The notes under the pieces: model-generated | The model's input: only the letters and a program-made list of their open reading frames with translations | The model's database searches: none | What the model was told of the DNA's origin: nothing | Shown here: piece after piece, positions 1-64,000 of the stretch | Layout: every line of letters starts with the position of its first letter | How positions within the stretch are numbered: position 1 is the stretch's first letter | DNA from: Candidatus Daviesbacteria bacterium | GTDB lineage: Bacteria; Patescibacteriota; Microgenomatia; Daviesbacterales; UBA10151 | Reading direction: 5' to 3' | NCBI GenBank assembly: GCA_016176465.1 | Contig: JACOXD010000011.1 | Coordinates: forward strand, 12,318 to 76,317 | Length of the DNA stretch: 64,000 nt | Translations under genes and position numbers: made by a program

Positions 1-137
1 CAGGTTGTGTTAACATTTCTACTCCTTATCAGCTCCCTCTTCATCCGATTGTCTTTCCAAAAGCTCCTGTTCGTCATCCTGGCTGCTACAAACCTCACAC
101 GGACATTTACCCGATTCGACCATTTCATCAACTGTGA

Positions 138-1580
138 TCATGCTTCTACCTCCTCTGTGTAGGAAAGTTCGGTTTGCGTTAGTTTAGAAGGTGACACTTG
201 TGACTCATGTGACTCTGCTTCTGATATACCGCTATCTTCTGAAGGGTCTGAATCTTTATTAGGTATATCTGTTTCAGTGTCAGAAGTGTCATTAGAGGTA
301 TCCAAACCATAATTGAGTTTGAGTTTCTCAATTAGATCCAGATCGTAGAAAATCCCTCGCTTACCAGCTGTCCTCTTCTTTACGAACCCTAACCCTCTTA
401 ATATTCTGCCGATGACATCTTCTGCTAGAGTAAATCGTTCTTCCTTACCAGTGTTAATTTTTTTAGTAACAGCCTCTATAGATAGGAATCCTTTTTCTAC
501 TTCGTAATTCAGGTCAATTACCATCTCTAAAACCTTGGCTTCTAGGGAATCAGTTGCATCTTCTTTTTTCCTCTCGGAAATAATGTTTAACAGTCGGGCA
601 AAAGAAGCTTCTTTTTCTGGGAAATAAGTGGTAACTATTTTATATAGTGAGCCAGCAATATCACCCAAACGCCCAGAAGCGGGTTTATCTACCTCTTTCA
701 GCTCATCCTGATAGTGTAAAATCCTAAAAGCAGTTAACCTGGCCTTTAGCTCCCATGCATCCTTAGGCGTTACTGGGTTATTGAATACCTTGCCTGTAGG
801 CTTCATATCAACTGAAATAGCTCTTGACTCTAAAATATCGTCAACAGGTCTATTTGTGGCAATTATGGTTGGACCAAATAAATTAAAGGTTTTGGTATCC
901 CTAAAGGCTCCTTTCTCAGGCCACAGGGTGCGTGATGAACTAGATCCTTCCTCGAACCGTGCCAAAATAAGATCATCACAATTAGCTCTTTGAAACTTCT
1001 TAGGTGCATCCTTAACATCAAAGCCTAAAGCAGCCTTATGGTCGTTACCCCAGCGGATAATATCAGCTTCCCGTACAGTCTCCGTCCATACTCCTCGGCG
1101 AGATACATAGATACATCCCTTACCGGTTCTACTTTTACCCCTCTCCTTAACTGCATAAAGATAAATAATGGGTGAAAAGTGCAGCTTATCCAATAGGTAG
1201 GTATGGAAATCCCACAAGGCTAAAAGGTCGTAATAGGCTTCATGGGGAAGATCTGATATATTCTTATGGTAAGTGAGCAACTCCTCATACAGATCTAAGC
1301 TGTGTCGTAGATTAGCCTTGTATTCAGCTAGATAATGGAAGACTTTGTCAGCATCGGCTATAAAGTAGGGTATTGAACTTTTAGGGGGTGGTGCAAAAAC
1401 CTTATCTTCAACCCTTATGGTGTCTACAAGATTCAGTCCTTCGGTTAGATAAACTAGTTTCTCTTCAACAACTAAGACATCAATGGTTCCTGGAGCATCT
1501 AGGGAGTATGTTACTCTGTCTTCTTTATTACTATCTTTTTTGGCTTTTAGCTTTTCATCAATCCCTTCAAAATTATCCAT
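138..1580 (-). CDS. Replication-associated protein (partner of Prim-Pol; primase C-terminal/helicase-like?), acidic Ser/Asp-rich tail
   Basis: 480 aa ORF overlapping the Prim-Pol stop by 8 bp (operon); no clear Walker A found; function inferred from context only. Confidence 0.3.
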   Translation of the reverse strand: MDNFEGIDEKLKAKKDSNKEDRVTYSLDAPGTIDVLVVEEKLVYLTEGLNLVDTIRVEDKVFAPPPKSSIPYFIADADKVFHYLAEYKANLRHSLDLYEELLTYHKNISDLPHEAYYDLLALWDFHTYLLDKLHFSPIIYLYAVKERGKSRTGKGCIYVSRRGVWTETVREADIIRWGNDHKAALGFDVKDAPKKFQRANCDDLILARFEEGSSSSRTLWPEKGAFRDTKTFNLFGPTIIATNRPVDDILESRAISVDMKPTGKVFNNPVTPKDAWELKARLTAFRILHYQDELKEVDKPASGRLGDIAGSLYKIVTTYFPEKEASFARLLNIISERKKEDATDSLEAKVLEMVIDLNYEVEKGFLSIEAVTKKINTGKEERFTLAEDVIGRILRGLGFVKKRTAGKRGIFYDLDLIEKLKLNYGLDTSNDTSDTETDIPNKDSDPSEDSGISEAESHESQVSPSKLTQTELSYTEEVEA

Positions 1581-2370
1581 TTTTTGTCCTTTCCCTAGTC
1601 AGAAAATTGACAGCACTTTCAAATTTCCGATTGACTTCTTTGGTTGCTAGTGGAGGCTGAAAGGTGGAATTTATAAAGAGCAGAAATTGATAGACTAGTT
1701 TTGATGGGATACCACGAGCCAATAAGCTACAAGCAGCTCTGTAGAGATTAATATCTCTAGCACCCTCTGTTTGCCCTAGAATTGACTTCCAATCCAAATT
1801 AGTTGAACTTTTGTTTGTACCCTGAAGATCAATTATCCATTGAGGCATTTCATGAAATTCATTAACAAATGGTGGAGTAATCCAAGTATATTGATTACCA
1901 GAGGCATGAATTGATGGTGGTAGAATTACGTAACCGCCATCGGATTTTAGATCAATTCCATCTTTTATCCCATTCTGGCTATGAACATTAGGATTATACT
2001 GGTAGAAATGGTGTGATCCACCCCCACCAGTTTGTGACTTAACTGTATCTGTTAGGTTATCAGTAGTACCAGCATGTCTTGGGTCAACATCAATTACACT
2101 AACACCGGATAGTTTTCCTGTAACAAGGCCAATATTTGCCCAGGGCCACTTTGACCACCAATCGTTTATCTCATCAATAGTTGGTAATTTCTTTTGGTAT
2201 TCAAACCAAGACTCAAGACAAGGTTTTTTATTGGACGGGTTAATAGGGATAACTGACCAACCTTTTGAAAGATATTTTAAAGCAGCCTCTAGATTAGTCA
2301 TTCTGTGCTTCCTCCGCTGCAACAAGTACGTATCCCTTTCCCTCACAGCCCTGACAAACTTTCGCTCCAT
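1573..2370 (-). CDS. Bifunctional DNA primase/polymerase (AEP-superfamily Prim-Pol) N-terminal domain protein
   Basis: Motifs KGWSVIP, GLVTG, VIDVDPRHAG (hhDhD), GGGSHHFY (sxH), IDLKSDGGYVILPPSIHASGNQYTW typical of pfam Prim-Pol. Confidence 0.75.
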   Translation of the reverse strand: MERKFVRAVRERDTYLLQRRKHRMTNLEAALKYLSKGWSVIPINPSNKKPCLESWFEYQKKLPTIDEINDWWSKWPWANIGLVTGKLSGVSVIDVDPRHAGTTDNLTDTVKSQTGGGGSHHFYQYNPNVHSQNGIKDGIDLKSDGGYVILPPSIHASGNQYTWITPPFVNEFHEMPQWIIDLQGTNKSSTNLDWKSILGQTEGARDINLYRAACSLLARGIPSKLVYQFLLFINSTFQPPLATKEVNRKFESAVNFLTRERTKNG

Positions 2371-2515
2371 ATTTCAAAGTTCCAAAACCACGACAAACCG
2401 GACACTCAATCGGTAAGTGCTTAGCTTTTACTTTAATTACTCTGATTTTTGTTTCTTTTTGAAAGTCGTCCATGCCATCCAAACCCAATCCTTTGAGATC
2501 ATAATGGCACATCAA
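2294..2515 (-). CDS. Small DnaJ-type zinc-finger protein (CxxCxGxG x2)
   Basis: 73 aa; CPVCRGFG ... CQGCEGKG repeats. Confidence 0.4.
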   Translation of the reverse strand: MMCHYDLKGLGLDGMDDFQKETKIRVIKVKAKHLPIECPVCRGFGTLKYGAKVCQGCEGKGYVLVAAEEAQND

Positions 2516-2603
2516 TTAAGGCTTCTCAAAAGGATTGTGTGAGAATTTTGATCCTGAAACAGACCAAAAAAGTTTTTATTAAAGCCGTATAAAGTAATGG
2601 GGC

Positions 2604-2993
2604 TTAAGTAGGTTTAAGATGATAAAACCACTTTCTACCTCGCCTGAACTTATCTATACCCATGTTCATATTTCTTAAGGGTTCATAAGATTTTATTGTC
2701 TTTCTGGTATCAGTTACCAAACGTCCTGGTGCCTTGCTATTTGTCTCTTCTGCAATCCCATTAATATCAAGGGAACCTTTTATAATAAGCGCTTCAAGTA
2801 GTTTTTGTTGTTTTTCTGGAAAATGAAAATTCTTTATGATAGTTTTGAACAAGCTGGTACGCTGTCTTCTGGCACTCTTTGGGTATTTTGGTTCATCAAT
2901 TTCTCTGATTTCATGACCCTCATCAGCCAAAAAAAGCCGCATTGCTGCTTGGGCAATAGGGGGCATTGATAGTTTTTTCTTCCTTCCATCCAT
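2604..2993 (-). CDS. Hypothetical protein (mobile-element accessory); starts with MDGRKK shared 19-nt start sequence
   Basis: 129 aa ORF; first 19 nt identical to start of ORF at 5262. Confidence 0.35.
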   Translation of the reverse strand: MDGRKKKLSMPPIAQAAMRLFLADEGHEIREIDEPKYPKSARRQRTSLFKTIIKNFHFPEKQQKLLEALIIKGSLDINGIAEETNSKAPGRLVTDTRKTIKSYEPLRNMNMGIDKFRRGRKWFYHLKPT

Positions 2994-3217
2994 CCTTCAA
3001 TAATTCCTTATATTGCGTGCATGGATTAACAGATTTTTCCAAGCTCACTACGCAGGGTAATTATACCTTAAAAAGTAGTATAATTGAATCTGAGCAGGCG
3101 TGGAGATAATTTTACCCCTAAGGATATTAAATTTTAACTATTTTTCACTTATTCTGGAAGCTAATGTAAGATTGTAGTGGGGGTATACATTTTTGATATG
3201 TGCTGTTAACCAGCTTC

Positions 3218-4081
3218 CTAAGGCTGAGCCATAATTTGTATCTTTTCCCGTTCCAATGCACTTTTTTCAGCTTGCAGCAAGTCAATTCTGTATCTCATGT
3301 CAGCTATAGTGTTGTTAATCATTTGTGTACAGATGTAATTATCACACCCTTGATCAAATTGTTGAACTTGGGCCTGTATATTGTTCTGCCAAAAAGCAAT
3401 GTCCTTATTGATCTTATTAATTTTTCCATCAATCATTTTTAGAGCTTGTTCTTTTCCTGTATTGGGGCTGGGAGTTGGTGAGGGGGTGGGTGTTGGAGTA
3501 CTTGTGGGCTTTGGGGTAGGAGAGCTTGTTTTAGGAACTTGAACGGGTTTAGGTGTAGGAGATACGTCCTTCAAAATTATATCTGATGAATCAAGTTTCC
3601 ATTTTCCGTCTTCTAATACCAGCTTCCAGATTCCTTCAAAAGTTTTGGTTTGAACTTGTCCCTTTAAATCATCTTTAGCTTCTATCTGAACATAAACTAT
3701 CTTGTTTGATAAATCCTGGACATAGACATCTTTAGTTACTACATTTAATGTGTTTTTGTAACCACTGACAAAATTATCATAATTCTGGGCATAATTTTGA
3801 AAATTTTTACTTAATAGATTCCAGGCAGAATCAAATTCTTTGGAAGATATTGCGGCATAGAAATCTTTTACAGGTATTAATAGATCAGATTCAACCATGG
3901 GAACAGGAGTTGGAGAAGGTTCTTGTTGCTCGGTTAGATTTTTTATCTGTAACAATCCACCTTCTCCGCTTAGGTTTAATTTAACTAAACCTGTTTCCCT
4001 AACCACCGCTACTGTAAATAATCCTACTACAGCCCAGATTATAATTGGAATTACCACAAATCCTTTTTGAGAGTTTGTCAT
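3218..4081 (-). CDS. Membrane-anchored protein with Pro/Thr-rich linker and C-terminal coiled coil
   Basis: N-terminal TM helix, PTPKPTSTPTPTPSPTPSP linker, Q-rich coiled-coil tail. Confidence 0.45.
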   Translation of the reverse strand: MTNSQKGFVVIPIIIWAVVGLFTVAVVRETGLVKLNLSGEGGLLQIKNLTEQQEPSPTPVPMVESDLLIPVKDFYAAISSKEFDSAWNLLSKNFQNYAQNYDNFVSGYKNTLNVVTKDVYVQDLSNKIVYVQIEAKDDLKGQVQTKTFEGIWKLVLEDGKWKLDSSDIILKDVSPTPKPVQVPKTSSPTPKPTSTPTPTPSPTPSPNTGKEQALKMIDGKINKINKDIAFWQNNIQAQVQQFDQGCDNYICTQMINNTIADMRYRIDLLQAEKSALEREKIQIMAQP

Positions 4082-4126
4082 ATTATTTACTCCTACTTTA
4101 TGTTAACACACCCAAAACCACTACAT

Positions 4127-4309
4127 TCACGGCTGCCACCAAGGTTTTTGACATTCTTCCCAAGCATCAAAACTCGTAATTTTACCCGCCATACGATCAG
4201 CAAATTCCTTTTGGCAATGATTATAGTACACATCACTTCTCCAGAAGTAAAAAAATAGAAGCCCAAACCCTATTAAGGCAACAATTAATACTTTTTGAAA
4301 GGTTGTCAT
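4127..4309 (-). CDS. Small single-pass membrane peptide, MTTFQK family (2 Cys in tail)
   Basis: 60 aa; MTTFQKVLIVALIGFGLLFFYFW... paralogous to 4333-4505 and 4972-5235. Confidence 0.4.
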   Translation of the reverse strand: MTTFQKVLIVALIGFGLLFFYFWRSDVYYNHCQKEFADRMAGKITSFDAWEECQKPWWQP

Positions 4310-4332
4310 TGTTTAATATATATGTTTATTTT

Positions 4333-4505
4333 TTATCAGGAATGAATCCAAAACCTTGCTTCGAATATTGATCGCAAATAGTAAAACGTTGTGGCGTTTC
4401 TGCTGTAGCACAAGCATAAAATTCAAAACCTGTTTTAAAAAAATATAAAAAGAGGGCTCCAAAAACTATTAAAATTGAAATAAGCCATTTTTGAAAAGTT
4501 GTCAT
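4333..4505 (-). CDS. Small single-pass membrane peptide, MTTFQK family paralog (57 aa, not in ORF track)
   Basis: Manual translation of minus strand: MTTFQKWLISILIVFGALFLYFFKTGFEFYACATAETPQRFTICDQYSKQGFGFIPDKK. Confidence 0.35.
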
Positions 4506-4952
4506 TTATCCTTTTCTATCTTTCTTCCTAATATGATCAATAAATATACTAACTATGGCATACAAAAAACCCAGAGCCAAAAAAGCACCCATTAATATTA
4601 GCAGAGATCCTGAGATAGCTCCTCCTATTTTTACTAAAATAGGATTACCCATATACCAACCTAGAAACATGAAAAGTGCGATAATAGATAATATAACAAT
4701 GCCAGTACGCCACACGTTACCTACAACCCACCAAAGTGTCACTTTCAGTCCGTCTTGCTCAATTCTTTTATCAACTTTCTTCCATAGTTTTTGAACAAGT
4801 AGAACTCCAAAGAAAAATAAAAGGACCTTGAAAGTATTCGTGTAGGTTTCTTCTGCAATAAAAGATATAAAAATGATCAAACCCAAGAGGGTAATTATGA
4901 CTGTATTATTTGATTCATCGTTATTGCTGTAATCTCCAATTTTATGTATCAT
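4506..4952 (-). CDS. Multi-pass membrane protein (4 TM), hypothetical
   Basis: 148 aa hydrophobic ORF. Confidence 0.4.
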   Translation of the reverse strand: MIHKIGDYSNNDESNNTVIITLLGLIIFISFIAEETYTNTFKVLLFFFGVLLVQKLWKKVDKRIEQDGLKVTLWWVVGNVWRTGIVILSIIALFMFLGWYMGNPILVKIGGAISGSLLILMGAFLALGFLYAIVSIFIDHIRKKDRKG

Positions 4953-4971
4953 TATTTTCCCTCTAAAAGAT

Positions 4972-5262
4972 TTAGGTTAACCAGAAAAAAATCAAAATTA
5001 CCAGGAAGAAAATAATATAGATTAATGTTATTTTCTTATAAAATTTCTGTTCAGATTTTTGCTCTATAACTAAATCCCATAGACTTAAACCTGTATGAAT
5101 TCCAGTTTTTAAGTTGAATGTAGAAATAGTAACTAGAATTGCCAAAAAAAACATCACTGGCGCAACAGCTGCTATAACTAAAATTTGAATAGGAAAAAAA
5201 AGAATTGCAACAAGCAATTTTTGAAAAGCTGTCATACTATTTGTTTTCTTCCTTCCATCCAT
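4972..5262 (-). CDS. Small membrane protein, MTAFQK family paralog with MDGRKK N-extension
   Basis: ORF track 4972-5301; likely start at 5262 (ATGGATGGAAGGAAG) or 5235 (MTAFQK). Confidence 0.35.
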   Translation of the reverse strand: MDGRKKTNSMTAFQKLLVAILFFPIQILVIAAVAPVMFFLAILVTISTFNLKTGIHTGLSLWDLVIEQKSEQKFYKKITLIYIIFFLVILIFFWLT

Positions 5263-5449
5263 ACCAGTATGAAAGTAGGAAAATTCCAATGATAACCACA
5301 ATTACTACTACCTGTTGTGAGTCTCCTCTTTCAAGAACTGGGGAAAGAAGCTGAAGCCCAAGAATTAAAGTTATTACAAAAAGAACTGCATAGGCATATT
5401 TTCTAAATCTCTTTGGAAACAGCAATAAAAGCCAAAGAATAGGATTCAT
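5237..5449 (-). CDS. Small 2-TM membrane protein, hypothetical
   Basis: 70 aa hydrophobic ORF. Confidence 0.3.
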   Translation of the reverse strand: MNPILWLLLLFPKRFRKYAYAVLFVITLILGLQLLSPVLERGDSQQVVVIVVIIGIFLLSYWYGWKEENK

Positions 5450-5531
5450 GTTCGTTTAACCTCAATTCATGCGTAAAACTGGAATATATTTCCTGTTCAT
5501 ATTCTGGCATATATTCCAGAATTTAGTCAAT

Positions 5532-5741
5532 ATGACCAAATATAAAAAACTTGGAGAGAAAGTTAAGAAATTGAGGAAAGCTCGAGATTGGACGCAAGAA
5601 AAATTGGCAGAAGCTGCAAATGTTGACCCAAAGACAATTATAGAGTTAGAAGCTGGTAAAAGAGCAAACCCTACCCTCCAAACTCTTAATAAACTTGCAA
5701 GAGCCTTAAAAACTTCTCTTGAAGAGTTACTCTCTACCTAA
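5532..5741 (+). CDS. XRE-family helix-turn-helix transcriptional regulator
   Basis: LGEKVKKLRKARDWTQEKLAEAANVDPKTIIELEAGKRANPTLQTLNKLARAL; start moved to internal ATG 5532. Confidence 0.7.
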   Translation: MTKYKKLGEKVKKLRKARDWTQEKLAEAANVDPKTIIELEAGKRANPTLQTLNKLARALKTSLEELLST

Positions 5742-5976
5742 AAATCCTGAGATGGTACCAATTTGAAGAAATTTATCCAGCTGGGGTTTTAAGGACCCTT
5801 AGAATAAGGACAGGGGACGTGAGAACCTATATATATTTTCCCACAGTTCCTATCTATGCTGTAAGCACAAAGTCACACACCACCTTCTGTATCAGAGAAA
5901 CCCCTTTTCTTTCTACTTCCTGTAATGTTAGTTATCGGAACAAAAATTGTCTGTCCTCCTATCTTAGCCTCAGCGT

Positions 5977-6699
5977 TCAGTTAATGGTCGTATACTGAAC
6001 ACCTGTGGGCAAATAATCCTTATAAAATGGGTTGTCCAAGATATATTTTATGCTTGATTTACCCATTCCAAACTTATCCCCAATAGCTTGCAAGGTTAGC
6101 TTCTCTTTTATTCTGAAGTTAAAGATTGCTTTTACCTTTTCAAACTCATTCTTATCAATGACCAAATCACTCTTTTGTGCCATATTACGCTTCTTTAACT
6201 TAAAGCCAAGCGGTAACATATCAGGTGATCCAAGTCTTCTACCCTGCCTTGTAAGTTCCTGTAGTGCATCAATTGTACGTTCTGCTATCAGATCCCGCTC
6301 CATCTGTGCCATAGCTCCCATGACTGTAAGAAAAAACTTACCAGAAGCAGAACTTGTATCTATATTCTCGTTTAGACTTATAAATTGAATATCATTTTTT
6401 GCAAAAACATCTTCAATAAGATAGAGGAGGTCCCGAGTTTTACGGGTTAATCGGTCTAATTTGTAGCAAATAACACCATCTATTTTCTTTTCCTTGACTA
6501 AATTTATGATTTTTTGAAGTCCTGGTCTATTCATGGTCTTACCAGATTTACCCTCCTCAATAATCATTTCCACTAAATCCATGTCCTTTAAATCCGCATA
6601 AGCCATAATTTTATGCTCCTGATTATCTAAGCTAACACCATCACGGCTCTGCTCAAGAGTTGATACCCTGGTATATCCAATTACTCTAAGCTTTTTCAT
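5977..6699 (-). CDS. Serine recombinase (resolvase/invertase type, N-terminal catalytic domain)
   Basis: VIGYTRVSTLEQ ... DGVICYKLDRLTR ... catalytic-Ser resolvase motifs. Confidence 0.85.
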   Translation of the reverse strand: MKKLRVIGYTRVSTLEQSRDGVSLDNQEHKIMAYADLKDMDLVEMIIEEGKSGKTMNRPGLQKIINLVKEKKIDGVICYKLDRLTRKTRDLLYLIEDVFAKNDIQFISLNENIDTSSASGKFFLTVMGAMAQMERDLIAERTIDALQELTRQGRRLGSPDMLPLGFKLKKRNMAQKSDLVIDKNEFEKVKAIFNFRIKEKLTLQAIGDKFGMGKSSIKYILDNPFYKDYLPTGVQYTTIN

Positions 6700-7241
6700 T
6701 TTTCTTCCTCATCAACAATTTTTATCCTTCTGTATCCCTTAATTGGTTTGCCATATGCGTAATGCGTTGGTGAACCTAAGATAGATTGCGGACGTCCTTT
6801 GTATTCTGGTTGATCTAATTTCTTAGTGAAATGTTTAACATCCGCTGTGAGTTTTCTGATGTCCTCGTTACAGGTATATAGATTTATTGCTTGGTGTAAG
6901 AAAACCGCCATAGAACCGCCAGGTTGGGCAGTTAATACTGGAGATAGCTTTTCAATAGCCTCATTAAACTGTTGTACTAATTTCGATCTTTCTTCTGATT
7001 TATCCGGTAAAGGAAGTCCAGCATATACTAATAACTCGGTACCATTTATCCTGTACCATTTACCTCCAAATTTATTAGCCTGTAACCTTCCTGATTTGAT
7101 AGCTCGATGAATAGTGGCTACTGAAACATGAAGCAATTCAGCTGCTTCCTCTGCTGTATAGGTCGTGAAATGTAATATTGGATCGCTCATAATGTTTAAG
7201 TCTACATCAACGATGATGTATTTGTCAATATTAAGATTCAT
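6696..7241 (-). CDS. Excisionase-family HTH DNA-binding protein (Xis/MerR-like) with C-terminal extension
   Basis: TAEEAAELLHVSVATIHRAIKSGRLQANKFGGKWYRING; 4-bp overlap with recombinase start. Confidence 0.55.
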   Translation of the reverse strand: MNLNIDKYIIVDVDLNIMSDPILHFTTYTAEEAAELLHVSVATIHRAIKSGRLQANKFGGKWYRINGTELLVYAGLPLPDKSEERSKLVQQFNEAIEKLSPVLTAQPGGSMAVFLHQAINLYTCNEDIRKLTADVKHFTKKLDQPEYKGRPQSILGSPTHYAYGKPIKGYRRIKIVDEEEK

Positions 7242-7286
7242 AATTAGATCATTTGCATGTGCTCTTGATAATCTTGAAAGGGGTAA

Positions 7287-7832
7287 CTAGTCTAATGAAA
7301 GGTTAATGGTCTTAACTTTCTCGATAGCCACCTTAAAGGCAGTGATACCATCGACTAAATCGGCATAGGCTCTATGTAATTGCCTAAAAGATACATACTT
7401 ACCAAGGCTATTCCAAGAAGGATGTGCAAAATCATTCCTTATATCATTTACTCTTGTCATTAATCTAAATAAGTCAACATCGAATTCGTATGTTTCATTA
7501 AGCTTTCTAAAAACCTCTAAGCGGCGAGCAAAACCTAATCTTTCTATAAAATTATCATAAAGAAACCTTGCTCTAGCTAATTGCGGTCCAGTTAGAGGTT
7601 TATCCCGAATTAAAATCCCTTTTGGATAAAAGTAATGTAGGATTGTAGTCGTCATCCCATCATCCATTTCAGCGTGAACAAAAATGGCCCAGTGCCTCAG
7701 CTCTTTTAAATCTTCTTTGGTTATATCTCCAAATGGTGGAGTCCTTCGATCAAAAACAGTTTCTAATCCCTCTAATATTTGTTTAAGAGTTGTAATCTGT
7801 TGCTTGTAGTTATTCACCCAGAAATTATACAA
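7287..7832 (-). CDS. Hypothetical protein
   Basis: 181 aa ORF, no recognised motif. Confidence 0.3.
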   Translation of the reverse strand: MYNFWVNNYKQQITTLKQILEGLETVFDRRTPPFGDITKEDLKELRHWAIFVHAEMDDGMTTTILHYFYPKGILIRDKPLTGPQLARARFLYDNFIERLGFARRLEVFRKLNETYEFDVDLFRLMTRVNDIRNDFAHPSWNSLGKYVSFRQLHRAYADLVDGITAFKVAIEKVKTINLSLD

Positions 7833-8089
7833 TAGAAGAACATATACTACCGTATGAACTCAAAGAGATCTGTAAATTTGTAGTTCCTGAAATGACAGGT
7901 TTGGTATTAGGGCCAGACTAACGTCTACCAGGTGGACACCAGAGCCCTAATTAAACCGCAAAAGTAGCTATTTTTAAATGATTCTTAAGTTGAGATAATT
8001 GAGCAAATAGTAATTGTGTTTCACTTGAGTTACTATCTAACAGTTGCGTTATAGGTTCGAGTACAGAACCGACTCCCGCTCCAAGATGG

Positions 8090-8860
8090 AACACCTTCGA
8101 GGTGGTCTAGGCAGGCACCTCTTCTCTATTCTAAAACCAAGTGCTTGATCTTATCTAATTCTCTAGCATAGCTTACTTGATCCAAAACAAATTTTTTATA
8201 TTCATTTATAGATTTAAAAAAACCTAAAACCTCCTCAGAGCTTGTAATCTTCTCTGCTTTTGGTACCAAATACTCAAAGTAAGAAGACCATTGGTAGTTT
8301 TCCAAATCCTCCGTCTTAATTAAGTAGGAAGTTACTGGGTTTAGATGAATATATCTTGATAGATGAATAAACTGTTCATCAGAATCAACAAACACTGCCT
8401 TGAATAACCCCTGAAGAAGTGGACCCACTCTTTTATTTTTGGTGTTAAAGTATTTGGTATAAGAGTTAGAAAAGTTAGATATAAATTTAGATATACCATT
8501 TTCTTTCTTCTGCTTTAGTAGGAAGTGAAAATGGTTGGGCATTAAACAAAAAGCAATAATTTCTACTAATACATTCTCATCATCTAAGTTTTTCCATAAT
8601 TCATCTTTTTTGTCATTTGCGAGATCTAAAAACTTGGAAAATTTCAAAGGCAGACTTCCGTAGCGGTAAAACTTTAAAGTTTCTAAAGCTCTTGAATATT
8701 CCCTGCTTTTGGTAAAAATTGGACGCTTCTCTACACCTCGATTAAAAACATGATAGATGATCTGCTCATTTGCAAAAACAAACTTTCTATTTGTGGGCAT
8801 CTATTTAAAGTATGGACTAAAAAAGGACAGGTGTCAACCCAGACCACCTTTCAGGTGGTT
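8090..8860 (-). mobile_element. IS200/IS605-like element (HUH Y1 transposase flanked by CACCT-N3-AGGTG hairpins; TTGACA in left end)
   Basis: Hairpins at 8092-8104 (caccttcgaggtg) and 8844-8858 (ccacctttcaggtgg) flank tnpA-like ORF; same motif flanks second copy at 42.5 kb. Confidence 0.6.
8126..8800 (-). CDS. tnpA: IS200-like / REP-associated tyrosine (HUH, Y1) transposase
   Basis: HuH motif LMPNHFHFLL and catalytic Tyr in SRYIHLNPV; ~70% identical paralog at 42589-43233. Confidence 0.75.
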   Translation of the reverse strand: MPTNRKFVFANEQIIYHVFNRGVEKRPIFTKSREYSRALETLKFYRYGSLPLKFSKFLDLANDKKDELWKNLDDENVLVEIIAFCLMPNHFHFLLKQKKENGISKFISNFSNSYTKYFNTKNKRVGPLLQGLFKAVFVDSDEQFIHLSRYIHLNPVTSYLIKTEDLENYQWSSYFEYLVPKAEKITSSEEVLGFFKSINEYKKFVLDQVSYARELDKIKHLVLE

Positions 8861-8906
8861 CTTTGCTCTTTGCTATGTGATTATCGAGGTCTGCTAAGCT
8901 CTTAAT

Positions 8907-11762
8907 TTAATTTTTCCTAATTATGTTTTCTCCTAAAATATTTACACTGCCTTTATCTAACTTTTCATAAATTTCCTGTTTTTTATTATTAACTATCTTA
9001 TTATCTGCAATTTCATTATTTGATGCGCTCTCAAGTAAATATAATCCTATTTGATTTAAATCTATTGTATTTCCTAAAATTTTATTCATCTTTGATTTTA
9101 TGTAAATACCGCTATTATTATTGCTTAATGAATTCTTGCTTATAAAATTATTATTAGCTTCCCCATACAGATAAACCCCATATTGTGAATTTTTGCTAAT
9201 TTCATTATTTGTAAGTAAGTTCTCAGAAGAATTCTCATTTAGCCTTATACCTCTTTGGTTATCGTAGACTTTATTATTTTTTATTACGTTACTGCTTGAG
9301 TCATATAAAGCTATACCATCTCTATTCCCATAAACTGTATTACTTTCAACAATATTATTATTAGATTTTTTATCAAGCATTATTCCGTGGAGTTTATTAT
9401 TGTAAGAAAGATTATTCTTAATTGTGTTATTAATACACCTTTTAGAAAAAATTATTCCGTGATTTCCATTGTTGTAAGCTCTATTTCCTTCAACCAAAAA
9501 GTAATTTGAATCATCATGAGGATCAAAACCATACTGAATATTTGAGTAAAAATCATTATTTTTCCAAACCATTCCTGTTGCCCCAAAAGTATAGGCTCCA
9601 AAATAGTTATGATGGAATTTAGAATTTTTTACCTCTCCTGTGAGCAGATATTTTTCCCCATCAGCTACTGAGGCTCTCCAGGATATTCCATAAGTAGGAG
9701 CTAGTCTCTCAGGAGGTGCATGATATCCTAAATAAGAAACTTCAGAATCATAAACATCCATTTGAGAGGAAGCTCTTGCTACTATGAAACTTCTTCCATT
9801 TTTATAATTTAAATCTACATCTTTCAAATTTTGATCCCATGAAGTAATTTTTACTCCATTAATTACTACATTTGCGTTGTGAGCTTTTATCCAGACAAAA
9901 TCATTATCAGTACTTAAAAGCTTAAGCCAGCTAACTTCACCCTTATCCACTATTAATCTCGTACCTGTTCCTAAGTACAAGTTTTTCTTAAGCAACCAAA
10001 CTTTAGGCTCAACCTCTTCTATATATTCATCACCTAAGTGGGCTTTGAGTACTGATAAAGTAAGTATATTTCCTCTGCCCGCAACATTTATAGTTTGCTT
10101 TTTTTCATCAAAACTTACCTGGAGAGTAGGAGGGGTCTTTTGTATGAAATTATAATCTTCACTCAAAGAAAAGCTAAAATTAGGCGAAGGGATACTTAGT
10201 CTAATTCCAGAATCCAGAGTATTCCAATTTGGGAAAAACTGTGCGTTTGCAGTATATAAGTCAGCTAATGCAACATTAAATTTTTCAGCTATTGTTGAAA
10301 GAGTCTCCCCACTTTTTACCTCATAGATTTCTATACTGTTTCCCAAATGGCCTGAAGATGTAGAAGTGCCTAAGACTGAGGGACGGGAGGTAAATTTATC
10401 AGATTTATTTTTAGAATAGGCAAGAGTTGAACCAGAACTATTTAAACAACAAGAATTTTTAAACCCGAAGACTAAACTTGTCATAACAAAAATTACCATA
10501 CAAGTAAGAGCGTATGCAGGTAGTTGTTGCAAAAACCTAAATTGAGGTAATCTTGATTTATCCCATCTTGTTATCCAGCTGTGAGTATTTAAAGTAAAAA
10601 AAGCATATATTTTTAAAGATGCACTTATAAAAGTATATAAAATATAAAAAGGTAAGATTAAAATATCATTTGGCCTTCTTTTTAAATGCGGGTAAATTTT
10701 GAGAGCACGTGAGAGAAACCACCAAACAACAATGAGCCCTGCGGCTAAATAAAGTCCAAAATATAAAGATACTAAAAAGTAAATAGGACTTAAAATTATC
10801 ACAAAAGCCTGAATAAATTTATCAATCTGAAAAAAAGCAAATGCTGGGTGCTTGAATGGCCACCCTTGCAAAAGTGCTTTAATATCTGATCTTAGACTAT
10901 TTCTTGTCCATCTCAACCTTTGCTTTAAATAAGATAACATATCCTTCATTCCAGGGGTATAAATCCTGGCATTACTTTGGTATGCAACTTTCCATCCTGC
11001 TTTCAAAACTAAATTAGTAAGTCTCTTATCATCTCCTGATATAACTTTTCTCCCAAAAAAAGTTTCATTCAAAAGGTCATCACACAAAGTTAAAACTACC
11101 TTTTTTCTATAAAAGCCTGTTCTTCCACAAATGCAGGCTATGGCGTCTCCTGCTGCAGCTAAAAATGGAAGCTCATCAAAACATCTAAGATCAAGTTGGA
11201 TGTCAAAAATCCTCTGGGCTAAAGTGCTTGGAGTAAGTACATTTTGTCTGGGACATACACCTGCTACTTTTGGGTCTGCAAAGGGCGAAAGACCGTTTCT
11301 TATAACATCTTTATCCCATAAAGTATCAGAATCAACCAGAGCAATTATTTCCCCTTTTGCTACTCTTATACCATCTACTAAAGCTGCTCTTTTACCTGGA
11401 GTTTTTGTGATTCTTAACTTTGCTTTTTTAAAACTTCTAGCAAATTCTCTAAATACTTTTATTGCTTTTAAGTCTGTATAATCAATTACAGCAATTATCT
11501 CATTAGGATTATTCTCTCTCCATGATAGTAGGGCAGCGCGAAAAGTAACAGGATGCTCATTATACACAGGAGTAACAATTGAAACAGTTGTTTTAAAATA
11601 ATTGGTTTTAGGAATGTAGTATCTACCTACTCCTTTTTTAAAAACCCAAGTTGTCCAGCGCCAAATACCAATTATTCCTAAAGGTAGATAAAAAGAAATT
11701 AAATTTTTATAGCTTTCTAAACTAGATTTAAGATCAGGAATTGAAACTTGAGAGTAGTCCAT
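8907..11762 (-). CDS. Processive GT2 polysaccharide synthase (Alg8/BcsA-like, QRLRW) fused to LysM and AlgG-like right-handed beta-helix C5-epimerase domain
   Basis: VSIVTPVYNEHP, DSDTLWDKD, QRLRWTRN; multiple TM; LysM YEVKSGETLSTIAEKFNVALADLY; beta-helix repeats with DPHD and NNLSYNN motifs. Confidence 0.7.
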   Translation of the reverse strand: MDYSQVSIPDLKSSLESYKNLISFYLPLGIIGIWRWTTWVFKKGVGRYYIPKTNYFKTTVSIVTPVYNEHPVTFRAALLSWRENNPNEIIAVIDYTDLKAIKVFREFARSFKKAKLRITKTPGKRAALVDGIRVAKGEIIALVDSDTLWDKDVIRNGLSPFADPKVAGVCPRQNVLTPSTLAQRIFDIQLDLRCFDELPFLAAAGDAIACICGRTGFYRKKVVLTLCDDLLNETFFGRKVISGDDKRLTNLVLKAGWKVAYQSNARIYTPGMKDMLSYLKQRLRWTRNSLRSDIKALLQGWPFKHPAFAFFQIDKFIQAFVIILSPIYFLVSLYFGLYLAAGLIVVWWFLSRALKIYPHLKRRPNDILILPFYILYTFISASLKIYAFFTLNTHSWITRWDKSRLPQFRFLQQLPAYALTCMVIFVMTSLVFGFKNSCCLNSSGSTLAYSKNKSDKFTSRPSVLGTSTSSGHLGNSIEIYEVKSGETLSTIAEKFNVALADLYTANAQFFPNWNTLDSGIRLSIPSPNFSFSLSEDYNFIQKTPPTLQVSFDEKKQTINVAGRGNILTLSVLKAHLGDEYIEEVEPKVWLLKKNLYLGTGTRLIVDKGEVSWLKLLSTDNDFVWIKAHNANVVINGVKITSWDQNLKDVDLNYKNGRSFIVARASSQMDVYDSEVSYLGYHAPPERLAPTYGISWRASVADGEKYLLTGEVKNSKFHHNYFGAYTFGATGMVWKNNDFYSNIQYGFDPHDDSNYFLVEGNRAYNNGNHGIIFSKRCINNTIKNNLSYNNKLHGIMLDKKSNNNIVESNTVYGNRDGIALYDSSSNVIKNNKVYDNQRGIRLNENSSENLLTNNEISKNSQYGVYLYGEANNNFISKNSLSNNNSGIYIKSKMNKILGNTIDLNQIGLYLLESASNNEIADNKIVNNKKQEIYEKLDKGSVNILGENIIRKN

Positions 11763-12681
11763 TTTGAGAAAGATTTAAGTTTTCTTCTTTAGGAATTTCA
11801 AGAACTACTTCCTCCTCCTTAGTACTCAGTGATTCGTTAATTTTAACAGTTTCTTTAAGTAAAGGAGTTTTTAAATTTAGGTTGGAGGCCCAAGCTAAAA
11901 AAGCCTGAATATCTTTTGGCAAACAAGCTCCATCAAAAGCTCCTAAATCCTTGATTCCATAGTTTGGATTCCACATCCCTTCTGCACTCTTTGCAACTAA
12001 AGGAAAGATGTTTTCAGGATTTAAGCCAAGTTGCTTGCAGATAATTCTCATCTCATTAAAAAAAGTGATTTTTGTGGCATTAAAGATATTGTGGACATAT
12101 TTTTGAATTTCAGCTTCCACTATAGGTATTCTATAAATAGGACAATCGAAGTCTTTATAAATTTCCCTTAGAGTCTCGCCTGATTTTATGTCAAACTCTC
12201 CAATAACTATAACCCAAGGCTTCAGCGTGTCATCTAAAGATGTTTTCTGTCTTAAATATTCAGGGTTCATGCATAAACCTAAGTCCTTTCCAAATTTTTT
12301 GCCTGAATGTTCTTCAATTGTTTTTAAGACAAGACTTTCAGTTGTACCTGGGATAACAGTGCTTCTTACAACTACTAAATGATACTTGGATATTTTTGAT
12401 AACCATTTCCCTAAATCTTTACAGACTGACTTCATTATCCTTAAATCGCTTTTTCCATCTACTGTAGGCGTTGGTACACAAAAAAAAGTTGCATCAAAAT
12501 CGTACTTTTCTGAGGATAATTTATTTACTATTAAAGCTTTATATCCTTCTTTTTTTAAGGTGGAAATAATAGTTGGATTAATATCTGTAAAAACCACACT
12601 TAATCCTTTAGATTGAAGAGCTTTTCCTGTCGCCTGTCCTACTACACCTGAACCTATAATGCAAATCTTAGTATTTTTCAT
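11734..12681 (-). CDS. UDP-glucose/GDP-mannose 6-dehydrogenase family protein (short form lacking canonical C-terminal domain)
   Basis: Rossmann KICIIGSGVVGQATG, VPTP, catalytic Cys motif GACLPKD; only ~75 aa after Cys. Confidence 0.7.
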   Translation of the reverse strand: MKNTKICIIGSGVVGQATGKALQSKGLSVVFTDINPTIISTLKKEGYKALIVNKLSSEKYDFDATFFCVPTPTVDGKSDLRIMKSVCKDLGKWLSKISKYHLVVVRSTVIPGTTESLVLKTIEEHSGKKFGKDLGLCMNPEYLRQKTSLDDTLKPWVIVIGEFDIKSGETLREIYKDFDCPIYRIPIVEAEIQKYVHNIFNATKITFFNEMRIICKQLGLNPENIFPLVAKSAEGMWNPNYGIKDLGAFDGACLPKDIQAFLAWASNLNLKTPLLKETVKINESLSTKEEEVVLEIPKEENLNLSQNGLLSSFNS

Positions 12682-12857
12682 TCTTTATAAATTAAGACTG
12701 GTAAAAAATCCCTATAAACATTCTTATAATGGCTCCTACTAAATGTCAATAGTCCTTTTAAGTATTTATATAAATTCAAAAGTTTTTACCTCTCAAAGAA
12801 AAGCTAATTGACATAGTAGTTTAAATTAAGTTATTTTAGATTTAAGGGATTCCTTTT

Positions 12858-14675
12858 ATGGGATTTATAAGAAAGAATATAATTTATCCTTCTCTCTTAA
12901 GTTTAATAATTATTTTTTTTGCAGTTCAATCTAAAGAAGTGAGAGCAGCAGACTGTGCCTTAAGTAATATCCGCTTTGCAAGCTCTTCAAATACAATTTA
13001 TCTGTCTGGTCCCATAACTTGCAGCCTTTCTCAACTTAAAGCTTTAAAATCCTCTCTACCTTTATATTTAGTAGATGCCAGTAGTAAAACATGGTTGCTT
13101 AAAGCTAATTTAAAACTTGAAGATGGGGCAACTTTAAACCTTTATGGAACAAGTATAGGAGGCGACGTTAATTATTTGCGTTTAAAAAGTAACAATAGTT
13201 CAAGTGCTAACTCCATAGTATGGATTAGAGCTGATTGGGGCAATATAAATATTAAAAATACTAAAATCACCTCTTGGGATGAAGCTAAAAAGTCTCCAGA
13301 TACTGAGTACGGTAAATATAAACGCTCATTTATTCATGTTAGATCATTTCTTGCATCTGATGGTATTACCCCTAAAGAGTCTCGAATGGATATTATTGAC
13401 AGTGAGGTTGGATATTTAGGCTACTACGCGGCTGAATCATATGGTCTTGCATGGAAAGTTTCGGGAAGTGGACCTAATTTATATGACAAGGTTAATGTTT
13501 ATGGGGATGTTATAAATTCTCACATTCACCATAATTACTTTGGTATGTACACATTTGGTGCAGATGCAATGAAGATACAAAATAATGAAGTAGACACTAA
13601 TGTAATGTACGGAATAGACCCTCACGATGATTCTGATAATTTATTAATTGAAGGAAACAGAACTCACCACAATGGTACTCATGGAATAATTTGTTCACAA
13701 AGGTGTAACAATTTAACGATCAGAAACAATAAATCCTACGAAAATAAGGGTACAGGTATAATGCTTCATCGCAACACTAATGATTCTTTGGTAGAAAACA
13801 ATGATCTTTTTGGTAATTCAGATAGTGGTATTGCTATTTTTGATAGTCACGAAAACATAATCCGAGGAAATATTTCCCATGATAATAAAAATGGAATTAG
13901 ATTTAGTGTAGGCAGTTCTGGAAATACAACTGAACTAAATGAGTTTAGCGAAAATGACGGTTATGGCTTATATTTTTATAAAGGGAGCGATGCCCCGACA
14001 AGTGGAACTGGAAGAATAACTGGCAACAAGTTTATAAAAAATAAAGTTATAGATAATGGGGACTACGCTGTTAAATTAAAAGAAGCAGACTTGAATATTT
14101 TTGAGCAAAATGAATTTAAGGGCAATTCAAGAGAGATTAACATTTCAGACAGCAATCAAAATATATTTTTAGGCAATTTATCAGACAGTTTTTACAATGC
14201 TAGCCTTAAAGCTAAAAATACTATTAAAGATACGGATTCAGCTTTAGTAAAAGTCTCAGATTCAGCAAGCAGCATGGAAGTTTTAAGCAGTAGCAATTTT
14301 ATTTTTCAAAATGACAAAAGTCTTCCTACTAGCGCTGAAAATTCTAAAACTTACATAAATTTAACTCGTGCGCTAACCTCTTCAACAGTTAACTTCAAAA
14401 GACTTAATTTTAAAGTAAAGCCCGCTGCCGATAAAGTTGACGTAACAGTATTAACTTGGGAAACATCAAATTCTTTTGGTAAAAAATGGAAGGAAAAAGC
14501 AACTTCTTCTGTTACAGTAGATTATGAAGTTTCAGATTTAAAACCTGATACTAAGGTAGATGTTTTAATAAATGGGAATGTTTTTAACTCCTTTACTTCT
14601 GATTCATCAGGAAAAATTAACTTCACATATGATGGTAATGTACTGGAGCGAACTTTTGAAGTAAAGGAATCTTAA
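12858..14675 (+). CDS. Secreted right-handed beta-helix protein, AlgG-like C5-epimerase paralog
   Basis: Signal peptide; YGIDPHDDSDN and RNNKSYENKGTGIMLH motifs; paralog of C-terminus of 8907-11762. Confidence 0.6.
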   Translation: MGFIRKNIIYPSLLSLIIIFFAVQSKEVRAADCALSNIRFASSSNTIYLSGPITCSLSQLKALKSSLPLYLVDASSKTWLLKANLKLEDGATLNLYGTSIGGDVNYLRLKSNNSSSANSIVWIRADWGNINIKNTKITSWDEAKKSPDTEYGKYKRSFIHVRSFLASDGITPKESRMDIIDSEVGYLGYYAAESYGLAWKVSGSGPNLYDKVNVYGDVINSHIHHNYFGMYTFGADAMKIQNNEVDTNVMYGIDPHDDSDNLLIEGNRTHHNGTHGIICSQRCNNLTIRNNKSYENKGTGIMLHRNTNDSLVENNDLFGNSDSGIAIFDSHENIIRGNISHDNKNGIRFSVGSSGNTTELNEFSENDGYGLYFYKGSDAPTSGTGRITGNKFIKNKVIDNGDYAVKLKEADLNIFEQNEFKGNSREINISDSNQNIFLGNLSDSFYNASLKAKNTIKDTDSALVKVSDSASSMEVLSSSNFIFQNDKSLPTSAENSKTYINLTRALTSSTVNFKRLNFKVKPAADKVDVTVLTWETSNSFGKKWKEKATSSVTVDYEVSDLKPDTKVDVLINGNVFNSFTSDSSGKINFTYDGNVLERTFEVKES

Positions 14676-15700
14676 AGTGAAACTTTAAAAAACTCCAGCG
14701 TTCTTTGTAAAAAAAGATCATGGTTATTAGATAAACCATGATCATCTCCAGGATACCTAAAAAATTCTACTTGTTTCCCCTTTTCCTGTAGTATTTTTAA
14801 AAGCTTTTCTGAAAACTCAATAGGTACTACCTGATCTTTCTCTCCATGGTGAATTTGGATGGGAGCAGTCACAAAATCTACATAATTAATAGCTGATACC
14901 TTATCCCAAAACAGTGGGTTTTCTTTAGGAGTACCAAATTCTTGGGGTAATCTTTGCCTACCAGAATCGCTAGCCCAGATGGGTTTAGTAAACCTCTCTG
15001 GCCAGGAGTAATATAAGTCATAAGCAGATGCTACTACTCCTGCAAATAACACTGCTGCTTTAATATCGCTAGATATAACTAGGGATCGCAGTGTTATTTG
15101 TCCACCCATTGAATGGCCCCACATACCTATTTTTTCTGGGTTGATCAGCGTTAAGGGTGAAGATTGGGTCTTTAACGCTAATTTCTTAATTGAGGCTACC
15201 AAGTTTAAAACATCGTATGTATAGTAAGGTGAATAATGGCCACTTTCATCTCTACCTTCACTATTATCATGACCCCTATAATCTGGCTTTATAACAACAA
15301 ATCCATTTTGTGCATAAAATTTAGCATCATCTTTGTAAGAATTTATTGTTGAATAAGATCTTGGACTGATAAATCCATGGTTTAAAATTATAATAGGAAA
15401 ACCTCCTTCCGGAACCTCTCTCGTGGGAACATTCATTAAAGCAAATAGCCTTAAGTTCTCTGAAGGATAAGCTATTATATAGCTTTTAAACCCATCATAA
15501 TCCCCTACTTTTTCTACTAAATCTATCGCTCCTCCCTCGTAATGCTTTTTTCTCATCTCTTCAATCATTAAAGGGTGAGAGTTAACAGGAAGATTAGAAG
15601 ATGAAGACTTTGAAGTATATAGGCTTTTGCCTATAATTAGGGCGACTAAAATAAATATAACTACTGCTCCCAAAATTAAAATTCCAGACAAGACTTTCAT
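14672..15700 (-). CDS. Alpha/beta hydrolase (prolyl oligopeptidase/esterase-like), membrane anchored
   Basis: GHSMGG nucleophile elbow, C-terminal Asp/His; N-terminal TM. Confidence 0.6.
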   Translation of the reverse strand: MKVLSGILILGAVVIFILVALIIGKSLYTSKSSSSNLPVNSHPLMIEEMRKKHYEGGAIDLVEKVGDYDGFKSYIIAYPSENLRLFALMNVPTREVPEGGFPIIILNHGFISPRSYSTINSYKDDAKFYAQNGFVVIKPDYRGHDNSEGRDESGHYSPYYTYDVLNLVASIKKLALKTQSSPLTLINPEKIGMWGHSMGGQITLRSLVISSDIKAAVLFAGVVASAYDLYYSWPERFTKPIWASDSGRQRLPQEFGTPKENPLFWDKVSAINYVDFVTAPIQIHHGEKDQVVPIEFSEKLLKILQEKGKQVEFFRYPGDDHGLSNNHDLFLQRTLEFFKVSL

Positions 15701-15745
15701 TAAAAAGGGATGTTAGGCTAAAGTGGGAGTAGTTGCAAGCTTACT

Positions 15746-16120
15746 TTAGAGTTCTTGAAGATCTTTATCAACTTCGGTAAACTCTTTATCTACATCTTCG
15801 ATCTCCATGGAAGTTAGCTCATTGATCGTGTCATCACCGTTGCTTTCTGTTTGATTTGTTTGGGAGGGCTTTAAAGTGCCAATATTGGCCATGCTATTAA
15901 TATAAAAATAAGCTCCTCCAGCAATAATCAGTATTAGGGCTAAAAATGCCCCGATAAAAATTAATAGTTTAGTATTTTTGGAGGAACCTCCCCCACTTGC
16001 AATTACTGTTGCTTCAGCGCTGGAGGGACTTTGGGTGGCGGGAGCAACTGGAGTTGGTGGAACTTCTACTTCAGTGGAGGGCTTAACTGGTTGTGGTGGC
16101 GGATTTGTTGATTGCTCCAT
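15746..16120 (-). CDS. Pro-rich single-pass membrane protein, hypothetical
   Basis: 124 aa ORF. Confidence 0.3.
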   Translation of the reverse strand: MEQSTNPPPQPVKPSTEVEVPPTPVAPATQSPSSAEATVIASGGGSSKNTKLLIFIGAFLALILIIAGGAYFYINSMANIGTLKPSQTNQTESNGDDTINELTSMEIEDVDKEFTEVDKDLQEL

Positions 16121-16123
16121 TTT

Positions 16124-16750
16124 TTATTTTTCTGCAGCTATCTTTAACCCCAATCTAATCGCATCTATAATAGCTCTTCTCGCTGCTGTTATTTTTTCTC
16201 TAACTTCCTTTAAATCAGCGCGCAAAGTATTTTTAGCATCAAGCGCATCTTTATTTACAGCACTTTCTGAGGAAACAGTAATAGTATATTCCTCTGCTGC
16301 TTGGCTGGCAACAGCTACTCTAGCATCTGCTATTAAAGTTTCGGCGCTGTCAAAGGATTGTTTTACTTCAAAGTTAGATGTAAGGAGAGGGGCAATTCTT
16401 GGTTTTGCTTCAAACCTTTTAAGCAAGTTTTCCATTGTGGTTAGGTGGCGAGTATAAGCTTTAGTGAGTTTTTGGTTTATCATATTTAGGTTTCTGTTGA
16501 TATTTTCTACTCTTTTGGCCTTGACTTGATCTTTAAAAGTTTTCAATTTGGCTAATAATTTGGCTTCTCTAGAGGCTATATTTTCAATTTTGGTGTTTAG
16601 TTTCTCCTTAAGGTTTTCCTTTTGCTCTATTAATCTATCTATAGCTCTAATCTTATCTCCACTAGGAGTTGAATCTTTTGCATAAACTGGGTACAAAGGG
16701 GTTAAATAAAGAATGGTTGCAGCGGTTAACAGGGCAAGCTTAAATTTCAT
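16124..16750 (-). CDS. Secreted coiled-coil protein, hypothetical
   Basis: Signal peptide MKFKLALLTAATILYLTPLYPVYA, K/E-rich heptads. Confidence 0.35.
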   Translation of the reverse strand: MKFKLALLTAATILYLTPLYPVYAKDSTPSGDKIRAIDRLIEQKENLKEKLNTKIENIASREAKLLAKLKTFKDQVKAKRVENINRNLNMINQKLTKAYTRHLTTMENLLKRFEAKPRIAPLLTSNFEVKQSFDSAETLIADARVAVASQAAEEYTITVSSESAVNKDALDAKNTLRADLKEVREKITAARRAIIDAIRLGLKIAAEK

Positions 16751-16788
16751 TACTAAGTTACTACTTTAAAGAAAAAGATGTAGTTTTG

Positions 16789-17121
16789 TCAACTTTTGCT
16801 TGTAGATAGGATCTCTCTTTTAAAACAGTAAGCACCTATCCAACCACATTCGAAGGCAATTCTACCTACTTCCCTATCAGGGTTACTAAGTAAAAAAAAT
16901 CTGGCTCCTTCTATTCCAGCTTCTGCAGTTATTATTTCATCAGGAGAATATCTATTAGTGTAAAGTCGAGTAGTTAGATCTATCAGTAAGTCTACATGCC
17001 CTTTAATAACGGGATTCTCTAAAAAGGGTGCAGCAAATTCCAATACTTCCTCAGCAAACCAGCCTGCTCTTTCCTGAGCAGGTACTCCCTCCCATTCTTT
17101 ACTGGTATAACCATGAGGCAT
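16789..17121 (-). CDS. Hypothetical protein
   Basis: 110 aa ORF. Confidence 0.3.
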   Translation of the reverse strand: MPHGYTSKEWEGVPAQERAGWFAEEVLEFAAPFLENPVIKGHVDLLIDLTTRLYTNRYSPDEIITAEAGIEGARFFLLSNPDREVGRIAFECGWIGAYCFKREILSTSKS

Positions 17122-17165
17122 AGGCGAAAATATAACACATTTTTGGTAAAATAGGTAGGTGCACT

Positions 17166-17239
17166 GCCCCCATAGCTCAGTGGATTAGAGCAGGGCGGTT
17201 CTAACGCCAAGGTCGGGGGTTCGAATCCCTCTGGGGGTG
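17166..17239 (+). tRNA. tRNA-Arg (anticodon TCT, tentative)
   Basis: D-arm TAGCTCAGTGGATTAGAGC, T-arm GGGGGTTCGAATCCCTC, anticodon loop GTTCTAA; G1-U72 wobble and one stem mismatch. Confidence 0.65.
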
Positions 17240-17297
17240 CTACAAAAAAATTAGTTGGGAAAACTATTACTGTTTGGTTTAGATATGCCTTCACTTT

Positions 17298-17327
17298 AGC
17301 TTTCAACCCCCGGGGTTTCCACATAAA
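17298..17327. repeat. 30-bp GC-core repeat, left copy of inverted pair (partner 23384-23413)
   Basis: agctttcaacccccggggtttccacataaa is the reverse complement of the 23384-23413 copy except for a one-base shift in the C/G core. Confidence 0.6.
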
Positions 17328-17899
17328 TGGGGTTGTGCAGCACATTGAAGCAACCTAGCATCAAAACTATTAATTCCTGATTCTACAAAATTAATACTAC
17401 CTTCTTGTTTCGGTACTCTATTATCATAAATATCTTCTGGCAAACTAATTACTTTTTTAGCAACTAATTTACCCTTATCATTTAACCCAAATATATAAAT
17501 TGTTTGTGGATGGAATGGTCTATCTGAAGTGTCCTCTCTAGCTCTTACTAAATCTCTCTTTCTTGCTCTATCAGTAACCGGTCCTCTTACTTCTAAACTC
17601 AGAATTGGGCTAAGTCCTAACTTTTCATATGCATAAAAAGACCTAGTTGGTTCTCCCAGGAAAGTTAACTTAGGATAATGTTGAAACGCAAGTGATCTTC
17701 TCCCCAAAAATACAGCTTGTTTAGCAAAACCCAGCAGTTCTTCTGGATCATATTCACGTTTATGGTATAAACTGTGCCAAAGGGCTCCAAAAAAGTAAGT
17801 AGCTCTGTTTACTAAAAATGGACGACCTTGGTTAGGTATCTCAATAGCTTGTTCAGTCCTCATAAAATTATTATAGCTCAATAGACTATAGTTGTGCAA
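17303..17899 (-). CDS. Hypothetical protein downstream of dinB
   Basis: 198 aa ORF co-oriented with dinB. Confidence 0.35.
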   Translation of the reverse strand: MHNYSLLSYNNFMRTEQAIEIPNQGRPFLVNRATYFFGALWHSLYHKREYDPEELLGFAKQAVFLGRRSLAFQHYPKLTFLGEPTRSFYAYEKLGLSPILSLEVRGPVTDRARKRDLVRAREDTSDRPFHPQTIYIFGLNDKGKLVAKKVISLPEDIYDNRVPKQEGSINFVESGINSFDARLLQCAAQPHLCGNPGG

Positions 17900-17907
17900 C
17901 TATAGGG

Positions 17908-19278
17908 TTAGAGCTTAAATCTTCTGTCTGCTAAAAAAGGATTTGCTTTCCTATAAACTTTAACTGAGTTAAGTAAAACCCCTCTTTGCAAAGTAAACTC
18001 TCCAAACTTATCATTAATTTTATCTAAAGCTTTAGTTATAACTTCTTTTACTTTTACTTCTGGAAGAAGATTTAAGTTTTCAGGAGTTGTTGGTTTTAAA
18101 TTAGAAATAGAAATACCTATCATTCTTATAGCTTTCTCATCCCAAAGGCTCATGAATATCCCCCACCCTGTTTTAAATATTTCCAAACCGTCACTAGTAA
18201 AAGAAACTGTGCTTTGCGCTCCATCTCCTAAGAATCCAATCCCGGTTTGGAATTGAGGCGACAAACCGGGATTGTAGGTTTGTTTAAATGCATATCTAAA
18301 CCAAAGGGAAACAGTTTTACCTACTAGTTTTTTGGCTCGCATTCTTCTTGCAACTAATTCTGAAAGCTTAAGCAAGATTTGTTTAATTTCTTCATAAGAG
18401 TCTGCGTCATGATCTATTGTGTGTCTATGACCAATTGATTTTACTTCTTCTTTCTCATAAAAAGGGCTGACAGGAGAATCATCCAATCCCCTGCTCATGT
18501 TATATAAAGTTTGTCCATAACTTTTAAAAGAGGCTAATAAATACTCCAAGTTTACTCTTCTTAAATCAGAAAAATTAAAAATCCCCATATTATTTAACCT
18601 CCTTTTAATCCTAAACCCTATCCCACAAACCTCATTTAGCTCAATTTGGTCTAAAATTCTCATTGCTGCCTGCTCATCTGCTATTACCAGCAACCCATCG
18701 GGTTTGTATAAAGACCCAGCTAATTTAGCTAAAAATTTGTTATAAGAAATCCCAATAGAACATGTAATCCACTCCCCAATCTTAGCTCTTATTTGGGATT
18801 TAATATCTATAGCCATTTCAATAACGTCATTCCCGACCCGCTTCGCCGGAGCGAGAGCGAGGCGAGCCTGATCGGGAATCTGAATAGATCTCCCAATCGA
18901 GTTGGAAGATGACATTTTTAATTTGGGTGATGACTTCTTGGGCTGAGGCAGTTCTATAAATGCCTCATCGATAGAGAAAAGCTCTATATAGGGGGAATAG
19001 CTTTTTAGAATATTTAAAAATTTTTTAGTAGTAGATAAGTATTTATCAGAATCCCCTTTTACTAAAATTAATTGTGGACAAAGTTTTCTAGCTTCATATA
19101 AATTCATCCCAGTTTTTACCCCAAACTTTTTAGCCTCCACTGATGCAGCACCAACTACAGTCCTCTTCATTCTATCTCCACCAGTTACCCCAATAGGTTT
19201 ACCTCTAAGTCTTGGGTTAGCTTGCTGTTCAACCCTGGCAAAGTAGCTATTAAAATCTATATGTAATATTGTTCTCAT
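17908..19278 (-). CDS. dinB: DNA polymerase IV (Y-family, DinB) carrying two in-frame palindromic insertions
   Basis: ILHIDFNSYFARVEQ, SIDEAFIEL, YNKFLAKLAG; insertions at 18237-18274 and 18829-18879. Confidence 0.8.
   Translation of the reverse strand: MRTILHIDFNSYFARVEQQANPRLRGKPIGVTGGDRMKRTVVGAASVEAKKFGVKTGMNLYEARKLCPQLILVKGDSDKYLSTTKKFLNILKSYSPYIELFSIDEAFIELPQPKKSSPKLKMSSSNSIGRSIQIPDQARLALAPAKRVGNDVIEMAIDIKSQIRAKIGEWITCSIGISYNKFLAKLAGSLYKPDGLLVIADEQAAMRILDQIELNEVCGIGFRIKRRLNNMGIFNFSDLRRVNLEYLLASFKSYGQTLYNMSRGLDDSPVSPFYEKEEVKSIGHRHTIDHDADSYEEIKQILLKLSELVARRMRAKKLVGKTVSLWFRYAFKQTYNPGLSPQFQTGIGFLGDGAQSTVSFTSDGLEIFKTGWGIFMSLWDEKAIRMIGISISNLKPTTPENLNLLPEVKVKEVITKALDKINDKFGEFTLQRGVLLNSVKVYRKANPFLADRRFKL
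18237..18274. repeat. RPE-like palindromic element (perfect 13-bp stem CAATCCCGGTTTG/CAAACCGGGATTG) in frame within dinB
   Basis: Encodes YNPGLSPQFQTGIG; near-identical copies in uvrB and uvrC. Confidence 0.7.
18829..18879. repeat. GC-rich palindromic in-frame insertion in dinB (ATTCCCGA-35 nt-TCGGGAAT)
   Basis: ~70% GC segment in AT-rich gene; encodes extra loop IPDQARLALAPAKRVGNDV absent from canonical DinB. Confidence 0.5.
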
Positions 19279-19301
19279 CTGTGTTCGACCGTAGTGGAGA
19301 A

Positions 19302-19568
19302 CTACAACTTAAAGTTGTTTATTAAGATCTTTCTCTTTTTATCTTGACTCCAACCTTTAATCTGTTTTTCTCTTATCCTAGCTTGTTCATAATCATTATG
19401 TTGCTCAAAGTACACTAATCTCTTAACTCCATGCTTAGCAGTATATTTACCGCCTAACCCGCTTAAATGTTGTTCAAATCTTAGCTCTGGTTTCCATGTT
19501 AAGCCGGTATAATATGTTCCATCTCTACACTCAATGATATAGACATACCAGCTCCATTGATTTTTCAT
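19302..19568 (-). CDS. GIY-YIG nuclease family protein (UPF0213-like)
   Basis: WYVYIIECRDGTYYTGLT ... RFEQH ... GWSQDKK. Confidence 0.7.
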   Translation of the reverse strand: MKNQWSWYVYIIECRDGTYYTGLTWKPELRFEQHLSGLGGKYTAKHGVKRLVYFEQHNDYEQARIREKQIKGWSQDKKRKILINNFKL

Positions 19569-19606
19569 AGGTACTTCTCCATGCGCTTCGCTTAGTCGAA
19601 GATAAA

Positions 19607-19855
19607 CTACTCAGACTCCTCTACAGCCTCCAGAAACCACTTAAGAGACTTAAGTTCAAATTTTAATCTATAAAAATTTCCATCTTTACTTGAAACTGAG
19701 AAAAAATAAACCAAGTTACCCTCCTCTTTAGCTGTATGAACTAAATTTATTTTATCTATCTGAATTTTTCTATCTTTCCAGAAAAAAATATAAGGGTGGA
19801 CTTTAACTCCTTTAAAAAATACCCAAACATTGATAGGTTCAGATAGTTCAAGCAT
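19607..19855 (-). CDS. Hypothetical protein
   Basis: 82 aa ORF. Confidence 0.3.
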   Translation of the reverse strand: MLELSEPINVWVFFKGVKVHPYIFFWKDRKIQIDKINLVHTAKEEGNLVYFFSVSSKDGNFYRLKFELKSLKWFLEAVEESE

Positions 19856-19986
19856 AAAAGGTGATAAGTAACTTTTCGTATCTCGTATTACGTATCTCTT
19901 ATCACTATCTGTTATATACCCAAAGAAAATCCAAAGTCAATATAGAAAATTGTAAATAAAATTCATGGTAAAATTAAGCCTCTATT

Positions 19987-21684
19987 ATGAAGTTTTTGCT
20001 CTGTTTGCTATTTTCTCTGTTGTTTCTTTTTTTTGCTCAACCTACCCAAGCCATTGTTAACCCAAACTCTGTTCCTAATAATAAATTTGGAATTCATATT
20101 ATCTCTGCAAGTATTGATGAGGCTTCCCCTGCAGGAAGTTTAGTTAACTCATCTGGTGGTGATTGGGGCTATATCACAGTCTTAATTGAGAGTAAAGACA
20201 GAGATAAAAATAAATGGCAGGCCTTTTTTGATGATTTAAGAAAAAGGCATTTAATTCCAATTGTACGGCTAGCCACACAACCAGATCCTGCTGGGTTTTG
20301 GAAAAGACCATACCAAAGGGAGGAAGAAGCTTGGGCTAATTTTTTGGATGAGTTAAACTGGCCTACAAAAAACAGGTATGTAATTATTTATAACGAGCCA
20401 AACCATGCAACAGAGTGGGGAAATAGTGTGGATGCTAAGGACTATGCTCAAACTCTCAATAAAACTATTGATGAACTTAAGAAAAAATCAGAGAATTTTT
20501 TTATCTTAAACGCAGGATTTGACGCCTCTGCTCCTGAGAAATTGCCTAATTACTCTGATCAATTTGAGTTTATGAGACAAATGAATGATGAAGTACCAGG
20601 CATTTTTAATAAACTTGACGGCTTTGCCTCTCACTCTTACCCTAACCCCGGCTTTGTTTCCTCACCTGATGATTTTGGAAGAGGTAGCGTACGTACTTTT
20701 GCCTGGGAGATGGGTGTTTTAAGAGAACTTGCAGTTAATAAAGATTTACCTATTTTTATTACTGAAACTGGCTGGAAACACTCAGATGGCCAAAAGTTTG
20801 ATCCATCTTTGCCTTCTCCTGAAAAGATAGCCCAAAATTATAAGATAGCTTTTGAGGGTGCTTGGAACAGTAATAGAATTGTGGCAGTTACCCCCTTTTT
20901 ATTAAATTATCAAGAGACTCCATTTGACCATTTTTCTTTCCAAAAAAATGGTGAGAAAAACTATCATCCTCAGTTTGTAGAAATTAAAAAAATGCCTAAA
21001 TTAAAAGGCAGACCTATTCAAGAAGACCAAGCTAATTTAGTAAAAGGAAAAATATTTAGCTCTCTAGTTGCAGGAGAAAATTATGCTATCGCACTAACTT
21101 TTAAAAATATCGGGCAATCTATTTGGAATGAGTATGAAACTGTTACCCTGCAAGCTGTCTTGGGCGGTGGAGAGCTGGAATTTAAGGGCGTGCCTATACC
21201 TAAAGGAGTTAAGGTAGAACCGGGCCAAGATCATACTTTTTTAGTGAAAATTAAAGCTCCTGGTGATGGAAAATATAAAATTGCCTTAAATTTATTTAGG
21301 GGGAATGAACAGTTTAGTTCAAAATCTGTTGAGTTTGAAACAGAAGTTAAATCTCCTGTTATCTTACAAGTTAAAGCTAAATTAAGGTGGAAAGAAAATT
21401 CATCCGGAGATTATATCTTAGGGGTAACAGGGGTAATTCAAGACAGCTTTAAAAAAATAGCTCTAAATTCAGGTGGGGAATCGGAAAATATAGAGATGAG
21501 GCAGTTGTTGCCTGAGTATACTTTTGAGTTTAGCTTAAGAAAACCTTACTATAAATCTAAATCTTTAATTCAAAATGTTAAATCTGGGATAAATACACTA
21601 GATTTTGGAATTTTGGAGCCAGACTTCCCAGCAGCAATTTTAAACCCCAAAGAATTATGGAAGTTATTACCTTTTAGTAATTAA
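19987..21684 (+). CDS. Secreted glycoside hydrolase, clan GH-A (GH5-like) with C-terminal beta-sandwich region
   Basis: Signal peptide; NEPN acid/base and ITETGW nucleophile motifs. Confidence 0.5.
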   Translation: MKFLLCLLFSLLFLFFAQPTQAIVNPNSVPNNKFGIHIISASIDEASPAGSLVNSSGGDWGYITVLIESKDRDKNKWQAFFDDLRKRHLIPIVRLATQPDPAGFWKRPYQREEEAWANFLDELNWPTKNRYVIIYNEPNHATEWGNSVDAKDYAQTLNKTIDELKKKSENFFILNAGFDASAPEKLPNYSDQFEFMRQMNDEVPGIFNKLDGFASHSYPNPGFVSSPDDFGRGSVRTFAWEMGVLRELAVNKDLPIFITETGWKHSDGQKFDPSLPSPEKIAQNYKIAFEGAWNSNRIVAVTPFLLNYQETPFDHFSFQKNGEKNYHPQFVEIKKMPKLKGRPIQEDQANLVKGKIFSSLVAGENYAIALTFKNIGQSIWNEYETVTLQAVLGGGELEFKGVPIPKGVKVEPGQDHTFLVKIKAPGDGKYKIALNLFRGNEQFSSKSVEFETEVKSPVILQVKAKLRWKENSSGDYILGVTGVIQDSFKKIALNSGGESENIEMRQLLPEYTFEFSLRKPYYKSKSLIQNVKSGINTLDFGILEPDFPAAILNPKELWKLLPFSN

Positions 21685-22160
21685 GCGGCTAACGCTCCTG
21701 TAACGATAGCTATTTTATCAGCATATCCTTCTTTAGGAAATGCTAGAGTAAACGGGATGTGCATTACCCTAAGCTTATAGACATCCTCGACCTCTTCTCC
21801 TATTGCCTTATTTGCTTTATAAAGCCTGTCTCTAAGTCTGGGTGCCAGTACTAACTTACTTGAATCAGTAAATATAAATCTTGGATCGCGCTCTCGCCAA
21901 ATAACTACCCCATTATCAATTATAGGGATGTGAACGGGCCGTGGCGCGTGGAATGTAAGATTAAAACTCCAAGCCTGTAATTCAACAGGTCTAGAAGTCT
22001 CTCCTCTGACAGCAGGCAGTATATCTTCTAAAGCAAACTTTACCCACTGACTAGTGCCCAAAACAGCTAGGGCTTGGGCGTAAAATCCAATTACTGCTAA
22101 CGCAGCCTCTTCAATTTTAGATCTATTCCATTCAACTAACTCCACAGCTTCATTTTTCAT
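21681..22160 (-). CDS. Hypothetical protein
   Basis: 159 aa ORF. Confidence 0.3.
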   Translation of the reverse strand: MKNEAVELVEWNRSKIEEAALAVIGFYAQALAVLGTSQWVKFALEDILPAVRGETSRPVELQAWSFNLTFHAPRPVHIPIIDNGVVIWRERDPRFIFTDSSKLVLAPRLRDRLYKANKAIGEEVEDVYKLRVMHIPFTLAFPKEGYADKIAIVTGALAA

Positions 22161-22229
22161 AGCAAATGCCTGTTACCTATAGGATAACTGGAAGTAGGAT
22201 CAAAAATCAAGTACAATATAAGCCTAAAT

Positions 22230-22302
22230 GGTGGCTGTAGCTCAGTGGTAGAGCGCTGGTTTGTGGAACCGGATGTCGCGGGTTCGAATCCCGTCAGTCA
22301 CC
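22230..22302 (+). tRNA. tRNA-His (anticodon GTG) with genome-encoded G-1
   Basis: G-1 + GTGGCTG acceptor, anticodon loop TTGTGGA, T-arm GCGGGTTCGAATCCCGT, discriminator C73. Confidence 0.8.
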
Positions 22303-22337
22303 CAAAAGAAGTAAAAAGTTGAAGGTGTGAACGTAGT

Positions 22338-22823
22338 TCACCCTGAGGGTGGAAATACATTTGCATTTATCTTTAGCGCTTCAATATCACGTTGCTTAGC
22401 GTTAATTACCCGCTCACCAACAATTATATCTTGCTGGGTTTTAGAGGCAAATAGAAGTTTTAAGGTTTCATCAAACCGAATCCAGACAGGGATATAGTCT
22501 TTTAAAGGAGAAAAGTTTAGCGCTTTGCCAACCTCAGCGTAGAATACATAGTTAATTTTATCTAATCCTTCATGGAAATAGTCATAAATTGGCAAAATAC
22601 GCTTTATTTTAAGATCTATTTTTAGAAATTCAAGCACTACTCTTTGAAATGTAATCATTGCATCTTCTCCTTCCCTACCTTCTCCTCCCAACATAGACCA
22701 TGCTGGACTAGAGTCATCTGTTGGTTGGGACTGAAGCAAGAGAATTTGCCCGGTCTTTTGGTTGTAAAGGAATCCGCTTGCATAAAAGGGTTTATGCATG
22801 GGAGTAGTATAACACAATTGCAT
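22338..22823 (-). CDS. Possible divergent NUDIX hydrolase
   Basis: GGEGREGEDAMITFQRVVLEFL weakly matches Nudix box. Confidence 0.3.
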   Translation of the reverse strand: MQLCYTTPMHKPFYASGFLYNQKTGQILLLQSQPTDDSSPAWSMLGGEGREGEDAMITFQRVVLEFLKIDLKIKRILPIYDYFHEGLDKINYVFYAEVGKALNFSPLKDYIPVWIRFDETLKLLFASKTQQDIIVGERVINAKQRDIEALKINANVFPPSG

Positions 22824-22904
22824 AAATTTATTCTCTTGCTTCTCCTCAGGAGATAATTAAACTATAGGTTGATATATTTCCCCTAAAATCCTATAATTCT
22901 TTAT

Positions 22905-23372
22905 ATGCAGTCTCGATTAGAAATTAGGCATGCTCGCTTCGGGAAGCTGATGACAATTAGAGCATTTAGAGAAGGTGAACCGGTGGGCGGATTGGAGTAT
23001 TTCCCCGCCGAAACTCCAGGTGGTCCTATCACGCTTGAGGGGGTCAACTGTGATCCAGCTGAACCCTACTTAGGTAGAAAGCTACTTAGAAGGTTTGTTG
23101 AAACAGTAGGTCCTAATAAGTTAATAGTTGGATATATTGCCAATGATTCAACAAAAAGATACCTTCTGCGTAGCGGATTCATGGAAGGAGTAGATGAACA
23201 AAGTCCCAAAGATATTACAGAATTAATTGATTTGGAAAAAATTCCTCTGACAAGAGTATTAAGAACTGGTAATTTAAACTTAACCAGATTGCGCATTGTT
23301 TATAGCGCGGAGGTATTAGAAGCAGATCCAGAATTCCCTTATGCGATCCATTTTGAAGCTGTTACTAAATAA
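22905..23372 (+). CDS. Hypothetical protein (possible GNAT-fold acetyltransferase)
   Basis: PYLGRKLLRRFVE resembles GNAT motif A. Confidence 0.3.
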   Translation: MQSRLEIRHARFGKLMTIRAFREGEPVGGLEYFPAETPGGPITLEGVNCDPAEPYLGRKLLRRFVETVGPNKLIVGYIANDSTKRYLLRSGFMEGVDEQSPKDITELIDLEKIPLTRVLRTGNLNLTRLRIVYSAEVLEADPEFPYAIHFEAVTK

Positions 23373-23383
23373 ATTTTACAGAG

Positions 23384-23413
23384 TTTATGTGGAAACCCCC
23401 GGGGTTGAAAGCT
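23384..23413. repeat. 30-bp GC-core repeat, right copy of inverted pair (partner 17298-17327)
   Basis: tttatgtggaaacccccggggttgaaagct. Confidence 0.6.
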
Positions 23414-23481
23414 AATATGTTAAGAGATTATACAGCCCTATAGTTTGATTAATATCCTCAAATACCTTATAATTATAAATC

Positions 23482-24225
23482 ATGGTTGAAGAAAATGGAA
23501 GCGGTAAAGGGGAAGATTTATCAAAATACCAATTTATGTATAGAGTTGCTGAGCCAATAACAACTGTACTTAAGCAAAGCGCGCGCATGCGTAAAACAAA
23601 CAGGGATATAGTATATACTTCCAGAAAGTATCTGGATTATGGAGACCCCCCAAAACCCTTTTGTCTTGCTGTTAGTCCTGAAGGGACAAAGCTTTTAAAA
23701 GAGTCTGACAGGTTATTAAAAATACTAGCTCTTACCCTAGAAGATGAAGAAATAGCTACACACTTACAAAATTTAAATTTACCAAATTTTAATGCCCATA
23801 TTGCCGGGCTTCCTTTAGGGGTTTCTTCCAGAATAGCTTTTGCCTGGATACAGGTTATCGAAAAGTCTCGTGCAGATTTTCAGGGAGAATTTCACCCACT
23901 TTCTGGCTTAGAAAGATTTGATGCTACTAGGGCTTTGGAAGATGAGGGTTTTGAATGCTTCCATCCTTACGTGGCTACTAACTGGAAATATGTGGTTGAG
24001 TTTCCAACAGGGGTTAGAGTTAAACAAGAGCAGTCTAACCTGGTTAGAAAAGCTTTTGAGGGATATTTAGAGGTAGCAGATAGAAGACTAAAGCGATTGA
24101 AGAGAAGAGGATTTTGGCAGCCTCACTGGAAACTAAGAACAGATCCTGAGTATTACTACATTGTTGATTTGAGACACAAAAGAGCTTTAAAAAGATTTAA
24201 AGCGTTTGATCCAGTAACAAGTTAG
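23482..24225 (+). CDS. Hypothetical protein
   Basis: 247 aa ORF. Confidence 0.35.
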   Translation: MVEENGSGKGEDLSKYQFMYRVAEPITTVLKQSARMRKTNRDIVYTSRKYLDYGDPPKPFCLAVSPEGTKLLKESDRLLKILALTLEDEEIATHLQNLNLPNFNAHIAGLPLGVSSRIAFAWIQVIEKSRADFQGEFHPLSGLERFDATRALEDEGFECFHPYVATNWKYVVEFPTGVRVKQEQSNLVRKAFEGYLEVADRRLKRLKRRGFWQPHWKLRTDPEYYYIVDLRHKRALKRFKAFDPVTS

Positions 24226-24242
24226 GATAAAATAGATCTCGT

Positions 24243-24797
24243 ATGAGTAAAGAAAATGGCTTAGAAATTATTAATAGTATCCGTTTTGATACTGAGGTTG
24301 AGAGAACACTAGCTTTGGAAGATTATGAAGGTGGACACTTTACCGAGGCAGATTTAAACCCTCCCAGACTAATCCAAAGGATGAGAATGCGGATGGTCGC
24401 CTTTCATGAAATTGGCCATAAAAAACTAGTTTCAGCTTTTGGTTATGCACTGAAAGCAATATCTGTTATCCCTAGAGGCATAACTTTGGGTTATACAAGT
24501 TATGCAACTACTAATGAGGATCCAGAAACAGCTGCAGAACATGGAATAGCTTTAGCTTTAGGCTCAGTTGCTGCTCAAGAAAGAGTAGGATTAAACCCAT
24601 GGGAAGGAACTGGTTCAGATTACCCTAAAGCTAAAAGATTATCAGAAGGGTTATCTGAACTAACAGGAGGTTTGGTTCACGCCAGTGAGTATTTCTCTAG
24701 AGGTTTATCTTTAGCTAAAGCTTGTTTAGCTTCCATTCCTATTTCCCAACTAAAAGTGGAAGCAAGAAGTTTAGAACAAGCAGGCACAGTTGCTTAA
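24243..24797 (+). CDS. Stand-alone FtsH-like (peptidase M41) metalloprotease domain protein
   Basis: VAFHEIGHKKL (HExxH) followed by ISVIPRGITLGYT, matching the FtsH protease-domain motifs; no AAA domain. Confidence 0.45.
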   Translation: MSKENGLEIINSIRFDTEVERTLALEDYEGGHFTEADLNPPRLIQRMRMRMVAFHEIGHKKLVSAFGYALKAISVIPRGITLGYTSYATTNEDPETAAEHGIALALGSVAAQERVGLNPWEGTGSDYPKAKRLSEGLSELTGGLVHASEYFSRGLSLAKACLASIPISQLKVEARSLEQAGTVA

Positions 24798-24976
24798 GCA
24801 CCCTTAAGTGACGCCCCAGCTCTTGATGTGTCTAGTCTTCGACCCTGAGGACTTCGACGGTGAGCTCAGTCGAACCGCTCAGACCGAAGGGCTAACCCAC
24901 ACCGGGTGTGGGGTGTGTAGGAATTGTTAAATTACCTACTTGCATAAATAAAAAATATCCTGGTATACTCGGCTAT

Positions 24977-25675
24977 ATGTTTTGGAAAATTTTATTTTTC
25001 CTTCTTATAGTAATTGTTAGCCCTCCTTCTTTAGTATTTGCCTCCCACAATAATCAACTCCAAACTAATATTGATATAGATATAAGAAATCGCTCTAGGG
25101 TAACTGAAAGTATTAAAATAACAATTTCTAACCCTAATGTTTTTGAGGTAACTAAAGTTAACCCAAGCAAGGCTGATTTTTTACAAGATGTATCTTTAAC
25201 AGGAAGCAATTTTGGAAGTACTCCTGGTTTTGTTAATTTTTATAATAGAAATAGCAGTCTTGTAGCTGGAGCAGTAATTAGTAATTGGACAAATTCAGAG
25301 GCAAAGTTTAAGGTTCCAGCCATTTTAGGTCACTCCAGATATTATTTAGAACTTCAAAAATCAGATGGGACTAGAAGTAACAAAATTAAGTTTTATGTTG
25401 ACGATGGCCAGCCAAAAATAAATTTATTGGAATCAAGTAACGCTAGAGTTGGAGAATTATTAACAATTAGGGGTGAGGAGTTAGGGAGAAGAGGAAAGGT
25501 AATCTTTTCCCAAAATGGGGTTAATGTTGCTGAGGGAGCAGTTAGGTCATGGACATCTTCCAGGATAAGAGTATACGTACCAGCTGGATTAAACTCAGGG
25601 CAAGAATATGGAATTCAAATTATTACCAATGATAACCGCCCCACCTCCTTGGTCTTTTATATCTTAGGGTTTTAG
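24977..25675 (+). CDS. Secreted protein with Ig/TIG-like repeats, hypothetical
   Basis: Signal peptide MFWKILFFLLIVIVSPPSLVFA; start moved from 24908. Confidence 0.35.
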   Translation: MFWKILFFLLIVIVSPPSLVFASHNNQLQTNIDIDIRNRSRVTESIKITISNPNVFEVTKVNPSKADFLQDVSLTGSNFGSTPGFVNFYNRNSSLVAGAVISNWTNSEAKFKVPAILGHSRYYLELQKSDGTRSNKIKFYVDDGQPKINLLESSNARVGELLTIRGEELGRRGKVIFSQNGVNVAEGAVRSWTSSRIRVYVPAGLNSGQEYGIQIITNDNRPTSLVFYILGF

Positions 25676-27088
25676 AACAAAAAATCTCCAGATAAAGGGA
25701 AAGTGGATTGTTGAAAGGGAAGTTGATGGTCCTATTGGACAAGAGAGGCTTTCACAGACAATTTCAAACTGGTTATAAATATAAATACTATTAAAGTAAA
25801 CTCCCACAACAATAACAACTACTAAAATAATCTTACAGATTTTTTCCAAGAATTCTTTGCGATAAAGTTCATAAAATAAAGAAGGTAGTGTTAGTAGAGA
25901 AAATAGCACTCTAAAAGTATTAGATGGTATCCCTGATCTAAAAGGGTTTATTAAGTAGTACCTGGTTGCCAAAAGCAGACCTACTAACAATACACTTTTG
26001 AAAAAAGTAATTTTATTAAATATAACTTGTATTCCCCATGCACCCATAATTGCCATCATGGGATATATTGGGTATCTATACCAAGGCAATAAATCTTGTT
26101 CTCCACCAGATAATAAAACTATTACTACCCAATACAAAAAGGCAAAGGGGACAACTTTTTTTAATCCTTCCGGAGGATTGATTAAAAAATAAATAGAAAA
26201 TAATAAACAAAAAACAAACCATCCATCAAAAAAAGTAAAAATATCATAAGCTGGTGTTTGCAGCAAGAAAGCAAGTCCTGAAAATCCTGCCGGTCTACTT
26301 CCCTGAATAGAAACTATCTTTAAAAAAATATCCTTGTCAAAATAAAACCCATATAAAATAAAGATAATTACAAATGGGATTGTTGCTAAAAATAGATAGA
26401 AAAAAAGTTTAGGTTTTTTTTGGGCAAATGCAAAGTACATAGCAAAAAAAGTTATAAAATAGCCGGTAGGTTTGGCAAGTCCGCCAAGTCCTGCAAGTAA
26501 TGGAACAATTAAAAGATAAGCGATATTTTTAGTTTCATTAAACTTAATTATTAAATAAACAGCCAGAGTAAAAAGTAGGGCAATCAAATTTTCTGGAACA
26601 GAAAGCCTTGAAGAAAAAACAAAGATGGGGGTTACACCATAAATTAGTAGACTCAATATCCCCATCCAATAGCCACTAAGAATTTTGGCAATTAGAAAAA
26701 TTAAAATAGAGGTTAAAGCGGCAAAAATTATTGCCGGAGCCCTTATATAAGAGGCGGGTAAAAGGTAGTTTTTATCCGCACCATATAAATGGGCCGCTCC
26801 TCCAGAGATTAACGAATATAAGGGAGGTTCATCTAGCCATGGTTTATATAAAGTTACACTTTGAATAGGAGGCCCACCATTTAAACTTTTTGGCCCTAGA
26901 TAGACTTGGTTTTTTTTAGGATAATCAAGCGCTGACCAAGAGACCGGAACTCCCTCTTCTATTAAATAAATCCCGGCCCAACCAAATAAGTGTTCTTCTA
27001 AATGTCCCTCACCCGGAACTTTATCAAAATTGTGAGTTCTTAAAATAAAAGTAAATAAAAAAACAAGAATAAATAGAACTAATTTCAT
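25664..27088 (-). CDS. GT-C family membrane glycosyltransferase (PMT/ArnT-like, GT39/GT83)
   Basis: ~12 predicted TM helices, periplasmic loop architecture typical of GT-C. Confidence 0.45.
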   Translation of the reverse strand: MKLVLFILVFLFTFILRTHNFDKVPGEGHLEEHLFGWAGIYLIEEGVPVSWSALDYPKKNQVYLGPKSLNGGPPIQSVTLYKPWLDEPPLYSLISGGAAHLYGADKNYLLPASYIRAPAIIFAALTSILIFLIAKILSGYWMGILSLLIYGVTPIFVFSSRLSVPENLIALLFTLAVYLIIKFNETKNIAYLLIVPLLAGLGGLAKPTGYFITFFAMYFAFAQKKPKLFFYLFLATIPFVIIFILYGFYFDKDIFLKIVSIQGSRPAGFSGLAFLLQTPAYDIFTFFDGWFVFCLLFSIYFLINPPEGLKKVVPFAFLYWVVIVLLSGGEQDLLPWYRYPIYPMMAIMGAWGIQVIFNKITFFKSVLLVGLLLATRYYLINPFRSGIPSNTFRVLFSLLTLPSLFYELYRKEFLEKICKIILVVVIVVGVYFNSIYIYNQFEIVCESLSCPIGPSTSLSTIHFPFIWRFFVLKP

Positions 27089-27100
27089 ATATAATTATTT

Positions 27101-30100
27101 ATGATGGCTATTAAATTATTCTTAAATCTTTTTTTTACATTAGCGTTTTTTTTAAATTTTGTCACTACCTCATTTGCCCAAAATTCTCAAAATAATTTCG
27201 TAAATATTGTAAATCCCATAAGAGGAAGTGATTTTTGGGAACAAAATTTTAAACCAACTGATTCTATTTCTAAACAATACCAAGCTATAGAAAAAGAAAA
27301 GCTGTCTGCAACTTGGCTCCTAAGATACGACGCGCTTAAAAATAAAGAGATTTCAGATCTTCTAAAAACATTTAATCAAAATCAAGAGTTTGGAATTTTA
27401 TTTGAAGTTACTCCTACTTTAACTAAAGAATCAGGGGTCGAATATAGAAAATCGCCGTCTTGGCACCATGCTGCCAGTGTGTTCCTAACAGGCTATTCCC
27501 AAGAAGAAAGAGTTAAATTAATTGACCAAGCATTTGAGGAGTTTAGAAAAACTTTTAAGGTTTACCCTAAATCAGTTGGGGCTTGGTGGATAGATTCGTA
27601 TTCTCTAAATTACATGCGGGATAAGTATAAAATTGATGCCAGTTTAGATGTAGCCGATCAGTTTTCAACTGACGGTTATCAAGTCTGGGGACAATATTTT
27701 TCAACTCCTTTTTACCCATCTAAAGATGATGCCCTAATCACACCAAAATCAAAGGAGCGAAAAATTGATGTTGTTGTAAGTCAGTGGGCGGCTAGGGATC
27801 CATATAACGGCTATGGCGAGAGAGTTGAAGATTCAACCTATTCTGTCCAAAGCAATGATTATCTTAAGTTTCACAATTTAGATATTAATTATTTTGACAA
27901 GCTTTTGGATATTTACACCAACCAACCTCTAAATGATTTTGGGCAATTAGTAATAGGTTTAGAAAATGATTTTGATTTTAATGATTTTGGGATAGAATAT
28001 CAAAAACAACTGGAATTAATTTCACAGAAACGAAGTGAGGGAAAACTGAGAGTTTCTAAACTTGCTGATTTTGCTATTTGGTATAAAAAAAATTTTCCTG
28101 ATATATCCCCAACACAGCTGGTAAATGCAGATGATCCATTAGGTAGTGGAGGGAAAGTTTTATGGTATCAATCCCCTTTTTATCGATTAGGATTTTTTGC
28201 CAACAAAAGCGGAGCTTTTATTAGAGACTTAAGGGTTTATAACGACTCATCAAAAGAACCCTGTTTGCTAAATCCTTGTAGTGAATTAAATTTCGCATTT
28301 ACAATAGCTAAAGCGCTTGATGATGTGACCCATCGCCAAAAGTATACTCTTGATGAGGGAGAAATTAAAAACTTTCGAGTAAGCAAAAACGGAACTGATG
28401 TTATTTTAAACTATACCAATGCTGCCAATGAAAATAAAAGTATCAGGTTATTACAACAAGATTTAGAAATTGATGGTAAAATTCACACCGTTTCTGGGTT
28501 AATTATTAATGCCACATCACAAGTTCCTACTGGTCCCTCCTCAAAAAATGATCTTTCTTTTCCTAAAATACCTATTTTAAACTTATTTTTTGACTTTGTT
28601 AAAACAATATTACTTTTAACTTTATTAATTTATTTCCCGGGAAGGTTACTTGTTAAAAAATTTGTCCCCAAAATTGGAGGTTTAAACCTAGTTCCATCAT
28701 CTATAATAAGTGGATTTAGTTTGTTTCTTTTGGGGGGTCTACTTTTTACCTTTTTAAAAGTTCCCTACCTTAACTTAATAATTTTTTCCACTTTAGGAAT
28801 AATTTCTCTTTACAAATACCGTTTAAGTTTTTTACAAATCCCCAAATATTTTTTCCCTCTTCTTTTGCTTTTGAGTCTAGGCAGTTTAACTCAAAGTTCG
28901 TTTTTATTTAGAAATGGTCTTGATTATCAAGGTTTACTATTCTTTTTTTCTGAGGAGGGCATCAATGGTTTAGTACATTTATCTCAAGCAGTTAATTTAA
29001 ACTCCCTTTCTCCTAATGCTTCGTTTTTTAGCGGAGAAATTTATAATAGACCTTTTTTGTTGGATTTATTCTTGTCACAAATAAAATTTTTGGACTTGTT
29101 AGATTTATATTTTAGATTTTTGCCACTGATTTTTTCCTTTTTAGCTGGTACCTTAATATTTTATATAACAACCCGTCTTTCCAATCGCAAAGCAGGAATC
29201 TTGGCAGTATTTTTTTACTATTTTGCTTTTGATTTTGCTGCTAAAAATATTTTCTGGGTCAAACAAGCAACTTTAGTAAATACTCAGTTAAATACTACTT
29301 TTAATATTATTTTAATTTTATCAGCCATTTATTTATTTTTGCTCTACATTGGCATTAGAAATAAATTTCTAATTTGGCTTTCAATTTTAAGCACTAGCTT
29401 TTTTCTAATTGACCAACTAGGGACTCTTCTTTCTTTTAACTTCACCCCCTTTTGGTTTGTTAAAACACTTCTTGATTCACCTGATCATTTAGGAAATTTT
29501 CCCAAAGCAACAGCCAGGTTTGTTTATGAGACTAAAGGAGAAAGTTTAAAGCTTGCTGGAATTACATTAATGGGACTGGTAATCTTTTACCTGGGAATTT
29601 TGGGAGTAAGAGTTTTAGGATTATTAGCATTGCTTAGAAAGAATCATTTTCCAAAATTAACTTTTACACTTTTACTAACTTCTTTAATATTTTTTTTAAT
29701 ACCTCAATTTTTTACATACAAACTTTTTCCTGAAGAGGTAAAACAGTATTTTTATTTTAGTATAGTATTAAACAATATATTACTTGGGATGTTTTTAGGA
29801 TCTTTCTTACATTTGCGTTTGCAAAAGTTAAGTTTTGCGGTTATTGGCTTCTTAATTATTATCTCTTTACTTGGCTCTTATATAAATTTATCGCAAAAGT
29901 TTGAGGAATCCCCCACTATTAAGATATCAAGTGAAGAGCTGAGCGCATTTAATTTTTTAAAAGAACAAAAGAAGGGTGGTGTAATCTCCCTATCAGATAA
30001 TAATGACTTTCCTTTTATGCCTTATTTTAGTAGCAATCCTTATTTTCTAAATGGAGAAAAATACATCCCCCTATACTTTGAAAATTATTCACAGAGGGTT

Positions 30101-30283
30101 AATATCACCCGTGAGTTTTTTTACAATCAAAGTCCTAAAGTAGCGAAAGTATTGAAGGAAAAATACAACATTAAATATATATATTTAGAAAGGGAAAAAC
30201 TTCCAGCGTTAAATGAGCGAAAATTAAATCTTAAAAAAATATCTGAGAACGAGGAGTTTGTAATTTATCAATTGCTCTATTAA
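27101..30283 (+). CDS. Large envelope protein: secreted N-terminal domain fused to polytopic GT-C-like membrane domain
   Basis: 1060 aa; signal peptide, then >12 TM segments. Confidence 0.4.
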   Translation: MMAIKLFLNLFFTLAFFLNFVTTSFAQNSQNNFVNIVNPIRGSDFWEQNFKPTDSISKQYQAIEKEKLSATWLLRYDALKNKEISDLLKTFNQNQEFGILFEVTPTLTKESGVEYRKSPSWHHAASVFLTGYSQEERVKLIDQAFEEFRKTFKVYPKSVGAWWIDSYSLNYMRDKYKIDASLDVADQFSTDGYQVWGQYFSTPFYPSKDDALITPKSKERKIDVVVSQWAARDPYNGYGERVEDSTYSVQSNDYLKFHNLDINYFDKLLDIYTNQPLNDFGQLVIGLENDFDFNDFGIEYQKQLELISQKRSEGKLRVSKLADFAIWYKKNFPDISPTQLVNADDPLGSGGKVLWYQSPFYRLGFFANKSGAFIRDLRVYNDSSKEPCLLNPCSELNFAFTIAKALDDVTHRQKYTLDEGEIKNFRVSKNGTDVILNYTNAANENKSIRLLQQDLEIDGKIHTVSGLIINATSQVPTGPSSKNDLSFPKIPILNLFFDFVKTILLLTLLIYFPGRLLVKKFVPKIGGLNLVPSSIISGFSLFLLGGLLFTFLKVPYLNLIIFSTLGIISLYKYRLSFLQIPKYFFPLLLLLSLGSLTQSSFLFRNGLDYQGLLFFFSEEGINGLVHLSQAVNLNSLSPNASFFSGEIYNRPFLLDLFLSQIKFLDLLDLYFRFLPLIFSFLAGTLIFYITTRLSNRKAGILAVFFYYFAFDFAAKNIFWVKQATLVNTQLNTTFNIILILSAIYLFLLYIGIRNKFLIWLSILSTSFFLIDQLGTLLSFNFTPFWFVKTLLDSPDHLGNFPKATARFVYETKGESLKLAGITLMGLVIFYLGILGVRVLGLLALLRKNHFPKLTFTLLLTSLIFFLIPQFFTYKLFPEEVKQYFYFSIVLNNILLGMFLGSFLHLRLQKLSFAVIGFLIIISLLGSYINLSQKFEESPTIKISSEELSAFNFLKEQKKGGVISLSDNNDFPFMPYFSSNPYFLNGEKYIPLYFENYSQRVNITREFFYNQSPKVAKVLKEKYNIKYIYLEREKLPALNERKLNLKKISENEEFVIYQLLY

Positions 30284-30307
30284 GCTTGCTAGAATAAATT
30301 TCTGCCC

Positions 30308-31468
30308 ATGAAGTTATTTTATTTAAAGAATTTGATTATTAAAAAAGGCTTTTATTTCATCCTGGCTTTGACCTTTTCTCTTGCTGGAAGCTCTATCTAT
30401 TACTACTTTCAGGCCAAGCAAGTTAAGGAAGAGCAAATTGCATTAAGTTCCAGATTAACGAGTCTAACTTCTGATTTTGAAAAAATAAAAAATGAGGACC
30501 AGGTAAAAAGAAATGAAATCTTATCTGATGAGATTAAAAATATCCAAAGCACCTATCAAAAATCATCTAATATTTATGAAAAATTGCTAGATTATCAAGG
30601 AAAAGATATAAAAGTTAAAACTCTTTATGCAAATGCTATTTTTGATTTATCCAAAAAAAACTATGCATCTGCTTCTGCCAAATTGGTAGAAATAGAAAAA
30701 ATCTTATCAAGTGAGCAGATCAAGATAGCCGCAGAATTTAAAATTCCAGCCAATGTTCCCGAAAATAATACTGCTCCCTCTTCCGGCTATGCCAAACAAT
30801 CTGTTAAAACAGATATTGGCACTTTTTTAGTTGACATTATATCAGCAGATTTGGGTTCCACTAGAGTAATAGTAGACAGCGCCTCTGACTCTGACTGCAG
30901 TAATGATTGCCCGGTTTTATCACTTAGTGATTATGTTTCCAGAAATGGTGCATTTGCAGGAGTGAATGGTTCATATTTTTGTCCTGCCGATTATCCAAGC
31001 TGCGCTGATAAGAAAAATTCATATGACACGCTAATTATGAATAAAAACAAGAAATATATTAACTCCGATAATAATGTTTACTCTAAAGTTCCGGCAGTAA
31101 TATTTCTGGAAGGATCTGTGCGATTTGTTGGACAATCACTTGAGTGGGGACGAGATACATCTGTTAATGGAGTTTTGGCAAACTATCCTTTGCTTTTATC
31201 AGGAGGAAATATTGCTTTTGGAGGAGGTTCTGATCCCAAGCAGGGTTCTAAAGGCTCAAGGAGCTTTGTTGGAACTAAAGGTTCGACCATATATATAGGA
31301 GTTGTCCATAACGCCACAGTAGCAGAGGTGGCCCACGTACTTAAAGCTTTAGGAATAGATTATGCTCTAAATTTAGACAGTGGTGGTTCAACTGCACTCT
31401 GGAGTGGTAGCTATAAAGTAGGACCTGGTAGAAATATCCCTAGTGCTATTTTGTTTGTCCATAAGTAG
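30308..31468 (+). CDS. Phosphodiester glycosidase (NAGPA-like) family protein, membrane anchored
   Basis: C-terminal NLDSGGSTALW, GVNGSYF, RSFVGT motifs; N-terminal TM + coiled coil. Confidence 0.5.
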   Translation: MKLFYLKNLIIKKGFYFILALTFSLAGSSIYYYFQAKQVKEEQIALSSRLTSLTSDFEKIKNEDQVKRNEILSDEIKNIQSTYQKSSNIYEKLLDYQGKDIKVKTLYANAIFDLSKKNYASASAKLVEIEKILSSEQIKIAAEFKIPANVPENNTAPSSGYAKQSVKTDIGTFLVDIISADLGSTRVIVDSASDSDCSNDCPVLSLSDYVSRNGAFAGVNGSYFCPADYPSCADKKNSYDTLIMNKNKKYINSDNNVYSKVPAVIFLEGSVRFVGQSLEWGRDTSVNGVLANYPLLLSGGNIAFGGGSDPKQGSKGSRSFVGTKGSTIYIGVVHNATVAEVAHVLKALGIDYALNLDSGGSTALWSGSYKVGPGRNIPSAILFVHK

Positions 31469-31617
31469 TGTGTAATTCTGGCTTTTAATTTCTAATACAT
31501 TATATCCACTTAGAATAATCCCTAGGTGTCGGCACATTCCACCTCCCAGGTGATTGTTCTTGTTTATGCAGGTGATTGTTCTTGTTTATGTAAATTAAGT
31601 AAGAGTTTAGCAAGGAA

Positions 31618-32031
31618 TTGACTAAAAGCTTAATATCCTCTTTAATTAAAAATATGAAAAAGCATTTATGGGTTAGAAATGTTGCAACTTTATTAATATT
31701 GGTTCTCTTTTTGTATGGCTACTATAACTTCGTGACAGGAGCTTTTAGCCAAAAAACATCTGATGAGAAAATAAGTTTTAAGATAAATGAACAAGAGAAG
31801 GCTGAGGAACGTTTGGGAACTGTACTGTGGCATAGTGATAACAAAGAGGGAAATTATTCTTATTATTGCTACTTTCCCAAAGCAGGTTATGCCCACAACG
31901 GATTAAAGCAAGAAATTTTAGTTAAAAAGGTAGAAAAATTGAGTGATTGTGATGGGTGGTATGGCATAATTGAGGGAAGGGACGGGAGTTGGCTCTCCCG
32001 CAGTAAAAAATTTTTAATGCCTCATCTATAA
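31618..32031 (+). CDS. Hypothetical membrane-anchored protein
   Basis: 137 aa ORF. Confidence 0.3.
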   Translation: MTKSLISSLIKNMKKHLWVRNVATLLILVLFLYGYYNFVTGAFSQKTSDEKISFKINEQEKAEERLGTVLWHSDNKEGNYSYYCYFPKAGYAHNGLKQEILVKKVEKLSDCDGWYGIIEGRDGSWLSRSKKFLMPHL

Positions 32032-32068
32032 GCTTAATATAGATTTAAATTAAGATATAATAAAATAG

Positions 32069-32728
32069 ATGCTCACTAAAAAATTTCTCCTTTTTTTATC
32101 AATACTTTTATTTATAACCTTTATTCTTTTTTCTTATTTAGTGGCAAAAGAAAAATTTACCCAAATTGATTTTGATACAACAGTTAAGTTTCAGGATAAA
32201 ATAGCCAGAAGGCTTGACGGGCCTCTTTCGATTTTTTCTTTAGTTGGTATGGCAGAGATTACTGGCTTCATTTGGTTTATATTAATTATTTTTTTACTTT
32301 TAAAAAAACATTTTTTATCAGCATTTAGCTTTGGATTATTTCTTTTGGGTCTGATTATAGAACTTTTTGGCAAGCTATTTGTACATCACCCCTCACCTCC
32401 CTTTCTTTTTTATAGAGGAGTTTTTGACTTTGAATTTCCCAGTAACTTTGTCCACACTGATTATTCTTATCCATCAGGTCATGTTTATAGAGCAACTTTT
32501 TTACTGACTTTCTTATTTCTTTATTTTTATTTTAGATTCAAAAGTCCTTATAAGTACTTTTTTTTATCTACGTTTACACTTTTGTTTTTTGGGATGATAG
32601 TTTCCAGAATCTATTTGGGAGAACACTGGACAACAGATGTAGTAGGAGGGGCATTACTTGGTACCTCCCTTGGAATAGTTCCACTTCTTTTTATTCCACT
32701 AAAAACTAAAGTTACTGAGGTAGCTTAA
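32069..32728 (+). CDS. PAP2-family phosphatase (undecaprenyl-diphosphatase-like)
   Basis: PSGH and SRIYLGEHWTTDVVGG motifs; multiple TM. Confidence 0.6.
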   Translation: MLTKKFLLFLSILLFITFILFSYLVAKEKFTQIDFDTTVKFQDKIARRLDGPLSIFSLVGMAEITGFIWFILIIFLLLKKHFLSAFSFGLFLLGLIIELFGKLFVHHPSPPFLFYRGVFDFEFPSNFVHTDYSYPSGHVYRATFLLTFLFLYFYFRFKSPYKYFFLSTFTLLFFGMIVSRIYLGEHWTTDVVGGALLGTSLGIVPLLFIPLKTKVTEVA

Positions 32729-33024
32729 ATTCTGGCAGCCTGTAAAGCTGAATAGGTAAATACTATAGCTAATCCTGCGTTACCCAAGTCTCTAAGGAGG
32801 TTCTGGTTTGTTCCTACTCCCTCTACAGAAACCCCAAAAAAATAAGCAGCCGCGGCCGCCAAAGTTGTTACCAGGACAAAACGGACACCATTGTTTAGTG
32901 TTTGTCCATTTCTCCAACCTTGAATTTTCTCTCTTATAAAATTTAAAGGGTAGTCTGCAATCTTAAGCATAGGTTCTAGTCTTCTAATATCAGGCTCTAG
33001 TCTATCCATAACAGATGTAGCCAT
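32725..33024 (-). CDS. Small membrane protein, hypothetical
   Basis: 99 aa ORF. Confidence 0.3.
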   Translation of the reverse strand: MATSVMDRLEPDIRRLEPMLKIADYPLNFIREKIQGWRNGQTLNNGVRFVLVTTLAAAAAYFFGVSVEGVGTNQNLLRDLGNAGLAIVFTYSALQAARI

Positions 33025-33143
33025 ACAAAGATTTTATCACTTCAAGCAATCAATATCCACATTTACCTCTATACTTAGCGGAAGAGCGTGCATTGCTTCG
33101 GAAAATTAATTGACTTCAAAGTCAATTTAGATTAAACTTAGCT

Positions 33144-33578
33144 ATGAGAAAGTGTACACGTTGCCAAAAAGAAAAGTCGTTAGAGGAGTTTAATTATAAA
33201 GTTAAGTCCAAAGATTTGAGGCAATATCATTGCAAAGATTGCAGCCGCCTATATGTACGTTCACATTATGAAAGAAATAGAGAATACTATTTAGTAAAAG
33301 CACATCGTAGGAACCAAAAAATTAGGAGAGAAATTCGAAATTACGTTTGGCGTTATTTAACAAATCATCCATGCATTGATTGTGGCGAAACAGATCCAAT
33401 AGTATTAGAATTTGATCACATAAAAGATAAAAGTTTTACAATTTCCTCAGTAGGAAGAGATAAGCGATTGGCGGAAGTTCAAAATGAGATAGAAAAGTGT
33501 GAAGTTAGATGCGCAAATTGTCACCGCCGAAAAACAGCATTACAATTTAGTTGGAATAAAAATTATTTGCCTCTGTAG
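33144..33578 (+). CDS. HNH endonuclease
   Basis: Zn-finger Cys pairs, EFDHIKDK ... CANCHRRKT; stop overlaps tRNA 5' end. Confidence 0.6.
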   Translation: MRKCTRCQKEKSLEEFNYKVKSKDLRQYHCKDCSRLYVRSHYERNREYYLVKAHRRNQKIRREIRNYVWRYLTNHPCIDCGETDPIVLEFDHIKDKSFTISSVGRDKRLAEVQNEIEKCEVRCANCHRRKTALQFSWNKNYLPL

Positions 33579-33643
33579 CTTAACGGATAGAGCACTGGTC
33601 TTCGGAACCAGGTTTTGTGCGGGTTCGATTCCTGCCAGAGGCG
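33569..33643 (+). tRNA. tRNA-Arg (anticodon TCG)
   Basis: Acceptor GCCTCTG/CAGAGGC, anticodon stem-loop CTGGT-CTTCGGA-ACCAG, T-loop TTCGATT. Confidence 0.75.
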
Positions 33644-34516
33644 CTAAACAAGGGCAACCACTCTAAGAGGCTTTTCTGATCTTGTTACTATTATCTCATC
33701 CCTATTTTCTCTAATTAGATCCCCATCTAAAAATAAGTGATTATTGGCATTCCTTGCTGAAAACTCTTTTGATGTTTCAAAGTTAAGCACTCCAGGACTT
33801 GGGGCTCTCCCTAGGCTAAACGCTGCTAATGTTCTAAATAATTTAGCAATTCTTTCCCATTTTGAACCTTCTTTAATACTAACCCTGGTTAACTCTTCCC
33901 CAAAAGGATCTTGCCATGGTGCAATGGGAACGAACCCAAAAAAAGGAGTAGTTAAAAACATCTCCATTAATGGCAAACCTTCATTTGCTTTGAACAAAGA
34001 TTCAACTAATCCCCCAAAATAGGAAGCTCCTAACCGCAGTTTTCCAGGTACTAAAGGTATTGCTCTAACAATACTATTTACCTTTGCAACAGTTCCATCA
34101 TATTGGCTAAAGCTTGCAGTGTTACCAAAAGTCCTATCCCCAGCTATTCCTACCCTGAATTTTGGAAAGTAAGTTAGCTCACTTAGATCATATCCAATAA
34201 AATCATCCGCTGTCATAGCTATACACTCATTATAAAGGGCTTGAAATAAAACATTATTGGTTCCCATAGGTTTGATGCCTACAAAAGGAGGGGCTTCTGA
34301 ATTTGCCCATTGTTGCAAACAATCCCTAATAGTTTCATTTCCTCCTATAATTAAAGCTCGATTTGGTATTCCGTTAGGGTAGGCATTTGCTGAAAATTGC
34401 AGTTGGACAGAAGATGGGTTAGCGCTACTTTCTCTGGCAATCTCTAAATATCTAGCTGCCATTTTTGCAACTTCATAACCTGCACCGGCACTTATATATA
34501 TTCCTAGCTCAATCAT
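33644..34516 (-). CDS. Hypothetical protein (between two tRNA genes)
   Basis: 290 aa ORF, higher GC than flanks. Confidence 0.35.
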   Translation of the reverse strand: MIELGIYISAGAGYEVAKMAARYLEIARESSANPSSVQLQFSANAYPNGIPNRALIIGGNETIRDCLQQWANSEAPPFVGIKPMGTNNVLFQALYNECIAMTADDFIGYDLSELTYFPKFRVGIAGDRTFGNTASFSQYDGTVAKVNSIVRAIPLVPGKLRLGASYFGGLVESLFKANEGLPLMEMFLTTPFFGFVPIAPWQDPFGEELTRVSIKEGSKWERIAKLFRTLAAFSLGRAPSPGVLNFETSKEFSARNANNHLFLDGDLIRENRDEIIVTRSEKPLRVVALV

Positions 34517-34609
34517 AGAAGAAAGTATAACAAATTCTTACGCGAACAGATAAAAGTAATAAGTTTTTGATAAAATTAACAAATATAGGTTAAAGTGGTT
34601 TGCTACGAT

Positions 34610-34682
34610 GGGCCGCTAGCTCAATTGGCAGAGCAACTCCCTCTTAAGGAGTAGGTTCTCGGTTCAATCCCGAGGCGGCTCA
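34610..34682 (+). tRNA. tRNA-Lys (anticodon CTT)
   Basis: Acceptor GGGCCGC/GCGGCTC, anticodon stem-loop ACTCC-CTCTTAA-GGAGT, T-loop TTCAATC. Confidence 0.8.
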
Positions 34683-34768
34683 CACTTCACCATTTTCTCG
34701 AGGTGTTATACCTGTATAGCCTCCAAGGAATGTTACTCAAATTTACACAAAAACCTCTAACTTAGTTC

Positions 34769-35497
34769 TTATTCGTTTTCGTGGAGAGTCTTTGTTAGGT
34801 CGTTCGGATAACCTAAATGAATCCAAGGAGATGTATAACGCTCTCCAATCAATGGGTACTGTGCTTCAAATGCCTTCCTGACAACAGGAGAGATGCCACC
34901 TTGTGGCGGTGTAGGGAATTTTCTTATAAAGTCGAACATTCTTTTATCGCTTGCATAGAAATTTAAGTCGCGGAGGAAGGGATAGAGAGGTGTGTTCGGT
35001 GGAGGATGGAGAAACTCGATAACATCAATTCCTCGTAGCCTAGCTACCGCATGAGTATCAATAACCTCAAGACGGGGTGAGAGTGCCATGGCAATACTTG
35101 CTTTTGACGTCTCAAAAAGTGAGAGTGTGCGTTCATACGCACCAGGATAGGCAATAACATCTCCAGGTAATGAAATATAATTACCTTTTGTATATTCTTC
35201 CATATTCAGATATGCACCACAAATACCTTTTGTCGTATCATCAGGTACATATGTAACAGTTATCTTATTCGGTTTGTTTTTATCAACGTATTCTTTGACC
35301 TGGCTTGCTTTATAGGCAACAGCTATTTTTACGTCAACTGACCCAAATGCTGCTACAAGCGATTCAAGAATATGACCAAGCACTGCCTTCTCCTCTATAG
35401 GGAGAAGGCATTTTTGAGTTTCCCTTGCAGCTTCACCCATGCGCTTTCCATAGCCGCCAGCCATAATAAGTGCTTCAGCTTCATGTAACATAATCAT
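34769..35497 (-). CDS. Sugar-phosphate nucleotidyltransferase
   Basis: ALIMAGGYGKRM ... KCLLPI ... KAVLGHIL N-terminal NTP_transferase motifs; GC-richer region. Confidence 0.55.
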   Translation of the reverse strand: MIMLHEAEALIMAGGYGKRMGEAARETQKCLLPIEEKAVLGHILESLVAAFGSVDVKIAVAYKASQVKEYVDKNKPNKITVTYVPDDTTKGICGAYLNMEEYTKGNYISLPGDVIAYPGAYERTLSLFETSKASIAMALSPRLEVIDTHAVARLRGIDVIEFLHPPPNTPLYPFLRDLNFYASDKRMFDFIRKFPTPPQGGISPVVRKAFEAQYPLIGERYTSPWIHLGYPNDLTKTLHENE

Positions 35498-35587
35498 GCA
35501 TTATAGTCTTGCTAACCATACTAGTTAATCACACTCTAGGATTATTAGGTAACACCATATCTATGTTGGAATACCTAGTTTTATTGT

Positions 35588-36064
35588 ATGAAATATGCTA
35601 TTAAGAATGGTATGAGGTGTCTTTCATGCGATTCGCTTTCAGGGAAAACCCCGATTCTTATGGGGTCGCGAATTTATGATGGAAACTACTGGGTCATCGA
35701 GCATGCTTACCCTGTGCGCTTGAAGGGATGGCTTGTTATTGTGTTAAAGCGTCATGCGGAAGCCTTACATGAGTTAACAAAAGAAGAATTTGAAGAGCTG
35801 GCCGCGCTTCAGGAAAAAGTAACAAAGACACTTTTTGCTGTTTTAGGGGTTGAAAAAGAGTACTCATTGTGTCTTGCAGAAGGAAATTATTTTCACCATA
35901 TCCATTTTCATCAGATTGGCATACCAAAAAATTTGCCTGATAAATACAAGGGGCCGAAGGTTTTTGGATTGATGCACGAGAAACCCATTGCAGAAAAAGA
36001 AATTATTGCTTTTTGCAGAAAATTGCAAAAGATCATAGCAGAAAATATTGTTTCTAACAAATAG
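35588..36064 (+). CDS. HIT-family hydrolase
   Basis: Histidine triad FHHIHFHQI. Confidence 0.5.
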   Translation: MKYAIKNGMRCLSCDSLSGKTPILMGSRIYDGNYWVIEHAYPVRLKGWLVIVLKRHAEALHELTKEEFEELAALQEKVTKTLFAVLGVEKEYSLCLAEGNYFHHIHFHQIGIPKNLPDKYKGPKVFGLMHEKPIAEKEIIAFCRKLQKIIAENIVSNK

Positions 36065-36256
36065 CCCCGCAATATTTTGTTTGCAAAAAGGCATCTTGGG
36101 AGTATTTATGGCAATTTATGCGCTTGTATCCTTATGGAATGAAGACTTAAAAGTAAAGCGTCTGTCTCCAATTCAATTGTTGGAGGAGGACTGTCAGGTT
36201 TCCTAAATGATCAGAAAAGAAAATTATCTTGCACACACCAGGTGTGTGATTGAATT

Positions 36257-36544
36257 ATGAGAAAGCACTTTATTATATTTTTCTTGGATGATTTTCATCG
36301 TGGTGCAGTTAACCATGTAGTTCATTTTATTGGATTTACTATTTTAGGGTATGGGTTAGGTAAGCCAAGTTTGTTTTTGATAATTGTCTCTCCATTTATT
36401 ATGGAGTTGGGACATCTTTATAATTATTTTAGAGGAATACATAAAGAACATGCTTTAAAAATCATTCCCTTACAGCTCATCGCCTGGATAATATTTGTTT
36501 TAGTGGGTTATTGGATTGCAAAATCTTTTGATAATTTATTATGA
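36257..36544 (+). CDS. Small membrane protein, hypothetical
   Basis: 95 aa ORF. Confidence 0.3.
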   Translation: MRKHFIIFFLDDFHRGAVNHVVHFIGFTILGYGLGKPSLFLIIVSPFIMELGHLYNYFRGIHKEHALKIIPLQLIAWIIFVLVGYWIAKSFDNLL

Positions 36545-36560
36545 AATTAACAATTCACTT

Positions 36561-36908
36561 GGAGGATTAAATGGAAAAGTTGCTGAGAACGGCAAAAATT
36601 TAAGCGGTGGACAAGCACAAAGAATAGCAGTAGCAAGGTTGATATTAAAATCTCCAGAACTTTTTATTTTTGATGAGGCAACATCAGCACTAGATAATAC
36701 TAGTGAAGTTTTAATCCAGAAAAATATAGAACAATTATTTAAAAATAAAACTATGATTACTATCGCTCATAGATTAACTACTTTAAAAAATAGTGATCGG
36801 ATTTTAGTATTTGATAAAGGAAAAATTGTCCAGGAAGGAAACTTTAACGAACTTGCAAATAAAGAAGGGTTATTCCAAAATTTCTTAAAACAAAAGGCAA
36901 CTAGCTAA
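36561..36908 (+). pseudogene. ABC exporter ATPase C-terminal fragment (signature, Walker B, H-loop only)
   Basis: LSGGQAQRIAVARL, LFIFDEATSALD, IAHRL present; Walker A and transmembrane domain absent. Confidence 0.6.
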
Positions 36909-36911
36909 GTT

Positions 36912-37280
36912 ATGAAAGTAAAAAGTATTAGTTGGTTAGGAGTAAGAACAAATAAATTTAATGAGATGTGTAAATTTTATGAGGAGGTTTTTAAACTTCC
37001 TAAAGTTTTCTCTGAACCTGGTTTTGCTGCTTATAAATTTCCAAATGGAGATTTAATAGAAATATTTGCGGAAAGTTATGAATCTCATAAGCTCTTTAAT
37101 ACTGGACCTGTTCCTGGCTTTGAAGTGGAAAATATAGAGCAAGCTAGGGAAGAGATGGAAAAATTAGGAATAGAATTTATTGGGCCAATTGAGGAGGATA
37201 AAGATAATGGCAATAAATGGAGCCACTTTAGGCATTTAGATGGAAATATTTATGAGCTTTCACAAAGGGGAAAAAGTTAA
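36912..37280 (+). CDS. VOC/glyoxalase-bleomycin resistance family protein
   Basis: ISWLGVRTNKFNEMCKFYEEVF ... typical VOC fold sequence. Confidence 0.55.
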   Translation: MKVKSISWLGVRTNKFNEMCKFYEEVFKLPKVFSEPGFAAYKFPNGDLIEIFAESYESHKLFNTGPVPGFEVENIEQAREEMEKLGIEFIGPIEEDKDNGNKWSHFRHLDGNIYELSQRGKS

Positions 37281-38677
37281 TTTAATTCTGGGAACTGCAG
37301 TGGCAAAATTTTATTTAAACTATCCTCTACTTTTTTAAGATATACTATATTAAATTTGGGGAAATATAAAAAAGTTGCAGGAGCATCATCTTGCAGTATT
37401 TTTTGAAAATCATAATACCTTAATTTTCTTTCCTTCTGATCTGTAATTTTTCTACCGTCCTCTAAATTTTTGTCTACTCTGGCTGAAAAGTTAGATGTTT
37501 TGCTGTTATACCTTGAGATATTAGTTTGGCTTTGGGTTGAGTGCCAAAGTGAATATTGGTCAGGATCAGAAGGTATATTTTGGGCAATTAATAATGCTTG
37601 GTAGTTTTGGGGTATACCACTTTCTACTTGTAACCTTGCCTTTATTCCTTGTTTCTTCCACTCTTTAATTACCTGCTCTCCCACTTCTTTTAAATTAGTT
37701 GTTACTGTCAAAGTTATTGTGGAGGAAGCCCCGTTTTTTACTTTCTCCAATGCTTCGTCAGATTCCTTTGGTTTGCTTAAAAATTCTCTTACTTCATCAT
37801 TGTATGCCCAAGAGGATTGAGGGATAGAAGTTTTTGCTGCTGTCTCTCCCTTAATTTTTGGAGCAGCATAACTTAAGGCCAACCTAAAATTTTTATCAGA
37901 CAAAACTTCGTCTTGAGTGTTATAAAAAATCGCTACAATCCTTTGAAAGTTTGTTTTTGACCAAGAGGTAAAAGGTTTTTGATCGTTAAAATCGGAGGTA
38001 GAATTTACTGCGATCAAACTTTGGATTTCTCCCATCTGCAGGGCATTTTTAGCAATTTTTTCATTAGGATAAAATCTAATGACTACGTTTGGTAAACTAT
38101 AGTCATCGTTTGTTAAAACAATTTTATTTATAAAAACTTTATTACGGGGATCTTTATATAGATTGGCCACTTTATAGGGCCCAATACCCACTAGAGAGCC
38201 TTCCTTTAGTATTGGTCTTGTAAGTAAAGATGGAAGTGGGCTAAAAGAGTCCAAAAGTTCAAATTTAATGGTTAAATCATTAGGATAGGTTATTTTGACA
38301 TCTTCTATTGCTACCCCTAGCTGGGATGATTTTACTGAGTTTCCATCACTCCATTTCAAATCCTTTTTCAAATTAAATGTGTATACCTTAGCATCTTCGC
38401 TTACCTGCCAATTATTTACCAAATTTGCTTTTGGGGACCCTTTATCATCCATAATAACCAAACCCTTAGATAAAAGGTTGGTTACAGCTTGGGGGATATC
38501 ATTTTCAGTATATGTTCCAACAATCCCTTGGGTAATTGTTTTTCTAAATACTTTTTCCTTAAAGTACCAAAAAGCACCGGTCGCGACAGTAATTACAATT
38601 ATTACAAGTAAAAGTGTGCGAAAATGCCGTTTTAAATATCTAAAGAAAAGGTAGAGAAAAAAATTAATATTCCTCAC
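37277..38677 (-). CDS. ABC transporter substrate-binding protein, family 5 (peptide/nickel)
   Basis: YTFNLKKDLKWSDGNSV SBP_bac_5 signature; N-terminal TM anchor. Confidence 0.6.
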   Translation of the reverse strand: MRNINFFLYLFFRYLKRHFRTLLLVIIVITVATGAFWYFKEKVFRKTITQGIVGTYTENDIPQAVTNLLSKGLVIMDDKGSPKANLVNNWQVSEDAKVYTFNLKKDLKWSDGNSVKSSQLGVAIEDVKITYPNDLTIKFELLDSFSPLPSLLTRPILKEGSLVGIGPYKVANLYKDPRNKVFINKIVLTNDDYSLPNVVIRFYPNEKIAKNALQMGEIQSLIAVNSTSDFNDQKPFTSWSKTNFQRIVAIFYNTQDEVLSDKNFRLALSYAAPKIKGETAAKTSIPQSSWAYNDEVREFLSKPKESDEALEKVKNGASSTITLTVTTNLKEVGEQVIKEWKKQGIKARLQVESGIPQNYQALLIAQNIPSDPDQYSLWHSTQSQTNISRYNSKTSNFSARVDKNLEDGRKITDQKERKLRYYDFQKILQDDAPATFLYFPKFNIVYLKKVEDSLNKILPLQFPELN

Positions 38678-38892
38678 AGTATTACTGAAATTGTGGAAAC
38701 TATTAAAAAGACTGATGCAATTATAATAGTCAAAATAAAAAGAAGTTTTTCTGCACCCCTTTTAGTTCCATAAAAGCCCATATCCCCTCCAAAGGTGGTG
38801 CCAATTCCTGAACCTCTTGATTGTAAAAGGATTAAAGCAACCAGAATTATTGCTAATATTATTTGGATTAAATAAAAAAATTGTTTAACCAT
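38674..38892 (-). CDS. secG: Preprotein translocase subunit SecG
   Basis: LILLQSRGSGIGTTFGG ... FYGTKRGAEKLL pattern typical of SecG. Confidence 0.65.
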   Translation of the reverse strand: MVKQFFYLIQIILAIILVALILLQSRGSGIGTTFGGDMGFYGTKRGAEKLLFILTIIIASVFLIVSTISVIL

Positions 38893-38893
38893 T

Positions 38894-39298
38894 TTACTTT
38901 TTTACTAGCCAGTAAATAAAATGCGTTGTTAATCCTATCACGAATGAAGCCAAAATTGCTACATGCAACGTGTTTAGATCCAAAGGAGGGATTAAAATCC
39001 CATTTAAGCTTACTCCTTCAAAATGAAAAGGAACTATTTTAAACTCAGAAACTATAGCAGTTAAAAAATACAAGGCTAATACATTTACTGCCCAAGAAAA
39101 AAGTCCCAAAGTTAGCAAGTTAAGCGGTAAAAACATTAATCTTAAAACAGGAACCACAAAAAAATTAATTCCCATAAAAACTATAGATGCTAGAAGCAAG
39201 GTCTGAAACCCACCCTCTAAAACTAATCCAGGAAGTATTTTAGTAGCTAAAAGTAGAGCAACTAAATTAATGAGTAAATGGCGAAGTATTCCTTTCAC
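38894..39298 (-). CDS. DUF360/phage-holin-4_2 family membrane protein (YvlD-like)
   Basis: 4 TM; LLINLVALLLATKILPGLVLEGGFQTLL pattern. Confidence 0.5.
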   Translation of the reverse strand: MKGILRHLLINLVALLLATKILPGLVLEGGFQTLLLASIVFMGINFFVVPVLRLMFLPLNLLTLGLFSWAVNVLALYFLTAIVSEFKIVPFHFEGVSLNGILIPPLDLNTLHVAILASFVIGLTTHFIYWLVKK

Positions 39299-39305
39299 AA
39301 ATTAA

Positions 39306-40619
39306 TTATATACCTACTCTGCTAAACATTTTTTTACTTCTTAACTTAAGGTGATAGTTAAGTGCAAAACGGTGGGATTCATCTCTGATTTTTTGCAATA
39401 AACGAAGAGACATTCTTCTTTTAGGGATCTTTACAATTTCTCCCTCAATTGGATATAACCTCTCCATTTTTTTTGCCAATCCAAATATAGGAATACTTAC
39501 TTCTCGTTTCTCTAAGATAGCGGCCACCCCTCTAACCTGACCTCTCCCTCCATCGATTATAATTAAATCTGGAAAGGGCCACTCAGGATGATTTAGTCTC
39601 CTCCTCATCATCTCAGATAGCATTGCTACATCATTAGGTTTTCCAGTAATTTTTATTTTAAACTTTCGATACTGCGATTTATCTATTTCTCCATTTGCTA
39701 AAACTACAAGTGATCCTGAAGCTTCCCCCCCTTGAATATTAGAAATATCATAACCTTCAATCCTCTTAGGCAAATTAGGCAATTTCAAATCCGTCATTAG
39801 CTGCTTTAATCCCAACTTATTTTGGTCTTCCAAAAAATTAGGATTATCTAAATACATTGAAATCTCAGTTGGTTGGGTAATATATTCAATCCCAGAAATT
39901 GTTTTCTTTAAAGTTTCTGCCTTTTCAAATTGCAAGTTTTTTGCAAGATCTTTCATTTCAACTTGCAACTCACTTAACAAAACTTCTTTTTCTCCACCTA
40001 TAAATTTAATAAAGCGGTTAATAATTTTTCGGTACTCTTTTGCATCTATCAAACCTATACAGGCTCCGGGACAAAGTCTTAGATGATAGTAAAAACATGG
40101 TCTAGCTTTCCAATCCCGGATTGGATTTGAATTGACAATCCGGGATTGGATGGTTATTTTCGATGGATTAGAACACCAAGGGAAGACTCTCCTTATTTTT
40201 TTTAAAGTTTGATTAACAGTACGGGATGAAGGAAAAGGACCAAAATATTTCAATGCATCGCTTAGTTCCTGCTTTCTGGAAGTTATTATCCTTGGGAACT
40301 TTTCCTTAGTGACTTTAATATAAAGATAATCTTTATTATCAGTTAAGCGGACGTTAAAGGTGGGCAAATTTTTTTTAATTAAATTGGCTTCCAAAATAAG
40401 TGCTTCTAATTCCGATTCCACCACAAAAAAAACAATGTCGGCAATACTTTCTACTAATTGGGCTGTTTTTAAAGATGATCTATCTCTAAAATAGGAGGCA
40501 ACCCTGGACTTTAAATCTACTGCTTTGCCCACATATAAAATGTCACCTTTTAAATCTTTAAATATGTAAACGCCACTTTTGTGAGGAATATCCTCTTTCG
40601 ATAAATTCTTGGGAATCAT
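39306..40619 (-). CDS. uvrC: Excinuclease ABC subunit C (short form lacking C-terminal HhH2) with in-frame palindromic insertion
   Basis: GIY-YIG SGVYIFKDLKGDILYVGKA, UVR domain, RDESHRFAL; 437 aa. Confidence 0.8.
   Translation of the reverse strand: MIPKNLSKEDIPHKSGVYIFKDLKGDILYVGKAVDLKSRVASYFRDRSSLKTAQLVESIADIVFFVVESELEALILEANLIKKNLPTFNVRLTDNKDYLYIKVTKEKFPRIITSRKQELSDALKYFGPFPSSRTVNQTLKKIRRVFPWCSNPSKITIQSRIVNSNPIRDWKARPCFYYHLRLCPGACIGLIDAKEYRKIINRFIKFIGGEKEVLLSELQVEMKDLAKNLQFEKAETLKKTISGIEYITQPTEISMYLDNPNFLEDQNKLGLKQLMTDLKLPNLPKRIEGYDISNIQGGEASGSLVVLANGEIDKSQYRKFKIKITGKPNDVAMLSEMMRRRLNHPEWPFPDLIIIDGGRGQVRGVAAILEKREVSIPIFGLAKKMERLYPIEGEIVKIPKRRMSLRLLQKIRDESHRFALNYHLKLRSKKMFSRVGI
40110..40149. 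repeat. RPE-like palindromic element (15-bp stem CCAATCCCGGATTGG/CCAATCCGGGATTGG) in frame within uvrC
   Basis: Encodes IQSRIVNSNPIRDW; read in a different frame from the dinB/uvrB copies. Confidence 0.7.
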
Positions 40620-40641
40620 TTAAGGAATTATTATAACCCAA

Positions 40642-42486
40642 TTATCTTCTTTTTTTTCTTTTATTTCTGGTGGGCTGATTATTAGTTTTTAAATGGAAAA
40701 TTAGAGTTAATAAATATATTAAAATCATGCTACCGATAATTCCAGATACTAAAAGAGGCAGTAAACTTAGTGAGAAAAAGGGATTTACTTTAATAGGTCT
40801 ATTAAAGAGCTCCTCATTAATTTTTATTTGTAAAACATCATCAGTTTTTTTCCAAAAAGGATTTGCTGAAATACTAAATCGATATTCAAAAAGACCAAAG
40901 GGAGCAATAGCATCTACGTTTACAACTTTCAAAGGATTAATTTCTAAATCTTTAGCTAAAAAAGAAACGGTTGCGGGTTTTGAATAAGCAAAACCGTTAT
41001 TGGCTATCTTAACTTTCCCTTTAGATGGAAAACCTGCCAAAATTTCTGCGGGAATATCTATAGAGTACTCCAGTTTTGCATCCGCTATAAGAGTTTTATC
41101 AGTAAGAGTTTGATCCCTGGGTGCAATTTTTACTTGGGTTGGCCAGATTAAATCTTTCATAATTCCCTGGTGGGAAACTTTTAAATGACTTAAATCCAAT
41201 TTATTAAAATAATCCTGCCCAGAAATTGATTGCATCGTTGGGTCAATCATTATCCAACCTCTAGCCGGATCATAAAACTCCACTAAAAAGTTAGGTGTCT
41301 GAGTATTTAAGGTAGCCCCAACTACCAATCTGGTAGGAATTTTAGCTCCTCTTGAGAGGGCAATGAATAAATCTGCATATTCTAGACTCAAAGCATCCTC
41401 CGGATTATTTAATACAGTTAGAGCTCCAAGACGATAGTCATTATTGCTTAAATACCTTTCTTGGTTAAATTGCAAATGATTACCTACAAAATTTTGAATT
41501 AACTCTGCCTTTTGGTGATTTGTAAGCTTGTCCTTATCTTTTAAAATTTCTAAAAGTTTTTGTTTAACTGCTGGATCATCTTTCTGCCAAAAAGTGCTTG
41601 ATCCCAAATATTTATTAAGATTTGCCTCTTCTTCAATTTGAGGTTTTACTCTAGGATTAAGAGAAATTGAAGCAGTACCATTTATTATTACATCTCTTGT
41701 TCCCCTGATTGGAAGTTTAAATAAAGCTAGAAAATTGCCATCAGTGTCTAAAACTACATTTTCCGGTTGCGGACTTATTTTTTCTATATTAATTTCCTGT
41801 AGGGTAGTATTTGAAGGAAGCGCAACAGAGGCTATTGATGGTAGCAGTGAATTATTTTGCAATTTATATACAATTTCAAAAGTAGTGGTTTGTTTCTCCC
41901 CAAAAATCATTTTTACACCCTTTCCTTGGATTTGATCTTTGGAAAAGTTAAATACTAGATTTCCTCCAATCTCAGAAATTGTTTCTGGCTCCGGTAAGAT
42001 TAAGGTGGGATCTCCCCAAGAAGTAGGAGTTATTAAACTTAAGTTAATATTTTCCACCTCTTCTGCCAAGGCAAGTTTAGGAATAAAGATTTGGACATTT
42101 TTCCCAAACTTTTGGGAAAAATCATTGGATTCGTAAGATACATTAAATATATTTTCTTTATCAACTCCGGTAATTTGTTGGTTTAAATTTATCTCTAAGT
42201 TAGTAAGATTATTTTCTCTTTTAGTGTTTACAGTTAGCGGTACCTGATTATCAGATGCTTTAATGTTTACTAAATTGGTTGATGGGACTAATATATTAAA
42301 TTTAGTTGCATAAAAAGTGGGTGTTAAATTTTTTAAAGTAACCTTTTGTTCAACTAGTGCTTTTCCATCATTTTCGATTTTATAGGTAATGTCATATGAA
42401 GTTTTGAACTCATTAGCAGCCAAAACAGTCGATGTAAAAAAGAAGAAGCCGATGATGTAAAAAAGGAAAATAATCAATTTGTTCAT
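40642..42486 (-). CDS. Secreted surface protein with C-terminal TM anchor and basic tail
   Basis: Signal peptide; C-terminus LLPLLVSGIIGSMILIYLLTLIF...RNKRKKRR. Confidence 0.4.
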   Translation of the reverse strand: MNKLIIFLFYIIGFFFFTSTVLAANEFKTSYDITYKIENDGKALVEQKVTLKNLTPTFYATKFNILVPSTNLVNIKASDNQVPLTVNTKRENNLTNLEINLNQQITGVDKENIFNVSYESNDFSQKFGKNVQIFIPKLALAEEVENINLSLITPTSWGDPTLILPEPETISEIGGNLVFNFSKDQIQGKGVKMIFGEKQTTTFEIVYKLQNNSLLPSIASVALPSNTTLQEINIEKISPQPENVVLDTDGNFLALFKLPIRGTRDVIINGTASISLNPRVKPQIEEEANLNKYLGSSTFWQKDDPAVKQKLLEILKDKDKLTNHQKAELIQNFVGNHLQFNQERYLSNNDYRLGALTVLNNPEDALSLEYADLFIALSRGAKIPTRLVVGATLNTQTPNFLVEFYDPARGWIMIDPTMQSISGQDYFNKLDLSHLKVSHQGIMKDLIWPTQVKIAPRDQTLTDKTLIADAKLEYSIDIPAEILAGFPSKGKVKIANNGFAYSKPATVSFLAKDLEINPLKVVNVDAIAPFGLFEYRFSISANPFWKKTDDVLQIKINEELFNRPIKVNPFFSLSLLPLLVSGIIGSMILIYLLTLIFHLKTNNQPTRNKRKKRR

Positions 42487-42534
42487 AATGCAATTTTAAC
42501 ATTTAAACAAGCATTTCTTAAGGTTTAGAGCAAT

Positions 42535-43265
42535 TAGCTTGACACTAGCTTGACACCTGAAAGGTGTACGCATAAACTTTACTAGTATATGCCTGGTAGA
42601 CTTGTACCCCTAGTTAATGGAGAGTTTTATCATATTTATAATCGTGGTAGTGATAAGCGCAATATTTTTTTGCAAAATAGAGATTACATCAGATTTCAAA
42701 AAACTTTTTATTATTACCAATTTTTAGGTCCGAAGGTAAGATTTTCTAAATTTGCTAAATCTACCTTAAACCTCTTTAATCCAACACTAAATGAAAAATT
42801 AGTAGAAATTCTCTGCTTTTGTTTAATGCCTAATCATTTCCACCTACTTTTGGTTCAACAAAAAGAAAACGGCATTTCTTCCTTTATTAGTCAACTTGCT
42901 AATAGCTACACCAAGTACTTTAATACGAAATATTCTAGGGTAGGTGCATTATTTCAAGGAGTTTTTAAGTCTGTGCGGATTTCATCAGATGAGCAGCTAA
43001 TTCATATATCACGCTACATACATATTAACCCAATAGTATCTGGTTTAACAAAGAACCTCAAAAACTATAAGTGGTCATCATATTCTGAATACTTACGAAA
43101 TAGAGAAACTTTTTGCCAGATCAGCACTATTTTAAATCTTTTCCCTTCTTCCAAAAAATACTCTGAGTTTATTGAAAATCAAATTAGCTATGGAACCACT
43201 CTCGAAATGATTAAACATCAAAAAATTGATTAATTAAATTCGTGCGGACACCTGAAAGGTGCAAA
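42535..43265 (+). mobile_element. IS200/IS605-like element, second copy
   Basis: LE tagcttgaca-tagcttgacacctgaaaggtgtac (42535-42568) with TTGACA/TAAACT promoter; RE hairpin cacctgaaaggtg 43249-43261. Confidence 0.6.
42589..43233 (+). CDS. tnpA: IS200-like / REP-associated tyrosine (HUH, Y1) transposase
   Basis: LMPNHFHLLL and SRYIHINPI; paralog of 8126-8800. Confidence 0.75.
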   Translation: MPGRLVPLVNGEFYHIYNRGSDKRNIFLQNRDYIRFQKTFYYYQFLGPKVRFSKFAKSTLNLFNPTLNEKLVEILCFCLMPNHFHLLLVQQKENGISSFISQLANSYTKYFNTKYSRVGALFQGVFKSVRISSDEQLIHISRYIHINPIVSGLTKNLKNYKWSSYSEYLRNRETFCQISTILNLFPSSKKYSEFIENQISYGTTLEMIKHQKID

Positions 43266-43266
43266 G

Positions 43267-46170
43267 TTAAATAACTTTTGCTAAATATTGACCTGTGTAA
43301 GAGGATTTATTCTTTGCAATGTCTTTTGGAGTACCTTCTGCTATTACTTTTCCACCTAAATCTCCACCTTCAGGTCCTAAATCTATTACCCAGTCTGCGT
43401 TTTTAATTACATCTAAGTTGTGTTCAATAATCAAAACAGTATTTCCCAGGTTAACTAACTTTGTCAAAATTGTCAGTAACCTTTCTATATCTGCAAAGTG
43501 CAAACCAGTTGTAGGCTCATCCAGAATATACAAAGTAAGTCCTGTTTGTCTTTTGGATAATTCCGTTGCTAGTTTTATTCTTTGGGCTTCTCCACCTGAT
43601 AAAGTTGGCGCAGGTTGACCCAAGTGAATATAACCTAATCCTACCTCATTTAAAACTTGTAATTTATTTTTAGCTTGTGGGATATTGGCAAAAAATTCCA
43701 GTGCCTCCTCAACTGTCATATCTAGCACATCAGCAATATTTTTATCCTTAAAGTGAATTTCCAAAGCTTCTCTGTTATAACGTTTCCCATTACATGCCTC
43801 ACAAGTTACATAAATATCAGGCAAAAATTGCATCTCTATTTTAATTTGTCCTTCTCCCTCGCAAACTTCACACCTACCTCCTTTTACATTAAAAGAAAAC
43901 CTACCTGGCTTATATCCTTTAATTTTTGCCTCAGGGGAGGTTGCAAATAACTCTCTAATAAAAGTAAAAAGTCCTGTATAAGTTGCTGGATTAGATCTAG
44001 GCGTTCTGCCAATAGGTGATTGATCAACTAAAATTACTTTATCAATATTCTCATCCCCCTCCAATCTTTCAAATTTGCCCGGACGTTCTTTAGAGTGATA
44101 AAACTTAGAAGCTAGGGATTTAAACAAAATATCATGGATTAAAGTAGATTTACCCGATCCAGAAACCCCTGTTATAGCTATGAAATTACCCAAAGGGAAC
44201 TCTACATCAACATTTTTTAAGTTATGTTCCGAGGCTCCCAAAACTTTTAAAATGGTGGTATTTTCTTTAATTAATCCGTTAGTCTTGACTTCCACCTTTT
44301 TTCTACCTGCCAAATAAGCACCGGTCAAGCTCTGCTTATTTTTCATTAACTCCAAAGGAGTCCCAGTAGCAACAATTTTTCCGCCGTGTTCTCCAGCTCC
44401 CGGGCCGATTTCATAAAGAATGTCGGCGTTTTCCATTGTTTCACTATCATGCTCACTAACAATAACTGTATTTCCCAAGTCTCTTAACTTTTTTAGGGTT
44501 GTAATTAATCTTCTATTATCTCGCTGGTGCAATCCAATTGATGGTTCATCTAAAACATATAAAACCCCTGATAAACCTGAACCTATCTGGGAAGCAAGCC
44601 TAATTCTTTGTGCTTCTCCTCCTGCCAAAGTCATAGAAGAGCGATCTAGCGTTAAATAATTTAAACCAACGTCCATTAAAAACTGTAATCTTGATTCAAT
44701 CTCTTTAACTACAGGTTTAGCAATTGTTAATTCCCGTTCACTAAGCAATGGGGTTTTTAACTCCTTAACCCAATCCAAACCCTGAGCTATGGATTGAGAA
44801 GTAACTTCGGAAATGTTGGAATCATTAATAGTGATGGATAAAACTTCATCTTTTAACCTTGCGCCGTTACACTTGGGACAAATCTCCCGCAGCATGTATT
44901 TTTCAATTTCACCCTTAACATAATCAGACTCGGTTTCAGAGTAGCGCTCTTTTAAATAAGGCACGATCCCCTGGAAAGTTGAGTAAAAATGAGTCCATCG
45001 TCCTTGCCTATTTTTACCTTCAACTTTAAACTGCTTGTCTCCATCCCCAAATAATAATACTTTTCTGGCCTGCGCGGATAGCTGGCCAAGTCTGGTACTC
45101 AGATCAAAACCATACTCTGCCCCGACAGCTTCAATAAGCCTGGAAAACCAGGTTTCCGATCCAGCTAAACGCTGCCAGGGCAAAATGCCTCCTTCTCTAA
45201 TAGATAAAATAGGATTTAAGATTGCATCAGCATCTATTTCTAAAAGTGACCCAAGTCCCGCGCAAGTAGGACAAGCTCCATGAGGAGAGTTAAAAGAAAA
45301 AGTTCTTGGTTCTATTTCAGGCAAAGCAATGTTATCTACTGGACAAGCAAACCGCTCTGAATATAAATGATCCTCCATTTTTTTGGGGTTAGTAGGGAAT
45401 TCTAAAGAGGCATCCAAGACTTCCGAAACAATTAATGTTCCCTCCCCCAACTTTAGCGCTGTTTCAACTGATTGATTGAGTCTGGATTTAACTTGTGAAT
45501 CTTTAATAGATTTAGCGTCTAAACTCAATCTATCAACCAGCGCATCAATACTATGTTTATTAGTTTTAATTAACATTAAATCCTCTGATAAATCCCTAAT
45601 CTGCCTATCAATTCTGGCTCTTGAAAATCCTTTTTTCGCAAGATCATCTAAAAGAGAGCTATACTCCCCCTTTCTATCTTTAACAATAGGGGCTAAAATC
45701 ATTATCCTTTTTATCTTTCTATTTGATCCTTCGACTACGCTTTGGATAACGCTCTGTGTTATTTGCTCAACACTCATTCTGGATATTTCCCTGCCACAAA
45801 TAGGACAATGCGGGTGACCAACTCTGGCAAAAAGTAATCTTAAATAATCATAAACTTCTGTTGTAGTGCCTACTGTAGAGCGAGGATTGTGAGAGGCGCT
45901 CTTTTGGTCAATTGAAATAGCCGGAGATAACCCTTCTATATAATCTACATCTGGCTTATCCATTACTCCTAAAAACTGTCTAGCATAAGCACTCAAAGAT
46001 TCTACATATCTTCTTTGCCCTTCAGCATATAAGGTATCAAAAGCTAAGGAAGATTTCCCCGAACCAGAGATACCTGTAAAAACTACTAATTTATTTTTCG
46101 GTATAACTAAATCTATATTCTTAAGATTATGCTGCCTGGCTCCTTTTATAATAATTTTATCTGTTGACAA
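43267..46170 (-). CDS. uvrA: Excinuclease ABC subunit A
   Basis: Two ABC ATPase modules, [33 protein letters not shown], Zn-finger Cys; TTG start. Confidence 0.95.
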
Positions 46171-46254
46171 GGATTCGGGTTCCTTTCGCCCTAAAAAGCA
46201 ATCTATTTTAACATAAAAAATTAACTTTTTAAAGACTAAGTTAGTAGCTAAAGA

Positions 46255-47874
46255 CTATTTAGGGATTTGCAGGCTATAAACTGGAATTTTTAAATCTATT
46301 TTTTTCATCCCCTCTAAAATTTCTGAATTGGTTAGTAAAATTGAAGTAGCGGGAACTTTAGTTCCGGGAGTCCACTTAAGTATTTTTCTATCAAAGTAAG
46401 AGCTTTCAAAAAATTTGGCGGCGTATCCATCACTTCTATAAATATCTGACTCTATGAAAGGTTCCAATTTATTTTTTTTAGCCTCCTTTGACAACATAAA
46501 ATAAGAATCATGGGAATTGTTGCTAAAATGCGCTCTAACTTCTACAGGATACTTAAAGTAGTAAAATCCTAAAAAATCTACATAATTCAAAGTTAATAAG
46601 ATCGCTCCTGTTAAGAAAGATGCGCTAAGAGCTTTCTTTTTCCACAAGCTTCTTGCCCTATTTCTCAATTCCCACAGACGATATCCTCCATATGAGGCTA
46701 CCACAATATATGGTGGAAGCATCGCCAATAATCTATTGGCACGATGGAAAGAACCTACGAGTCCAAAAAACAAAGGAGCAAATAGAAAGCAGGCTAAACA
46801 AAAAACGACAAAGGAATTTTTTCTAATTGCCTGATATGCTCCTATTAAAAATAAAGGCAAACTTGTCAAAAGGAGTGCCCCGTGTTTGCCTGTTGAATGA
46901 TAAGGAGTGGCATCCCCGCTAACGTATAAAAATGCAGGGTCAAAATTAGATAAATAGTAATAAAAAAAGTTTTGATAGGAATCTATTGAAGGATTACTTC
47001 CACCAGCAATTGCTCCAGCGTATTTTAACTCAAGGATAGGAATTATGGCAAAAAAAGGGAGTAAAGCTATAGAAAAAACTAAAATTGCTTTAAAAGATTT
47101 AATTATGGTTTGTTTAGAGAAATCAAATTTAGAGTTTAAATAAACAATGTATAGGTAAGTAAGAACAGCCCAGACAGGTACAAAAAGCCTAAGTGCTTTA
47201 TAACTGTAAAAACTAATCCCTAAAGAGAGAGCTGACAAAGTTAAATAGCGCCACTTGCCTTTTCTTTGGTATAAAAGTATACCCAGTAAAAAAATAATTA
47301 TAAAAGGAACTGGTGCAATGTTTTCATGGGCTAAATGGGCCTGGATCATTAAAATTGGGGTAGTTGCAAGTAAAGTTACTCCTAAAACTGCTAATTTCCA
47401 GCCTTCAAATTTATAAAGCAGAAAAAAAATTAAAACAATACTCAAAAGAGCAAAAATTACACTAACTAACCTTAGATTGTAATAGGAGGCACCCAAGACC
47501 TTAAAAATTAGAACCATTGTATATTGATAAACTGGATTGCGCCAGTCTTTTCCATCAAGAGTCAAAACAAAAAAAGGGAGGAATCTATTATTTTCATCCC
47601 TTAAATTTTTAGAAAGTAATACACCATTAAAACCTGATGATGCTTCATCAGAGTTTATTCCTGGTGGAACATCTAGGAGCTTAAATGAAAATAAAAAATA
47701 AAAAATGACTAGTATTATTAAGCTAATAAAAAAGACAAAAACCTTATTTTTAAGAGAAAGAGTAGGCATATTTTGAGTGTAACACAATTTTAATTCTTTC
47801 TTGACAAGTGGCTTATCTAATCTTATAGTTTCAAAATATGTACAGAGAATCTTTAAGATATACACCCATTTCAC
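46255..47874 (-). CDS. GT-C family membrane glycosyltransferase (PMT/ArnT-like)
   Basis: 539 aa, ~12 TM. Confidence 0.45.
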   Translation of the reverse strand: MKWVYILKILCTYFETIRLDKPLVKKELKLCYTQNMPTLSLKNKVFVFFISLIILVIFYFLFSFKLLDVPPGINSDEASSGFNGVLLSKNLRDENNRFLPFFVLTLDGKDWRNPVYQYTMVLIFKVLGASYYNLRLVSVIFALLSIVLIFFLLYKFEGWKLAVLGVTLLATTPILMIQAHLAHENIAPVPFIIIFLLGILLYQRKGKWRYLTLSALSLGISFYSYKALRLFVPVWAVLTYLYIVYLNSKFDFSKQTIIKSFKAILVFSIALLPFFAIIPILELKYAGAIAGGSNPSIDSYQNFFYYYLSNFDPAFLYVSGDATPYHSTGKHGALLLTSLPLFLIGAYQAIRKNSFVVFCLACFLFAPLFFGLVGSFHRANRLLAMLPPYIVVASYGGYRLWELRNRARSLWKKKALSASFLTGAILLTLNYVDFLGFYYFKYPVEVRAHFSNNSHDSYFMLSKEAKKNKLEPFIESDIYRSDGYAAKFFESSYFDRKILKWTPGTKVPATSILLTNSEILEGMKKIDLKIPVYSLQIPK

Positions 47875-48437
47875 TTAGACTGTTAGCCTTGGGAGGCTTA
47901 AGCCTGGCACTCGGAGCGGCAACTGCTTACTATGATGCTCACTTTAATCCTTTGCAAACTTTTACAATTGATTCGGACGCTTCACGAACTTCAAAGTTAA
48001 GCCGTATAAAAGTTGAACGAAGCAGACTAACTGTCACTTTAGACAAGCCAGGGGATTTTAGCAGTGCTAGAGGGATAATTGATCTGGGTAGTGGTCCAGA
48101 ATACATACTTCCAAAAAAAACTCCTTTTCCACTAGATCCTTATGAGGAGGATTTTAACTCTAGATTTCCACCAAGTTGTAGCTCATATTCTCAAATGGGA
48201 GATATGCGTTTGGAACTTTGTATGAAGTACGGTATTCCAAATGATGAAATTGAAATCAACCTCGGGAAATCCCTTAGCGAAGGGCCAAAAAGTCGAAGTT
48301 TATTTTTTCATCGTAGCCTTATTGGATTAAAAAAAATTTTAGTTCGTTGGACAAACTGGAGGCTAGGACAGGTTTTACTTATTAAAGACTCAGTTGATAT
48401 TCCAGTTTCAGTAGAAACCAAATCCCAAGCTTATTAA
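47838..48437 (+). CDS. Secreted hypothetical protein (GC-richer)
   Basis: Signal peptide LRLLALGGLSLALGAATA. Confidence 0.3.
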   Translation: MYRESLRYTPISLRLLALGGLSLALGAATAYYDAHFNPLQTFTIDSDASRTSKLSRIKVERSRLTVTLDKPGDFSSARGIIDLGSGPEYILPKKTPFPLDPYEEDFNSRFPPSCSSYSQMGDMRLELCMKYGIPNDEIEINLGKSLSEGPKSRSLFFHRSLIGLKKILVRWTNWRLGQVLLIKDSVDIPVSVETKSQAY

Positions 48438-48503
48438 TCAAGCTTAACGTAATTCCCTTTTTATTTGCATTATTTTGTAAACAAGTTTAAAATCACGGGC
48501 ACT

Positions 48504-49115
48504 ATGTCTGATATTAGATGGGCAACATTGCTGGAACAACACACAGATAGACGTAAAGCTCTTGGAGCTATGTTGGCTGGGGCAGCAGTGAGTTTGCTTT
48601 CAGCTTGTGGTGGGGGAACTTCGGAAGATACTCCAGCACAAACTCCAATTCCAATAATGACTCCAGTTACCATACCTATTTCAACAAACACTCCCAACAG
48701 GGCTGCAGAGGCTAGGCCAGAAATTAAGTTTGTTCGTGATGATGAAGTTTGGAGTGTAGACATGAGAGCATGGGATGGTGGTATACATGGAAGGTGTATT
48801 TATATTTTAAAAGCAGGCGCATTAGCTAAAAATAATTACCCTACTGAAATTACTCCAGGGGCAGTTCAACTAGAGACAACTTTTGATAATAGAGACCCTC
48901 GCTTTTTAGTAGTCTCACAGTATGTATATAGGCCTGGTGGACGAGGAAATGCTGATGGCATAATGTTTCCAGAACAAATTGATCCAAATAGACCTCAAAT
49001 TTTATACTCTCAATGGGAAGATTTAAAACTTTTTGTAGTTACTTTTAATCATATAGTGAAGTGGTATGCTCCTATCCCTCCTCCCAGACTGCCAATAACC
49101 CCAGCTGCTTTTTAA
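48504..49115 (+). CDS. Putative Tat-signal lipoprotein (GC-rich, likely horizontally acquired)
   Basis: DRRKALGAMLAGAAVSLLSAC Tat-like RR motif + lipobox; ~50% GC vs ~30% background. Confidence 0.45.
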   Translation: MSDIRWATLLEQHTDRRKALGAMLAGAAVSLLSACGGGTSEDTPAQTPIPIMTPVTIPISTNTPNRAAEARPEIKFVRDDEVWSVDMRAWDGGIHGRCIYILKAGALAKNNYPTEITPGAVQLETTFDNRDPRFLVVSQYVYRPGGRGNADGIMFPEQIDPNRPQILYSQWEDLKLFVVTFNHIVKWYAPIPPPRLPITPAAF

Positions 49116-51134
49116 TTAACTGCTTAATTCTCTTATTTGATCCCTTAATCTTGCTGCTGTTTCAAAATCTAAAAGTGCTGCAGCATCTCTCATCTGTTTT
49201 TCTAATTCTTTAATAATTCTTCCTCTCTCTTTTAATGGTATATCTTCAACTGTTAATACATCCTTCCCTAATTTTTCCTCAACTTTTTCTATTAACCTTT
49301 CCCTTAATGCTTTTTCTATCGAGCGTGGTTTAATTTTATGTTTTTTATTAAATTCTATTTGATAATTCCTTCTTCTTGAAACCTCATCTATTGCTCCTTG
49401 TATTGATTTAGTAATGGTGTCTGCATACATGATTACTGCTCCATCAACGTGTCTGGCAGCACGACCCATTGTTTGGATTAAAGATGTTTTTGACCTTAAA
49501 AATCCTTCTTTATCTGCATCCAAAATAATAACCAAAGATACTTCAGGTAAATCTAACCCTTCCCTTAAAAGATTAATTCCTACAATTACATCAAATTCCC
49601 CTAATCTTAAACTTTGTAAAATATCAGAACGCTCTAAAGTAGCAATATCTGAGTGTAAATAATTGACTCTAATCCCCTTTTCTTTAAGGTAATCAGTTAA
49701 ATCCTCAGCCATCCTTTTAGTTAAAGTGGTTATTAAAACTCTCTCACCTTTACTTACCCTTTTTTCTACTTCCTTAATTACATCTTCAATTTGCCCCTCT
49801 GTTTTTCTAACAGATACTTGCGGATCAACAATACCTGTGGGTCTTACTAATTGCTGGGCTACATTGTTTGGGCTTCCAATCCCGGTTTGGAACTGAGTTG
49901 ACAAACCGGGATTGTAGCCTGCAAGTGAAAACTCATATTCATCAGGAGTAGCAGAAACATAGACAGCTTGATTAACCCTCCTCATAAACTCCTCAAACTT
50001 TAAGGGCCTATTATCTAGTGCGCTAGGCAACCTAAAACCAAATTCAACTAAAGTCTCCTTCCTGGAGCGATCGCCGTTATACATTCCTCTAATTTGAGGG
50101 ATGGTAATGTGGGATTCATCAATAATTATTAAATAATCTTTAGGAAAAAAATCTAAAAGAGTATAGGGTGGTTCACCTGGATCTCTACCATCAAAATATC
50201 TTGAGTAATTCTCAATCCCATTACAAAAACCAAACTCCTTTATCATCTCCAAATCATAATAAGTGCGCTGTTCTAACCTTTGAGACTCAAGTAATTTTCC
50301 TTGAGATTTTAAATCTTTCAATCTTAACCTTAAATCATCTTCAATTTGAAAAGTTGCTGGTTTAATTAATTGTTGAGGTGTTATATAGTGTTTTGCAGGA
50401 TACAAAGTTAAAGTTTCTAGAGTAGGAATTGACTTGCCAGTAAGAGGATCCAAATGGGAAACTCTTTCAATTTTATCTTCCAAAAACTCAATCCTTAATG
50501 CAAAGTCAGAGTAAGCTGGGAAGATATCTAAAGTGTCTCCTTTTAATCTATACGTTCCTCTTTCAAAGTCAAAATCATTTCGGACGTAAAACATTTTATT
50601 AAGCATCTTTAAGATAGATTCCATTCCTGATTTAACTCCATTTTTTAGTTGCAGTATTGCCCCTCCATATTCCTTCGGTGAACCTAAGTTATAAATACAA
50701 GAAACAGAGGCTACAACTACAACATCAGACCTAGTCATTAAAGAAGTAGTTGTTGAGAGTCGCAGTTTTTCAATCTCCTCGTTAATGGATGCATCTTTTT
50801 CAATATAGGTATCAGATGAAGGAACATAAGCCTCAGGCTGGTAATAATCATAGTAAGAAACAAAATACTCAACGGCATTTTCAGGAAATAAGGACTTAAA
50901 TTCTTGTGCCAATTGCCCGGCTAATGTTTTATTATGAGAGATAACTAGTGTTGGTCTATTTACAGCTTGGATGACATTAGCCACAGTAAAAGTTTTACCA
51001 GAACCTGTTACACCAAGCAAAACTTGATGTTTCTCATTATCCTTAATCCCCCTTACTAATTTCTCAATAGCTTGGGGCTGATCACCAGTAGGCTTAAAAT
51101 CTGAAATTATTTTAAACTTAGACATAAAGTTCAT
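49116..51134 (-). CDS. uvrB: Excinuclease ABC subunit B with in-frame palindromic insertion
   Basis: [10 protein letters not shown], helicase motifs, C-terminal UVR domain; insertion at 49877-49914. Confidence 0.95.
49877..49914. repeat. RPE-like palindromic element (perfect 13-bp stem, same arms as the dinB copy) in frame within uvrB
   Basis: caatcccggtttgg-aactgagttga-caaaccgggattg encodes [14 protein letters not shown]. Confidence 0.7.
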
Positions 51135-51187
51135 TATAGCACTTAAGCGAATATTCCCCGAATAGTAGATTTAAAGATTATGATAGA

Positions 51188-51221
51188 TTAGCTTGACACC
51201 TGAAAGGTGTACTCGTAAATT
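51188..51221 (+). promoter_or_regulatory. Solo IS200-like left-end/REP-like hairpin carrying outward TTGACA-17-TAAATT promoter
   Basis: tagcttgacacctgaaaggtgtac identical to LE of the 42.5 kb IS copy; no transposase adjacent. Confidence 0.4.
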
Positions 51222-51253
51222 CAGAACCAAATAATTGCTAAGTTTTACCTATA

Positions 51254-51640
51254 GTGCTAAAATCCTCTCTTAATATGGGCCTGGAAGCTTCAATTCACAG
51301 TTTATATGGAGAGTCTGGCGGGGAATTAGACTATCTAGCCTGTCTTACATTAAATCCCAATGATTTATATCTATTAACAAGTCAAATCGATTTAAGATTA
51401 CTTAAAAAGAGAAATCAAGACTTTAATCCGATTACTGTGATCCGACCTAGTATTGTAGTAACTGGCATAGGTGTAGATGGCATCAGACATTACAAAAGCG
51501 CCGTAATAGAAAGAAAAGAAGTGGTAATTCTAGATATTAAAGACTCTCGAACATATCTTTTTAGTGATCAATATGGTTTGTATTTAAAACCTAAAGAAGA
51601 GTTTCAAGTTTGTATGGGAGATAGATTTGAACTTTCCTAG
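51254..51640 (+). CDS. Hypothetical protein
   Basis: 128 aa ORF. Confidence 0.3.
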   Translation: MLKSSLNMGLEASIHSLYGESGGELDYLACLTLNPNDLYLLTSQIDLRLLKKRNQDFNPITVIRPSIVVTGIGVDGIRHYKSAVIERKEVVILDIKDSRTYLFSDQYGLYLKPKEEFQVCMGDRFELS

Positions 51641-51660
51641 TTTATTGTTAAACTTAAAAT

Positions 51661-52389
51661 ATGTTTGATGATTTAGCTGCCATAATTTTAGCTGCAGGTA
51701 AAGGCACAAGATTAAATTCCAAAGATATAAACAAAGTAACTTTAGAGGTTGGGGGTATTCCCATAATTATCCGTATAATTAATATTCTTAGAGAAACAGG
51801 AACAAAAAATATTTTAGTAGTGGTGGGTTTTGCTAAAGATTCTGTAGAAAAACTGCTGGATAAGGACGTTAAAACTGTGGAACAGGCAAATCAGCTTGGT
51901 ACTGGAGATGCAGTTAAAATTGCTTTGGATAAGATCTCAGCCAATACAAAAAATATTTTAATTTTAATGGGTGATGATGCTTATTTATATTCCCCAGCAA
52001 TTTTTAATAATTTTTATAAATTTCACTTAGAGCAAAAATCCGATCTTACTTTTTTAACCACTGTTTTAGAAAACACTAAAGGCTTGGGGAGAGTAATAAG
52101 AAATGAGAATGGAAATCCAGTGAGAATTGTAGAGGATAACGATGCCTCAGATGAAATAAAAAAAATAAATGAGGTAAATTTAGGTTGTTATATATTTAAG
52201 ATGGATTTTTTAAGAAAATACATTGATCAAATTCAAAAAAGTCCTATTACTGGTGAGTATTATTTAGTTGATCTAATTGAAATAGCTATTAAAAACGCTA
52301 GAATAGTAAGAGTCTATACTTTAGAAAACTTTAGCTGGAGAGGGATAAATACCAAAGAGGAGTTAGAGGAAGCTCAAAAATTAATATGA
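51661..52389 (+). CDS. Sugar nucleotidyltransferase (GlmU N-terminal-like)
   Basis: AAIILAAGKGTRLNS ... GDAV ... pyrophosphorylase fold. Confidence 0.6.
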   Translation: MFDDLAAIILAAGKGTRLNSKDINKVTLEVGGIPIIIRIINILRETGTKNILVVVGFAKDSVEKLLDKDVKTVEQANQLGTGDAVKIALDKISANTKNILILMGDDAYLYSPAIFNNFYKFHLEQKSDLTFLTTVLENTKGLGRVIRNENGNPVRIVEDNDASDEIKKINEVNLGCYIFKMDFLRKYIDQIQKSPITGEYYLVDLIEIAIKNARIVRVYTLENFSWRGINTKEELEEAQKLI

Positions 52390-52973
52390 ATTTTAAACCA
52401 ACTAACTATTTTGATTTAACAAACTTTACCCAAGCAGATATATTTGAAGGAGTTGAAAATATTTGGGAAGTATTAAAAAAACTTAGTTCTTATTTAAATG
52501 GGATTGTTATTGACCCTACTGCTAAGGTAGATCCTACAGCTAAAATTTTAGGCCCAGCTATAATTGGAGCTAATACTGTCATCGGATTTAATGCATTAAT
52601 CAGGGAGAATGTAATTACTGGAAGTGATTGCATAATAGGTCACGGAACCGAGGTTAAAAATTCTATAATTTTAAATAACAGCTTCTTTTCTCATATGAGC
52701 TATATTGGGGATAGTGTTATAGGGAATAATATCAATTTTGGGGGTGGAGCAAAAACAGGCAATTTAAGACTAGATAAAGCTCCTGTAACTGTAAAGATAG
52801 GAGAGGAAATTATTGAGACTGGTTTAGAAAAATTTGGTGCAGTTGTAGGAGATAATACAAAGATAGGAATAAATGCTGTTTTAAATCCCGGGACAATTTT
52901 AGGAAAAAATTGTATAGTTTATCCTCTAGTTTCAGTTAATGGAGTTTTTGCAGAAAATTCCAAAATTAAATAA
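52386..52973 (+). CDS. Left-handed beta-helix (hexapeptide repeat) acyltransferase (GlmU C-terminal-like)
   Basis: Hexapeptide repeats IGANTVIG / IGHGTEV / IGDSVIGNN; ATGA overlap with upstream gene. Confidence 0.6.
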   Translation: MNFKPTNYFDLTNFTQADIFEGVENIWEVLKKLSSYLNGIVIDPTAKVDPTAKILGPAIIGANTVIGFNALIRENVITGSDCIIGHGTEVKNSIILNNSFFSHMSYIGDSVIGNNINFGGGAKTGNLRLDKAPVTVKIGEEIIETGLEKFGAVVGDNTKIGINAVLNPGTILGKNCIVYPLVSVNGVFAENSKIK

Positions 52974-53038
52974 AAACCTTTAAAAAAACTTTGCCTTTTT
53001 GTTTTACAAAAAGGTATGTTTGATATATTTTGTCCTAC

Positions 53039-53069
53039 TTGACAGTTTCGGGAACTGTTTGGTATTGTT
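53039..53069 (+). promoter_or_regulatory. lexA promoter (-35 TTGACA) with overlapping palindrome ACAGTTTCGGGAACTGT, candidate LexA operator
   Basis: TTGACA 53039-44, palindrome 53042-58, -10-like TATTGT ~53064-69, 80 bp upstream of lexA. Confidence 0.4.
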
Positions 53070-53148
53070 ATCAGTAACCTTTGGATTAAACCAAAGACTT
53101 GGATAAGTTGGCAGGTAGACGGAACTGCCAGATTTATCCACCAAATAT

Positions 53149-53766
53149 ATGCCAGTTACCCTTTATCGAAGACAGCGACAAATTTTAACTTTTATTAGAG
53201 ACTATATTGATAAATATGGTTATTCCCCTACTTTAGGGGAAATTGCAGAAGCCATGGGAGTTTCCTCGCTTGCTACAGTCCACGAGCATGTTCAAACTTT
53301 AGCAAGAAAAGGGGTAATAAAAAAGTTTGAAGGTTCTGTAAGAGGAATTGAAGTTTTGGATTACAATTACGGGAACGCTCTAAAAACAGTAGAACTCAAA
53401 GTTTTAGGTTTTATAGCTGCTGGACAACCAATTATGCCCTACACTGATCCAGATGCTACGATTGGAGTATCTTCCAGTTTGGTTAACCAGCATCGAAAAT
53501 CCTTTGTATTACAAGTAAAAGGAGATTCCATGATTGAAGATGGAATCTTAGATGGGGATTTTGTCATTATTGAGGAGCAAAATTTTGCTTATGATGGGGA
53601 TATTGTGGTAGCTCTTTTAGAAAATGGCTTGGCTACTTTAAAAAGATATTTCAAAGAAAAAGATAGAATCAGACTCGAGCCTGCTAATGCTACAATGGAA
53701 CCCATTTATTCAACAGATGTTCAAATCCAAGGAAGATGTGTGGGGGTAATCCGCAGATTTAGGTAA
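53149..53766 (+). CDS. lexA: LexA repressor (S24 peptidase)
   Basis: N-terminal wHTH; AAGQP cleavage site, GDSM Ser, TLKR Lys. Confidence 0.9.
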   Translation: MPVTLYRRQRQILTFIRDYIDKYGYSPTLGEIAEAMGVSSLATVHEHVQTLARKGVIKKFEGSVRGIEVLDYNYGNALKTVELKVLGFIAAGQPIMPYTDPDATIGVSSSLVNQHRKSFVLQVKGDSMIEDGILDGDFVIIEEQNFAYDGDIVVALLENGLATLKRYFKEKDRIRLEPANATMEPIYSTDVQIQGRCVGVIRRFR

Positions 53767-54549
53767 CTAACCCATGATTTCTCTAACTTTTTCCGCTTGT
53801 CCGTTTTCCTGTAAAAGCATTGCAGTGTGAAAAATGACTTTATTAATTGCTTTTAAGCGAAGATCATTTGGGTCATAATCATGAGCTAAAAGTTCATCTC
53901 TCCAAATAATACGATTTGATAATCTTTCGAAATAAAAGTCTAATTCTGCTTCAGTGCCTAACCTAACACCTCTGGGTTCAGTGACTCCCTCATCACTAAC
54001 AAAGCCGTTGTGCGCTTGTTCCCCAGGAAGTGTTTGTTGTTTTTTAAAAAGCATTTGCTCCCTTTCACCTCTCCAATAATTAAGCAGCGCGTGAGCCCGG
54101 GAGGCCAGTCCTCCTCTAATCAATCTTGTAGCAGATGTAGCAATCATGCCATCTAAATAATTTTGGTACCCCTTTTTACTAATCTCTTTCCCATTGAGGA
54201 GAATCTCTCTATCATATATGATCAAACTTGCGCTACTTTTACAACTATCCCAAAGTATTCTTAACCAACCCACTTCCTCTTCCTTAGTCGTTGGTAGTGG
54301 CAAAGAAGGACCATCCATTTGAGTTTTTGCAGCTTCTAAAACCTTCTCTCCCTCTTCTCTTTTACCAAACTCACCCAATGTTTGAATACTTTCTCTTTCT
54401 ACAAATCGAAGGAAGAAAATCCATTTGTTTGGAGATGGATTGAGACCTTTAGGTATTTCTAACTCCCCTTCTATCAGACGGTGTTCAATTTCTACTGCTC
54501 TTTTAATTCTTCCCTTTAAAGTATCAGCTAAAGCCTCTATATAACTCAT
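53767..54549 (-). CDS. Hypothetical protein
   Basis: 260 aa ORF, no recognised motif. Confidence 0.35.
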   Translation of the reverse strand: MSYIEALADTLKGRIKRAVEIEHRLIEGELEIPKGLNPSPNKWIFFLRFVERESIQTLGEFGKREEGEKVLEAAKTQMDGPSLPLPTTKEEEVGWLRILWDSCKSSASLIIYDREILLNGKEISKKGYQNYLDGMIATSATRLIRGGLASRAHALLNYWRGEREQMLFKKQQTLPGEQAHNGFVSDEGVTEPRGVRLGTEAELDFYFERLSNRIIWRDELLAHDYDPNDLRLKAINKVIFHTAMLLQENGQAEKVREIMG

Positions 54550-54668
54550 ATTTATATTAAAAAACCTCCCTTTAGGGAGGCCTCATTAATTTTCTAAAAT
54601 TAGCCTTCCCTCAATTGCTTGATTTAACAAGCATGTGAGGGAGAACTTTATTAAAAATATTTACTAAA

Positions 54669-55283
54669 TCAAAAGTGACCATACATATCTAATTCTATAC
54701 CTAACCCCAAAAGTAAAACTATTATCACCAAAATAACTGCATCAAGTGAGTGAAAGTAAGGCCCAAGTGTATCCCAGTTTTCCCCCATAACAAACCCTAT
54801 GTAAGCTAAAAGATAGGACCAGATTAAAGATCCTACAAACGTAAGGACAATAAAGCGATAAATCGGTAACCTTGCAATCCCAGCTGGCAAGGAAATAATT
54901 GTCCTAATACCAGGCACCACTCTTGATAATAAGACAACCCCATCTTTGTATCGATGCATCAGTTTTTCTGCTAAATCCAGTTCATCTTCACTTACTAAAA
55001 TCCATTTACCATAATTTCTAATAAATCTTCTAACTATTTTTTCATGCCCAAGGTAACCTAAGTAATATGCTCCCAGTGAACCTATCAAATTTCCTAAAGC
55101 CCCTGAAAGTGCAACAAGATGAATATTAAATTTTCCCTGCGAAACTAAATATCCGGAAAAAGGCATGATAATTTCTGAGGGTAGTGGAACTAACGCTGAC
55201 TCAATAGCCATGGTTATTACTATTCCTGGGTAACCTAGGCTAGATATGATATTAATTATCCAATTTGCTATACTTTCCAGCAT
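54669..55283 (-). CDS. DedA-family membrane protein
   Basis: GYPGIVITMAIESALVPLPSEIIMPFSGYLV signature. Confidence 0.7.
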   Translation of the reverse strand: MLESIANWIINIISSLGYPGIVITMAIESALVPLPSEIIMPFSGYLVSQGKFNIHLVALSGALGNLIGSLGAYYLGYLGHEKIVRRFIRNYGKWILVSEDELDLAEKLMHRYKDGVVLLSRVVPGIRTIISLPAGIARLPIYRFIVLTFVGSLIWSYLLAYIGFVMGENWDTLGPYFHSLDAVILVIIVLLLGLGIELDMYGHF

Positions 55284-55953
55284 GCTTTACATTGTAGCAA
55301 CACCAATAGGAAATTTGGAAGACATAACTTTGCGAGCCTTAAAAATTCTAAACCAGGTTGATGGAGTAATTTGTGAAGACAGTAGAAGGACCTCAATCTT
55401 ACTAAATCATTTCCATATAAATAAACATTTATTTGTTTTAAATGACTATAATGAGGCGAGAAATATTCCTTATTTGATTGACAAATTAAAAAAAGGAGAA
55501 AACTTAAGCTTAGTTTCTGATGCAGGAACACCTTTAATTTCTGATCCAGGTTATAAATTAGTCAGAGAAGCCATCCGACAAAATGTTCCCATTGATTCTT
55601 TACCTGGACCTTCATCTTTAATTACTGCTCTTACTTTATCAGGACTTCCTCCTGATAAGTTTTTTTTTCTAGGATATTTGCCGGAAAAACCTATGGCTAG
55701 AGTAAATACTCTAAAAGCCTTAATAGAAATAGATAAAAAGTTGAAATCCACCTTTATAATTTTTCTCCCTCCACATAAGTTGCTTAAAACTTTTATTGAA
55801 ATCAAAGAAACTTTAGGAGATATAAATTTATCCTTGGCAAAGGAGTTAACTAAACTGCATCAAAAAATAGAAACAAAAAAAGCCTCTTTGTGGATCGAGG
55901 ATTTCACTGCTACTATTCCAAAGGGAGAATTTGTTTGCCTTTTTAGAATTTAA
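55282..55953 (+). CDS. rsmI: 16S rRNA (cytidine1402-2'-O)-methyltransferase RsmI
   Basis: LYIVATPIGNLEDITLRALKIL ... tetrapyrrole-methylase fold; start moved to 55282. Confidence 0.75.
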   Translation: MLYIVATPIGNLEDITLRALKILNQVDGVICEDSRRTSILLNHFHINKHLFVLNDYNEARNIPYLIDKLKKGENLSLVSDAGTPLISDPGYKLVREAIRQNVPIDSLPGPSSLITALTLSGLPPDKFFFLGYLPEKPMARVNTLKALIEIDKKLKSTFIIFLPPHKLLKTFIEIKETLGDINLSLAKELTKLHQKIETKKASLWIEDFTATIPKGEFVCLFRI

Positions 55954-57383
55954 GTGAGGATCTTTGGTTGATGGAAAAATACTTCCTCTTTTAACGCCTC
56001 CATTTTATTTAAGTTTACTCCAATCCCATATACACCAACGTCTATAAGAAATTTTAATACATCACTATTTTGGATTAAGCTTCCTTTAGTGATTATTTTA
56101 ATTTTATTTTTTTGCATTAGTTTAATTGGTGATTTAAGGAATTCGACTAGATATTTTGAATTACTTTTATATCCGCTCAACTCTTCTTCACTCAGACTAA
56201 ATCCCCCCAAATTTTCTGCTAAAAAGTCTAAATTAATAATTGCTCCATCAAATCCGGCAGTAAGATAATCCTCCAGGTTAATTAAATTTTCAGGCACAGC
56301 AATTTCCAACCAAAATTTTAGGCTTCCTTTTCTAGATATACCTGCTACAGCCAAATCTCTTTTCATCTCTAAAAATTCATCAACAGAGCGAACGTAAGGG
56401 ATTGCAACAGAAACATTAAACAACCTTTTTTTATTTCTAACAAAGTTAAATACATCGATCTCTTTTTTCAATAAAGAGATGCTATCTATTAATCTAAAAG
56501 TTCCTCTTATTCCCAATTTAGTATCAATGTAATCTCCTAGTTTAAAAATAATCTCTGCATGTTTTAAAGAAGTGGCCAGCTCACTAAGTAAAACAATTTT
56601 TCTCTCTACATCTTTTATATTTTCACTATTAAAAATTACACCCTGAGCGTTTCCATCTATGGAAAAATTATCTTCTTGTTCAAAAAAGAATTTAAGATGA
56701 ATTTTAGGTAAGTCAATTTGATCATTCTTGATAAGCGTCGATAAGCTTATCTCGTCTTTTACTTGCAAATCATCAAAAATGTGAGATTCTTTTATTTTGT
56801 AAATTTTTAACTTATATGTATTTTCTTCTTGGTCCAAAATCCAATAATAAATATGGGGGAAAATTAATTTTTCTTCTAATTCAAATACTAATTTATCTAA
56901 TTCCTTAAGCTGTTTGGGAGTTAGAATCCCATGATCAATTAAAATTTCACTATCTTTTTTAATTTCCGGATGAGGTTTTATATAGGCTCTACCTTTAGCA
57001 ACAACTTTTTCTGCAAACACAATTGCTTGAGGCCTTAAGCTATCAATGCTACCAATAAGGGTCTTATTTTTAGCTAACTCTTTTTTAAATTCATTTATCC
57101 AAGTATTAATTAATTCTTTCCAGATATTTATTTTTAAATTAAAATCCTCAGGTAGAACTAAATTTTCCATTTTTTCCCAGAGTTTTTCCAGATGATCCCT
57201 ATTTAAGTTATTAGAGTAAATATTATGATTAAGCAAGTGTTTAATTTCCGATTTAGGCGGATAAATAATTATTATTTCCGCAACCGGAAAGCCTAGATGG
57301 TAAAGTTTGCTTAAATTAAAAAGATCACTTCCTATTAAATGTTTATCACTTGGATGTATAAATTTTATAGGCAGTATATTCAT
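55950..57383 (-). CDS. Hypothetical protein (weak PEP-utilising-enzyme-like N-terminus)
   Basis: IGSDLFNLSKLYHLGFPVAEIIII resembles PPDK_N ATP-grasp start. Confidence 0.3.
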   Translation of the reverse strand: MNILPIKFIHPSDKHLIGSDLFNLSKLYHLGFPVAEIIIIYPPKSEIKHLLNHNIYSNNLNRDHLEKLWEKMENLVLPEDFNLKINIWKELINTWINEFKKELAKNKTLIGSIDSLRPQAIVFAEKVVAKGRAYIKPHPEIKKDSEILIDHGILTPKQLKELDKLVFELEEKLIFPHIYYWILDQEENTYKLKIYKIKESHIFDDLQVKDEISLSTLIKNDQIDLPKIHLKFFFEQEDNFSIDGNAQGVIFNSENIKDVERKIVLLSELATSLKHAEIIFKLGDYIDTKLGIRGTFRLIDSISLLKKEIDVFNFVRNKKRLFNVSVAIPYVRSVDEFLEMKRDLAVAGISRKGSLKFWLEIAVPENLINLEDYLTAGFDGAIINLDFLAENLGGFSLSEEELSGYKSNSKYLVEFLKSPIKLMQKNKIKIITKGSLIQNSDVLKFLIDVGVYGIGVNLNKMEALKEEVFFHQPKILT

Positions 57384-57866
57384 TTATTTAAAAATCTCTA
57401 CTCTATCATCTATCTTAATATTATACTTTTTAGCAAAACCTCCATTAACTTCTAAAACTTTGTCAGCGGGTAAAGATGGGGAAAAAGTAGGCAAATTAGC
57501 GTCTATCTCTCCCTCTTTGGGTGGTGGAACATCGGATATTATATCAACAACTTTATCTTCATCAATCCAAATTAAATCTATAGAAAACTTTAAATTTTTC
57601 ATCCAAAAAGTGTGTCTTTTTTTCTCATCCATAATAAAAAGCATACCACTACCTTGATCTAAACTTTTTCTTCCTCCCAAGCCTTGTCTTCTTTTTTCAG
57701 GAGAGTCAGCAACTTCTGCCTGGATTGAAACCTCGTTTATTTTAACTGTTACTCCTTGAAATTTTGTTGGGATGATAGAACTTAGCGCTTGCGGATTTTT
57801 ATAAAAAAACAGAGCTAAAAACAAAACAGCAATCAATAAAACTGCTTGGATAACAAATTTCTTCAT
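57384..57866 (-). CDS. DUF192 family protein (COG1430)
   Basis: GLGGRKSLDQGSGMLF ... FWMKNLKFSIDLIWID. Confidence 0.5.
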   Translation of the reverse strand: MKKFVIQAVLLIAVLFLALFFYKNPQALSSIIPTKFQGVTVKINEVSIQAEVADSPEKRRQGLGGRKSLDQGSGMLFIMDEKKRHTFWMKNLKFSIDLIWIDEDKVVDIISDVPPPKEGEIDANLPTFSPSLPADKVLEVNGGFAKKYNIKIDDRVEIFK

Positions 57867-58037
57867 TTTAGTTTGGACAATTTGGAATAACTTAATTCTA
57901 TTCTATCAGTTTCTATAATCAAATTGTCCAGTACAAGCGTTAAACTGTTTAAGGATTTTTTTAGTAGGAAGGTTGTAATGGCTTTTCGCTCCTCATAGCA
58001 CGCTTAAAGTAAAGCTCTGGTGCGAAAATGCCAAATC

Positions 58038-58994
58038 TTAGTTAGAAAAAACTTGAGTTATCATTAATCCATAAACCCCTCCATCCATTATCCCTATAGC
58101 AATCCTATTGAAATCACTTGATAAAATATTAGCTTTATGTCCTTCTGAGCGCATTAATCCTAAATGAGCAGAATCTAGTGTTGGAGCATAAGCTAGATTC
58201 TCTCCTATAATTAGATAATTTATATTATATTTTTTTACCCTATCTGCTACACTTTCTCCTTCAGGGGAGTAGTGAGAGAAGTAACCTCTTTTTAACATAT
58301 CTCCACTGTGATCTCTTGCAGGAGGTAATAATTGCGGAGCAAATTCATAAGGCTTTAGTCCTATTGAAGTTCTCTCTTTAGTCACTCTTTCCAACATCAA
58401 AACTTCTAACTGTTCATTTGGTGAAAATTCATCTGTTTGAAACCCTAGAGTAATACTTTGATTGCTTTGCGGCTTAACAGTCAGAAACGTCAAAGTATCC
58501 GAACTTATGCCACCAAAAACATTTTTTAAAGGAGCTTCCAGACTTTGAGCCCTAACTAAAATAAACGAACCAATTTTTGATTCATTAACTGCTTTTTTAA
58601 CTTTTGGCTGGATGGGGAAACTACCAATTAAAACAAGCAAAATAGCAATAAATATTAAGCCTCGAAGTAGGGATGGAATAAATGAAAAAGGTCTTAAAAA
58701 ATTATCCATTTCTTTAACAAGATAATTTCTGGATATTAGAAGGGTAATTATAAGTAAAAGTATTGACTCAACAATAAACCAAACACCTACAAATCCCAAT
58801 ACAGCGCTTAGAGAGTGTGGAACTGCAAATTGTTGTTCAAAAAAATTTCCCAAAAGGTTATAGAAACGAAGAGAAAGAAAAAAAGAAATTAAAAATGAAA
58901 AAAAATTAAAAACTTCATTTAAAAAACTTTTTCCCAAACCCTCCAGTAAAAATAGCAATAAAATTCCTAAAATAATTAAATCAATCCAATTCAT
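58038..58994 (-). CDS. CvpA-like membrane protein fused to CAP/SCP (YkwD-like) domain
   Basis: N-terminal 4 TM; C-terminal GENLAY ... HLGLMRSEGHKANIL. Confidence 0.5.
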   Translation of the reverse strand: MNWIDLIILGILLLFLLEGLGKSFLNEVFNFFSFLISFFLSLRFYNLLGNFFEQQFAVPHSLSAVLGFVGVWFIVESILLLIITLLISRNYLVKEMDNFLRPFSFIPSLLRGLIFIAILLVLIGSFPIQPKVKKAVNESKIGSFILVRAQSLEAPLKNVFGGISSDTLTFLTVKPQSNQSITLGFQTDEFSPNEQLEVLMLERVTKERTSIGLKPYEFAPQLLPPARDHSGDMLKRGYFSHYSPEGESVADRVKKYNINYLIIGENLAYAPTLDSAHLGLMRSEGHKANILSSDFNRIAIGIMDGGVYGLMITQVFSN

Positions 58995-59105
58995 AATTTT
59001 TTTTGGACTAAATCGGTCAAAATCATACTATTTAAATAGTCTTTACTGCCGATTTGTCCATTACAAGCTTACTCGATTTTACAATTATGGTTACCTGAAG
59101 GCTGA

Positions 59106-59948
59106 CTACTTTCGCTTAACTGAAGTTGCGAATGGTATCTCCAACCAGTCTTTTACTTTTCTTATTTTTTTATTTATCCTCCAAACTTCCTCCATCAAAC
59201 TCAAATCAACTCCTTTTTCTTTTGCAAAACCTAGGAGTGCAGTAACATCTTTAGGAAAACATTTTCCTCCAAAACCGCCAACTGTTGTAACATCCAAATG
59301 AGTATCTTCAATCCTTTTATCAGCAACCACTAACTTTTTAACCTCTTCATATTTAATCCCTAAAGCTTCGCATAATTTTTGCATCTGATTGGCGAAAATC
59401 ACTTTCATAGAAAGGTAAGCATTTGCCATATATTTAACCATTTCCGCGCTTGTTGGATCTGTTTGGAAAATAGGAATTTGTGGAAAGCGACTTTTATATA
59501 AAACTACAAGTCTCCTTGAAACTAAATCATTGCTGGCACCAATGATAGTCCTATCCGGATTCATAAAATCTTCCATGTAGGTTGCTTCTCTTAAAAATTC
59601 AGGATTAAAAGCAAAATGAGTTTTAGGATATTTTTTTTCATAACTTGCAGTAGTTCCGGGAACTACTGTGGATTTTATTACCACAATTTTATCACTGTTA
59701 GCCGCTAAGGGAGCAATTTTACTGATATTTTCATCAATAATAGAAAGGTCAATTCCAGACTCATCATCAAACATTGGGGTAGGTAACGTTATGAAGATAA
59801 ATTCAGATTTTTTTACAACCTCATCTAAAAAATCACTGTCTTTAAATTTATCATAAAAGTAAATTTCATCTCCTTTAAATCCATTTGCCAAAGCTTGTCC
59901 AACAATACCATAACCAATTATGCCAATTTTTGCTTTAGGTAAATCCAT
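59106..59948 (-). CDS. UDP-glucose/GDP-mannose dehydrogenase family protein (second short form)
   Basis: KIGIIGYGIVGQA, LPTP, GGKCFPKD; 280 aa, no C-terminal domain. Confidence 0.6.
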   Translation of the reverse strand: MDLPKAKIGIIGYGIVGQALANGFKGDEIYFYDKFKDSDFLDEVVKKSEFIFITLPTPMFDDESGIDLSIIDENISKIAPLAANSDKIVVIKSTVVPGTTASYEKKYPKTHFAFNPEFLREATYMEDFMNPDRTIIGASNDLVSRRLVVLYKSRFPQIPIFQTDPTSAEMVKYMANAYLSMKVIFANQMQKLCEALGIKYEEVKKLVVADKRIEDTHLDVTTVGGFGGKCFPKDVTALLGFAKEKGVDLSLMEEVWRINKKIRKVKDWLEIPFATSVKRK

Positions 59949-60108
59949 TTTTAGCTACTTTAATTTACACTTTTTTTCCTATTATTACAATAATCTAAGA
60001 TTAAATCTAATGCTTGACTAAAATTAGTAAATAAGCAATATTAAGGTAACTTTTTTAAGGGGGTGAGAAATTATAAGTAGAAATCTTTGGATAATTATAG
60101 CTGTTGTT

Positions 60109-60492
60109 GTGGTTTTACTTTTGGGAGGATACATCTATACTCAAAGAGGTGCAAAGTATCAAGCCCCATCCCCTGTAACTTCTCCAGAAATAAATAGTGC
60201 AGAAGAGGCAACATCAGAGGCATCTTCGAATCAAGAGGGATCAGAGGTCATGGTGGAAATAAGCAACTTTACCTTTGTGCCTAAAACAATAACTGTTAAG
60301 GTGGGCACAACTGTTACCTTTACAAATAAGGATTCCGTAGGACACAGCGCTACTGCAGATGATGGTAGTTTTGATACAGGAGTACTTTCTCAAAATGAGT
60401 CTGGATCAGTTACTTTTAGTAAAGCTGGTACCTTTGCATATCACTGTACCCCTCATCCTAATATGCAGGCAACTGTGGTGGTTGAGGAGTAG
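60109..60492 (+). CDS. Cupredoxin (plastocyanin/pseudoazurin-like type-1 copper protein)
   Basis: GHSATADDG ... YHCTPHPNMQ (H, C, H, M ligands); GTG start in track, N-terminal TM continues upstream without ATG. Confidence 0.7.
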   Translation: MVLLLGGYIYTQRGAKYQAPSPVTSPEINSAEEATSEASSNQEGSEVMVEISNFTFVPKTITVKVGTTVTFTNKDSVGHSATADDGSFDTGVLSQNESGSVTFSKAGTFAYHCTPHPNMQATVVVEE

Positions 60493-60675
60493 TTGTTTCT
60501 CGGTTTTTAGGCTATAGGATGTGAGAAATATAGTAGGCTTTGTGATAAAATACCAGCCAATGGAAGAAAGACCCCATCTTTATATTATCCCTATTGTCCA
60601 TACCTATGCTGACATGAGGAGTCTGAGAGACAGAACTCCTTTTGATGAGCGATATGAAGTCGCGACAACACGATA

Positions 60676-61041
60676 TTGGGTGGGAACGGAGGGAAGATGA
60701 GCCATCGTTATGAAAGTGATCCGGGAATAACATCTGACGAACAGTTAGATAGAGGAGAGCAGTACAAAGTTAGAGACATACTGATGGCTATAGTGGTGCT
60801 CCCGTTAACTTTGATGAGGTTGGCTAGAGCTTTAGAGAGACTAAATAGTGAGCTAGCCCACTACAATCGGCTACCGAAAACTTTGGAAGGTGTAGTTGAA
60901 GTCGGGCAGGATTTTAATGAAGGGTTTTATCGACTTTTTGATGGTAGAGTAAAATATAATCGTGATAATCCAGGAATCCCTCAAGATAATATATCTGAGG
61001 GAGTCTCTTCCAAGGCTAATTCTACTTATATTCCAGAATAG
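60676..61041 (+). CDS. Hypothetical protein (GC-rich island)
   Basis: 121 aa ORF. Confidence 0.25.
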   Translation: MGGNGGKMSHRYESDPGITSDEQLDRGEQYKVRDILMAIVVLPLTLMRLARALERLNSELAHYNRLPKTLEGVVEVGQDFNEGFYRLFDGRVKYNRDNPGIPQDNISEGVSSKANSTYIPE

Positions 61042-61081
61042 CTAATCAAGAAATACTTTCCAAATTGCACTGTCGTCTTAC

Positions 61082-62344
61082 CTATAAGCTATCCGCCTTA
61101 ACAACAGGTTCTGGATGGAGTCCAGAAGGATCTGTATGACCTGCATTGAGAGCTTCTGCAGCAGCTACCAATCCATCTCGTATCTGTGACCAGGTTAATC
61201 CGGGATTAGATTTAATATATAAGGCGGCTGATCCTGCTACATGAGGAGAGGCCATGCTGGTGCCGCTGATTGTGTTGTATCCGCCCCCTTTCCAGGTTGA
61301 GAGGATGCTCACACCTGGCGCCCCCAGATCAACAACACTACCATAGTTGCTGAAAGTAGCAAAAGTGTCATCCGCGCCGTAAGAAGTGGCTGGACCCAGT
61401 CCTCCTGGTTGACCATCAGAATCAGCCAAAGCTGAGACAGCGATGACGGTATCATCATAGGCAGCAGGGACAAACTTGCTTGCATCATCGCTGCTATTGC
61501 CAGCTGCTACTGCATAGGTGACACCCGCATTTGTTGAGTTACAAATTGCTTTATGCAAGGCATCACCATTAGTATTTCCGCAATTATTATCACTACTACC
61601 ACTGCCACCTAAACTCATATTAGCAACCTTGATGTTGAACGTTGCCGCGTTTGCTGTTACCCAATCAACCCCGCAGATAACTGATGACCAAGTACCTGAC
61701 CCTATTCTATTAAGCACTTTGACAGCAATAAGCTTTGCCTCAGGTGCAACCCCGACAACCCCAATATCGTTATTAACCGCGGCAATAGTTCCCGCAACAT
61801 GACTGCCATGCCCGTTATCATCATTCCCTGTCTTTGCTCCTCGAATACAGCTTTTGTTTGCGACGATGTTATTCTTTAAATCAGGATGTGCTAAATCAAT
61901 ACCAGTATCAATAACAGCCACACCAATACCCGTTCCTTTATTGGGATTTACCAGTGCATTTACCCGACTGATCCCTGTTGGGGTAGTTTGGGCAAATGCC
62001 TCAACAACTCTATCCTCCGAGACAAATTGAACACGAGAGTCACCTTTTACCTTGTCAAGTCTTGCTTGAGGGATTGTGGCGGAAAAACCTTTAAGAGCAG
62101 TAGAATACACATGTTCAACAGAAAGACCATGGGTGCGTGCCATTTCATTGGCAACATCTTGGGGGCTTCCAATATCATCTTTCAACACCACAATAAAGTT
62201 ATTGGGGATAACATTAGACTTTCCCTGAGCTTCTACCTTGAGACCTGCTTGGGATAAAAGAACACCCCCTAAGACGAATAAAAGTAACAGAGAAGCAATG
62301 AATATATGTCTAAATCTACCACTAAACATAGTTGATGTTATCAC
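61082..62344 (-). CDS. Subtilisin-like serine protease (peptidase S8) with signal peptide and I9 propeptide
   Basis: VAVIDTGIDLAHPDL (Asp), HGSHVAGTIAA (His), GTSMASPHVAGSAALY (Ser). Confidence 0.85.
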   Translation of the reverse strand: MITSTMFSGRFRHIFIASLLLLFVLGGVLLSQAGLKVEAQGKSNVIPNNFIVVLKDDIGSPQDVANEMARTHGLSVEHVYSTALKGFSATIPQARLDKVKGDSRVQFVSEDRVVEAFAQTTPTGISRVNALVNPNKGTGIGVAVIDTGIDLAHPDLKNNIVANKSCIRGAKTGNDDNGHGSHVAGTIAAVNNDIGVVGVAPEAKLIAVKVLNRIGSGTWSSVICGVDWVTANAATFNIKVANMSLGGSGSSDNNCGNTNGDALHKAICNSTNAGVTYAVAAGNSSDDASKFVPAAYDDTVIAVSALADSDGQPGGLGPATSYGADDTFATFSNYGSVVDLGAPGVSILSTWKGGGYNTISGTSMASPHVAGSAALYIKSNPGLTWSQIRDGLVAAAEALNAGHTDPSGLHPEPVVKADSL

Positions 62345-62632
62345 TATATGCTACTAGAGAGTAAAAGTCAAGTTCTACCGGATCTACCATTAAGTTTGTG
62401 ACCTACGATTTGGTTCTTACGAACTCCACTATAGAAGAATTCGTACAGACTCTCAAGGAATGGAGGATCGTATTTGAGTCTTGTCCCAAGAAATTTAATT
62501 ATGCAACCACCTAATAATCCTGGCACTAGTTGATTATGTTGGAAATTATTATCAATCAATAAACCTTTATCCCTCATCTATTTTAAGATAGGCAATTCAT
62601 TATTTGCCCGACATTAAACAGACAAGGTTACG

Positions 62633-62869
62633 TTATGGAAGTGGCTCACAAAAAGTATGGAAGAAAGCCACCTCATCATTTACTGGATTGAGGACACTTG
62701 CAAATTCTCCCAAACCTTTTGTACCATTACCGTCTAAATCTTGAGCAAAAGCTGCCTCTGTTATACCAAATAGTTGGCAACTCGCATGTCCTTCATGAGC
62801 AAAAACTGGTATTGCGGAACTTGCAAACAGTTTTGCGCTTGCAGCTGCTCCGATTAAAAATTTTTTCAA
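62633..62869 (-). CDS. Small secreted 2-Cys protein upstream of S8 protease
   Basis: Signal peptide MKKFLIGAAASAKLFASSAIPVFA then HEGHASCQ...FHTFCEPLP. Confidence 0.35.
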   Translation of the reverse strand: MKKFLIGAAASAKLFASSAIPVFAHEGHASCQLFGITEAAFAQDLDGNGTKGLGEFASVLNPVNDEVAFFHTFCEPLP

Positions 62870-62985
62870 TGTATCTCACCCCCTTTCATATGTAGGTAAT
62901 CTTTACATATGCCTTGTACCCAATGCCAAATGCATTATCCTCTAGTACACCCTCCGGGTGATTTAGCTTTACACCCTTTCTTGTG

Positions 62986-63059
62986 TGACCCGCCTCGGAC
63001 TCGAACCGAGAACCAACAGCTTAAAAGGCTGCTGCTCTTACCATTGAGCTAGCGGGCCA
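62986..63059 (-). tRNA. tRNA-Lys (anticodon TTT)
   Basis: Reverse complement: GGCCCGC-TA-GCTCAATGGTAAGAGC-A-GCAGC-CTTTTAA-GCTGT...TTCGAGT...GCGGGTC-A. Confidence 0.8.
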
Positions 63060-63213
63060 TTAATTTAGTTTTTAACCAATCCCATCCACTATACGATCTA
63101 GATACTTTAAGCCTCAATATTTTAACATTCAAGGAGGGTAATAGTCTATCTAAACTTGTAGCAATTAGTGCTGGATATGTTCCCAGAGTGAATTTGGAGT
63201 AAAATGGAAGAAA

Positions 63214-63864
63214 GTGGATACTAAAGTTAAACAAAAGCTTGATGATTTTTTCAAGCAGTACAAATATCAAAAGTTTGAAAAAGGTAAAATATTGGTGAGA
63301 GCAGATGCTAATCCAAAAGGCATTTTCTATCTTACAGAGGGTGTGGTTAGAAGATATTCAATTTCTCAACTTGGGAAGGAACTAACTCTTAATATCTATC
63401 GACCCATATCTTTCTTCCCCATGGATTTTGCAATAAATAAAACTTCTAGTTCTCATTTTTATGAGGCCATGAGTGATGTTGAGGTTTTCAGGGCTCCCAA
63501 AAAGCAGCTTTTGGAGTTTTTTAAAGAAAATAATGATGTTATGTTTGATCTAATTAGTAGAATATATAAAGGTTTAGAAGGCTATATGATGAGGATGGAG
63601 TATCTAATGGCTGGAAATGCTCAAGCTAGGCTAATCACAGAGTTTCTAATTTATGCCAGACGTTTTGGACAGTTAAAGGGCAGTAAAATAATAGTGAATT
63701 TAAAAGTAACTGAGAAAGACCTAGCTTCACAATCTGGCATGACTCGGGAAACTGTTAGTAGAGAGATCCAAAAGCTCAAACAATTGGGGATAATAGATTT
63801 TAAGAAAAATAAATTAAAATTTAATAAATTAGAGAAATTAGAACAAATGTTGTTTGGAATTTAG
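63214..63864 (+). CDS. Crp/Fnr-family transcriptional regulator
   Basis: cNMP-binding beta-roll then C-terminal HTH RETVSREIQKLKQLGII. Confidence 0.75.
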   Translation: MDTKVKQKLDDFFKQYKYQKFEKGKILVRADANPKGIFYLTEGVVRRYSISQLGKELTLNIYRPISFFPMDFAINKTSSSHFYEAMSDVEVFRAPKKQLLEFFKENNDVMFDLISRIYKGLEGYMMRMEYLMAGNAQARLITEFLIYARRFGQLKGSKIIVNLKVTEKDLASQSGMTRETVSREIQKLKQLGIIDFKKNKLKFNKLEKLEQMLFGI

Positions 63865-64000
63865 AATTTGATATAACTTAACTATTATAGGGTTGAAGTT
63901 TAGTTTTACTCAGTAAGTACCAAAAAAAAGCTATCTTCCTCTTTTATTTAAGCTTATGTGGATTATATTTTTAAATCCAAAATAGGTTAGGTTAATAACA

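Follow-up and report, generated by a model that had tools for sequence, protein, structure and literature searches.

A small integrative element of Candidatus Daviesbacteria with a large serine recombinase whose open reading frame appears to contain attP

Small integrated elements and the Daviesbacteria locus

The SCCmec cassettes of staphylococci have their integration site at the 3′ end of rlmH (orfX) and not in a tRNA gene, and in the Cch2 type an A-family polymerase acts with a partner protein as the primase. In other systems, attP is situated inside a gene of the element, and the open reading frame is split by integration. Examples are the archaeal tyrosine integrases of the SSV type and the integration-dependent immunity of mycobacteriophages. 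The proteins encoded by such elements differ between the episomal and the integrated form. In the mycobacteriophages it is the repressor gene that is split, and the repressor loses a C-terminal tag upon integration into a tRNA gene.

AEP primases of the PrimPol-PV1 type are encoded by small, highly variable integrated elements, most of which are found in tRNA genes; the direct repeats at their ends are generated by a tyrosine or serine recombinase (Kazlauskas et al., 2018; PMC5862659). These primases are fused to, or encoded beside, varied and partly uncharacterized helicase families; the partner helicases named are DUF927, DUF3987, VirE, MCM, RepA and DnaB (PMC5862659). Among small serine recombinases, the phiRSM group has been cited as site-specific integrases of elements and IS607 as a promiscuous clade (PMC7192596).

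The DNA analysed here, termed the window, is a stretch of 64 000 nucleotides from Candidatus Daviesbacteria, an uncultured CPR bacterium. The best explanation of the locus, and a likely one, is that window positions 1–8083 and ∼1.75 kb to the left of them constitute a single integrative, self-replicating element of ∼9.8 kb, whose real integrase is a large serine recombinase (LSR) encoded at the left end. In minus-strand order the element displays a detached LSR tail, a HEPN-like protein, an HTH_17 protein, a small serine recombinase, a divergent XRE regulator, a membrane-protein block, a zinc-ribbon protein, a Prim-Pol, an MCM-like helicase, two small open reading frames and the LSR. Neither an empty site nor a circular junction was found for the element, and no origin or iterons were detected in it.

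A reading of the window made from the letters alone (the sequence-only reading) had proposed an integrated, replicon-like mobile element of an uncultured lineage. All the open reading frames it named are present where it placed them, and its proposal is supported by homologous modules in non-syntenic contexts. As both the tRNA gene and the CPR lineage differ between these modules, the objection that the genes are ancestral and syntenic fails. The closest replication module, that of L006 (helicase 75% and Prim-Pol 83% identical), is at a tRNA-Lys gene and is accompanied by a quite different recombinase; the L069 element is at tRNA-Thr. The limits given earlier, 1–7850, were wrong on both sides, since the element extends ∼1.75 kb further left and its right end is at 8073–8083.

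The large serine recombinase and the two ends of the element

The left end is found on Logan contig L001, which matches the window exactly from 8357 to 1 and then runs on into a 60-aa open reading frame and the LSR gene, ending at LSR codon 465. A 40-aa open reading frame (19–141, minus strand), also called on Logan contigs, separates these from the helicase gene; its N-terminal 22–23 residues are 95–100% identical in L006 and L069, where it likewise follows the helicase gene. The LSR has Resolvase (E = 3.5e-17), Zn_ribbon_recom (E = 4.5e-7) and Recombinase (E = 1.5e-4) domains. The full-length protein, P0121 (527 aa), has a record from the Daviesbacteria contig of 82.6 kb to which the window belongs. 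That a small instead of a large serine recombinase serves integration, as previously suggested, is thus an artefact of the window edge, just outside of which the LSR is encoded.

The LSR clade adjoins the 3′ end of a tRNA gene on the opposite strand. With 46 loci of the clade having enough downstream sequence, a tRNA gene starts 16–109 nt past LSR residue 490 in 39; its orientation is opposite to that of the LSR in every one of the 39, and it is tRNA-Gly in 26. The C-termini of the LSRs read as antisense tRNA sequence. P0121 ends in GAGEGS, and the tail of P0122, a 79%-identical relative, goes on as GAGEGTRTPDVQLGKLTFYH, which is antisense tRNA sequence. From the protein tail of P0121 and from its relatives we infer a left tRNA-Gly gene as the insertion site, and the probable length of the repeat is derived in the same way.

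The sequence-only reading recommended a search for att-like sequence at 7850–8100, and a remnant is indeed present there. The right boundary of the element is formed by CTCCCGCTCCA (8073–8083, plus strand), which is the 3′ acceptor end of tRNA-Gly plus CCA. This is the sole exact copy within the window; the other near match has one mismatch and is inside the recombinase open reading frame. The reverse complement of 8073–8083 codes for GAG, in agreement with the GAGEGS terminus of P0121, and the identity that can be asserted at the right end is 11 nt only. An equivalent repeat of 12–15 nt is present at both ends of L025.

The detached 3′ end of the LSR open reading frame (7951–8075, minus strand) codes for a C-terminal tail, ...GSVLEPITQLLDSNSSETQLLFAQLSQLKNHLKIATFAV, followed by a stop codon. 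A leave-one-out HMM of the tail, built without the window sequence, was run against the six-frame translation of the 64 kb, and only 8046–7972 (minus strand) was significant (E = 7.4e-6; the next match has E = 0.96). Six integrated elements, including L025, L069, L070, L022 and L091, have the tail motif at the distal junction, and that of L091 was found independently (E = 1.4e-10). The tail is contiguous with the LSR in three forms: P0125 (L016/L017), P0136 (L086) and P0158 (L085). These loci are taken as unintegrated because they have no tRNA gene and, in L086, because the LSR gene adjoins a small-terminase gene; the contigs are not closed circles. A pN/pS of 0.40 was obtained for the tail between L069 and L025, and structure prediction gives a terminal helix that follows a disordered linker. 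As the tail peptide is the LSR C-terminus in the unintegrated relatives, attP appears to be inside the integrase open reading frame. A literature search found no serine integrase with attP inside its own open reading frame, which is absence of evidence only.

Replication module, membrane proteins and second recombinase

The AEP primase-polymerase (1573–2370, minus strand) has Prim-Pol (PF09250, E = 7.5e-35) and PriCT_1 (PF08708, E = 1.3e-8) domains and also matches PHROG DNA primase/polymerase families; on Logan contigs the gene callers start it at window position 2301, which gives 242 aa. Its end overlaps the ATG of the helicase gene (at 1580) by 8 nt, in line with the coupling noted earlier. 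The 480-aa partner (138–1580, minus strand) had been considered a candidate for D5_N, PriCT, DUF3631 or SF3 helicase profiles. None of these models matches it by sequence, and its predicted fold is instead that of an MCM-like AAA+ helicase. The protein is probably the replicative helicase/initiator. The acidic C-terminal tail is as described, and is disordered (pLDDT <50 across residues 430–472). The helicase family includes fusions to several primase types. Upstream of the Prim-Pol is a zinc-ribbon miniprotein of ∼72 aa (2294–2515, minus strand). The two CxxCxGxG motifs of the DnaJ-type finger are present, with a sub-threshold match to DnaJ_CXXCXGXG (E = 0.003; 18 bits, cut-off 32.7), and homologues are found beside the primase gene in L006, L009, L025, L070 and L087.

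Further along is a 129-aa protein of unknown function (2604–2993, minus strand) that has no family match. Its N-terminus, MDGRKK, is common to the long form of a 109-aa open reading frame, and an exact 19-nt repeat joins 2975–2993 and 5244–5262. A 287-aa membrane-anchored protein (3218–4081, minus strand), perhaps a cargo or surface protein, has a Pro/Thr-rich linker, a coiled-coil-like C-terminal region and low-complexity matches only. It begins with MTNSQK, a sequence related to the N-termini of the small membrane open reading frames. The latter, reported before as a block, are five small hydrophobic proteins in a row (60, 59, 148, 96–109 and 70 aa; 4127–5449, minus strand), identified from open reading frames and gene calls and without family matches. 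Three of the five have the N-terminus MT(T/A)FQK, and direct repeats D1 and D2 span the starts of these open reading frames. The XRE regulator is divergent, as was stated (5469–5741, plus strand; HTH_3, E = 2e-16), and XRE genes are in the equivalent place in L006, L009, L025, L027, L069 and L087. The complete gene nearest to the right end encodes a 181-aa, possibly HEPN-like protein (7287–7832, minus strand). Its HEPN_Apea match is sub-threshold (E = 0.0045) and it has no PADLOC match; a HEPN-domain protein (E = 4e-4) is in the equivalent position beside the tRNA in the Nitrospirae island L094.

The genes for the five small membrane proteins and the 287-aa anchored protein occupy about a quarter of the element, and this raises the question of whether it is a small virus or a phage satellite, such as a pleomorphic virus with a membrane or a satellite of the PICI kind that depends on the 30–60-kb CPR phages, with the membrane block providing virion or helper-exploitation genes. 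CPR phages use the same integrase clade: an LSR of the clade is found beside Terminase_2 in L086, and others are in seven IMG/VR contigs with lengths of 30–60 kb. SaPIs and PICIs have the same arrangement of integrase, repressor and primase-helicase, two PDB matches (8tch and 7ola) are to SaPI replication proteins, and the related element L010 has FtsK/SpoIIIE-type ATPases. Nevertheless, Pfam and PHROGs give no capsid, portal, terminase, packaging or PICI-type match, the lone 'virion' match is to a low-complexity Pro/Thr stretch, the helicase has no relatives among 50 697 phage records and no helper phage has been identified. A viral or satellite nature is thus unlikely. A tailed prophage was rejected, as capsid, portal and terminase matches are all absent. 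The element also has no tyrosine integrase, and the earlier statement that it differs from tyrosine-integrase phage systems stands.

The small serine recombinase (240 aa; 5977–6699, minus strand) has the Resolvase domain previously assigned to it (E = 5e-43), followed by a short HTH similar to the beginning of the 'Recombinase' domain of LSRs. In NCBIfam and PHROGs it matches best the N-terminal half of CcrB/CcrC/XisF and that of phage serine integrases. Family members have 225–250 aa with all catalytic residues invariant, and the window copy is intact. The recombinase is 87–89% identical in L009 and L010, elements that are otherwise divergent; in L091, whose contig includes 96 residues of the protein, the identity is 91%. 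DNA similarity is restricted to the open reading frame. A housekeeping resolvase role does not account for 87–91% conservation across divergent elements. No res-like repeats were found near the gene. Its start is overlapped by 4 nt (ATGA) by the end of the gene for the excisionase/MerR-like HTH_17 protein (181 aa; 6696–7241, minus strand; HTH_17, E = 7.5e-11; TIGR01764, E = 3.4e-10), in accord with the overlap noted from the letters alone.

This pair had been put forward as the integration and excision system. Its distance from the right att remnant is 1.4 kb, and the two genes are maintained as a pair in the window, in L009 (HTH_17 protein of 66 aa, downstream) and in L091 (324 aa, upstream). 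The recombinase is catalytically intact, its closest characterized relatives are the halves of serine integrases mentioned above, and small serine recombinases can integrate at tRNA genes, as has been cited for the phiRSM group (PMC7192596). Against this, a full LSR is encoded at the other end of the element, LSR tail codons are at the right junction, and the LSR clade is beside opposite-strand tRNA genes in 39 of its 46 loci. The 240-aa protein does not have the zinc ribbon and coiled coil that serve LSR site pairing and directionality, and in L009 the small recombinase is in the middle of the element and not at an end. In addition, each island with an examined relative of the small recombinase encodes another integrase directly beside the att repeat: this is an LSR in L009 and L010 (CPR), and a tyrosine integrase in L094, L096 and L102 (Nitrospirae), where the islands are bounded by 25–34-nt tRNA repeats. 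Integration by the pair is thus quite improbable. Since the family is always found alongside a separate integrase, the 240-aa protein appears to be accessory and is probably a resolvase, a role assigned by exclusion.

It is very improbable that two unrelated elements, one with the LSR, Prim-Pol, helicase and XRE genes and another with the small recombinase, HTH_17 and HEPN-like genes, sit in tandem at the same tRNA-Gly, despite a G+C of 0.39–0.41 in 1–3000 vs 0.33–0.37 in 3000–8000 and a small recombinase much better conserved across elements than its neighbours, because the LSR tail codons are beyond the small-recombinase block at the extreme right end, and therefore one attP-derived pair encloses both blocks, while the tRNA-Gly end has no internal copy other than the one-mismatch near match and the same combination is found again in L009, L010 and L091.

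Proposed life cycle and comparison with known systems

For the single ∼9.8-kb element, it is proposed that the LSR recombines attP, within its own open reading frame ∼45 codons upstream of the stop, with the 3′ end of tRNA-Gly. With attP in this position, integration would replace the C-terminal helix of the LSR by a few antisense-tRNA codons (...GAGEGS and a stop) and leave the last ∼40 codons stranded at the far end of the integrated element. Excision would yield a circular form in which the long LSR is restored. Under the control of the XRE switch, the Prim-Pol/zinc-ribbon primase and the MCM-like helicase may then replicate the circle, in the manner proposed for SCCmec and SaPIs. The 240-aa recombinase and its HTH_17 partner would be accessory, most likely resolving episomal multimers and not serving as an integrase, and the membrane proteins may have cargo or transfer functions.

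The layout of integrase, repressor and primase-helicase (Pri-Rep) is shared with SaPIs and PICIs. However, these have a tyrosine integrase whereas that of the Daviesbacteria element is a serine recombinase, packaging or capsid-remodelling genes were not detected in the latter, and no helper phage is known for it. With the PrimPol-PV1 elements it has in common a Prim-Pol plus PriCT_1 primase within a small element inserted in a tRNA gene; its helicase family differs in matching none of the listed partner helicases by sequence, and the survey does not mention CPR lineages or describe an integrase open reading frame that spans attP (PMC5862659). Like the phiRSM and IS607 enzymes, the 240-aa protein belongs to the small serine recombinases that move DNA, but it is never the sole recombinase of its island, and at its C-terminus it has a domain similar to the beginning of the LSR Recombinase domain. 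Its score with the IS607 model is 44 bits (cut-off 110), and the HTH_17 module is a separate protein, whereas that of IS607 is fused N-terminally.

SCCmec (CcrA/B or CcrC; Cch) is similar in being a small chromosomal island that is mobilized by LSRs and encodes a primase and an MCM-like helicase of its own. For both recombinases of the element the highest NCBIfam scores are with Ccr and XisF models, far below the cut-offs. SCCmec differs from the element, whose helicase is not a DUF927 member by sequence and whose second recombinase, a mini form of 240 aa, has its gene far from that of the LSR and does not form an adjacent CcrA/CcrB-like pair with it. The SSV-type and mycobacteriophage systems use tyrosine recombinases, whereas here the split open reading frame is that of the LSR, and only ∼40 C-terminal residues, a linker and one helix, would be exchanged.

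The left end of the element and its large serine recombinase

The sequence-only reading had the element start at position 1 of the window, a limit that has to be moved outwards. The protein of 480 amino acids encoded at 138–1580 on the minus strand (NCBI locus tag HYS91_05155, Candidatus Daviesbacteria) is found in identical form on five Logan contigs. The longest of these, L001, is the reverse complement of window positions 8357 to 1 and runs on for a further 1,567 nt past the window start, into a gene for a large serine recombinase (LSR). This extension encodes a 60-amino acid open reading frame and a second protein, in which three domains were detected: Resolvase (E 3.5e-17), Recombinase (E 1.5e-4) and Zn_ribbon_recom (E 4.5e-7). 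The full-length protein of 527 amino acids, P0121, was retrieved by homology search and is recorded on the same 82.6-kb contig as the 480-amino acid protein. Thus the LSR is at the left end of the element, at approximately window positions −172 to −1755. Its three domains, which the AF2 model of the homologue P0125 also displays together with long helices at residues 342–444, make up the architecture of an LSR. L001 (SRR12113430) and L002 (SRR12113383) are independent assemblies that end at the same base, near window position −1567; this shared break point is at LSR codon 465, about 190 nt before the LSR stop. The break may represent an assembly-graph branch that stems from strain variation or from coexisting forms of the element. 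A scan of the LSR fragment against genome contigs detected no relative. The HTH_17 protein discussed below and two open reading frames of 40 and 60 amino acids are no more than candidates for the recombination directionality factor (RDF) of the LSR.

Related LSR loci were collected from JGI metagenome contigs (70 loci) and IMG/VR (seven loci), and the 46 with at least 250 nt past LSR residue 490 were counted. A tRNA gene starts 16–109 nt after this residue in 39 of the 46, in every case on the opposite strand, and 26 of the 39 are tRNA-Gly genes. In an alignment of P0121 and its homologues, the C-termini lose their similarity; examples are GFEPATFSLEGRHSTAELLPR, GTRTQNPQLKRL and GAGEGDRTPYVHFGKVTFYR, and these are translated antisense tRNA sequence. 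P0121 ends in ...SYGAGEGS*, in which GAGEGS reads the 3′ end of a tRNA-Gly in antisense, and the fragment P0122, which is 79% identical to P0121, continues as GAGEGTRTPDVQLGKLTFYH. Therefore the LSR of the window's element would adjoin the 3′ end of a tRNA-Gly, and this tRNA gene would be situated outside the window, on its plus strand. The clade loci and the P0121 tail together place the integrase gene at the end of the element, beside the attachment site.

A 2020 survey states that large serine integrases had not been reported to use t(m)RNA genes, and that such use needed proof (PMC7192596). Here it is seen across a whole LSR clade (39/46 loci). The clade LSRs are less than 27% identical to any integrase of deposited phage genomes and are therefore new candidate genome-engineering tools for conserved tRNA sites. 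In seven predicted viral contigs of 30–60 kb from IMG/VR (L167–L173), the clade LSR is 0.1–1.6 kb from a contig end, and several metagenome contigs also end just past the LSR. This location is consistent with assemblies that break where the att/tRNA site lies, and with full-size CPR phages that employ the clade.

The right junction and the detached integrase tail

At the right limit of the element, HLGAGVGSVLEPITQLLDSNSSETQLLFAQLSQLKNHLKIATFAV is the translation of a minus-strand open reading frame that runs from 8094 to 7951. The opening codons of this frame are CTCCCGCTCCA (8073–8083) in reverse complement, an 11-mer that equals the tRNA-Gly acceptor 3′ strand plus CCA and has a single exact copy in the 64 kb. 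The right copy of the att core is thus seen at 8073–8083, and the left copy is implied by the protein tail of P0121 alone. Both junctions are visible in the related element L025, where they have in common TGGAGCGGGTGA(A/G)GG (12 identical nucleotides; 14/15 overall). Upstream of 25 related LSRs, a search for exact repeats of the tRNA end gave plausible ones in L025 (12 nt) and L022 (15 nt) only; most elements have cores that are too short, or extend past the 10-kb flank.

The remainder of the 8094–7951 reading frame resembles the long C-terminal tail of the LSR P0125. An HMM of this tail matches the integrase-distal junctions of five integrated elements (L025, L069, L070, L022 and L091), just inside a tRNA-like remnant; the match in L091, a Curtissbacteria element absent from the HMM, has an E of 1.4e-10. 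When the window is excluded from the HMM, a search of the six-frame translation of the window yields 8046–7972 on the minus strand only (E 7.4e-6), the next best match being at E 0.96. In three cases the tail is contiguous with the LSR reading frame, i.e. in contigs L016/L017 (P0125), L086 (P0136) and L085 (P0158), and no tRNA follows the LSR in any of them. These long-tail contigs are presumably unintegrated. In L086 a small-terminase gene follows the LSR, an arrangement that would be expected of an unintegrated phage genome.

Three observations indicate a protein-coding tail. The pN/pS of the tail between L069 and L025 is 0.40, a value that is weak on its own as it comes from one pair and 27 codons. 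At the DNA level, the motif GGTTCTnnnCTCGAACCT beside the tRNA remnant is common to the window and L091 in different reading frames, and the frames re-synchronise ahead of the conserved tail peptide; this pattern would fit an att arm conserved as DNA and, after it, a tail conserved as protein. Thirdly, in the AF2 model of P0125 (pLDDT 87) the att-encoded residues 496–524 are disordered, and the tail has helices at 521–529 and 532–553 (pLDDT approximately 70–78).

In the proposed mechanism, attP would be situated inside the LSR reading frame, about 45 codons ahead of the stop. Integration at a tRNA 3′ end would exchange the LSR tail for a few antisense-tRNA codons and carry the tail codons about 9.8 kb away, in this case to window positions 7951–8075. 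The long, episomal integrase would then consist of the enzyme with a flexible linker encoded by att DNA and a conserved terminal helix, and the short, integrated integrase would end in antisense-tRNA codons. Perhaps the two isoforms differ in stability or in the favoured direction of recombination, so that the clade's embedded attP would act as an integration-dependent switch on a tRNA-targeting serine integrase; this full reading is speculative and at present rather improbable. If the tail matters, it would represent a new way to couple the form of an integrase to its integration state. The serine integrase with this switch would also be one that acts on tRNA genes, which as targets are thus far attributed almost exclusively to tyrosine integrases. 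To our knowledge, the only precedents for an attP inside a gene of the element come from tyrosine recombinases: the SSV-type integrases and the mycobacteriophages with integration-dependent immunity. Literature searches gave nothing relevant on attP inside a serine integrase gene, nor on CPR integrative elements of this type.

Directly to the right of the element boundary, at 8126–8800 on the minus strand, is a gene for a 224-amino acid protein that resembles Y1_Tnp (IS200-like) and REP-associated tyrosine transposases (Pfam Y1_Tnp E 2.7e-8; NCBIfam REP_Tyr_transpos E 1.9e-12, under the cut-off). The left junction and an empty site were sought by exact-protein look-ups with P0121, this Y1_Tnp neighbour, a 181-amino acid protein and a 951-amino acid glycosyltransferase, which gave no match, and neither an empty site nor a circular junction was found for this element. 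In the Curtissbacteria element L091, two overlapping small genes of 103 and 92 amino acids (7130–7706, minus strand) are found just inside the distal junction; by eye only, the pair looks like a toxin-antitoxin.

Replication module, other contents and mobility

The open reading frames named in the sequence-only reading are all present and their domain assignments hold. The replication module has a G+C content of 0.39–0.41, versus about 0.30–0.34 in the flanks. The AEP Prim-Pol, at 1573–2370 on the minus strand, has both the catalytic domain (PF09250; E 7.5e-35, 121 bits with a cut-off of 22.8) and the helper domain PriCT_1 (PF08708; E 1.3e-8, 34.8 bits with a cut-off of 21.1). According to the coordinates, the Prim-Pol and 480-amino acid reading frames overlap by 8 nt. 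This overlap, and one of 4 nt between the HTH_17 and small recombinase genes, suggest translational coupling. A zinc-ribbon miniprotein at 2294–2515 on the minus strand, with a sub-threshold match to the DnaJ-type CxxCxGxG motif, accompanies the primase in several relatives.

The 480-amino acid protein matches nothing in Pfam, also with the limit relaxed to E ≤ 1, nor in NCBIfam, PHROGs or PADLOC. The profiles that had been suggested for it (D5_N, DUF3631, PriCT and SF3) all failed at the sequence level, and what stands is a predicted AAA+ fold of the MCM/SF3 type. The AF2 model (pLDDT 88.1, pTM 0.82) displays an MCM/SF3-type AAA+ core flanked by a beta domain on the N-terminal side and a winged-helix-like domain on the C-terminal side. 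A Walker-A-like motif, AVKERGKS, has G148 and K149 invariant in the family, and acidic and Asn/Arg positions are also conserved. On the basis of the model, the protein is predicted to act in the manner of the self-loading MCM-like helicases that mobile elements encode. Homologues are numerous; they stand alone or are fused C-terminally to Prim-Pol/PriCT_1, DnaG-type zinc-ribbon/Toprim, DUF3854, RepB-primase or NrS-1-type domains. A profile search at E ≤ 1e-3 recovered 5,202 cluster representatives, of which 664 remain at E ≤ 1e-30. None of 70 family members matches the DUF927, D5_N, DUF3631, VirE or MCM models in the helicase region, the family profile matched no PDB sequence, and tblastn found no relatives among 50,697 phage and 72,556 plasmid records. 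The protein defines a sizeable family of primase-associated MCM-like helicases that has no Pfam or other profile model. A search for iterons or tandem repeats that would mark an origin found none.

Other genes of the element include an XRE-type regulator with an HTH_3 domain (5469–5741, plus strand) and a HEPN-like protein with a weak HEPN_Apea match (7287–7832, minus strand). The membrane block consists of small proteins with common N-termini. An exact 19-nt repeat at 2975–2993 and 5244–5262 belongs to two open reading frames with the same N-terminus, MDGRKK, and related repeats at 4049–4081, 4292–4330, 4473–4526 and 5203–5235 belong to four membrane proteins that start with MT(T/A/N)(F/S)QK. 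These N-terminal repeats show the block to consist of paralogues whose translation starts are conserved. No informative matches were obtained for the block or for a 287-amino acid anchored protein. No open reading frame of the element has a Pfam or PHROG match to capsid, portal, terminase, tail or packaging genes, as a tailed prophage would. Rfam detected nothing in the element, and promoter and terminator scans were no better than those of shuffled sequences.

The nearest replication module, in L006, has a helicase 75% and a Prim-Pol 83% identical to those of the window, and its neighbouring genes are different. After it comes a protein of 606 amino acids without a Pfam match, which has a serine-recombinase-like start and antisense tRNA-Lys codons at its end. 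In L069 the Prim-Pol (89%) and helicase (73%) are accompanied by an LSR 47% identical to that of the window's element, at tRNA-Thr, and in L007 the LSR is at tRNA-Gln. These combinations indicate that integrase and replication modules are shuffled among elements. Accordingly, the view of a mobile element, as opposed to an ancestral chromosomal block, is upheld by relatives that differ in integrase, tRNA and neighbourhood. The 606-amino acid protein of L006 (11681–13501, plus strand) starts YGIDISRVS..., ends ...AGDRTQDQEIKSLLLYR and overlaps tRNA-Lys(ttt), in the position of an integrase; from its sequence it looks like a very divergent serine integrase missed by current profiles.

The small serine recombinase and relation to known elements

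The small serine recombinase of 240 amino acids (5977–6699, minus strand; Resolvase E 5e-43) overlaps by 4 nt the gene of an HTH_17 protein (6696–7241, minus strand; HTH_17 E 7.5e-11; TIGR01764 'excise' E 3.4e-10). The only PADLOC match on the element is an HTH match (mad1) to this HTH_17 protein. The residues Y9, R11, S13, D82, R83 and R86 of the recombinase are invariant in 32 family members. A search yields hundreds of proteins of 225–250 amino acids that are built alike, and PF07508 matches many of them in part. These relatives and the intact catalytic residues speak against a truncated LSR pseudogene. An ordinary resolvase or invertase, of about 180–210 amino acids, would have a short C-terminal DNA-binding domain of the HTH_7 type; the small recombinase has no HTH_7 match, and the members of its family are 225–250 amino acids long. 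The closest annotated relatives, at about 37% identity, are the N-terminal ~230 residues of CcrB, CcrC, XisF and phage serine integrases, and the small protein is without their zinc-ribbon and coiled-coil parts. The last 80 residues of the protein match the beginning of the LSR Recombinase domain, and the alignment to CcrB covers positions 4–232.

The small recombinase is 87–89% identical in two elements that are otherwise divergent: L009 has a Prim-Pol–AAA_25 fusion and an LSR just 33% identical to that of the window's element, and in L010 an LSR is accompanied by FtsK-type ATPases and an AAA_25 protein. An IS-like mobile unit is rejected, as DNA similarity to both ends at the ends of the open reading frame. 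In L010, which has the 89%-identical copy, two FtsK/SpoIIIE-type ATPases are encoded at 4477–6939 on the minus strand; their presence suggests DNA translocation, for transfer or packaging, in some members of the group. In L091 the small recombinase is 91% identical over the 96 residues on the contig (residues 3–98), lies some 2.9 kb inward of the tail motif and has a 324-amino acid HTH_17-like protein before it.

More distant small recombinases are 1–2 kb from a tRNA gene in three Nitrospirae islands of 9–10.5 kb (L094, L096 and L102), which are bounded by 25–34-nt repeats of a tRNA 3′ end. The far end of each is occupied by a tyrosine integrase that carries an N-terminal CxxC motif, Prim-Pol or DnaG-AAA_25 proteins are in the middle, and in L094 a HEPN protein adjoins the tRNA. 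The contigs are of Nitrospirae/Thermodesulfovibrionales genomes, and the repeats are from tRNA-Asp or tRNA-Val 3′ ends. Their layout is that of the CPR element with a different class of integrase.

The sequence-only reading had taken the resolvase-type recombinase and its Xis-like partner for the integration system. Speaking against this is the presence of an LSR or a tyrosine integrase in every island examined; in a phiRSM-type system the small enzyme would be the sole recombinase, at the att site. Co-occurrence with either integrase thus makes the small recombinase a recurrent accessory of tRNA-integrated self-replicating islands, whatever the integrase type. By exclusion, its proposed role is the resolution of multimers of the episomal form. 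Such a resolvase role leaves the strong conservation of the protein across divergent elements without explanation. No convincing direct or inverted repeats of the res or hix kind were found near 5700–7300, a search that short or degenerate sites would escape. Two elements in tandem, a further possibility, are rejected by the lack of an internal att copy.

Mobile elements of Patescibacteria have barely been described; the present example has defined limits, and its integrase, replication module, regulator and accessory recombinase are all catalogued. Small integrated elements with AEP primases and varied helicases are known (PMC5862659), and as a whole the element is of the same kind. Beyond these, it defines a tRNA-targeting LSR clade, with a putative attP within the LSR reading frame and an MCM-like helicase of the family described here. 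Functionally, the element is closest to SCCmec and the SaPI-type islands.

Follow-up and report, generated by a model that had tools for sequence, protein, structure and literature searches.

Probable mobile and resident class-2 Y1 HUH cassettes with hairpin ends in a Candidatus Daviesbacteria contig

A stretch of 64,000 nucleotides from a Candidatus Daviesbacteria bacterium (contig JACOXD010000011.1; hereafter the window, with position 1 its first letter) contains two small genes that are each framed by copies of a short palindrome, which raises the question of whether these are classical insertion sequences, as their filing under IS200/IS605 in an initial annotation had it, or cassettes of another kind. 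The reading that we favor, and regard as reasonably probable, is that both, here called A and B, are cassettes of ~0.75 kb in which a class-2 Y1 HUH gene is combined with cognate, co-evolving hairpins of 13–17 nt and a leaderless-type promoter, A being mobile and B resident.

The two genes and their relatives

Gene A (8126–8800, minus strand, 224 aa) and gene B (42589–43233, plus strand, 214 aa) both match Pfam Y1_Tnp (34 and 42 bits; cutoff, 23 bits), are 50% identical, and are flanked by CACCT-NNN-AGGTG sequences, which bears out the earlier description of two paralogous HUH Y1 genes in minimal hairpin-bounded cassettes. The motifs seen in gene A (NHFH, RYIHLNP, and WSS) are part of a pattern in which N-H-F-H, R-Y-I-H-x-N-P, and W-S-S are invariant in an alignment of 54 sequences; the residues concerned are N82-H-F-H85, (F/L)Q-G124, Y143-I-H-L-N-P, and W162-S-S164, and the invariant Y143-I-H-x-N147-P148 is the class-2 Y motif, Y---NP. 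This invariance of the HUH motif and the tyrosine, retained at 50% identity, argues for retained catalysis. The AlphaFold model of protein B (pLDDT 87) has as its best PDB fold match in Foldseek 4ER8, the structure of TnpA-REP in complex with a REP hairpin (E 1e-7, TM 0.71), and the TnpA structures of IS608 and ISDra2 rank below it (E about 1e-4). In this model the ~50 C-terminal residues (H165–213) are predicted with high confidence to be helical; no HTH Pfam match was found in either protein, including this extension. The sole NCBIfam match for A and B is REP_Tyr_transpos (NF047646), at 47.3 and 58.8 bits, below the 80-bit cutoff, and PADLOC and PHROGs gave no relevant match.

These characters fit TnpAY1 subclass 2.1 (PMC6006769), which corresponds to RAYT group 1 (Bertels et al. 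2017, PMC5581495) and to the TIRtrons, or TIRYT (Di Nocera et al. 2013, PMC3733652), a placement made by comparing motifs with the published consensus and not with the HMMs or tree of those authors. Both have NH[YF]H, Y[IV]HLNP, and a conserved SS, with FQ replacing W[EQ], and the proteins are likewise longer than the core, apparently by a C-terminal extension, which in subclass 2.1 is HTH-like, with a median protein length of 238 aa (PMC6006769). Further points of likeness are the low copy number, with divergent paralogs in one genome and few or no dispersed copies, and the framing of the gene by partly or wholly self-complementary repeats; the ends of A and B differ, however, in being CACCT-type hairpins of 13–17 nt instead of GGGGWSAS repeats, a motif not found in the window, and in being direct rather than inverted in B, as they are in 34 of the 57 loci that are informative. 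At E ≤ 1e-30, the clade, a large one within the candidate phyla, comprises 1,797 clusters at 50% identity, and its 90%-identity clusters each occur on one to four contigs. A and B are probably a candidate-phyla version of known RAYT/TIRYT gene cassettes and not IS200 insertion sequences of the classical type. Next to subclass 2.1 genes, Quentin et al. 2018 (PMC6006769) did not find REP-like structures; either the present clade differs in this respect or its motif-based placement is wrong.

Hairpin ends and promoters

The palindrome CACCTGAAAGGTG occurs exactly at 8845–8857 (minus), 42554–42566 (plus), 43249–43261 (plus), and 51197–51209 (plus), and the variant CACCTCGAAGGTG lies at 8092–8104 (minus). 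When up to two mismatches to the CACCTGAAAGGTG type are allowed, the window contains six matches against 1.1 expected, a number reached in none of 100 shuffles, and the 24-mer TAGCTTGACACCTGAAAGGTGTAC occurs twice against zero expected. Each end carries three half-sites. The left hairpin of A is ACCACCT-GAA-AGGTGGT (8843–8859, minus strand) and its right end (8092–8120, minus strand) consists of an inner repeat AGGTGCC, 9 nt, and the hairpin CACCT-CGA-AGGTG; the GAA loop on the left and the CGA loop on the right are kept in all five A-type orthologs, in which the ends are inverted repeats composed of the hairpin plus an inner GACACCT or AGGTGNC. The left end of B (42550–42578, plus strand) includes the hairpin ACACCT-GAA-AGGTGT (42553–42567) and is overlapped by a perfect tandem duplication, TAGCTTGACAC twice, at 42535–42556 (plus strand). 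Alignment shows the right end of B (43247–43272, plus strand; repeat family D3), which is CACCT-GAA-AGGTG followed by the tail CAAAGTTAAAT, to have the same orientation as the left end. The hairpin feet carry TTGA, GCGGA, GAA, and TAGA, and none is GTAG or GTGG. As the reading of these sequences as element ends in the initial annotation would have it, conservation of the ends extends beyond the hairpin and related modules are present elsewhere; the spacing of ~35 bp given there is exceeded in A, in which the upstream hairpin lies 44 nt from the ATG. The stems are short, at 5–7 bp. Folded as single-stranded DNA, the hairpins are weak (−3.6 to −4.5 kcal/mol, z −1 to −2 relative to shuffles), and what speaks for them is their recurrence and covariation rather than their folding energy.

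This case was examined in about 80 related loci from metagenomes, whose hairpins, flanks, and promoters were compared. An identical word of at least 11 nt is common to both flanks of one gene in 56 of 78 loci, as against 10 of 600 cross-locus pairs, and these words are the hairpins, which differ from locus to locus. The ends are inverted in 20 of the 57 loci that are informative for orientation. Across 19 aligned B-type modules, 93% of cells pair, compared with 20–53% in slid controls; five of the six pairs change on both sides, and double-change cells number 27 against 9.7 ± 3.5 after shuffling (0/500). Such covariation is expected equally for a symmetric double-stranded binding site, and the hints of a true hairpin are limited to the conserved, end-specific loops and a few G-T pairs, including those at both ends of L042. 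Some loci (L038, L039) have only direct arrays of half-sites, and more distant ones (L076, L116, L118, and L120) carry GGGTCAG- or GGGTTGA-type palindromes, near the published GGGGWSAS. Many left ends carry perfect tandem duplications whose break falls inside the hairpin loop (15 of 81 flanks, compared with 9 of 232 control windows). The initial annotation raised a REP-like expansion of the 24-bp end motif, which is not supported: the locus-specific hairpin almost never recurs elsewhere within ±10 kb in the about 80 loci, and the 17-mer TTGACACCTGAAAGGTG gives only 18 single, chance-level matches in unrelated taxa among 185,579 reference genomes, the source genome not being one of them.

The left end carries a sigma-70-type promoter joined to a hairpin, as had been proposed, and this arrangement is family-wide, with an exact TTGACA in 30 of 81 loci. 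The more specific claim that the hairpin forms the 17-nt spacer holds for B (TTGACA-17-TAAACT at 42550–42578, 10 nt before the ATG) and for the gene-less solo copy described below (TTGACA-17-TAAATT at 51193–51221), which together read TTGACA-17-TAAAYT; it fails for A, in which the hairpin lies 6 nt upstream of the TTGACA of a promoter-like site (8837–8809, minus strand; TTGACA-17-CATACT, 8 nt to the ATG) and only the third CACCT half-site, held in TTGACACCT, overlaps the −35 region. A promoter score of at least 9/12 was obtained in 44 of 81 loci, in 33 of which the −10 box ends 6–8 nt before the ATG, and a Shine-Dalgarno-like motif is present in 4 of 81; judged from sequence, this spacing would imply a leaderless mRNA. 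An RNA-level role of the left hairpin was rejected because it lies upstream of or inside the gene's own promoter, which does not transcribe it. Intrinsic terminators were also rejected: only the left hairpin of A, read on the plus strand, fits, at a place where no gene needs one, and the other hairpins have no T runs.

Change of place, residence, and orphan modules

Cassette A (8089–8861, minus strand) is a block conserved with an 87% ortholog at a different genomic position. In blastn, L037 4650–5436 aligns with window 8861–8089 at 85% identity, with different neighbors on both sides; the same block boundaries recur in L124, L125, and L126, and A-type genes with 75–87% identity are found in five different contexts. 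The conserved DNA runs from the 5′ foot of the left hairpin to 2–4 nt past the right hairpin, and since the block ends at the hairpins, lineage A appears to have changed place between related genomes as a hairpin-to-hairpin unit. The move relative to the NosD, UDP-glucose dehydrogenase, glycosyltransferase cluster could have been a ride on a larger island; a serine recombinase gene and an HTH_17 gene adjoin A. A clean empty site was not found in L037, where homology stops 38 nt before the left hairpin and is not resumed after the cassette, and a RrnaAD gene guessed to be a shared neighbor of A and L037 proved not to be homologous. The five A-type left junctions, a small sample, share no motif, and no target-site consensus, TTAC-like target, or duplication was detected at the five A-type junctions, so few as they are; a TTAC-like preference had been suggested for these elements.

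A recent insertion is not supported for cassette B, which is fixed at a single syntenic site in Daviesbacteria: transglutaminase-like gene, Y1, uvrA, and uvrB follow one another in this order in L022, L031–L036, and L044, and Y1 identity among these orthologs (50–71%) is in the same range as that of UvrA and UvrB (58–77%). Since B is found in the same place, between the transglutaminase-like gene and uvrA, down to 50% identity, it has been inherited vertically; a single copy at a conserved locus with vertical inheritance is thus a description that holds for B and fails for A. In the syntenic orthologs the hairpin differs, and both ends change together. The position of B amid uvr genes, and the presence of lexA next to uvrB in L032, prompted an SOS box or LexA operator as a candidate, which was rejected because the palindromes are locus-specific and frame Y1 genes in unrelated contexts, and because the uvrB upstream regions of L032 and L022 have no such motif.

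About nine orphan end modules are present in the window, namely one exact solo copy and about eight heterologous ones, and exact extra copies are rare. The transposase-less copy reported near 51188–51221 does exist, as a gene-less left end of B (51186–51221, plus strand; ATTAGCTTGACACCTGAAAGGTGTACtcgTAAATT) located between uvrB and ORF 51275–51640; from 51189 it matches the B left end over 31 nt at 94% (repeat family D10), and a second strain (L122) has it too. Its assignment as the promoter of ORF 51254–51640 is doubtful, as that frame more likely starts at ATG 51275 and has a better-placed promoter-like sequence of its own, TTGCTA-17-TAAAAT, at 51235–51263. No empty site was available for the solo copy, since the only homolog of ORF 51275–51640 (L122, 72% identity) has the motif in the same intergenic region. 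Modules resembling the right end of A lie at 31524–31589 (plus strand; AGGTGTC, 8 nt, CCACCT-CCC-AGGTG, then the perfect tandem duplication AGGTGATTGTTCTTGTTTATG twice), at 22320–22352 (plus strand; AGGTGTGaacgtagtTCACCCTGAGGGTGG, 17 nt after tRNA-His), and at 62948–62976 (minus strand; AGGGTGTaaagctaaatCACCCggaGGGTG, directly 3′ of tRNA-Lys). B-type modules are found at 17292–17323 (minus strand; AACCCCGGGGGTT and GAAAGCTAAAG, near tRNA-Arg) and at 23388–23419 (plus strand; AACCCCCGGGGTT and GAAAGCTAATAT), the latter having a flank in common with the former. A doublet of two inverted hairpin modules, termed D1, is inserted in frame, on the minus strand, in dinB (18221–18274), uvrC (40095–40148), and uvrB (49861–49914); the uvrC doublet, which has exactly the hairpins found on both sides of the L054 Y1 gene, folds as single-stranded DNA at −16.8 kcal/mol (z −6.2), and the uvrB doublet adds ~16 aa that the L032 ortholog lacks. 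An Rfam scan of the window returned five tRNAs only. In the other loci, a generic scan for three half-sites plus tail gave 8.7 matches per 100 kb against about 2 in simulations; most of the matches in the loci look unrelated, and convincing orphans were found only in L038, L056, and L058.

A proposed mechanism, its rivals, and related systems

If the enzyme works as IS608 TnpA and E. coli TnpA-REP do, it would recognize the hairpins in single-stranded DNA and would cut and rejoin next to them by means of the RYIHLNP tyrosine and the NHFH metal site. The left module would supply a sigma-70-type promoter of its own, whose spacer contains the hairpin in the B type, whereas in the A type the hairpin lies just upstream of the −35 box, and transcription starting on the ATG or no more than a few bases from it would yield a leaderless or nearly leaderless mRNA; binding of the enzyme, or extrusion of the hairpin, at this module would then be expected to gate transcription of the gene, and the proposal in the initial annotation that the bound transposase sits on its own promoter is plausible. 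B has resided between the transglutaminase-like gene and uvrA since before the divergence of these Daviesbacteria and behaves in a REPtron-like manner, and single end modules would occasionally be left or copied elsewhere, giving the solo copy, the three right-end-like and two B-type modules, and the D1 doublets. Single-strand binding, the cleavage positions, autoregulation, and the choice of enzyme that moved the orphan modules are points that we only infer.

A classical IS200/IS605 element would be autonomous and recently active; its TnpA would act on two subterminal hairpins, a left one and a different right one, both located on one strand, and would insert 3′ of a fixed tetranucleotide (or pentanucleotide) that abuts the left end. 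A and B resemble such elements (IS608, ISDra2, IS200) in being minimal, with one gene of the Y1 HUH fold, subterminal hairpins, and no target or terminal duplication; moreover, the two hairpins are on the same strand in B and in the direct-end loci, the B type has no terminal inverted repeats, and the A type has end-specific loops and a cassette found in five contexts. The left end of IS200 has regulatory hairpins. This reading is nonetheless improbable, and the original filing was not upheld: the proteins carry the class-2 motifs NHFH and YIHLNP, not the DH[VI]H and Y---Q (Y[IV]ENQ) of subclass 1.1 (Table 1, PMC6006769), they measure 214–224 aa against a core-only length of about 150 aa, and their best fold match is TnpA-REP. 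IS200/IS605 elements average 4.8 copies per genome at 99% identity, whereas near-identical multiple copies are absent here, the window holding only two copies at 50% and the 90%-identity clusters being confined to one to four contigs. A tnpB gene is lacking, neither a defined target tetranucleotide nor a conserved target abutting the left end was seen at the five A-type junctions, few as these are, the ends are inverted in 20 of 57 loci, and B has long occupied one site that is syntenic across species.

The palindromes could instead be double-stranded operator or insulator sites, bound by the extra C-terminal helices of the Y1 protein or by a host factor, with no cutting and no mobility. In nearly all loci the palindrome either overlaps the −35 box or lies directly beside it, the ends have three half-sites each and in L038 and L039 consist only of direct half-site arrays, covariation is blind to the difference between a hairpin and a symmetric site, and subclass 2.1 proteins have HTH-like C-terminal extensions (PMC6006769). 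Against this stand the matching module 3′ of the stop codon in most loci, which has no evident operator use, the conserved loops with their end specificity, the G-T pairs at both ends of L042, the changed context of A with boundaries at the hairpins, the argument for catalysis from the invariant HUH motif and tyrosine, and the binding by the characterized relative of single-stranded, not double-stranded, REP (PMC3333891), so that we hold a purely regulatory role to be distinctly unlikely. Less likely still, and indeed very doubtful, is that the hairpins are pre-existing REP-like genomic sites outside the element, targeted and duplicated upon insertion. Insertion sequences that target REPs are known and offer a precedent, and both the orphan modules and the loop-breaking tandem duplications would suit this explanation; but the GAA-loop left and CGA-loop right hairpins travel with A, together with their inner repeats, into five unrelated contexts, the locus-specific hairpin is almost never seen elsewhere within ±10 kb, and between syntenic B orthologs it differs at both ends together.

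The preferred reading, that of hairpin-bounded class-2 cassettes, also invites comparison with REPtrons. E. coli TnpA-REP (RAYT subclass 2.2) binds REP as single-stranded DNA and does not bind double-stranded DNA; its gene is present once, at a fixed locus (PMC3333891). It has the closest solved fold to B (4ER8) and the same Y---NP motif, and B resembles it in its single copy, fixed locus, and vertical inheritance, in flanking cognate hairpins that evolve with the gene, and in orphan and doublet copies, some in frame inside genes. Unlike the REPtrons of subclasses 2.2, 2.4, and 2.5, A and B have no GT[AG]G at the hairpin foot, and identical REPs by the tens or hundreds were not seen in the window or within ±10 kb of about 80 relatives; they fall below the NCBIfam cutoff (47–59 against 80 bits), and A seems to be mobile as a unit, as REPtrons are thought not to be. 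No description of the built-in leaderless promoter, the three-half-site ends, or the distribution in candidate phyla was found in the TIRYT, subclass 2.1, and RAYT literature examined.

A bolder reading, to which we assign only a small chance, is that candidate phyla have a REPtron-like system of their own, in which subclass-2.1 Y1 nucleases, long retained by the host, are each paired with a co-evolving 13-nt hairpin "address" and end modules are sprinkled through tiny genomes. If so, the end modules would include portable promoters (51189), elements that follow tRNA genes, and in-frame peptide insertions in the DNA-repair genes dinB, uvrC, and uvrB, the resident copy beside uvrA would suggest a functional tie to single-stranded DNA processing in repair, and the loop-breaking perfect tandem duplications would be footprints of ongoing enzyme activity. 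Subclass 2.1, or group 1, is the largest and least understood RAYT-like branch, and published surveys have given its genes no hairpin partners; in the present clade nearly every gene has matching, covarying hairpins on its two sides and a promoter of the leaderless type built in. The modules described here are concrete candidate single-stranded DNA substrates for biochemistry and a natural series of protein–hairpin specificity pairs. The co-occurrence in one genome of an apparently still-moving cassette (A) and one long fixed beside uvrA (B) bears directly on the domestication of transposases, and genomes commonly called repeat-poor turn out to have small palindromic insertions that extend UvrB, UvrC, and DinB by peptides.

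Proteins of the two Y1 cassettes

The window, from a genome of Candidatus Daviesbacteria (candidate phyla radiation; ~34% G+C), contains two Y1 HUH genes, A (8126–8800, minus strand; 224 aa) and B (42589–43233, plus strand; 214 aa), whose products both match Pfam Y1_Tnp and are 50% identical to each other. The product of B shows 100% identity to the NCBI entry "transposase [Candidatus Daviesbacteria bacterium]". Two alignments, one of 14 relatives and one of 54, show little or no variation at N-H-F-H, (F/L)-Q-G, R-Y-I-H-x-N-P and W-S-S. IS200 transposases (subclass 1.1) carry DH[VI]H and Y---Q, class 2 TnpAY1 proteins carry Y---NP, and subclass 2.1, whose median length is 238 aa, is marked by NH[YF]H, FQ, Y[IV]HLNP and SS (Table 1, Quentin et al., 2018, PMC6006769); the same source equates subclass 2.1 with RAYT group 1 of Bertels and with most TIRYT proteins of Di Nocera et al. 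(2013, PMC3733652). By motif, the A and B proteins fit subclass 2.1. Their sole NCBIfam match was REP_Tyr_transpos, under its cutoff, and the AlphaFold model of B (pLDDT 87) matched most closely 4ER8, the complex of E. coli TnpA-REP with a REP hairpin (E 1e-7, TM 0.71), with IS608 and ISDra2 TnpA ranking behind it (E ~1e-4). The initial annotation had filed the pair under IS200/IS605, an assignment that the subclass 2.1 motifs and the closer fold of TnpA-REP do not support; the pair of Y1 cassettes is real and well defined, and its nearest described kind is the TIRtron or subclass-2.1 RAYT-like type rather than IS200/IS605. The family is large, with 1,797 clusters at 50% identity (E ≤ 1e-30), with named members in Daviesbacteria, Gottesmanbacteria, Microgenomates and "Patescibacteria group".

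No published description of such cassettes in candidate-phyla bacteria was found in an incomplete coverage of the literature. Relative to that literature, the new elements are the tight, covarying hairpin ends, a built-in promoter for a predicted leaderless mRNA, one lineage that is fixed (B) set against one that moves (A), and the presence in a candidate-phyla genome of modules that are orphaned or inserted in frame.

Hairpin ends and the built-in promoter

Both paralogs are flanked by matching hairpins, as originally proposed: the 13-mer CACCTGAAAGGTG is found exactly at 8845 (minus strand), 42554, 43249 and 51197, and the variant CACCTCGAAGGTG at 8092 (minus strand). With up to two mismatches, CACCTGAAAGGTG matches six times in the window (1.1 expected), and the 24-mer of the initial annotation occurs twice (0 expected). 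The transposase-less left end noted there was also recovered, as a solo copy of the B left end (51186–51221) that is present in a second strain.

The contexts of homologs and 80 metagenomic loci were sampled, and both flanks of every gene were extracted. In 56/78 loci, the two flanks of a gene have an exact word of 11 nt or more in common, compared with 10/600 cross-locus pairs; these words are hairpins, locus-specific in sequence (AACCTTAAAGGTT in L032, which carries a 71% ortholog, CACCTCGAAGGTG in L022, AACCTCGGGGGTT in L042 and CAATCCGGGATTG in L054). By the longer common word, the ends are direct in 34 loci, inverted in 20 and tied in 3. In the B-type architecture, both ends are direct copies of a 5-bp stem, 3-nt loop and 5-bp stem followed by (N)RAAGCTAAAYT; the "-10" TAAAYT is therefore part of a motif found at the right end too, and a -35 TTGnnA over the 5′ stem occurs at the left end only. 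In an alignment of 19 modules of the B type, 93% of the cells are paired (20–53% in slid controls), five of six pairs are altered on both sides, and double-change cells number 27 compared with 9.7 ± 3.5 in shuffles (0/500 shuffles). A-type ends are mirror images (left, hairpin, N6, TTGACACCT; right, AGGTGNC, N8–9, hairpin), so that hairpin and inner repeat together give three CACCT/AGGTG half-sites per end.

Many left ends show a perfect tandem duplication of flank plus 5′ stem, with the breakpoint in the hairpin loop (B in the window, TAGCTTGACAC twice at 42535–42556; L052, L053, L068, L071 and L073), and mirror-image duplications occur at some right ends (L053, L039 and a window orphan at 31548–31589). 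Duplications of at least 9 nt were identified in 15/81 flanks on each side versus 9/232 control windows, and may have arisen when the hairpin apex was cut or when slippage took place there.

The proposed promoter with a hairpin in its 17-nt spacer held in part. Sigma-70-like sites are present at B (42550–42578, TTGACA-17-TAAACT), the solo copy (51193–51221, TTGACA-17-TAAATT) and A (8837–8809, minus strand, TTGACA-17-CATACT), but in A the hairpin lies upstream of the -35 box and 6 nt away from it, and of the CACCT half-sites only the third overlaps TTGACACCT. Across 81 loci, an exact TTGACA is found in 30 and a promoter score of at least 9 of 12 in 44; at these 44 strong sites, the hairpin is immediately upstream of the -35 box in 34 and within the spacer in 5. 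Fusion of promoter and hairpin is thus a conserved, family-wide trait rather than a local accident. The distance from the end of the -10 box to the start codon is 6–8 nt in 33/44 strong sites (exactly 6 nt in 20) and 10 nt in B, and a Shine-Dalgarno-like motif occurs in 4/81 loci; with such a promoter geometry, the mRNA is predicted to be leaderless or nearly so. If it acts as IS608 TnpA and TnpA-REP of E. coli do, the Y1 protein would bind single-stranded DNA at its hairpins, cleave it and regulate itself, and may repress its own promoter. In one subfamily (upstream flanks of L069, L077, L078 and L082), the palindrome around the left hairpin is longer and imperfect, TTGTCAATAAGC-hairpin-TACTATTGCCAC; both strands thereby carry -35-like boxes, and the arrangement could be a divergent promoter.

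A resident and a moving lineage

Judged by gene order, B is a resident gene: the order uvrC, transglutaminase-like gene, Y1, uvrA, uvrB, occasionally with extra genes between, is kept in L022, L031–L036 and L044, where Y1 identity to B (65%, 71% and 50%, respectively) is in the same range as that of UvrA/UvrB (58–77%). A, as its sequence boundaries indicate, has moved. Orthologs lie in four further contexts (L037, 87%; L124, 83%; L126, 77%; L125, 75% identity), and that of L037 is at the other side of the same NosD/UDP-glucose dehydrogenase/glycosyltransferase cluster, with nucleotide similarity confined to window positions 8089–8861. In 5/5 contexts the similar stretch runs from the 5′ foot of (C)CACCT-GAA-AGGTG to a point 2–4 nt past CACCT-CGA-AGGTG, and the left GAA and right CGA loops are kept; the A hairpins therefore travel with the gene, which argues against their being target sites duplicated on insertion. 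No target motif or target duplication was seen at the junctions in the five contexts, and no clean empty site was found among the compared relatives. It is possible that this one copy of A was carried within a larger island, as a serine recombinase and an HTH_17 gene adjoin the cassette. Directly downstream of A, the segment 5977–7832 (minus strand) encodes this Resolvase-domain recombinase, the excisionase-like HTH_17 gene and a 181-aa ORF with no Pfam match; synteny with L037 breaks there, and the segment may be an integrative island.

Orphan and in-frame modules

The REP-like expansion initially suggested was not borne out: further exact copies of the locus-specific hairpin are very rare in the surrounding ±10 kb of ~80 relatives, and the 17-mer gave chance matches only in 185,579 reference genomes (the source genome not among them), so no REP-like swarm of the initially annotated motif was seen in the DNA covered. 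The window does contain end modules of the same build with different hairpins and no Y1 gene. A-type right-end-like orphans are located at 31524, at 22320–22352 (plus strand, 17 nt past tRNA-His) and at 62948–62976 (minus strand, directly past tRNA-Lys), and B-type orphans at 17292–17323 (minus strand, 56 nt past tRNA-Arg) and 23388. A three-half-site scan of the window identified six modules, versus ~1.3 in simulations, and further convincing orphans were seen in L038, L056 and L058. The siting of these orphans past tRNA genes could come from a target preference, or the modules could have some function at tRNA 3′ ends.

Three 54-nt copies of D1, a palindromic doublet of inverted modules, are inserted in frame in dinB (18221–18274), uvrC (40095–40148) and uvrB (49861–49914), all with the minus strand coding; that all three lie within DNA-repair genes is a post-hoc observation. 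The folding energy of the uvrC copy in single-stranded form is -16.8 kcal/mol (z -6.2), and the hairpins of this copy are identical to the pair framing the metagenomic Y1 gene of L054. In UvrB, D1 adds ~16 residues past the conserved "SLA"; the insertion has a diverged form in L022 and is lacking in L032, UvrC behaves likewise, and DinB of L037 has a shorter version. Other RAYT classes are known to have REPs inserted in frame. In two further genomes, L058 (6072–8033) and L037 (47–5382), a dinB-like polymerase gene adjoins the Y1 gene or is no more than a few kb away, which adds to the repair-gene association in the window.

In L032, the relative whose hairpin is of AACCT type (17962–18038; L031 and L033 alike), lexA lies divergently beside uvrB; at the equivalent place, the window has the solo left-end module followed by ORF 51275–51640, an orphan gene for which one homolog is known. 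At 24800–24915 (plus strand), a G+C-rich intergenic stretch has the 8-bp palindrome CCCACACCGGGTGTGGG at its end, just ahead of ORF 24908–25675. Rfam gave no match for this stretch, which could represent a further module or an RNA that lacks annotation. Another intergenic palindrome with an 8-bp stem, CACACACCAGGTGTGTG (36232–36248, plus strand), lies 9 nt ahead of an ATG and has the ACACC/GGTGT flavour of the family hairpins.

Follow-up and report, generated by a model that had tools for sequence, protein, structure and literature searches.

To our knowledge, alginate synthesis is understood in two settings only, the envelope complex of Pseudomonas and Azotobacter and the brown algae. In the Gram-negative bacteria, the synthase Alg8 uses GDP-mannuronic acid and works together with the PilZ co-polymerase Alg44, and the periplasmic complex is built from Alg8, Alg44, AlgG, AlgX, AlgK and AlgE; the alg-operon components besides AlgD, Alg8 and AlgG include Alg44, AlgK, AlgE, AlgX and AlgI/J/F. 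The alginate polymerase of brown algae has been described as unidentified and not homologous to Alg8, and for the brown-algal GDP-mannose dehydrogenases (GMDs) an identity of 40% with a protein of Candidatus Woesebacteria was reported (PMC11468063). GMD1/2 of Saccharina (320/315 aa) are two-domain enzymes that convert GDP-mannose to GDP-mannuronic acid in vitro, and the brown-algal GMDs have the motifs GxGxVG near residue 11-16 and GGxCLPKD near residue 256-264 (PMC4782291). An earlier hypothesis invoked horizontal transfer in the origin of the brown-algal alginate pathway (PMC8307928).

Gene organisation of the locus

The three-gene module is located at positions 8907-14675 of the window, a 64,000-nt stretch of the Candidatus Daviesbacteria contig JACOXD010000011.1, the numbering of which is used throughout. 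All three open reading frames are present at the coordinates given in the first-pass annotation, and its description of them as a dehydrogenase, a GT2–LysM–β-helix fusion and a secreted paralog was confirmed by the reading frames, Pfam and translation.

8907..11762, minus strand: putative synthase–epimerase fusion, MBI2012142.1, 951 aa (open reading frame, Pfam, AF2 model)
11734..12681, minus strand: short nucleotide-sugar 6-dehydrogenase, 315 aa (open reading frame, Pfam)
12858..14675, plus strand: secreted β-helix paralog, MBI2012144.1, 605 aa (open reading frame, AF2, Foldseek)
12682..12857, no strand: divergent intergenic region, 176 bp, between the dehydrogenase–fusion operon (minus) and the paralog gene (plus)
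12749..12720, minus strand: promoter-like pair TTGACA-18-AAGAAT (hexamer match)
12808..12837, plus strand: promoter-like pair TTGACA-18-TATTTT (hexamer match)

The end of the dehydrogenase gene overlaps the start of the fusion gene by 29 nt. The intergenic region holds one promoter-like hexamer pair per strand, both of which are only suggestive since the number of such sites there is not above chance. A Pfam search of the fusion returned Glyco_tranf_2_3 (1e-23), LysM (26.8 bits), Beta_helix (6e-40) and NosD, in agreement with the domains first proposed. The motif coordinates of the fusion and of the paralog given below were verified by translation; in 30 homologues sharing 47-80% identity the motif residues of the fusion are invariant or nearly so, which rules out chance matches.

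The short dehydrogenase

The 315-aa dehydrogenase comprises only the N-terminal and central domains (PF03721 and PF00984); the C-terminal domain PF03720 was absent from it in the Pfam search, and the alignment stops at the start of the AlgD C-terminal domain. This loss had been overlooked in the first-pass annotation. The NAD motif GSGVVG occupies aa 10-15 and the catalytic Cys253 lies within GACLPKD (aa 251-257). The best 120 homologues are all 289-340 aa long and all devoid of PF03720, so that the short form represents a conserved family and decay can be ruled out as the cause of the missing domain.

The top PDB match of the dehydrogenase was the P. aeruginosa GDP-mannose dehydrogenase AlgD (1mfz, 169 bits), compared with 145 bits for an archaeal UDP-glucose dehydrogenase (UGDH) and about 80 bits for bacterial UGDHs; AlgD of P. 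viridiflava is 36% identical to it. With a profile of the short-dehydrogenase family, GMDs scored 217-219 bits, the archaeal UGDH 183 bits and bacterial UGDHs 50-90 bits, and in a neighbour-joining tree without bootstrap the family adjoins GMD. The family thus appears closer to GMD than to UGDH, by a margin over archaeal UGDH that is modest. The P. aeruginosa GMD as best solved relative supports the AlgD-like step assigned to this gene at first. Compared by published description, the protein agrees with the brown-algal GMDs in length, domain content and motif positions (PMC4782291), and on sequence grounds its most likely identity is that of a brown-alga-type GDP-mannose dehydrogenase.

The GT2 synthase core and the LysM domain

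The N-terminal part of the fusion was assigned to the processive membrane GT2 enzymes.

10443..11762, minus strand: processive membrane GT2 core, fusion aa 1-440 (PDB, profiles, motifs, AF2, hydropathy)
11325-11333, minus strand: DSD (translation)
11025-11036, minus strand: GDDK of GDDKRLTN (translation)
10908-10922, minus strand: QRLRW (translation)
10185..10337, minus strand: LysM domain, fusion aa 476-526 (Pfam, AF2, translation)

The GT2 core begins with an N-terminal transmembrane (TM) helix, followed by a cytoplasmic GT-A domain with the motifs IDYTD, DSD, CICGRT, GDDKRLTN and QRLRW. Behind this domain come more TM helices, the WITRW gating loop and, at aa 406-439, the final TM helix (AF2 model, hydropathy). 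Its best solved relative is the Chlorella-virus hyaluronan synthase (CvHAS; 72 bits, fold TM 0.63). The same GT2 family profile gave 78-81 bits for hyaluronan synthases (HAS), 55-60 bits for Alg8 and 21 bits for BcsA; Alg8 is 22% identical to the core in BLASTP (E 5e-7) and forms a separate long branch in the neighbour-joining tree. On the profile scores and the tree position an orthologue of Alg8 was rejected, and the initial family label 'Alg8-like' had to be given up with it. The assignment to processive membrane GT2 enzymes was borne out, since the best matches are processive synthases and the fold is of the channel type; a clustering with non-processive enzymes was not found. The best named NCBIfam GT2 match was the NodC model (115 bits; NodC is 28.6% identical to the core), a ranking that does not discriminate because NCBIfam contains no Alg8 model. 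In common with class I HAS and NodC the core has DxD, GDD(R/K).LTN, QxxRW, the W.TR loop and a TM channel, and these enzymes are its best match in sequence and fold; it is, as judged from sequence and model, a processive synthase of the hyaluronan-synthase/NodC type.

At three active-site motifs the core carries Alg8-type residues, ID.(T/S)D, SGRT and GDDK, at sites where GlcNAc-transferring synthases have DDGS, GP and G(D/E)DR. The motif set of Alg8 consists of (E/D).(S/T)D, TGR, GDDK and, after a 4-residue insert, (L/M).RW; the first three are common to the GT2 core, and the fourth is of the HAS/NodC type in the core (KQRLRW, no insert). NodC, HasA and the Lactococcus GT2 all have DDGS; Gly-Pro is present in these and in CvHAS, the fragment of which in the motif table leaves DDGS uncovered. 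Both DDGS and C..GP are missing from the family of the Candidate Phyla Radiation (CPR), every member examined having IDYTD and C.SGRT instead. The nearest annotated GT2 relatives, from Curtobacterium and Lactococcus plasmids, adjoin ordinary full-length UDP-glucose dehydrogenases.

A Ser/Thr-rich disordered linker (aa 440-474) connects the last TM helix with the LysM domain, for which the Pfam match (PF01476) covers aa 480-509 and exceeds the cutoff of 20.9 bits. In the AF2 model the LysM fold is confident and the preceding linker has low pLDDT; the LysM consensus is conserved across the fusion family. Because linker and LysM come after the last TM helix, LysM is predicted to be extracytoplasmic. 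CvHAS presumably has one more terminal TM helix than the GT2 core, and the C-terminus of the core, bearing LysM and the β-helix, is therefore predicted to lie outside. LysM domains typically bind GlcNAc-containing glycans, and the one found here could bind a GlcNAc-containing product instead of the wall.

The AlgG-type β-helices

Two right-handed β-helix proteins are encoded at the locus, one of them as the C-terminal domain of the fusion.

8910..10121, minus strand: right-handed β-helix, fusion aa 548-951 (PDB, NCBIfam, Foldseek)
9513-9524, minus strand: DPHD of the fusion, in YGFDPHD (translation)
9396-9416, minus strand: NNLSYNN of the fusion (translation)
13617-13628, plus strand: DPHD of the paralog, in YGIDPHDDSD (translation)

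The fusion β-helix also carries HGIIFSKRC, and Y744, D747, H749, D750, H768, S773, K774, R775, N784 and N789 are invariant in its homologues (n = 30). The NNLSYNN motif noticed at first after DPHD is real, but the spacing is 36 residues and not about 45; 36 residues is presumably also the spacing in AlgG. The paralog has the motifs YGIDPHDDSD, HGIICSQRC and RNNKSYENK and an all-β C-terminal region (about aa 440-605). It is 43% identical to the fusion β-helix over 343 aa (E 1e-76) and has a signal-peptide-like N-terminus (aa 1-30), as expected from its initial description as a secreted paralog of that domain.

AlgG was the top sequence match both of the fusion β-helix (PDB 4nk6, E 5e-27) and of the paralog (4nk6, E 4e-20; AlgG entries from 4e-21 to 4e-20), and AlgG scored 159 bits with the β-helix family profile. 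Foldseek likewise returned AlgG 4nk6 as the top match for both models (TM 0.71 on target), with pLDDT 93 for the paralog model and an rmsd of 2.9 Å for its AlgG match. DPHD and NN.SY in both proteins align with AlgG column by column and, together with the Tyr preceding DPHD, are invariant or nearly so in both CPR families; in at least 120 paralog homologues from CPR the DPHD-containing motif is invariant. The solved structures that best match both β-helices are all mannuronan C5-epimerases, and entries 8ja4/8jaz, titled 'alginate epimerase/lyase', are among the matches to both. The fusion domain groups with AlgG, as first suggested, and not with pectate lyases or NosD. By sequence and predicted fold both β-helices are of the AlgG type. 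With the NCBIfam AlgG model NF038177 the fusion scored 132 bits and the paralog 121 bits against an equivalog cutoff of 700, and both are therefore family-level homologues and not orthologues of AlgG. Arg345 of P. syringae AlgG, which we take to be the neutraliser of the substrate carboxylate, aligns with Lys774 of the fusion and with Gln281 of the paralog, each followed by an invariant arginine (R775/R282); the Chloroflexota fusion has SRRC in this region.

Distribution and gene neighbourhoods

At least 120 full-length fusion homologues were found, which fall into about 20 clusters when grouped at 50% identity. The fusion had been proposed as a new architecture in a reduced genome; it is not a one-off, but it does represent an unrecognised and widespread family, and no description of the fused synthase–epimerase layout was found in the literature that could be searched. 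The short dehydrogenase gene adjoins the fusion gene in CPR (loci L001, L082 and L083), Chloroflexota (L092) and Actinomycetota (L091), the pair of short dehydrogenase and synthase/β-helix thus being found repeatedly in Microgenomates, Chloroflexota and Actinomycetota, and in L086 the short dehydrogenase gene precedes a stand-alone GT2 gene. In L085 unfused GT2 and β-helix genes are adjacent to each other and to a second β-helix gene without DPHD, which is followed by a Pel9A-like (pectate-lyase-type) β-helix. In the Actinomycetota fusion DLRG replaces DPHD, and the fused β-helix may thus be non-catalytic in some lineages.

At L001 and L083/L084 the fusion gene is followed by one for a PL7 lyase; the enzyme of L001 scored 224 bits with polyguluronate lyase 1uai and 23.5 bits with a glucuronan lyase. 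Within the 64-kb window neither a PL7 lyase nor GDP-mannose supply genes (AlgA-type PMI-GMP, PMM) were found. None of Alg44, AlgK, AlgE, AlgX and AlgI/J/F was seen among the neighbours annotated within the window and at the related loci, a direct search having been made for AlgA alone, and a PilZ/Alg44-like gene was seen neither at the locus nor at related loci.

Proposed pathway and alternatives

On balance, the module probably encodes a pared-down, synthase-dependent route to an alginate-like exopolysaccharide of mannuronate and guluronate, suited to a single-membrane, peptidoglycan-walled bacterium. In such a pathway the short dehydrogenase would oxidise GDP-mannose to GDP-mannuronic acid, like the short brown-algal GMDs, and the HAS-type GT2 core would polymerise the uronic acid on the cytoplasmic side of the membrane and pass the chain out through its own TM channel. 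The last TM helix is predicted to place LysM and the AlgG-type β-helix outside the cell, where LysM may anchor the enzyme to peptidoglycan and the β-helix, with its Tyr/DPHD and NN.SY motifs, may turn some mannuronate into guluronate on the emerging chain. Once released, the polymer would be acted on by the secreted paralog, either a further epimerase or a lyase, and the set would be completed, in some relatives, by a PL7 lyase of the polyguluronate type. On our interpretation, fusing synthase and epimerase would replace the contacts made within the Gram-negative multiprotein periplasmic complex. The sugar identity is inferred, and so is the epimerase activity.

Supporting the alginate reading are the domain architecture with its conserved motifs, the AlgD-like short dehydrogenase with its brown-algal layout and the reported Woesebacteria–algal GMD identity, the AlgG-type β-helices, the Alg8-type residues in the GT2 core, the linkage of short dehydrogenase and fusion in CPR, Chloroflexota and Actinomycetota, and the PL7 lyase in two relatives. 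Counting against it are a GT2 core overall nearer to NodC and the UDP-sugar-using hyaluronan synthases than to Alg8, the UDP-glucose dehydrogenases beside its nearest annotated relatives, the missing GDP-mannose supply and PL7 lyase genes in the 64-kb window, and an AlgG match far under the NCBIfam cutoff, with Arg345 replaced and DLRG in the Actinomycetota fusion.

A glucuronic-acid polymer (β-1,4-glucuronan, hyaluronan- or cellubiuronan-like) made from UDP-GlcA, with the β-helices epimerising GlcA to IdoA or cleaving the chain, is a rather unlikely alternative, to which the global proximity of the GT2 core to hyaluronan synthases and the pairing of its closest annotated relatives with bona fide UDP-glucose dehydrogenases lend some weight. 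Archaeal UGDH also falls only slightly below GMD (145 against 169 bits; 183 against 218 bits with the profile), and the JGI pipeline names some family members 'hyaluronan synthase' and 'UDPglucose 6-dehydrogenase'. Nevertheless, GMD was consistently the top match of the short dehydrogenase, the characterised enzymes found with the truncated layout are GDP-mannose dehydrogenases only (PMC4782291), the lyase of the relatives is polyguluronate-type by the scores given above, the best-matching solved β-helices are all mannuronan C5-epimerases, and the acceptor and GDD motifs are Alg8-like and not HAS-like.

It is also unlikely that the polymer is alginate-like but the fused β-helix, the paralog or both are mainly lyases or non-catalytic guides or scaffolds, with roles such as chain-length control and polymer protection or release. 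C5-epimerases and polyuronate lyases have their first catalytic steps in common, the 'alginate epimerase/lyase' 8ja4/8jaz matches both proteins, and the substitutions of Arg345, the Actinomycetota fusion without DPHD and the two additional β-helices of L085 would fit such roles. Against them stand the invariance of DPHD, its preceding Tyr and NN.SY across the CPR family, the far greater proximity of AlgG than of any lyase in sequence and fold, and the dedicated PL7 lyase in two relatives, beside which there would be less need for another lyase. Synthesis of chitin or a different GlcNAc polymer that LysM binds, the β-helix being an unrelated glycan-processing domain, is very improbable in spite of the NodC match and the usual ligands of LysM, since the NodC ranking does not discriminate, DDGS and Gly-Pro are missing from the family, neither a domain of the AlgG type nor a polyguluronate lyase would have a role on chitin, and a dehydrogenase so tightly linked points to a uronic acid.

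If the alginate reading is right, the module would be a third and much simpler design of alginate synthesis, consisting of two core genes and a secreted helper, and alginate-like polymers may be made by CPR bacteria, Chloroflexota and Actinomycetota, with a bearing on matrix building or attachment by the tiny, often host-attached CPR cells. In the GT2 core there is a specific candidate for a mannuronan synthase other than Alg8, and to the odd 'truncated' GMD of brown algae there corresponds a large family in bacteria whose genes are linked to those of a putative synthase and epimerase, which makes the horizontal-transfer hypothesis (PMC8307928) directly testable. That the GT2 family is a non-Alg8 mannuronan synthase, and that a module of short GMD, synthase and DPHD-epimerase is of the kind transferred to the brown-algal ancestor, is a tentative proposal with the odds well against it; if true, many uncultured single-membrane bacteria would make alginate-like polymers and the algal mannuronan synthase could be found by homology to this GT2 family. 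For engineering alginates of defined composition, an enzyme combining polymerisation, export and epimerisation in one polypeptide would be of interest.

Comparison with known systems

The same three chemical steps as in the Pseudomonas/Azotobacter alginate system (AlgD, Alg8/Alg44, AlgG, AlgL) are predicted here, with an AlgD-related dehydrogenase, a processive GT2, a DPHD/NN.SY β-helix and, in two relatives, a polyuronate lyase. In contrast to that system, the synthase is no orthologue of Alg8 and shares one polypeptide with the putative epimerase, LysM standing between them; the dehydrogenase has no C-terminal domain, the module occurs in CPR bacteria, Chloroflexota and Actinomycetota, and the lyase of the relatives belongs to PL7, whereas AlgL is a PL5 lyase.

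The class I hyaluronan synthases (CvHAS and the streptococcal/Bacillus HasA-HasB) and NodC are most similar to the GT2 core in sequence and fold, sharing DSD, GDD.(R/K)LTN, QxxRW, W.TR and channel-forming TM helices, and the pairing of synthase and dehydrogenase genes resembles hasA-hasB. Unlike them, the core has neither the DDGS of NodC, HasA and the Lactococcus GT2 nor the Gly-Pro also seen in CvHAS, and its dehydrogenase partner is GMD-like and not UGDH-like.

With the brown-algal pathway (short GMD, ManC5-E) the locus shares, by description, a two-domain dehydrogenase of about 315 aa in which the motifs occupy the same positions and GxGVVG has its Val, as well as the pairing of GMD with DPHD-type epimerases; the algal host is eukaryotic and its genes are separate. 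Among solved structures, the β-helix found here gave 98-159 bits with AlgG and 31-35 bits with other 'mannuronan 5-epimerase' entries. Azotobacter AlgE1-7 likewise provide a secreted β-helix enzyme with YG(F/I)DPH(D/E) beside a cell-bound epimerase, but their A-modules are distant (36-53 bits), no match extends past the A-modules, and the paralog ends in an all-β region.

Gene organization of the module

An ORF scan of the window recovered the three open reading frames of the module, as described in the first-pass annotation:

11734-12681, minus strand, dehydrogenase of 315 aa; Pfam matches to the N-terminal and central domains of the UDP-glucose/GDP-mannose dehydrogenase family only
8907-11762, minus strand, fusion protein of 951 aa; Pfam matches to GT2 domains, LysM and Beta_helix/NosD
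12858-14675, plus strand, divergently transcribed paralog of 605 aa; Pfam match to Beta_helix/NosD

The dehydrogenase gene overlaps at its stop the start of the fusion gene by 29 nt. The sequence motifs quoted in that annotation were found on translation, and show no or almost no variation among 30 homologues of 47-80% identity; the proposed paralogy of the two beta-helices was borne out by 43% identity (E 1e-76). The window is AT-rich (GC 32-40%), and a promoter/terminator scan gave no signal above chance. A 967-aa ORF at 43267-46170, considered as a second fusion copy, proved to be UvrA.

The three proteins are identical to MBI2012142.1, MBI2012143.1 and MBI2012144.1 from a metagenome-assembled genome of Candidatus Daviesbacteria (Microgenomates, CPR). 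Their names in public databases are generic ('right-handed parallel beta-helix repeat-containing protein', 'glycosyltransferase') or, by pipeline, 'hyaluronan synthase'. The family comprises 700 representatives below E 1e-30, and its full-length fusions fall into about 20 clusters at 50% identity.

The short dehydrogenase

All of the best 120 homologues of the dehydrogenase are 289-340 aa long and none contains the C-terminal domain PF03720. In alignment with AlgD, this short family stops exactly at the start of the AlgD C-terminal domain, retaining the catalytic cysteine (G.CLPKD) and other invariant positions, including T108, E141, K204, N209 and D257. A pseudogene is therefore ruled out, since the homologues are equally short and the catalytic residues are kept. 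The best solved relative was the GDP-mannose dehydrogenase (GMD) of P. aeruginosa with 169 bits, followed by an archaeal UDP-glucose dehydrogenase (UGDH; 145 bits) and bacterial UGDHs (about 80 bits). The short-family profile gave the same order (217-219, 183 and 50-90 bits, respectively), and an unbootstrapped neighbour-joining tree placed the short family next to GMD.

Enzymes of this length have been described from the brown alga Saccharina japonica, in which GMD1 (320 aa) and GMD2 (315 aa) carry GxGxVG at residues 11-16 and GGxCLPKDV at residues 256-264; the recombinant enzymes converted GDP-mannose to GDP-mannuronic acid as detected by HPLC and MS (PMC4782291). Two peculiarities of the algal GMDs are a valine in the NAD motif and a proline five residues before the cysteine (PMC4782291). 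Judged by position, both seem to be present in the consensus of the CPR short family, and the valine in the protein of the window. The closest match of the brown-algal GMDs was in turn a protein of Candidatus Woesebacteria, with 40% (PMC11468063, a study of 2024). By likeness to these published descriptions, the 'truncated' dehydrogenase probably represents a known functional type.

Family affiliation of the GT2 core

The GT2 core had been called an Alg8-like processive synthase; it can be retained as a processive synthase, but the assignment to Alg8 fails, because hyaluronan synthases (HAS) are closer by profile and by fold and Alg8 stands apart in the tree. BLASTP against Alg8 gave 22% identity (E 5e-7). 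The family profile scored 78-81 bits with Chlorella-virus and Xenopus HAS, 55-60 bits with Alg8 and 21 bits with the cellulose synthase BcsA, and HAS came directly after AlgG in the fold search with the fusion model. In the neighbour-joining tree, the CPR GT2s, whether fused or stand-alone, group in a single clade, nearest to which are a Curtobacterium plasmid GT2 and then HasA, NodC and a Lactococcus GT2, with Alg8 on a separate long branch.

NCBIfam ranked NodC first for the GT2 core. The NCBIfam ranking (NodC and AglM over Alg8 and AlgD) was, however, dropped as evidence, as a genuine Alg8 from a Pseudomonas alg operon matched no model of release 20, which also lacks one specific for AlgD; a genuine AlgD was best matched by the model of the archaeal UGDH AglM. 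Automatic names of such genes are thus systematically misleading.

The global likeness to HAS would also suit a GlcA-based polymer. Such a product is unlikely, although the nearest annotated GT2 relatives are partnered with UGDHs: the Curtobacterium and Lactococcus GT2s have beside them full-length dehydrogenases that clearly belong to the UGDHs, while the dehydrogenase of the module belongs to the short family next to GMD. On the Curtobacterium plasmid pTCL (L087, 8917-13488), the closest annotated GT2 relative forms a trio with a GH26 protein and a UGDH, by sequence apparently an actinobacterial exopolysaccharide module. GH26 consists mainly of beta-mannanases, and the 'glycosyl hydrolase' of this plasmid, suspected of being a beta-helix, is this GH26 protein, unrelated to the AlgG-like domain.

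Genomic context in related loci

The short dehydrogenase adjoins the fusion in the following relatives:

L001, a 574-kb contig that also carries a second fusion copy
L082, a 936-kb contig
L083/L084, a Roizmanbacteria genome
L091, an Actinomycetota MAG
L092, a Chloroflexota genome

Conservation over three phyla excludes chance adjacency, and the linked genes form a conserved functional unit. Two loci have unfused versions. In L085 a stand-alone GT2 directly precedes a pair of beta-helix genes, of which the first has YGLDPHD, and a Pel9A-like beta-helix comes after these; in L086 the short dehydrogenase is followed by a stand-alone GT2. Upstream of the latter pair (L086, 4717-7904) lie a CTP_transf_like nucleotidyltransferase, a GHMP kinase and a NUDIX hydrolase, which may constitute a salvage route to a sugar nucleotide, and a Pel9A-like beta-helix carrying a discoidin domain lies nearby.

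In L001 and L083/L084 the next gene after the fusion encodes a PL7 'Alginate_lyase2' protein. That of L001 scored 224 bits with the polyguluronate lyase 1uai, 205 bits with the alginate lyase AlgAT5 and 23.5 bits with a glucuronan lyase. Since guluronate, to our knowledge, arises only via C5-epimerisation of mannuronan, this lyase, polyguluronate-type by its sequence, is the most telling sign, among those from gene context, of an alginate-like product.

Immediately upstream of the fusion, often overlapping it, three relatives encode an fn3-domain protein (263-291 aa), either secreted or anchored, which may be a conserved accessory subunit:

L001, 2723-3514
L082, 9123-9998
L083, 9207-10004

Other recurring neighbours are a sortase and, in one case, PGM/PMM with a GDSL/SGNH protein. 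A tblastn search of the 64-kb window with the PL7 lyase, fn3 protein, GDSL protein, sortase, PGM/PMM and AlgA found no match to any of them; the accessory gene of the window is the secreted paralog. Directly after the Chloroflexota fusion (L092, 12245-21033) lies a giant gene running off the locus, whose 4566-aa product has no recorded Pfam match. Further giant proteins, 3000-6400 aa long and with 13-28 stretches matching the beta-helix region, came up in the search of representatives.

The beta-helix domains

The periplasmic alginate epimerase AlgG was the top PDB sequence match of both the fusion (E 5e-27) and the paralog (E 4e-21 to 4e-20), with AlgE A-modules and other mannuronan epimerases far behind, and the family profile gave 159 bits for AlgG against 32 bits for NosD. 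The YG.DPHD and NN.SY motifs of both proteins align column for column with AlgG. AlphaFold models of the full-length fusion (mean pLDDT 85) and the paralog (pLDDT 93) both had AlgG (4nk6) as first structural match, each with a TM score of 0.71 on the target (rmsd 2.9 Å for the paralog); tailspikes and lyases followed orders of magnitude behind. The clustering with pectate lyases or NosD and the unaligned DPHD that would have spoken against the AlgG-like reading were thus found neither by sequence nor by profile or fold. Both beta-helices are AlgG-type, although their scores of 132 (fusion) and 121 bits (paralog) lie below the 700-bit cutoff of the NCBIfam AlgG equivalog. At the position of AlgG Arg345 the fusion has lysine and the paralog glutamine, followed in both by an invariant arginine. 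The paralog belongs to a large CPR family of at least 120 homologues, some of them named 'mannuronan 5-epimerase' by JGI pipelines.

That the beta-helix serves as a lyase or a scaffold, and not as an epimerase, is, given these matches, rather improbable. This reading is strengthened by the Actinomycetota fusion (L091, 9001-11838), whose beta-helix is homologous (25% identity, E 2e-26) but has DLRG in place of DPHD, so that the fused beta-helix of this protein may lack catalytic activity. In L092, the fusion from Chloroflexota retains YGFDPHDDSN and has Arg-Arg at the Lys-Arg site of the CPR proteins.

Active-site motifs and topology of the fusion

Active-site motifs of the CPR GT2 family and of other synthases
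First nucleotide-binding motif: CPR family, ID(Y/H)(T/S)D; Alg8, VEMSD; NodC, HasA and Lactococcus GT2, DDGS (the Chlorella-virus HAS fragment stops short of the site)
Acceptor motif: CPR family, C.SGRT; Alg8, TGRM; NodC, HasA, Chlorella-virus HAS and Lactococcus GT2, C..GP
GDD motif: CPR family, GDDK; Alg8, GDDK; GlcNAc-transferring synthases, G(D/E)DR
QxxRW: CPR family, KQRLRW; Alg8, KASRKLMYRW (4-residue insert); GlcNAc-transferring synthases, QQ.RW

The CPR states are shared by the fusions of Chloroflexota and Actinomycetota and by stand-alone members. The core thus appears to be a mosaic, HAS/NodC-type with Alg8-like active-site details. These motif states argue against a GlcNAc polymer, leaving a chitin-like product very improbable, and would be compatible with a mannuronate donor.

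According to the model and hydropathy, the fusion begins with one helix and a strongly basic stretch, and the GT-A domain is followed by the QxxRW interface helix, three long helices and a poorly ordered loop with W.TRW. The segments are placed as follows:

aa 60-270, GT-A domain
aa 406-439, last TM helix
aa 440-474, disordered Ser/Thr-rich linker
aa 476-526, LysM
aa 548-951, beta-helix

With the catalytic domain placed in the cytoplasm, this order of helices predicts that the C-terminal half should lie outside the cell, in agreement with the signal peptide of the paralog. Sortase genes found close to the module in relatives point to an envelope of the Gram-positive type. For an alginate-like product, mannuronate would be the sugar polymerised and the chain would leave through the synthase to meet the putative epimerase, which the LysM domain would hold in the Gram-positive-type wall, the secreted paralog presumably assisting.

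Other features of the window

The region downstream of the fusion gene (138-8800) looks like an integrated mobile element, and includes several ORFs lacking Pfam matches beside the following:

1573-2370, Prim-Pol/PriCT primase (Pfam)
5977-6699, serine recombinase (Pfam)
6696-7241, HTH_17 excisionase-like protein (Pfam)
8126-8800, IS200-like Y1 transposase-family protein (Pfam)

Elsewhere in the window are found:

14672-15700, minus strand, membrane-anchored alpha/beta hydrolase (Peptidase_S9/DLH-like), converging on the paralog gene with a 4-nt overlap of its stop codon
25664-27088 and 46255-47874, minus strand, two PMT_2-family (GT-C) membrane glycosyltransferases
27101-30283, plus strand, 1060-aa ORF with no Pfam match at E <= 1e-4
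30308-31468, NAGPA-type phosphodiester glycosidase, after the 1060-aa ORF
49116-51134, uvrB
17166-17240, plus strand, tRNA-Arg(tct), between mechanical ORFs 16789-17121 and 17303-17899
22231-22303, tRNA-His
33569-33644, tRNA-Arg(tcg)
34610-34683, tRNA-Lys(ctt)
62985-63058, tRNA-Lys(ttt)

The hydrolase could be a polysaccharide esterase or unrelated, and the PMT_2 pair hints that the organism uses lipid-linked mannose or related donors. The ORF at 17019-17345 is probably spurious, as it contains tRNA-Arg(tct). Further sizeable ORFs without matches lie at 138-1580, 19987-21684 and 55950-57383. The gene order SBP_bac_5, uvrC, transglutaminase-like protein, uvrA is shared by the window (37277-51134, with uvrB beyond these genes) and L001 (12045-18937). 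This block directly follows the polysaccharide module in L001 but lies about 23-37 kb from it in the window, so that either the module or the region around it has undergone rearrangement.

Comparison with known systems

In the full-text literature searched, no description was found of the fusion or of an alginate-like module in CPR (Patescibacteria, Microgenomates, Woesebacteria). The observations of the first-pass annotation were confirmed, and its interpretation in part, in fact largely. Two published ideas come closest: an actinobacterium has been proposed as the source from which brown algae acquired GMD, a mannuronan synthase and ManC5-E (PMC8307928), and the likeness of brown-algal GMDs to the Woesebacteria protein has been remarked on (PMC11468063). 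It is a doubtful but conceivable extension that the GT2 described here is the missing non-Alg8 type of mannuronan synthase, with kinship to the donor from which the pathway of brown algae came; if true, this would be of high interest. Compared with known alginate systems, we rate the alginate-type chemistry as known, and the different synthase lineage, the fused architecture and the different hosts as new.
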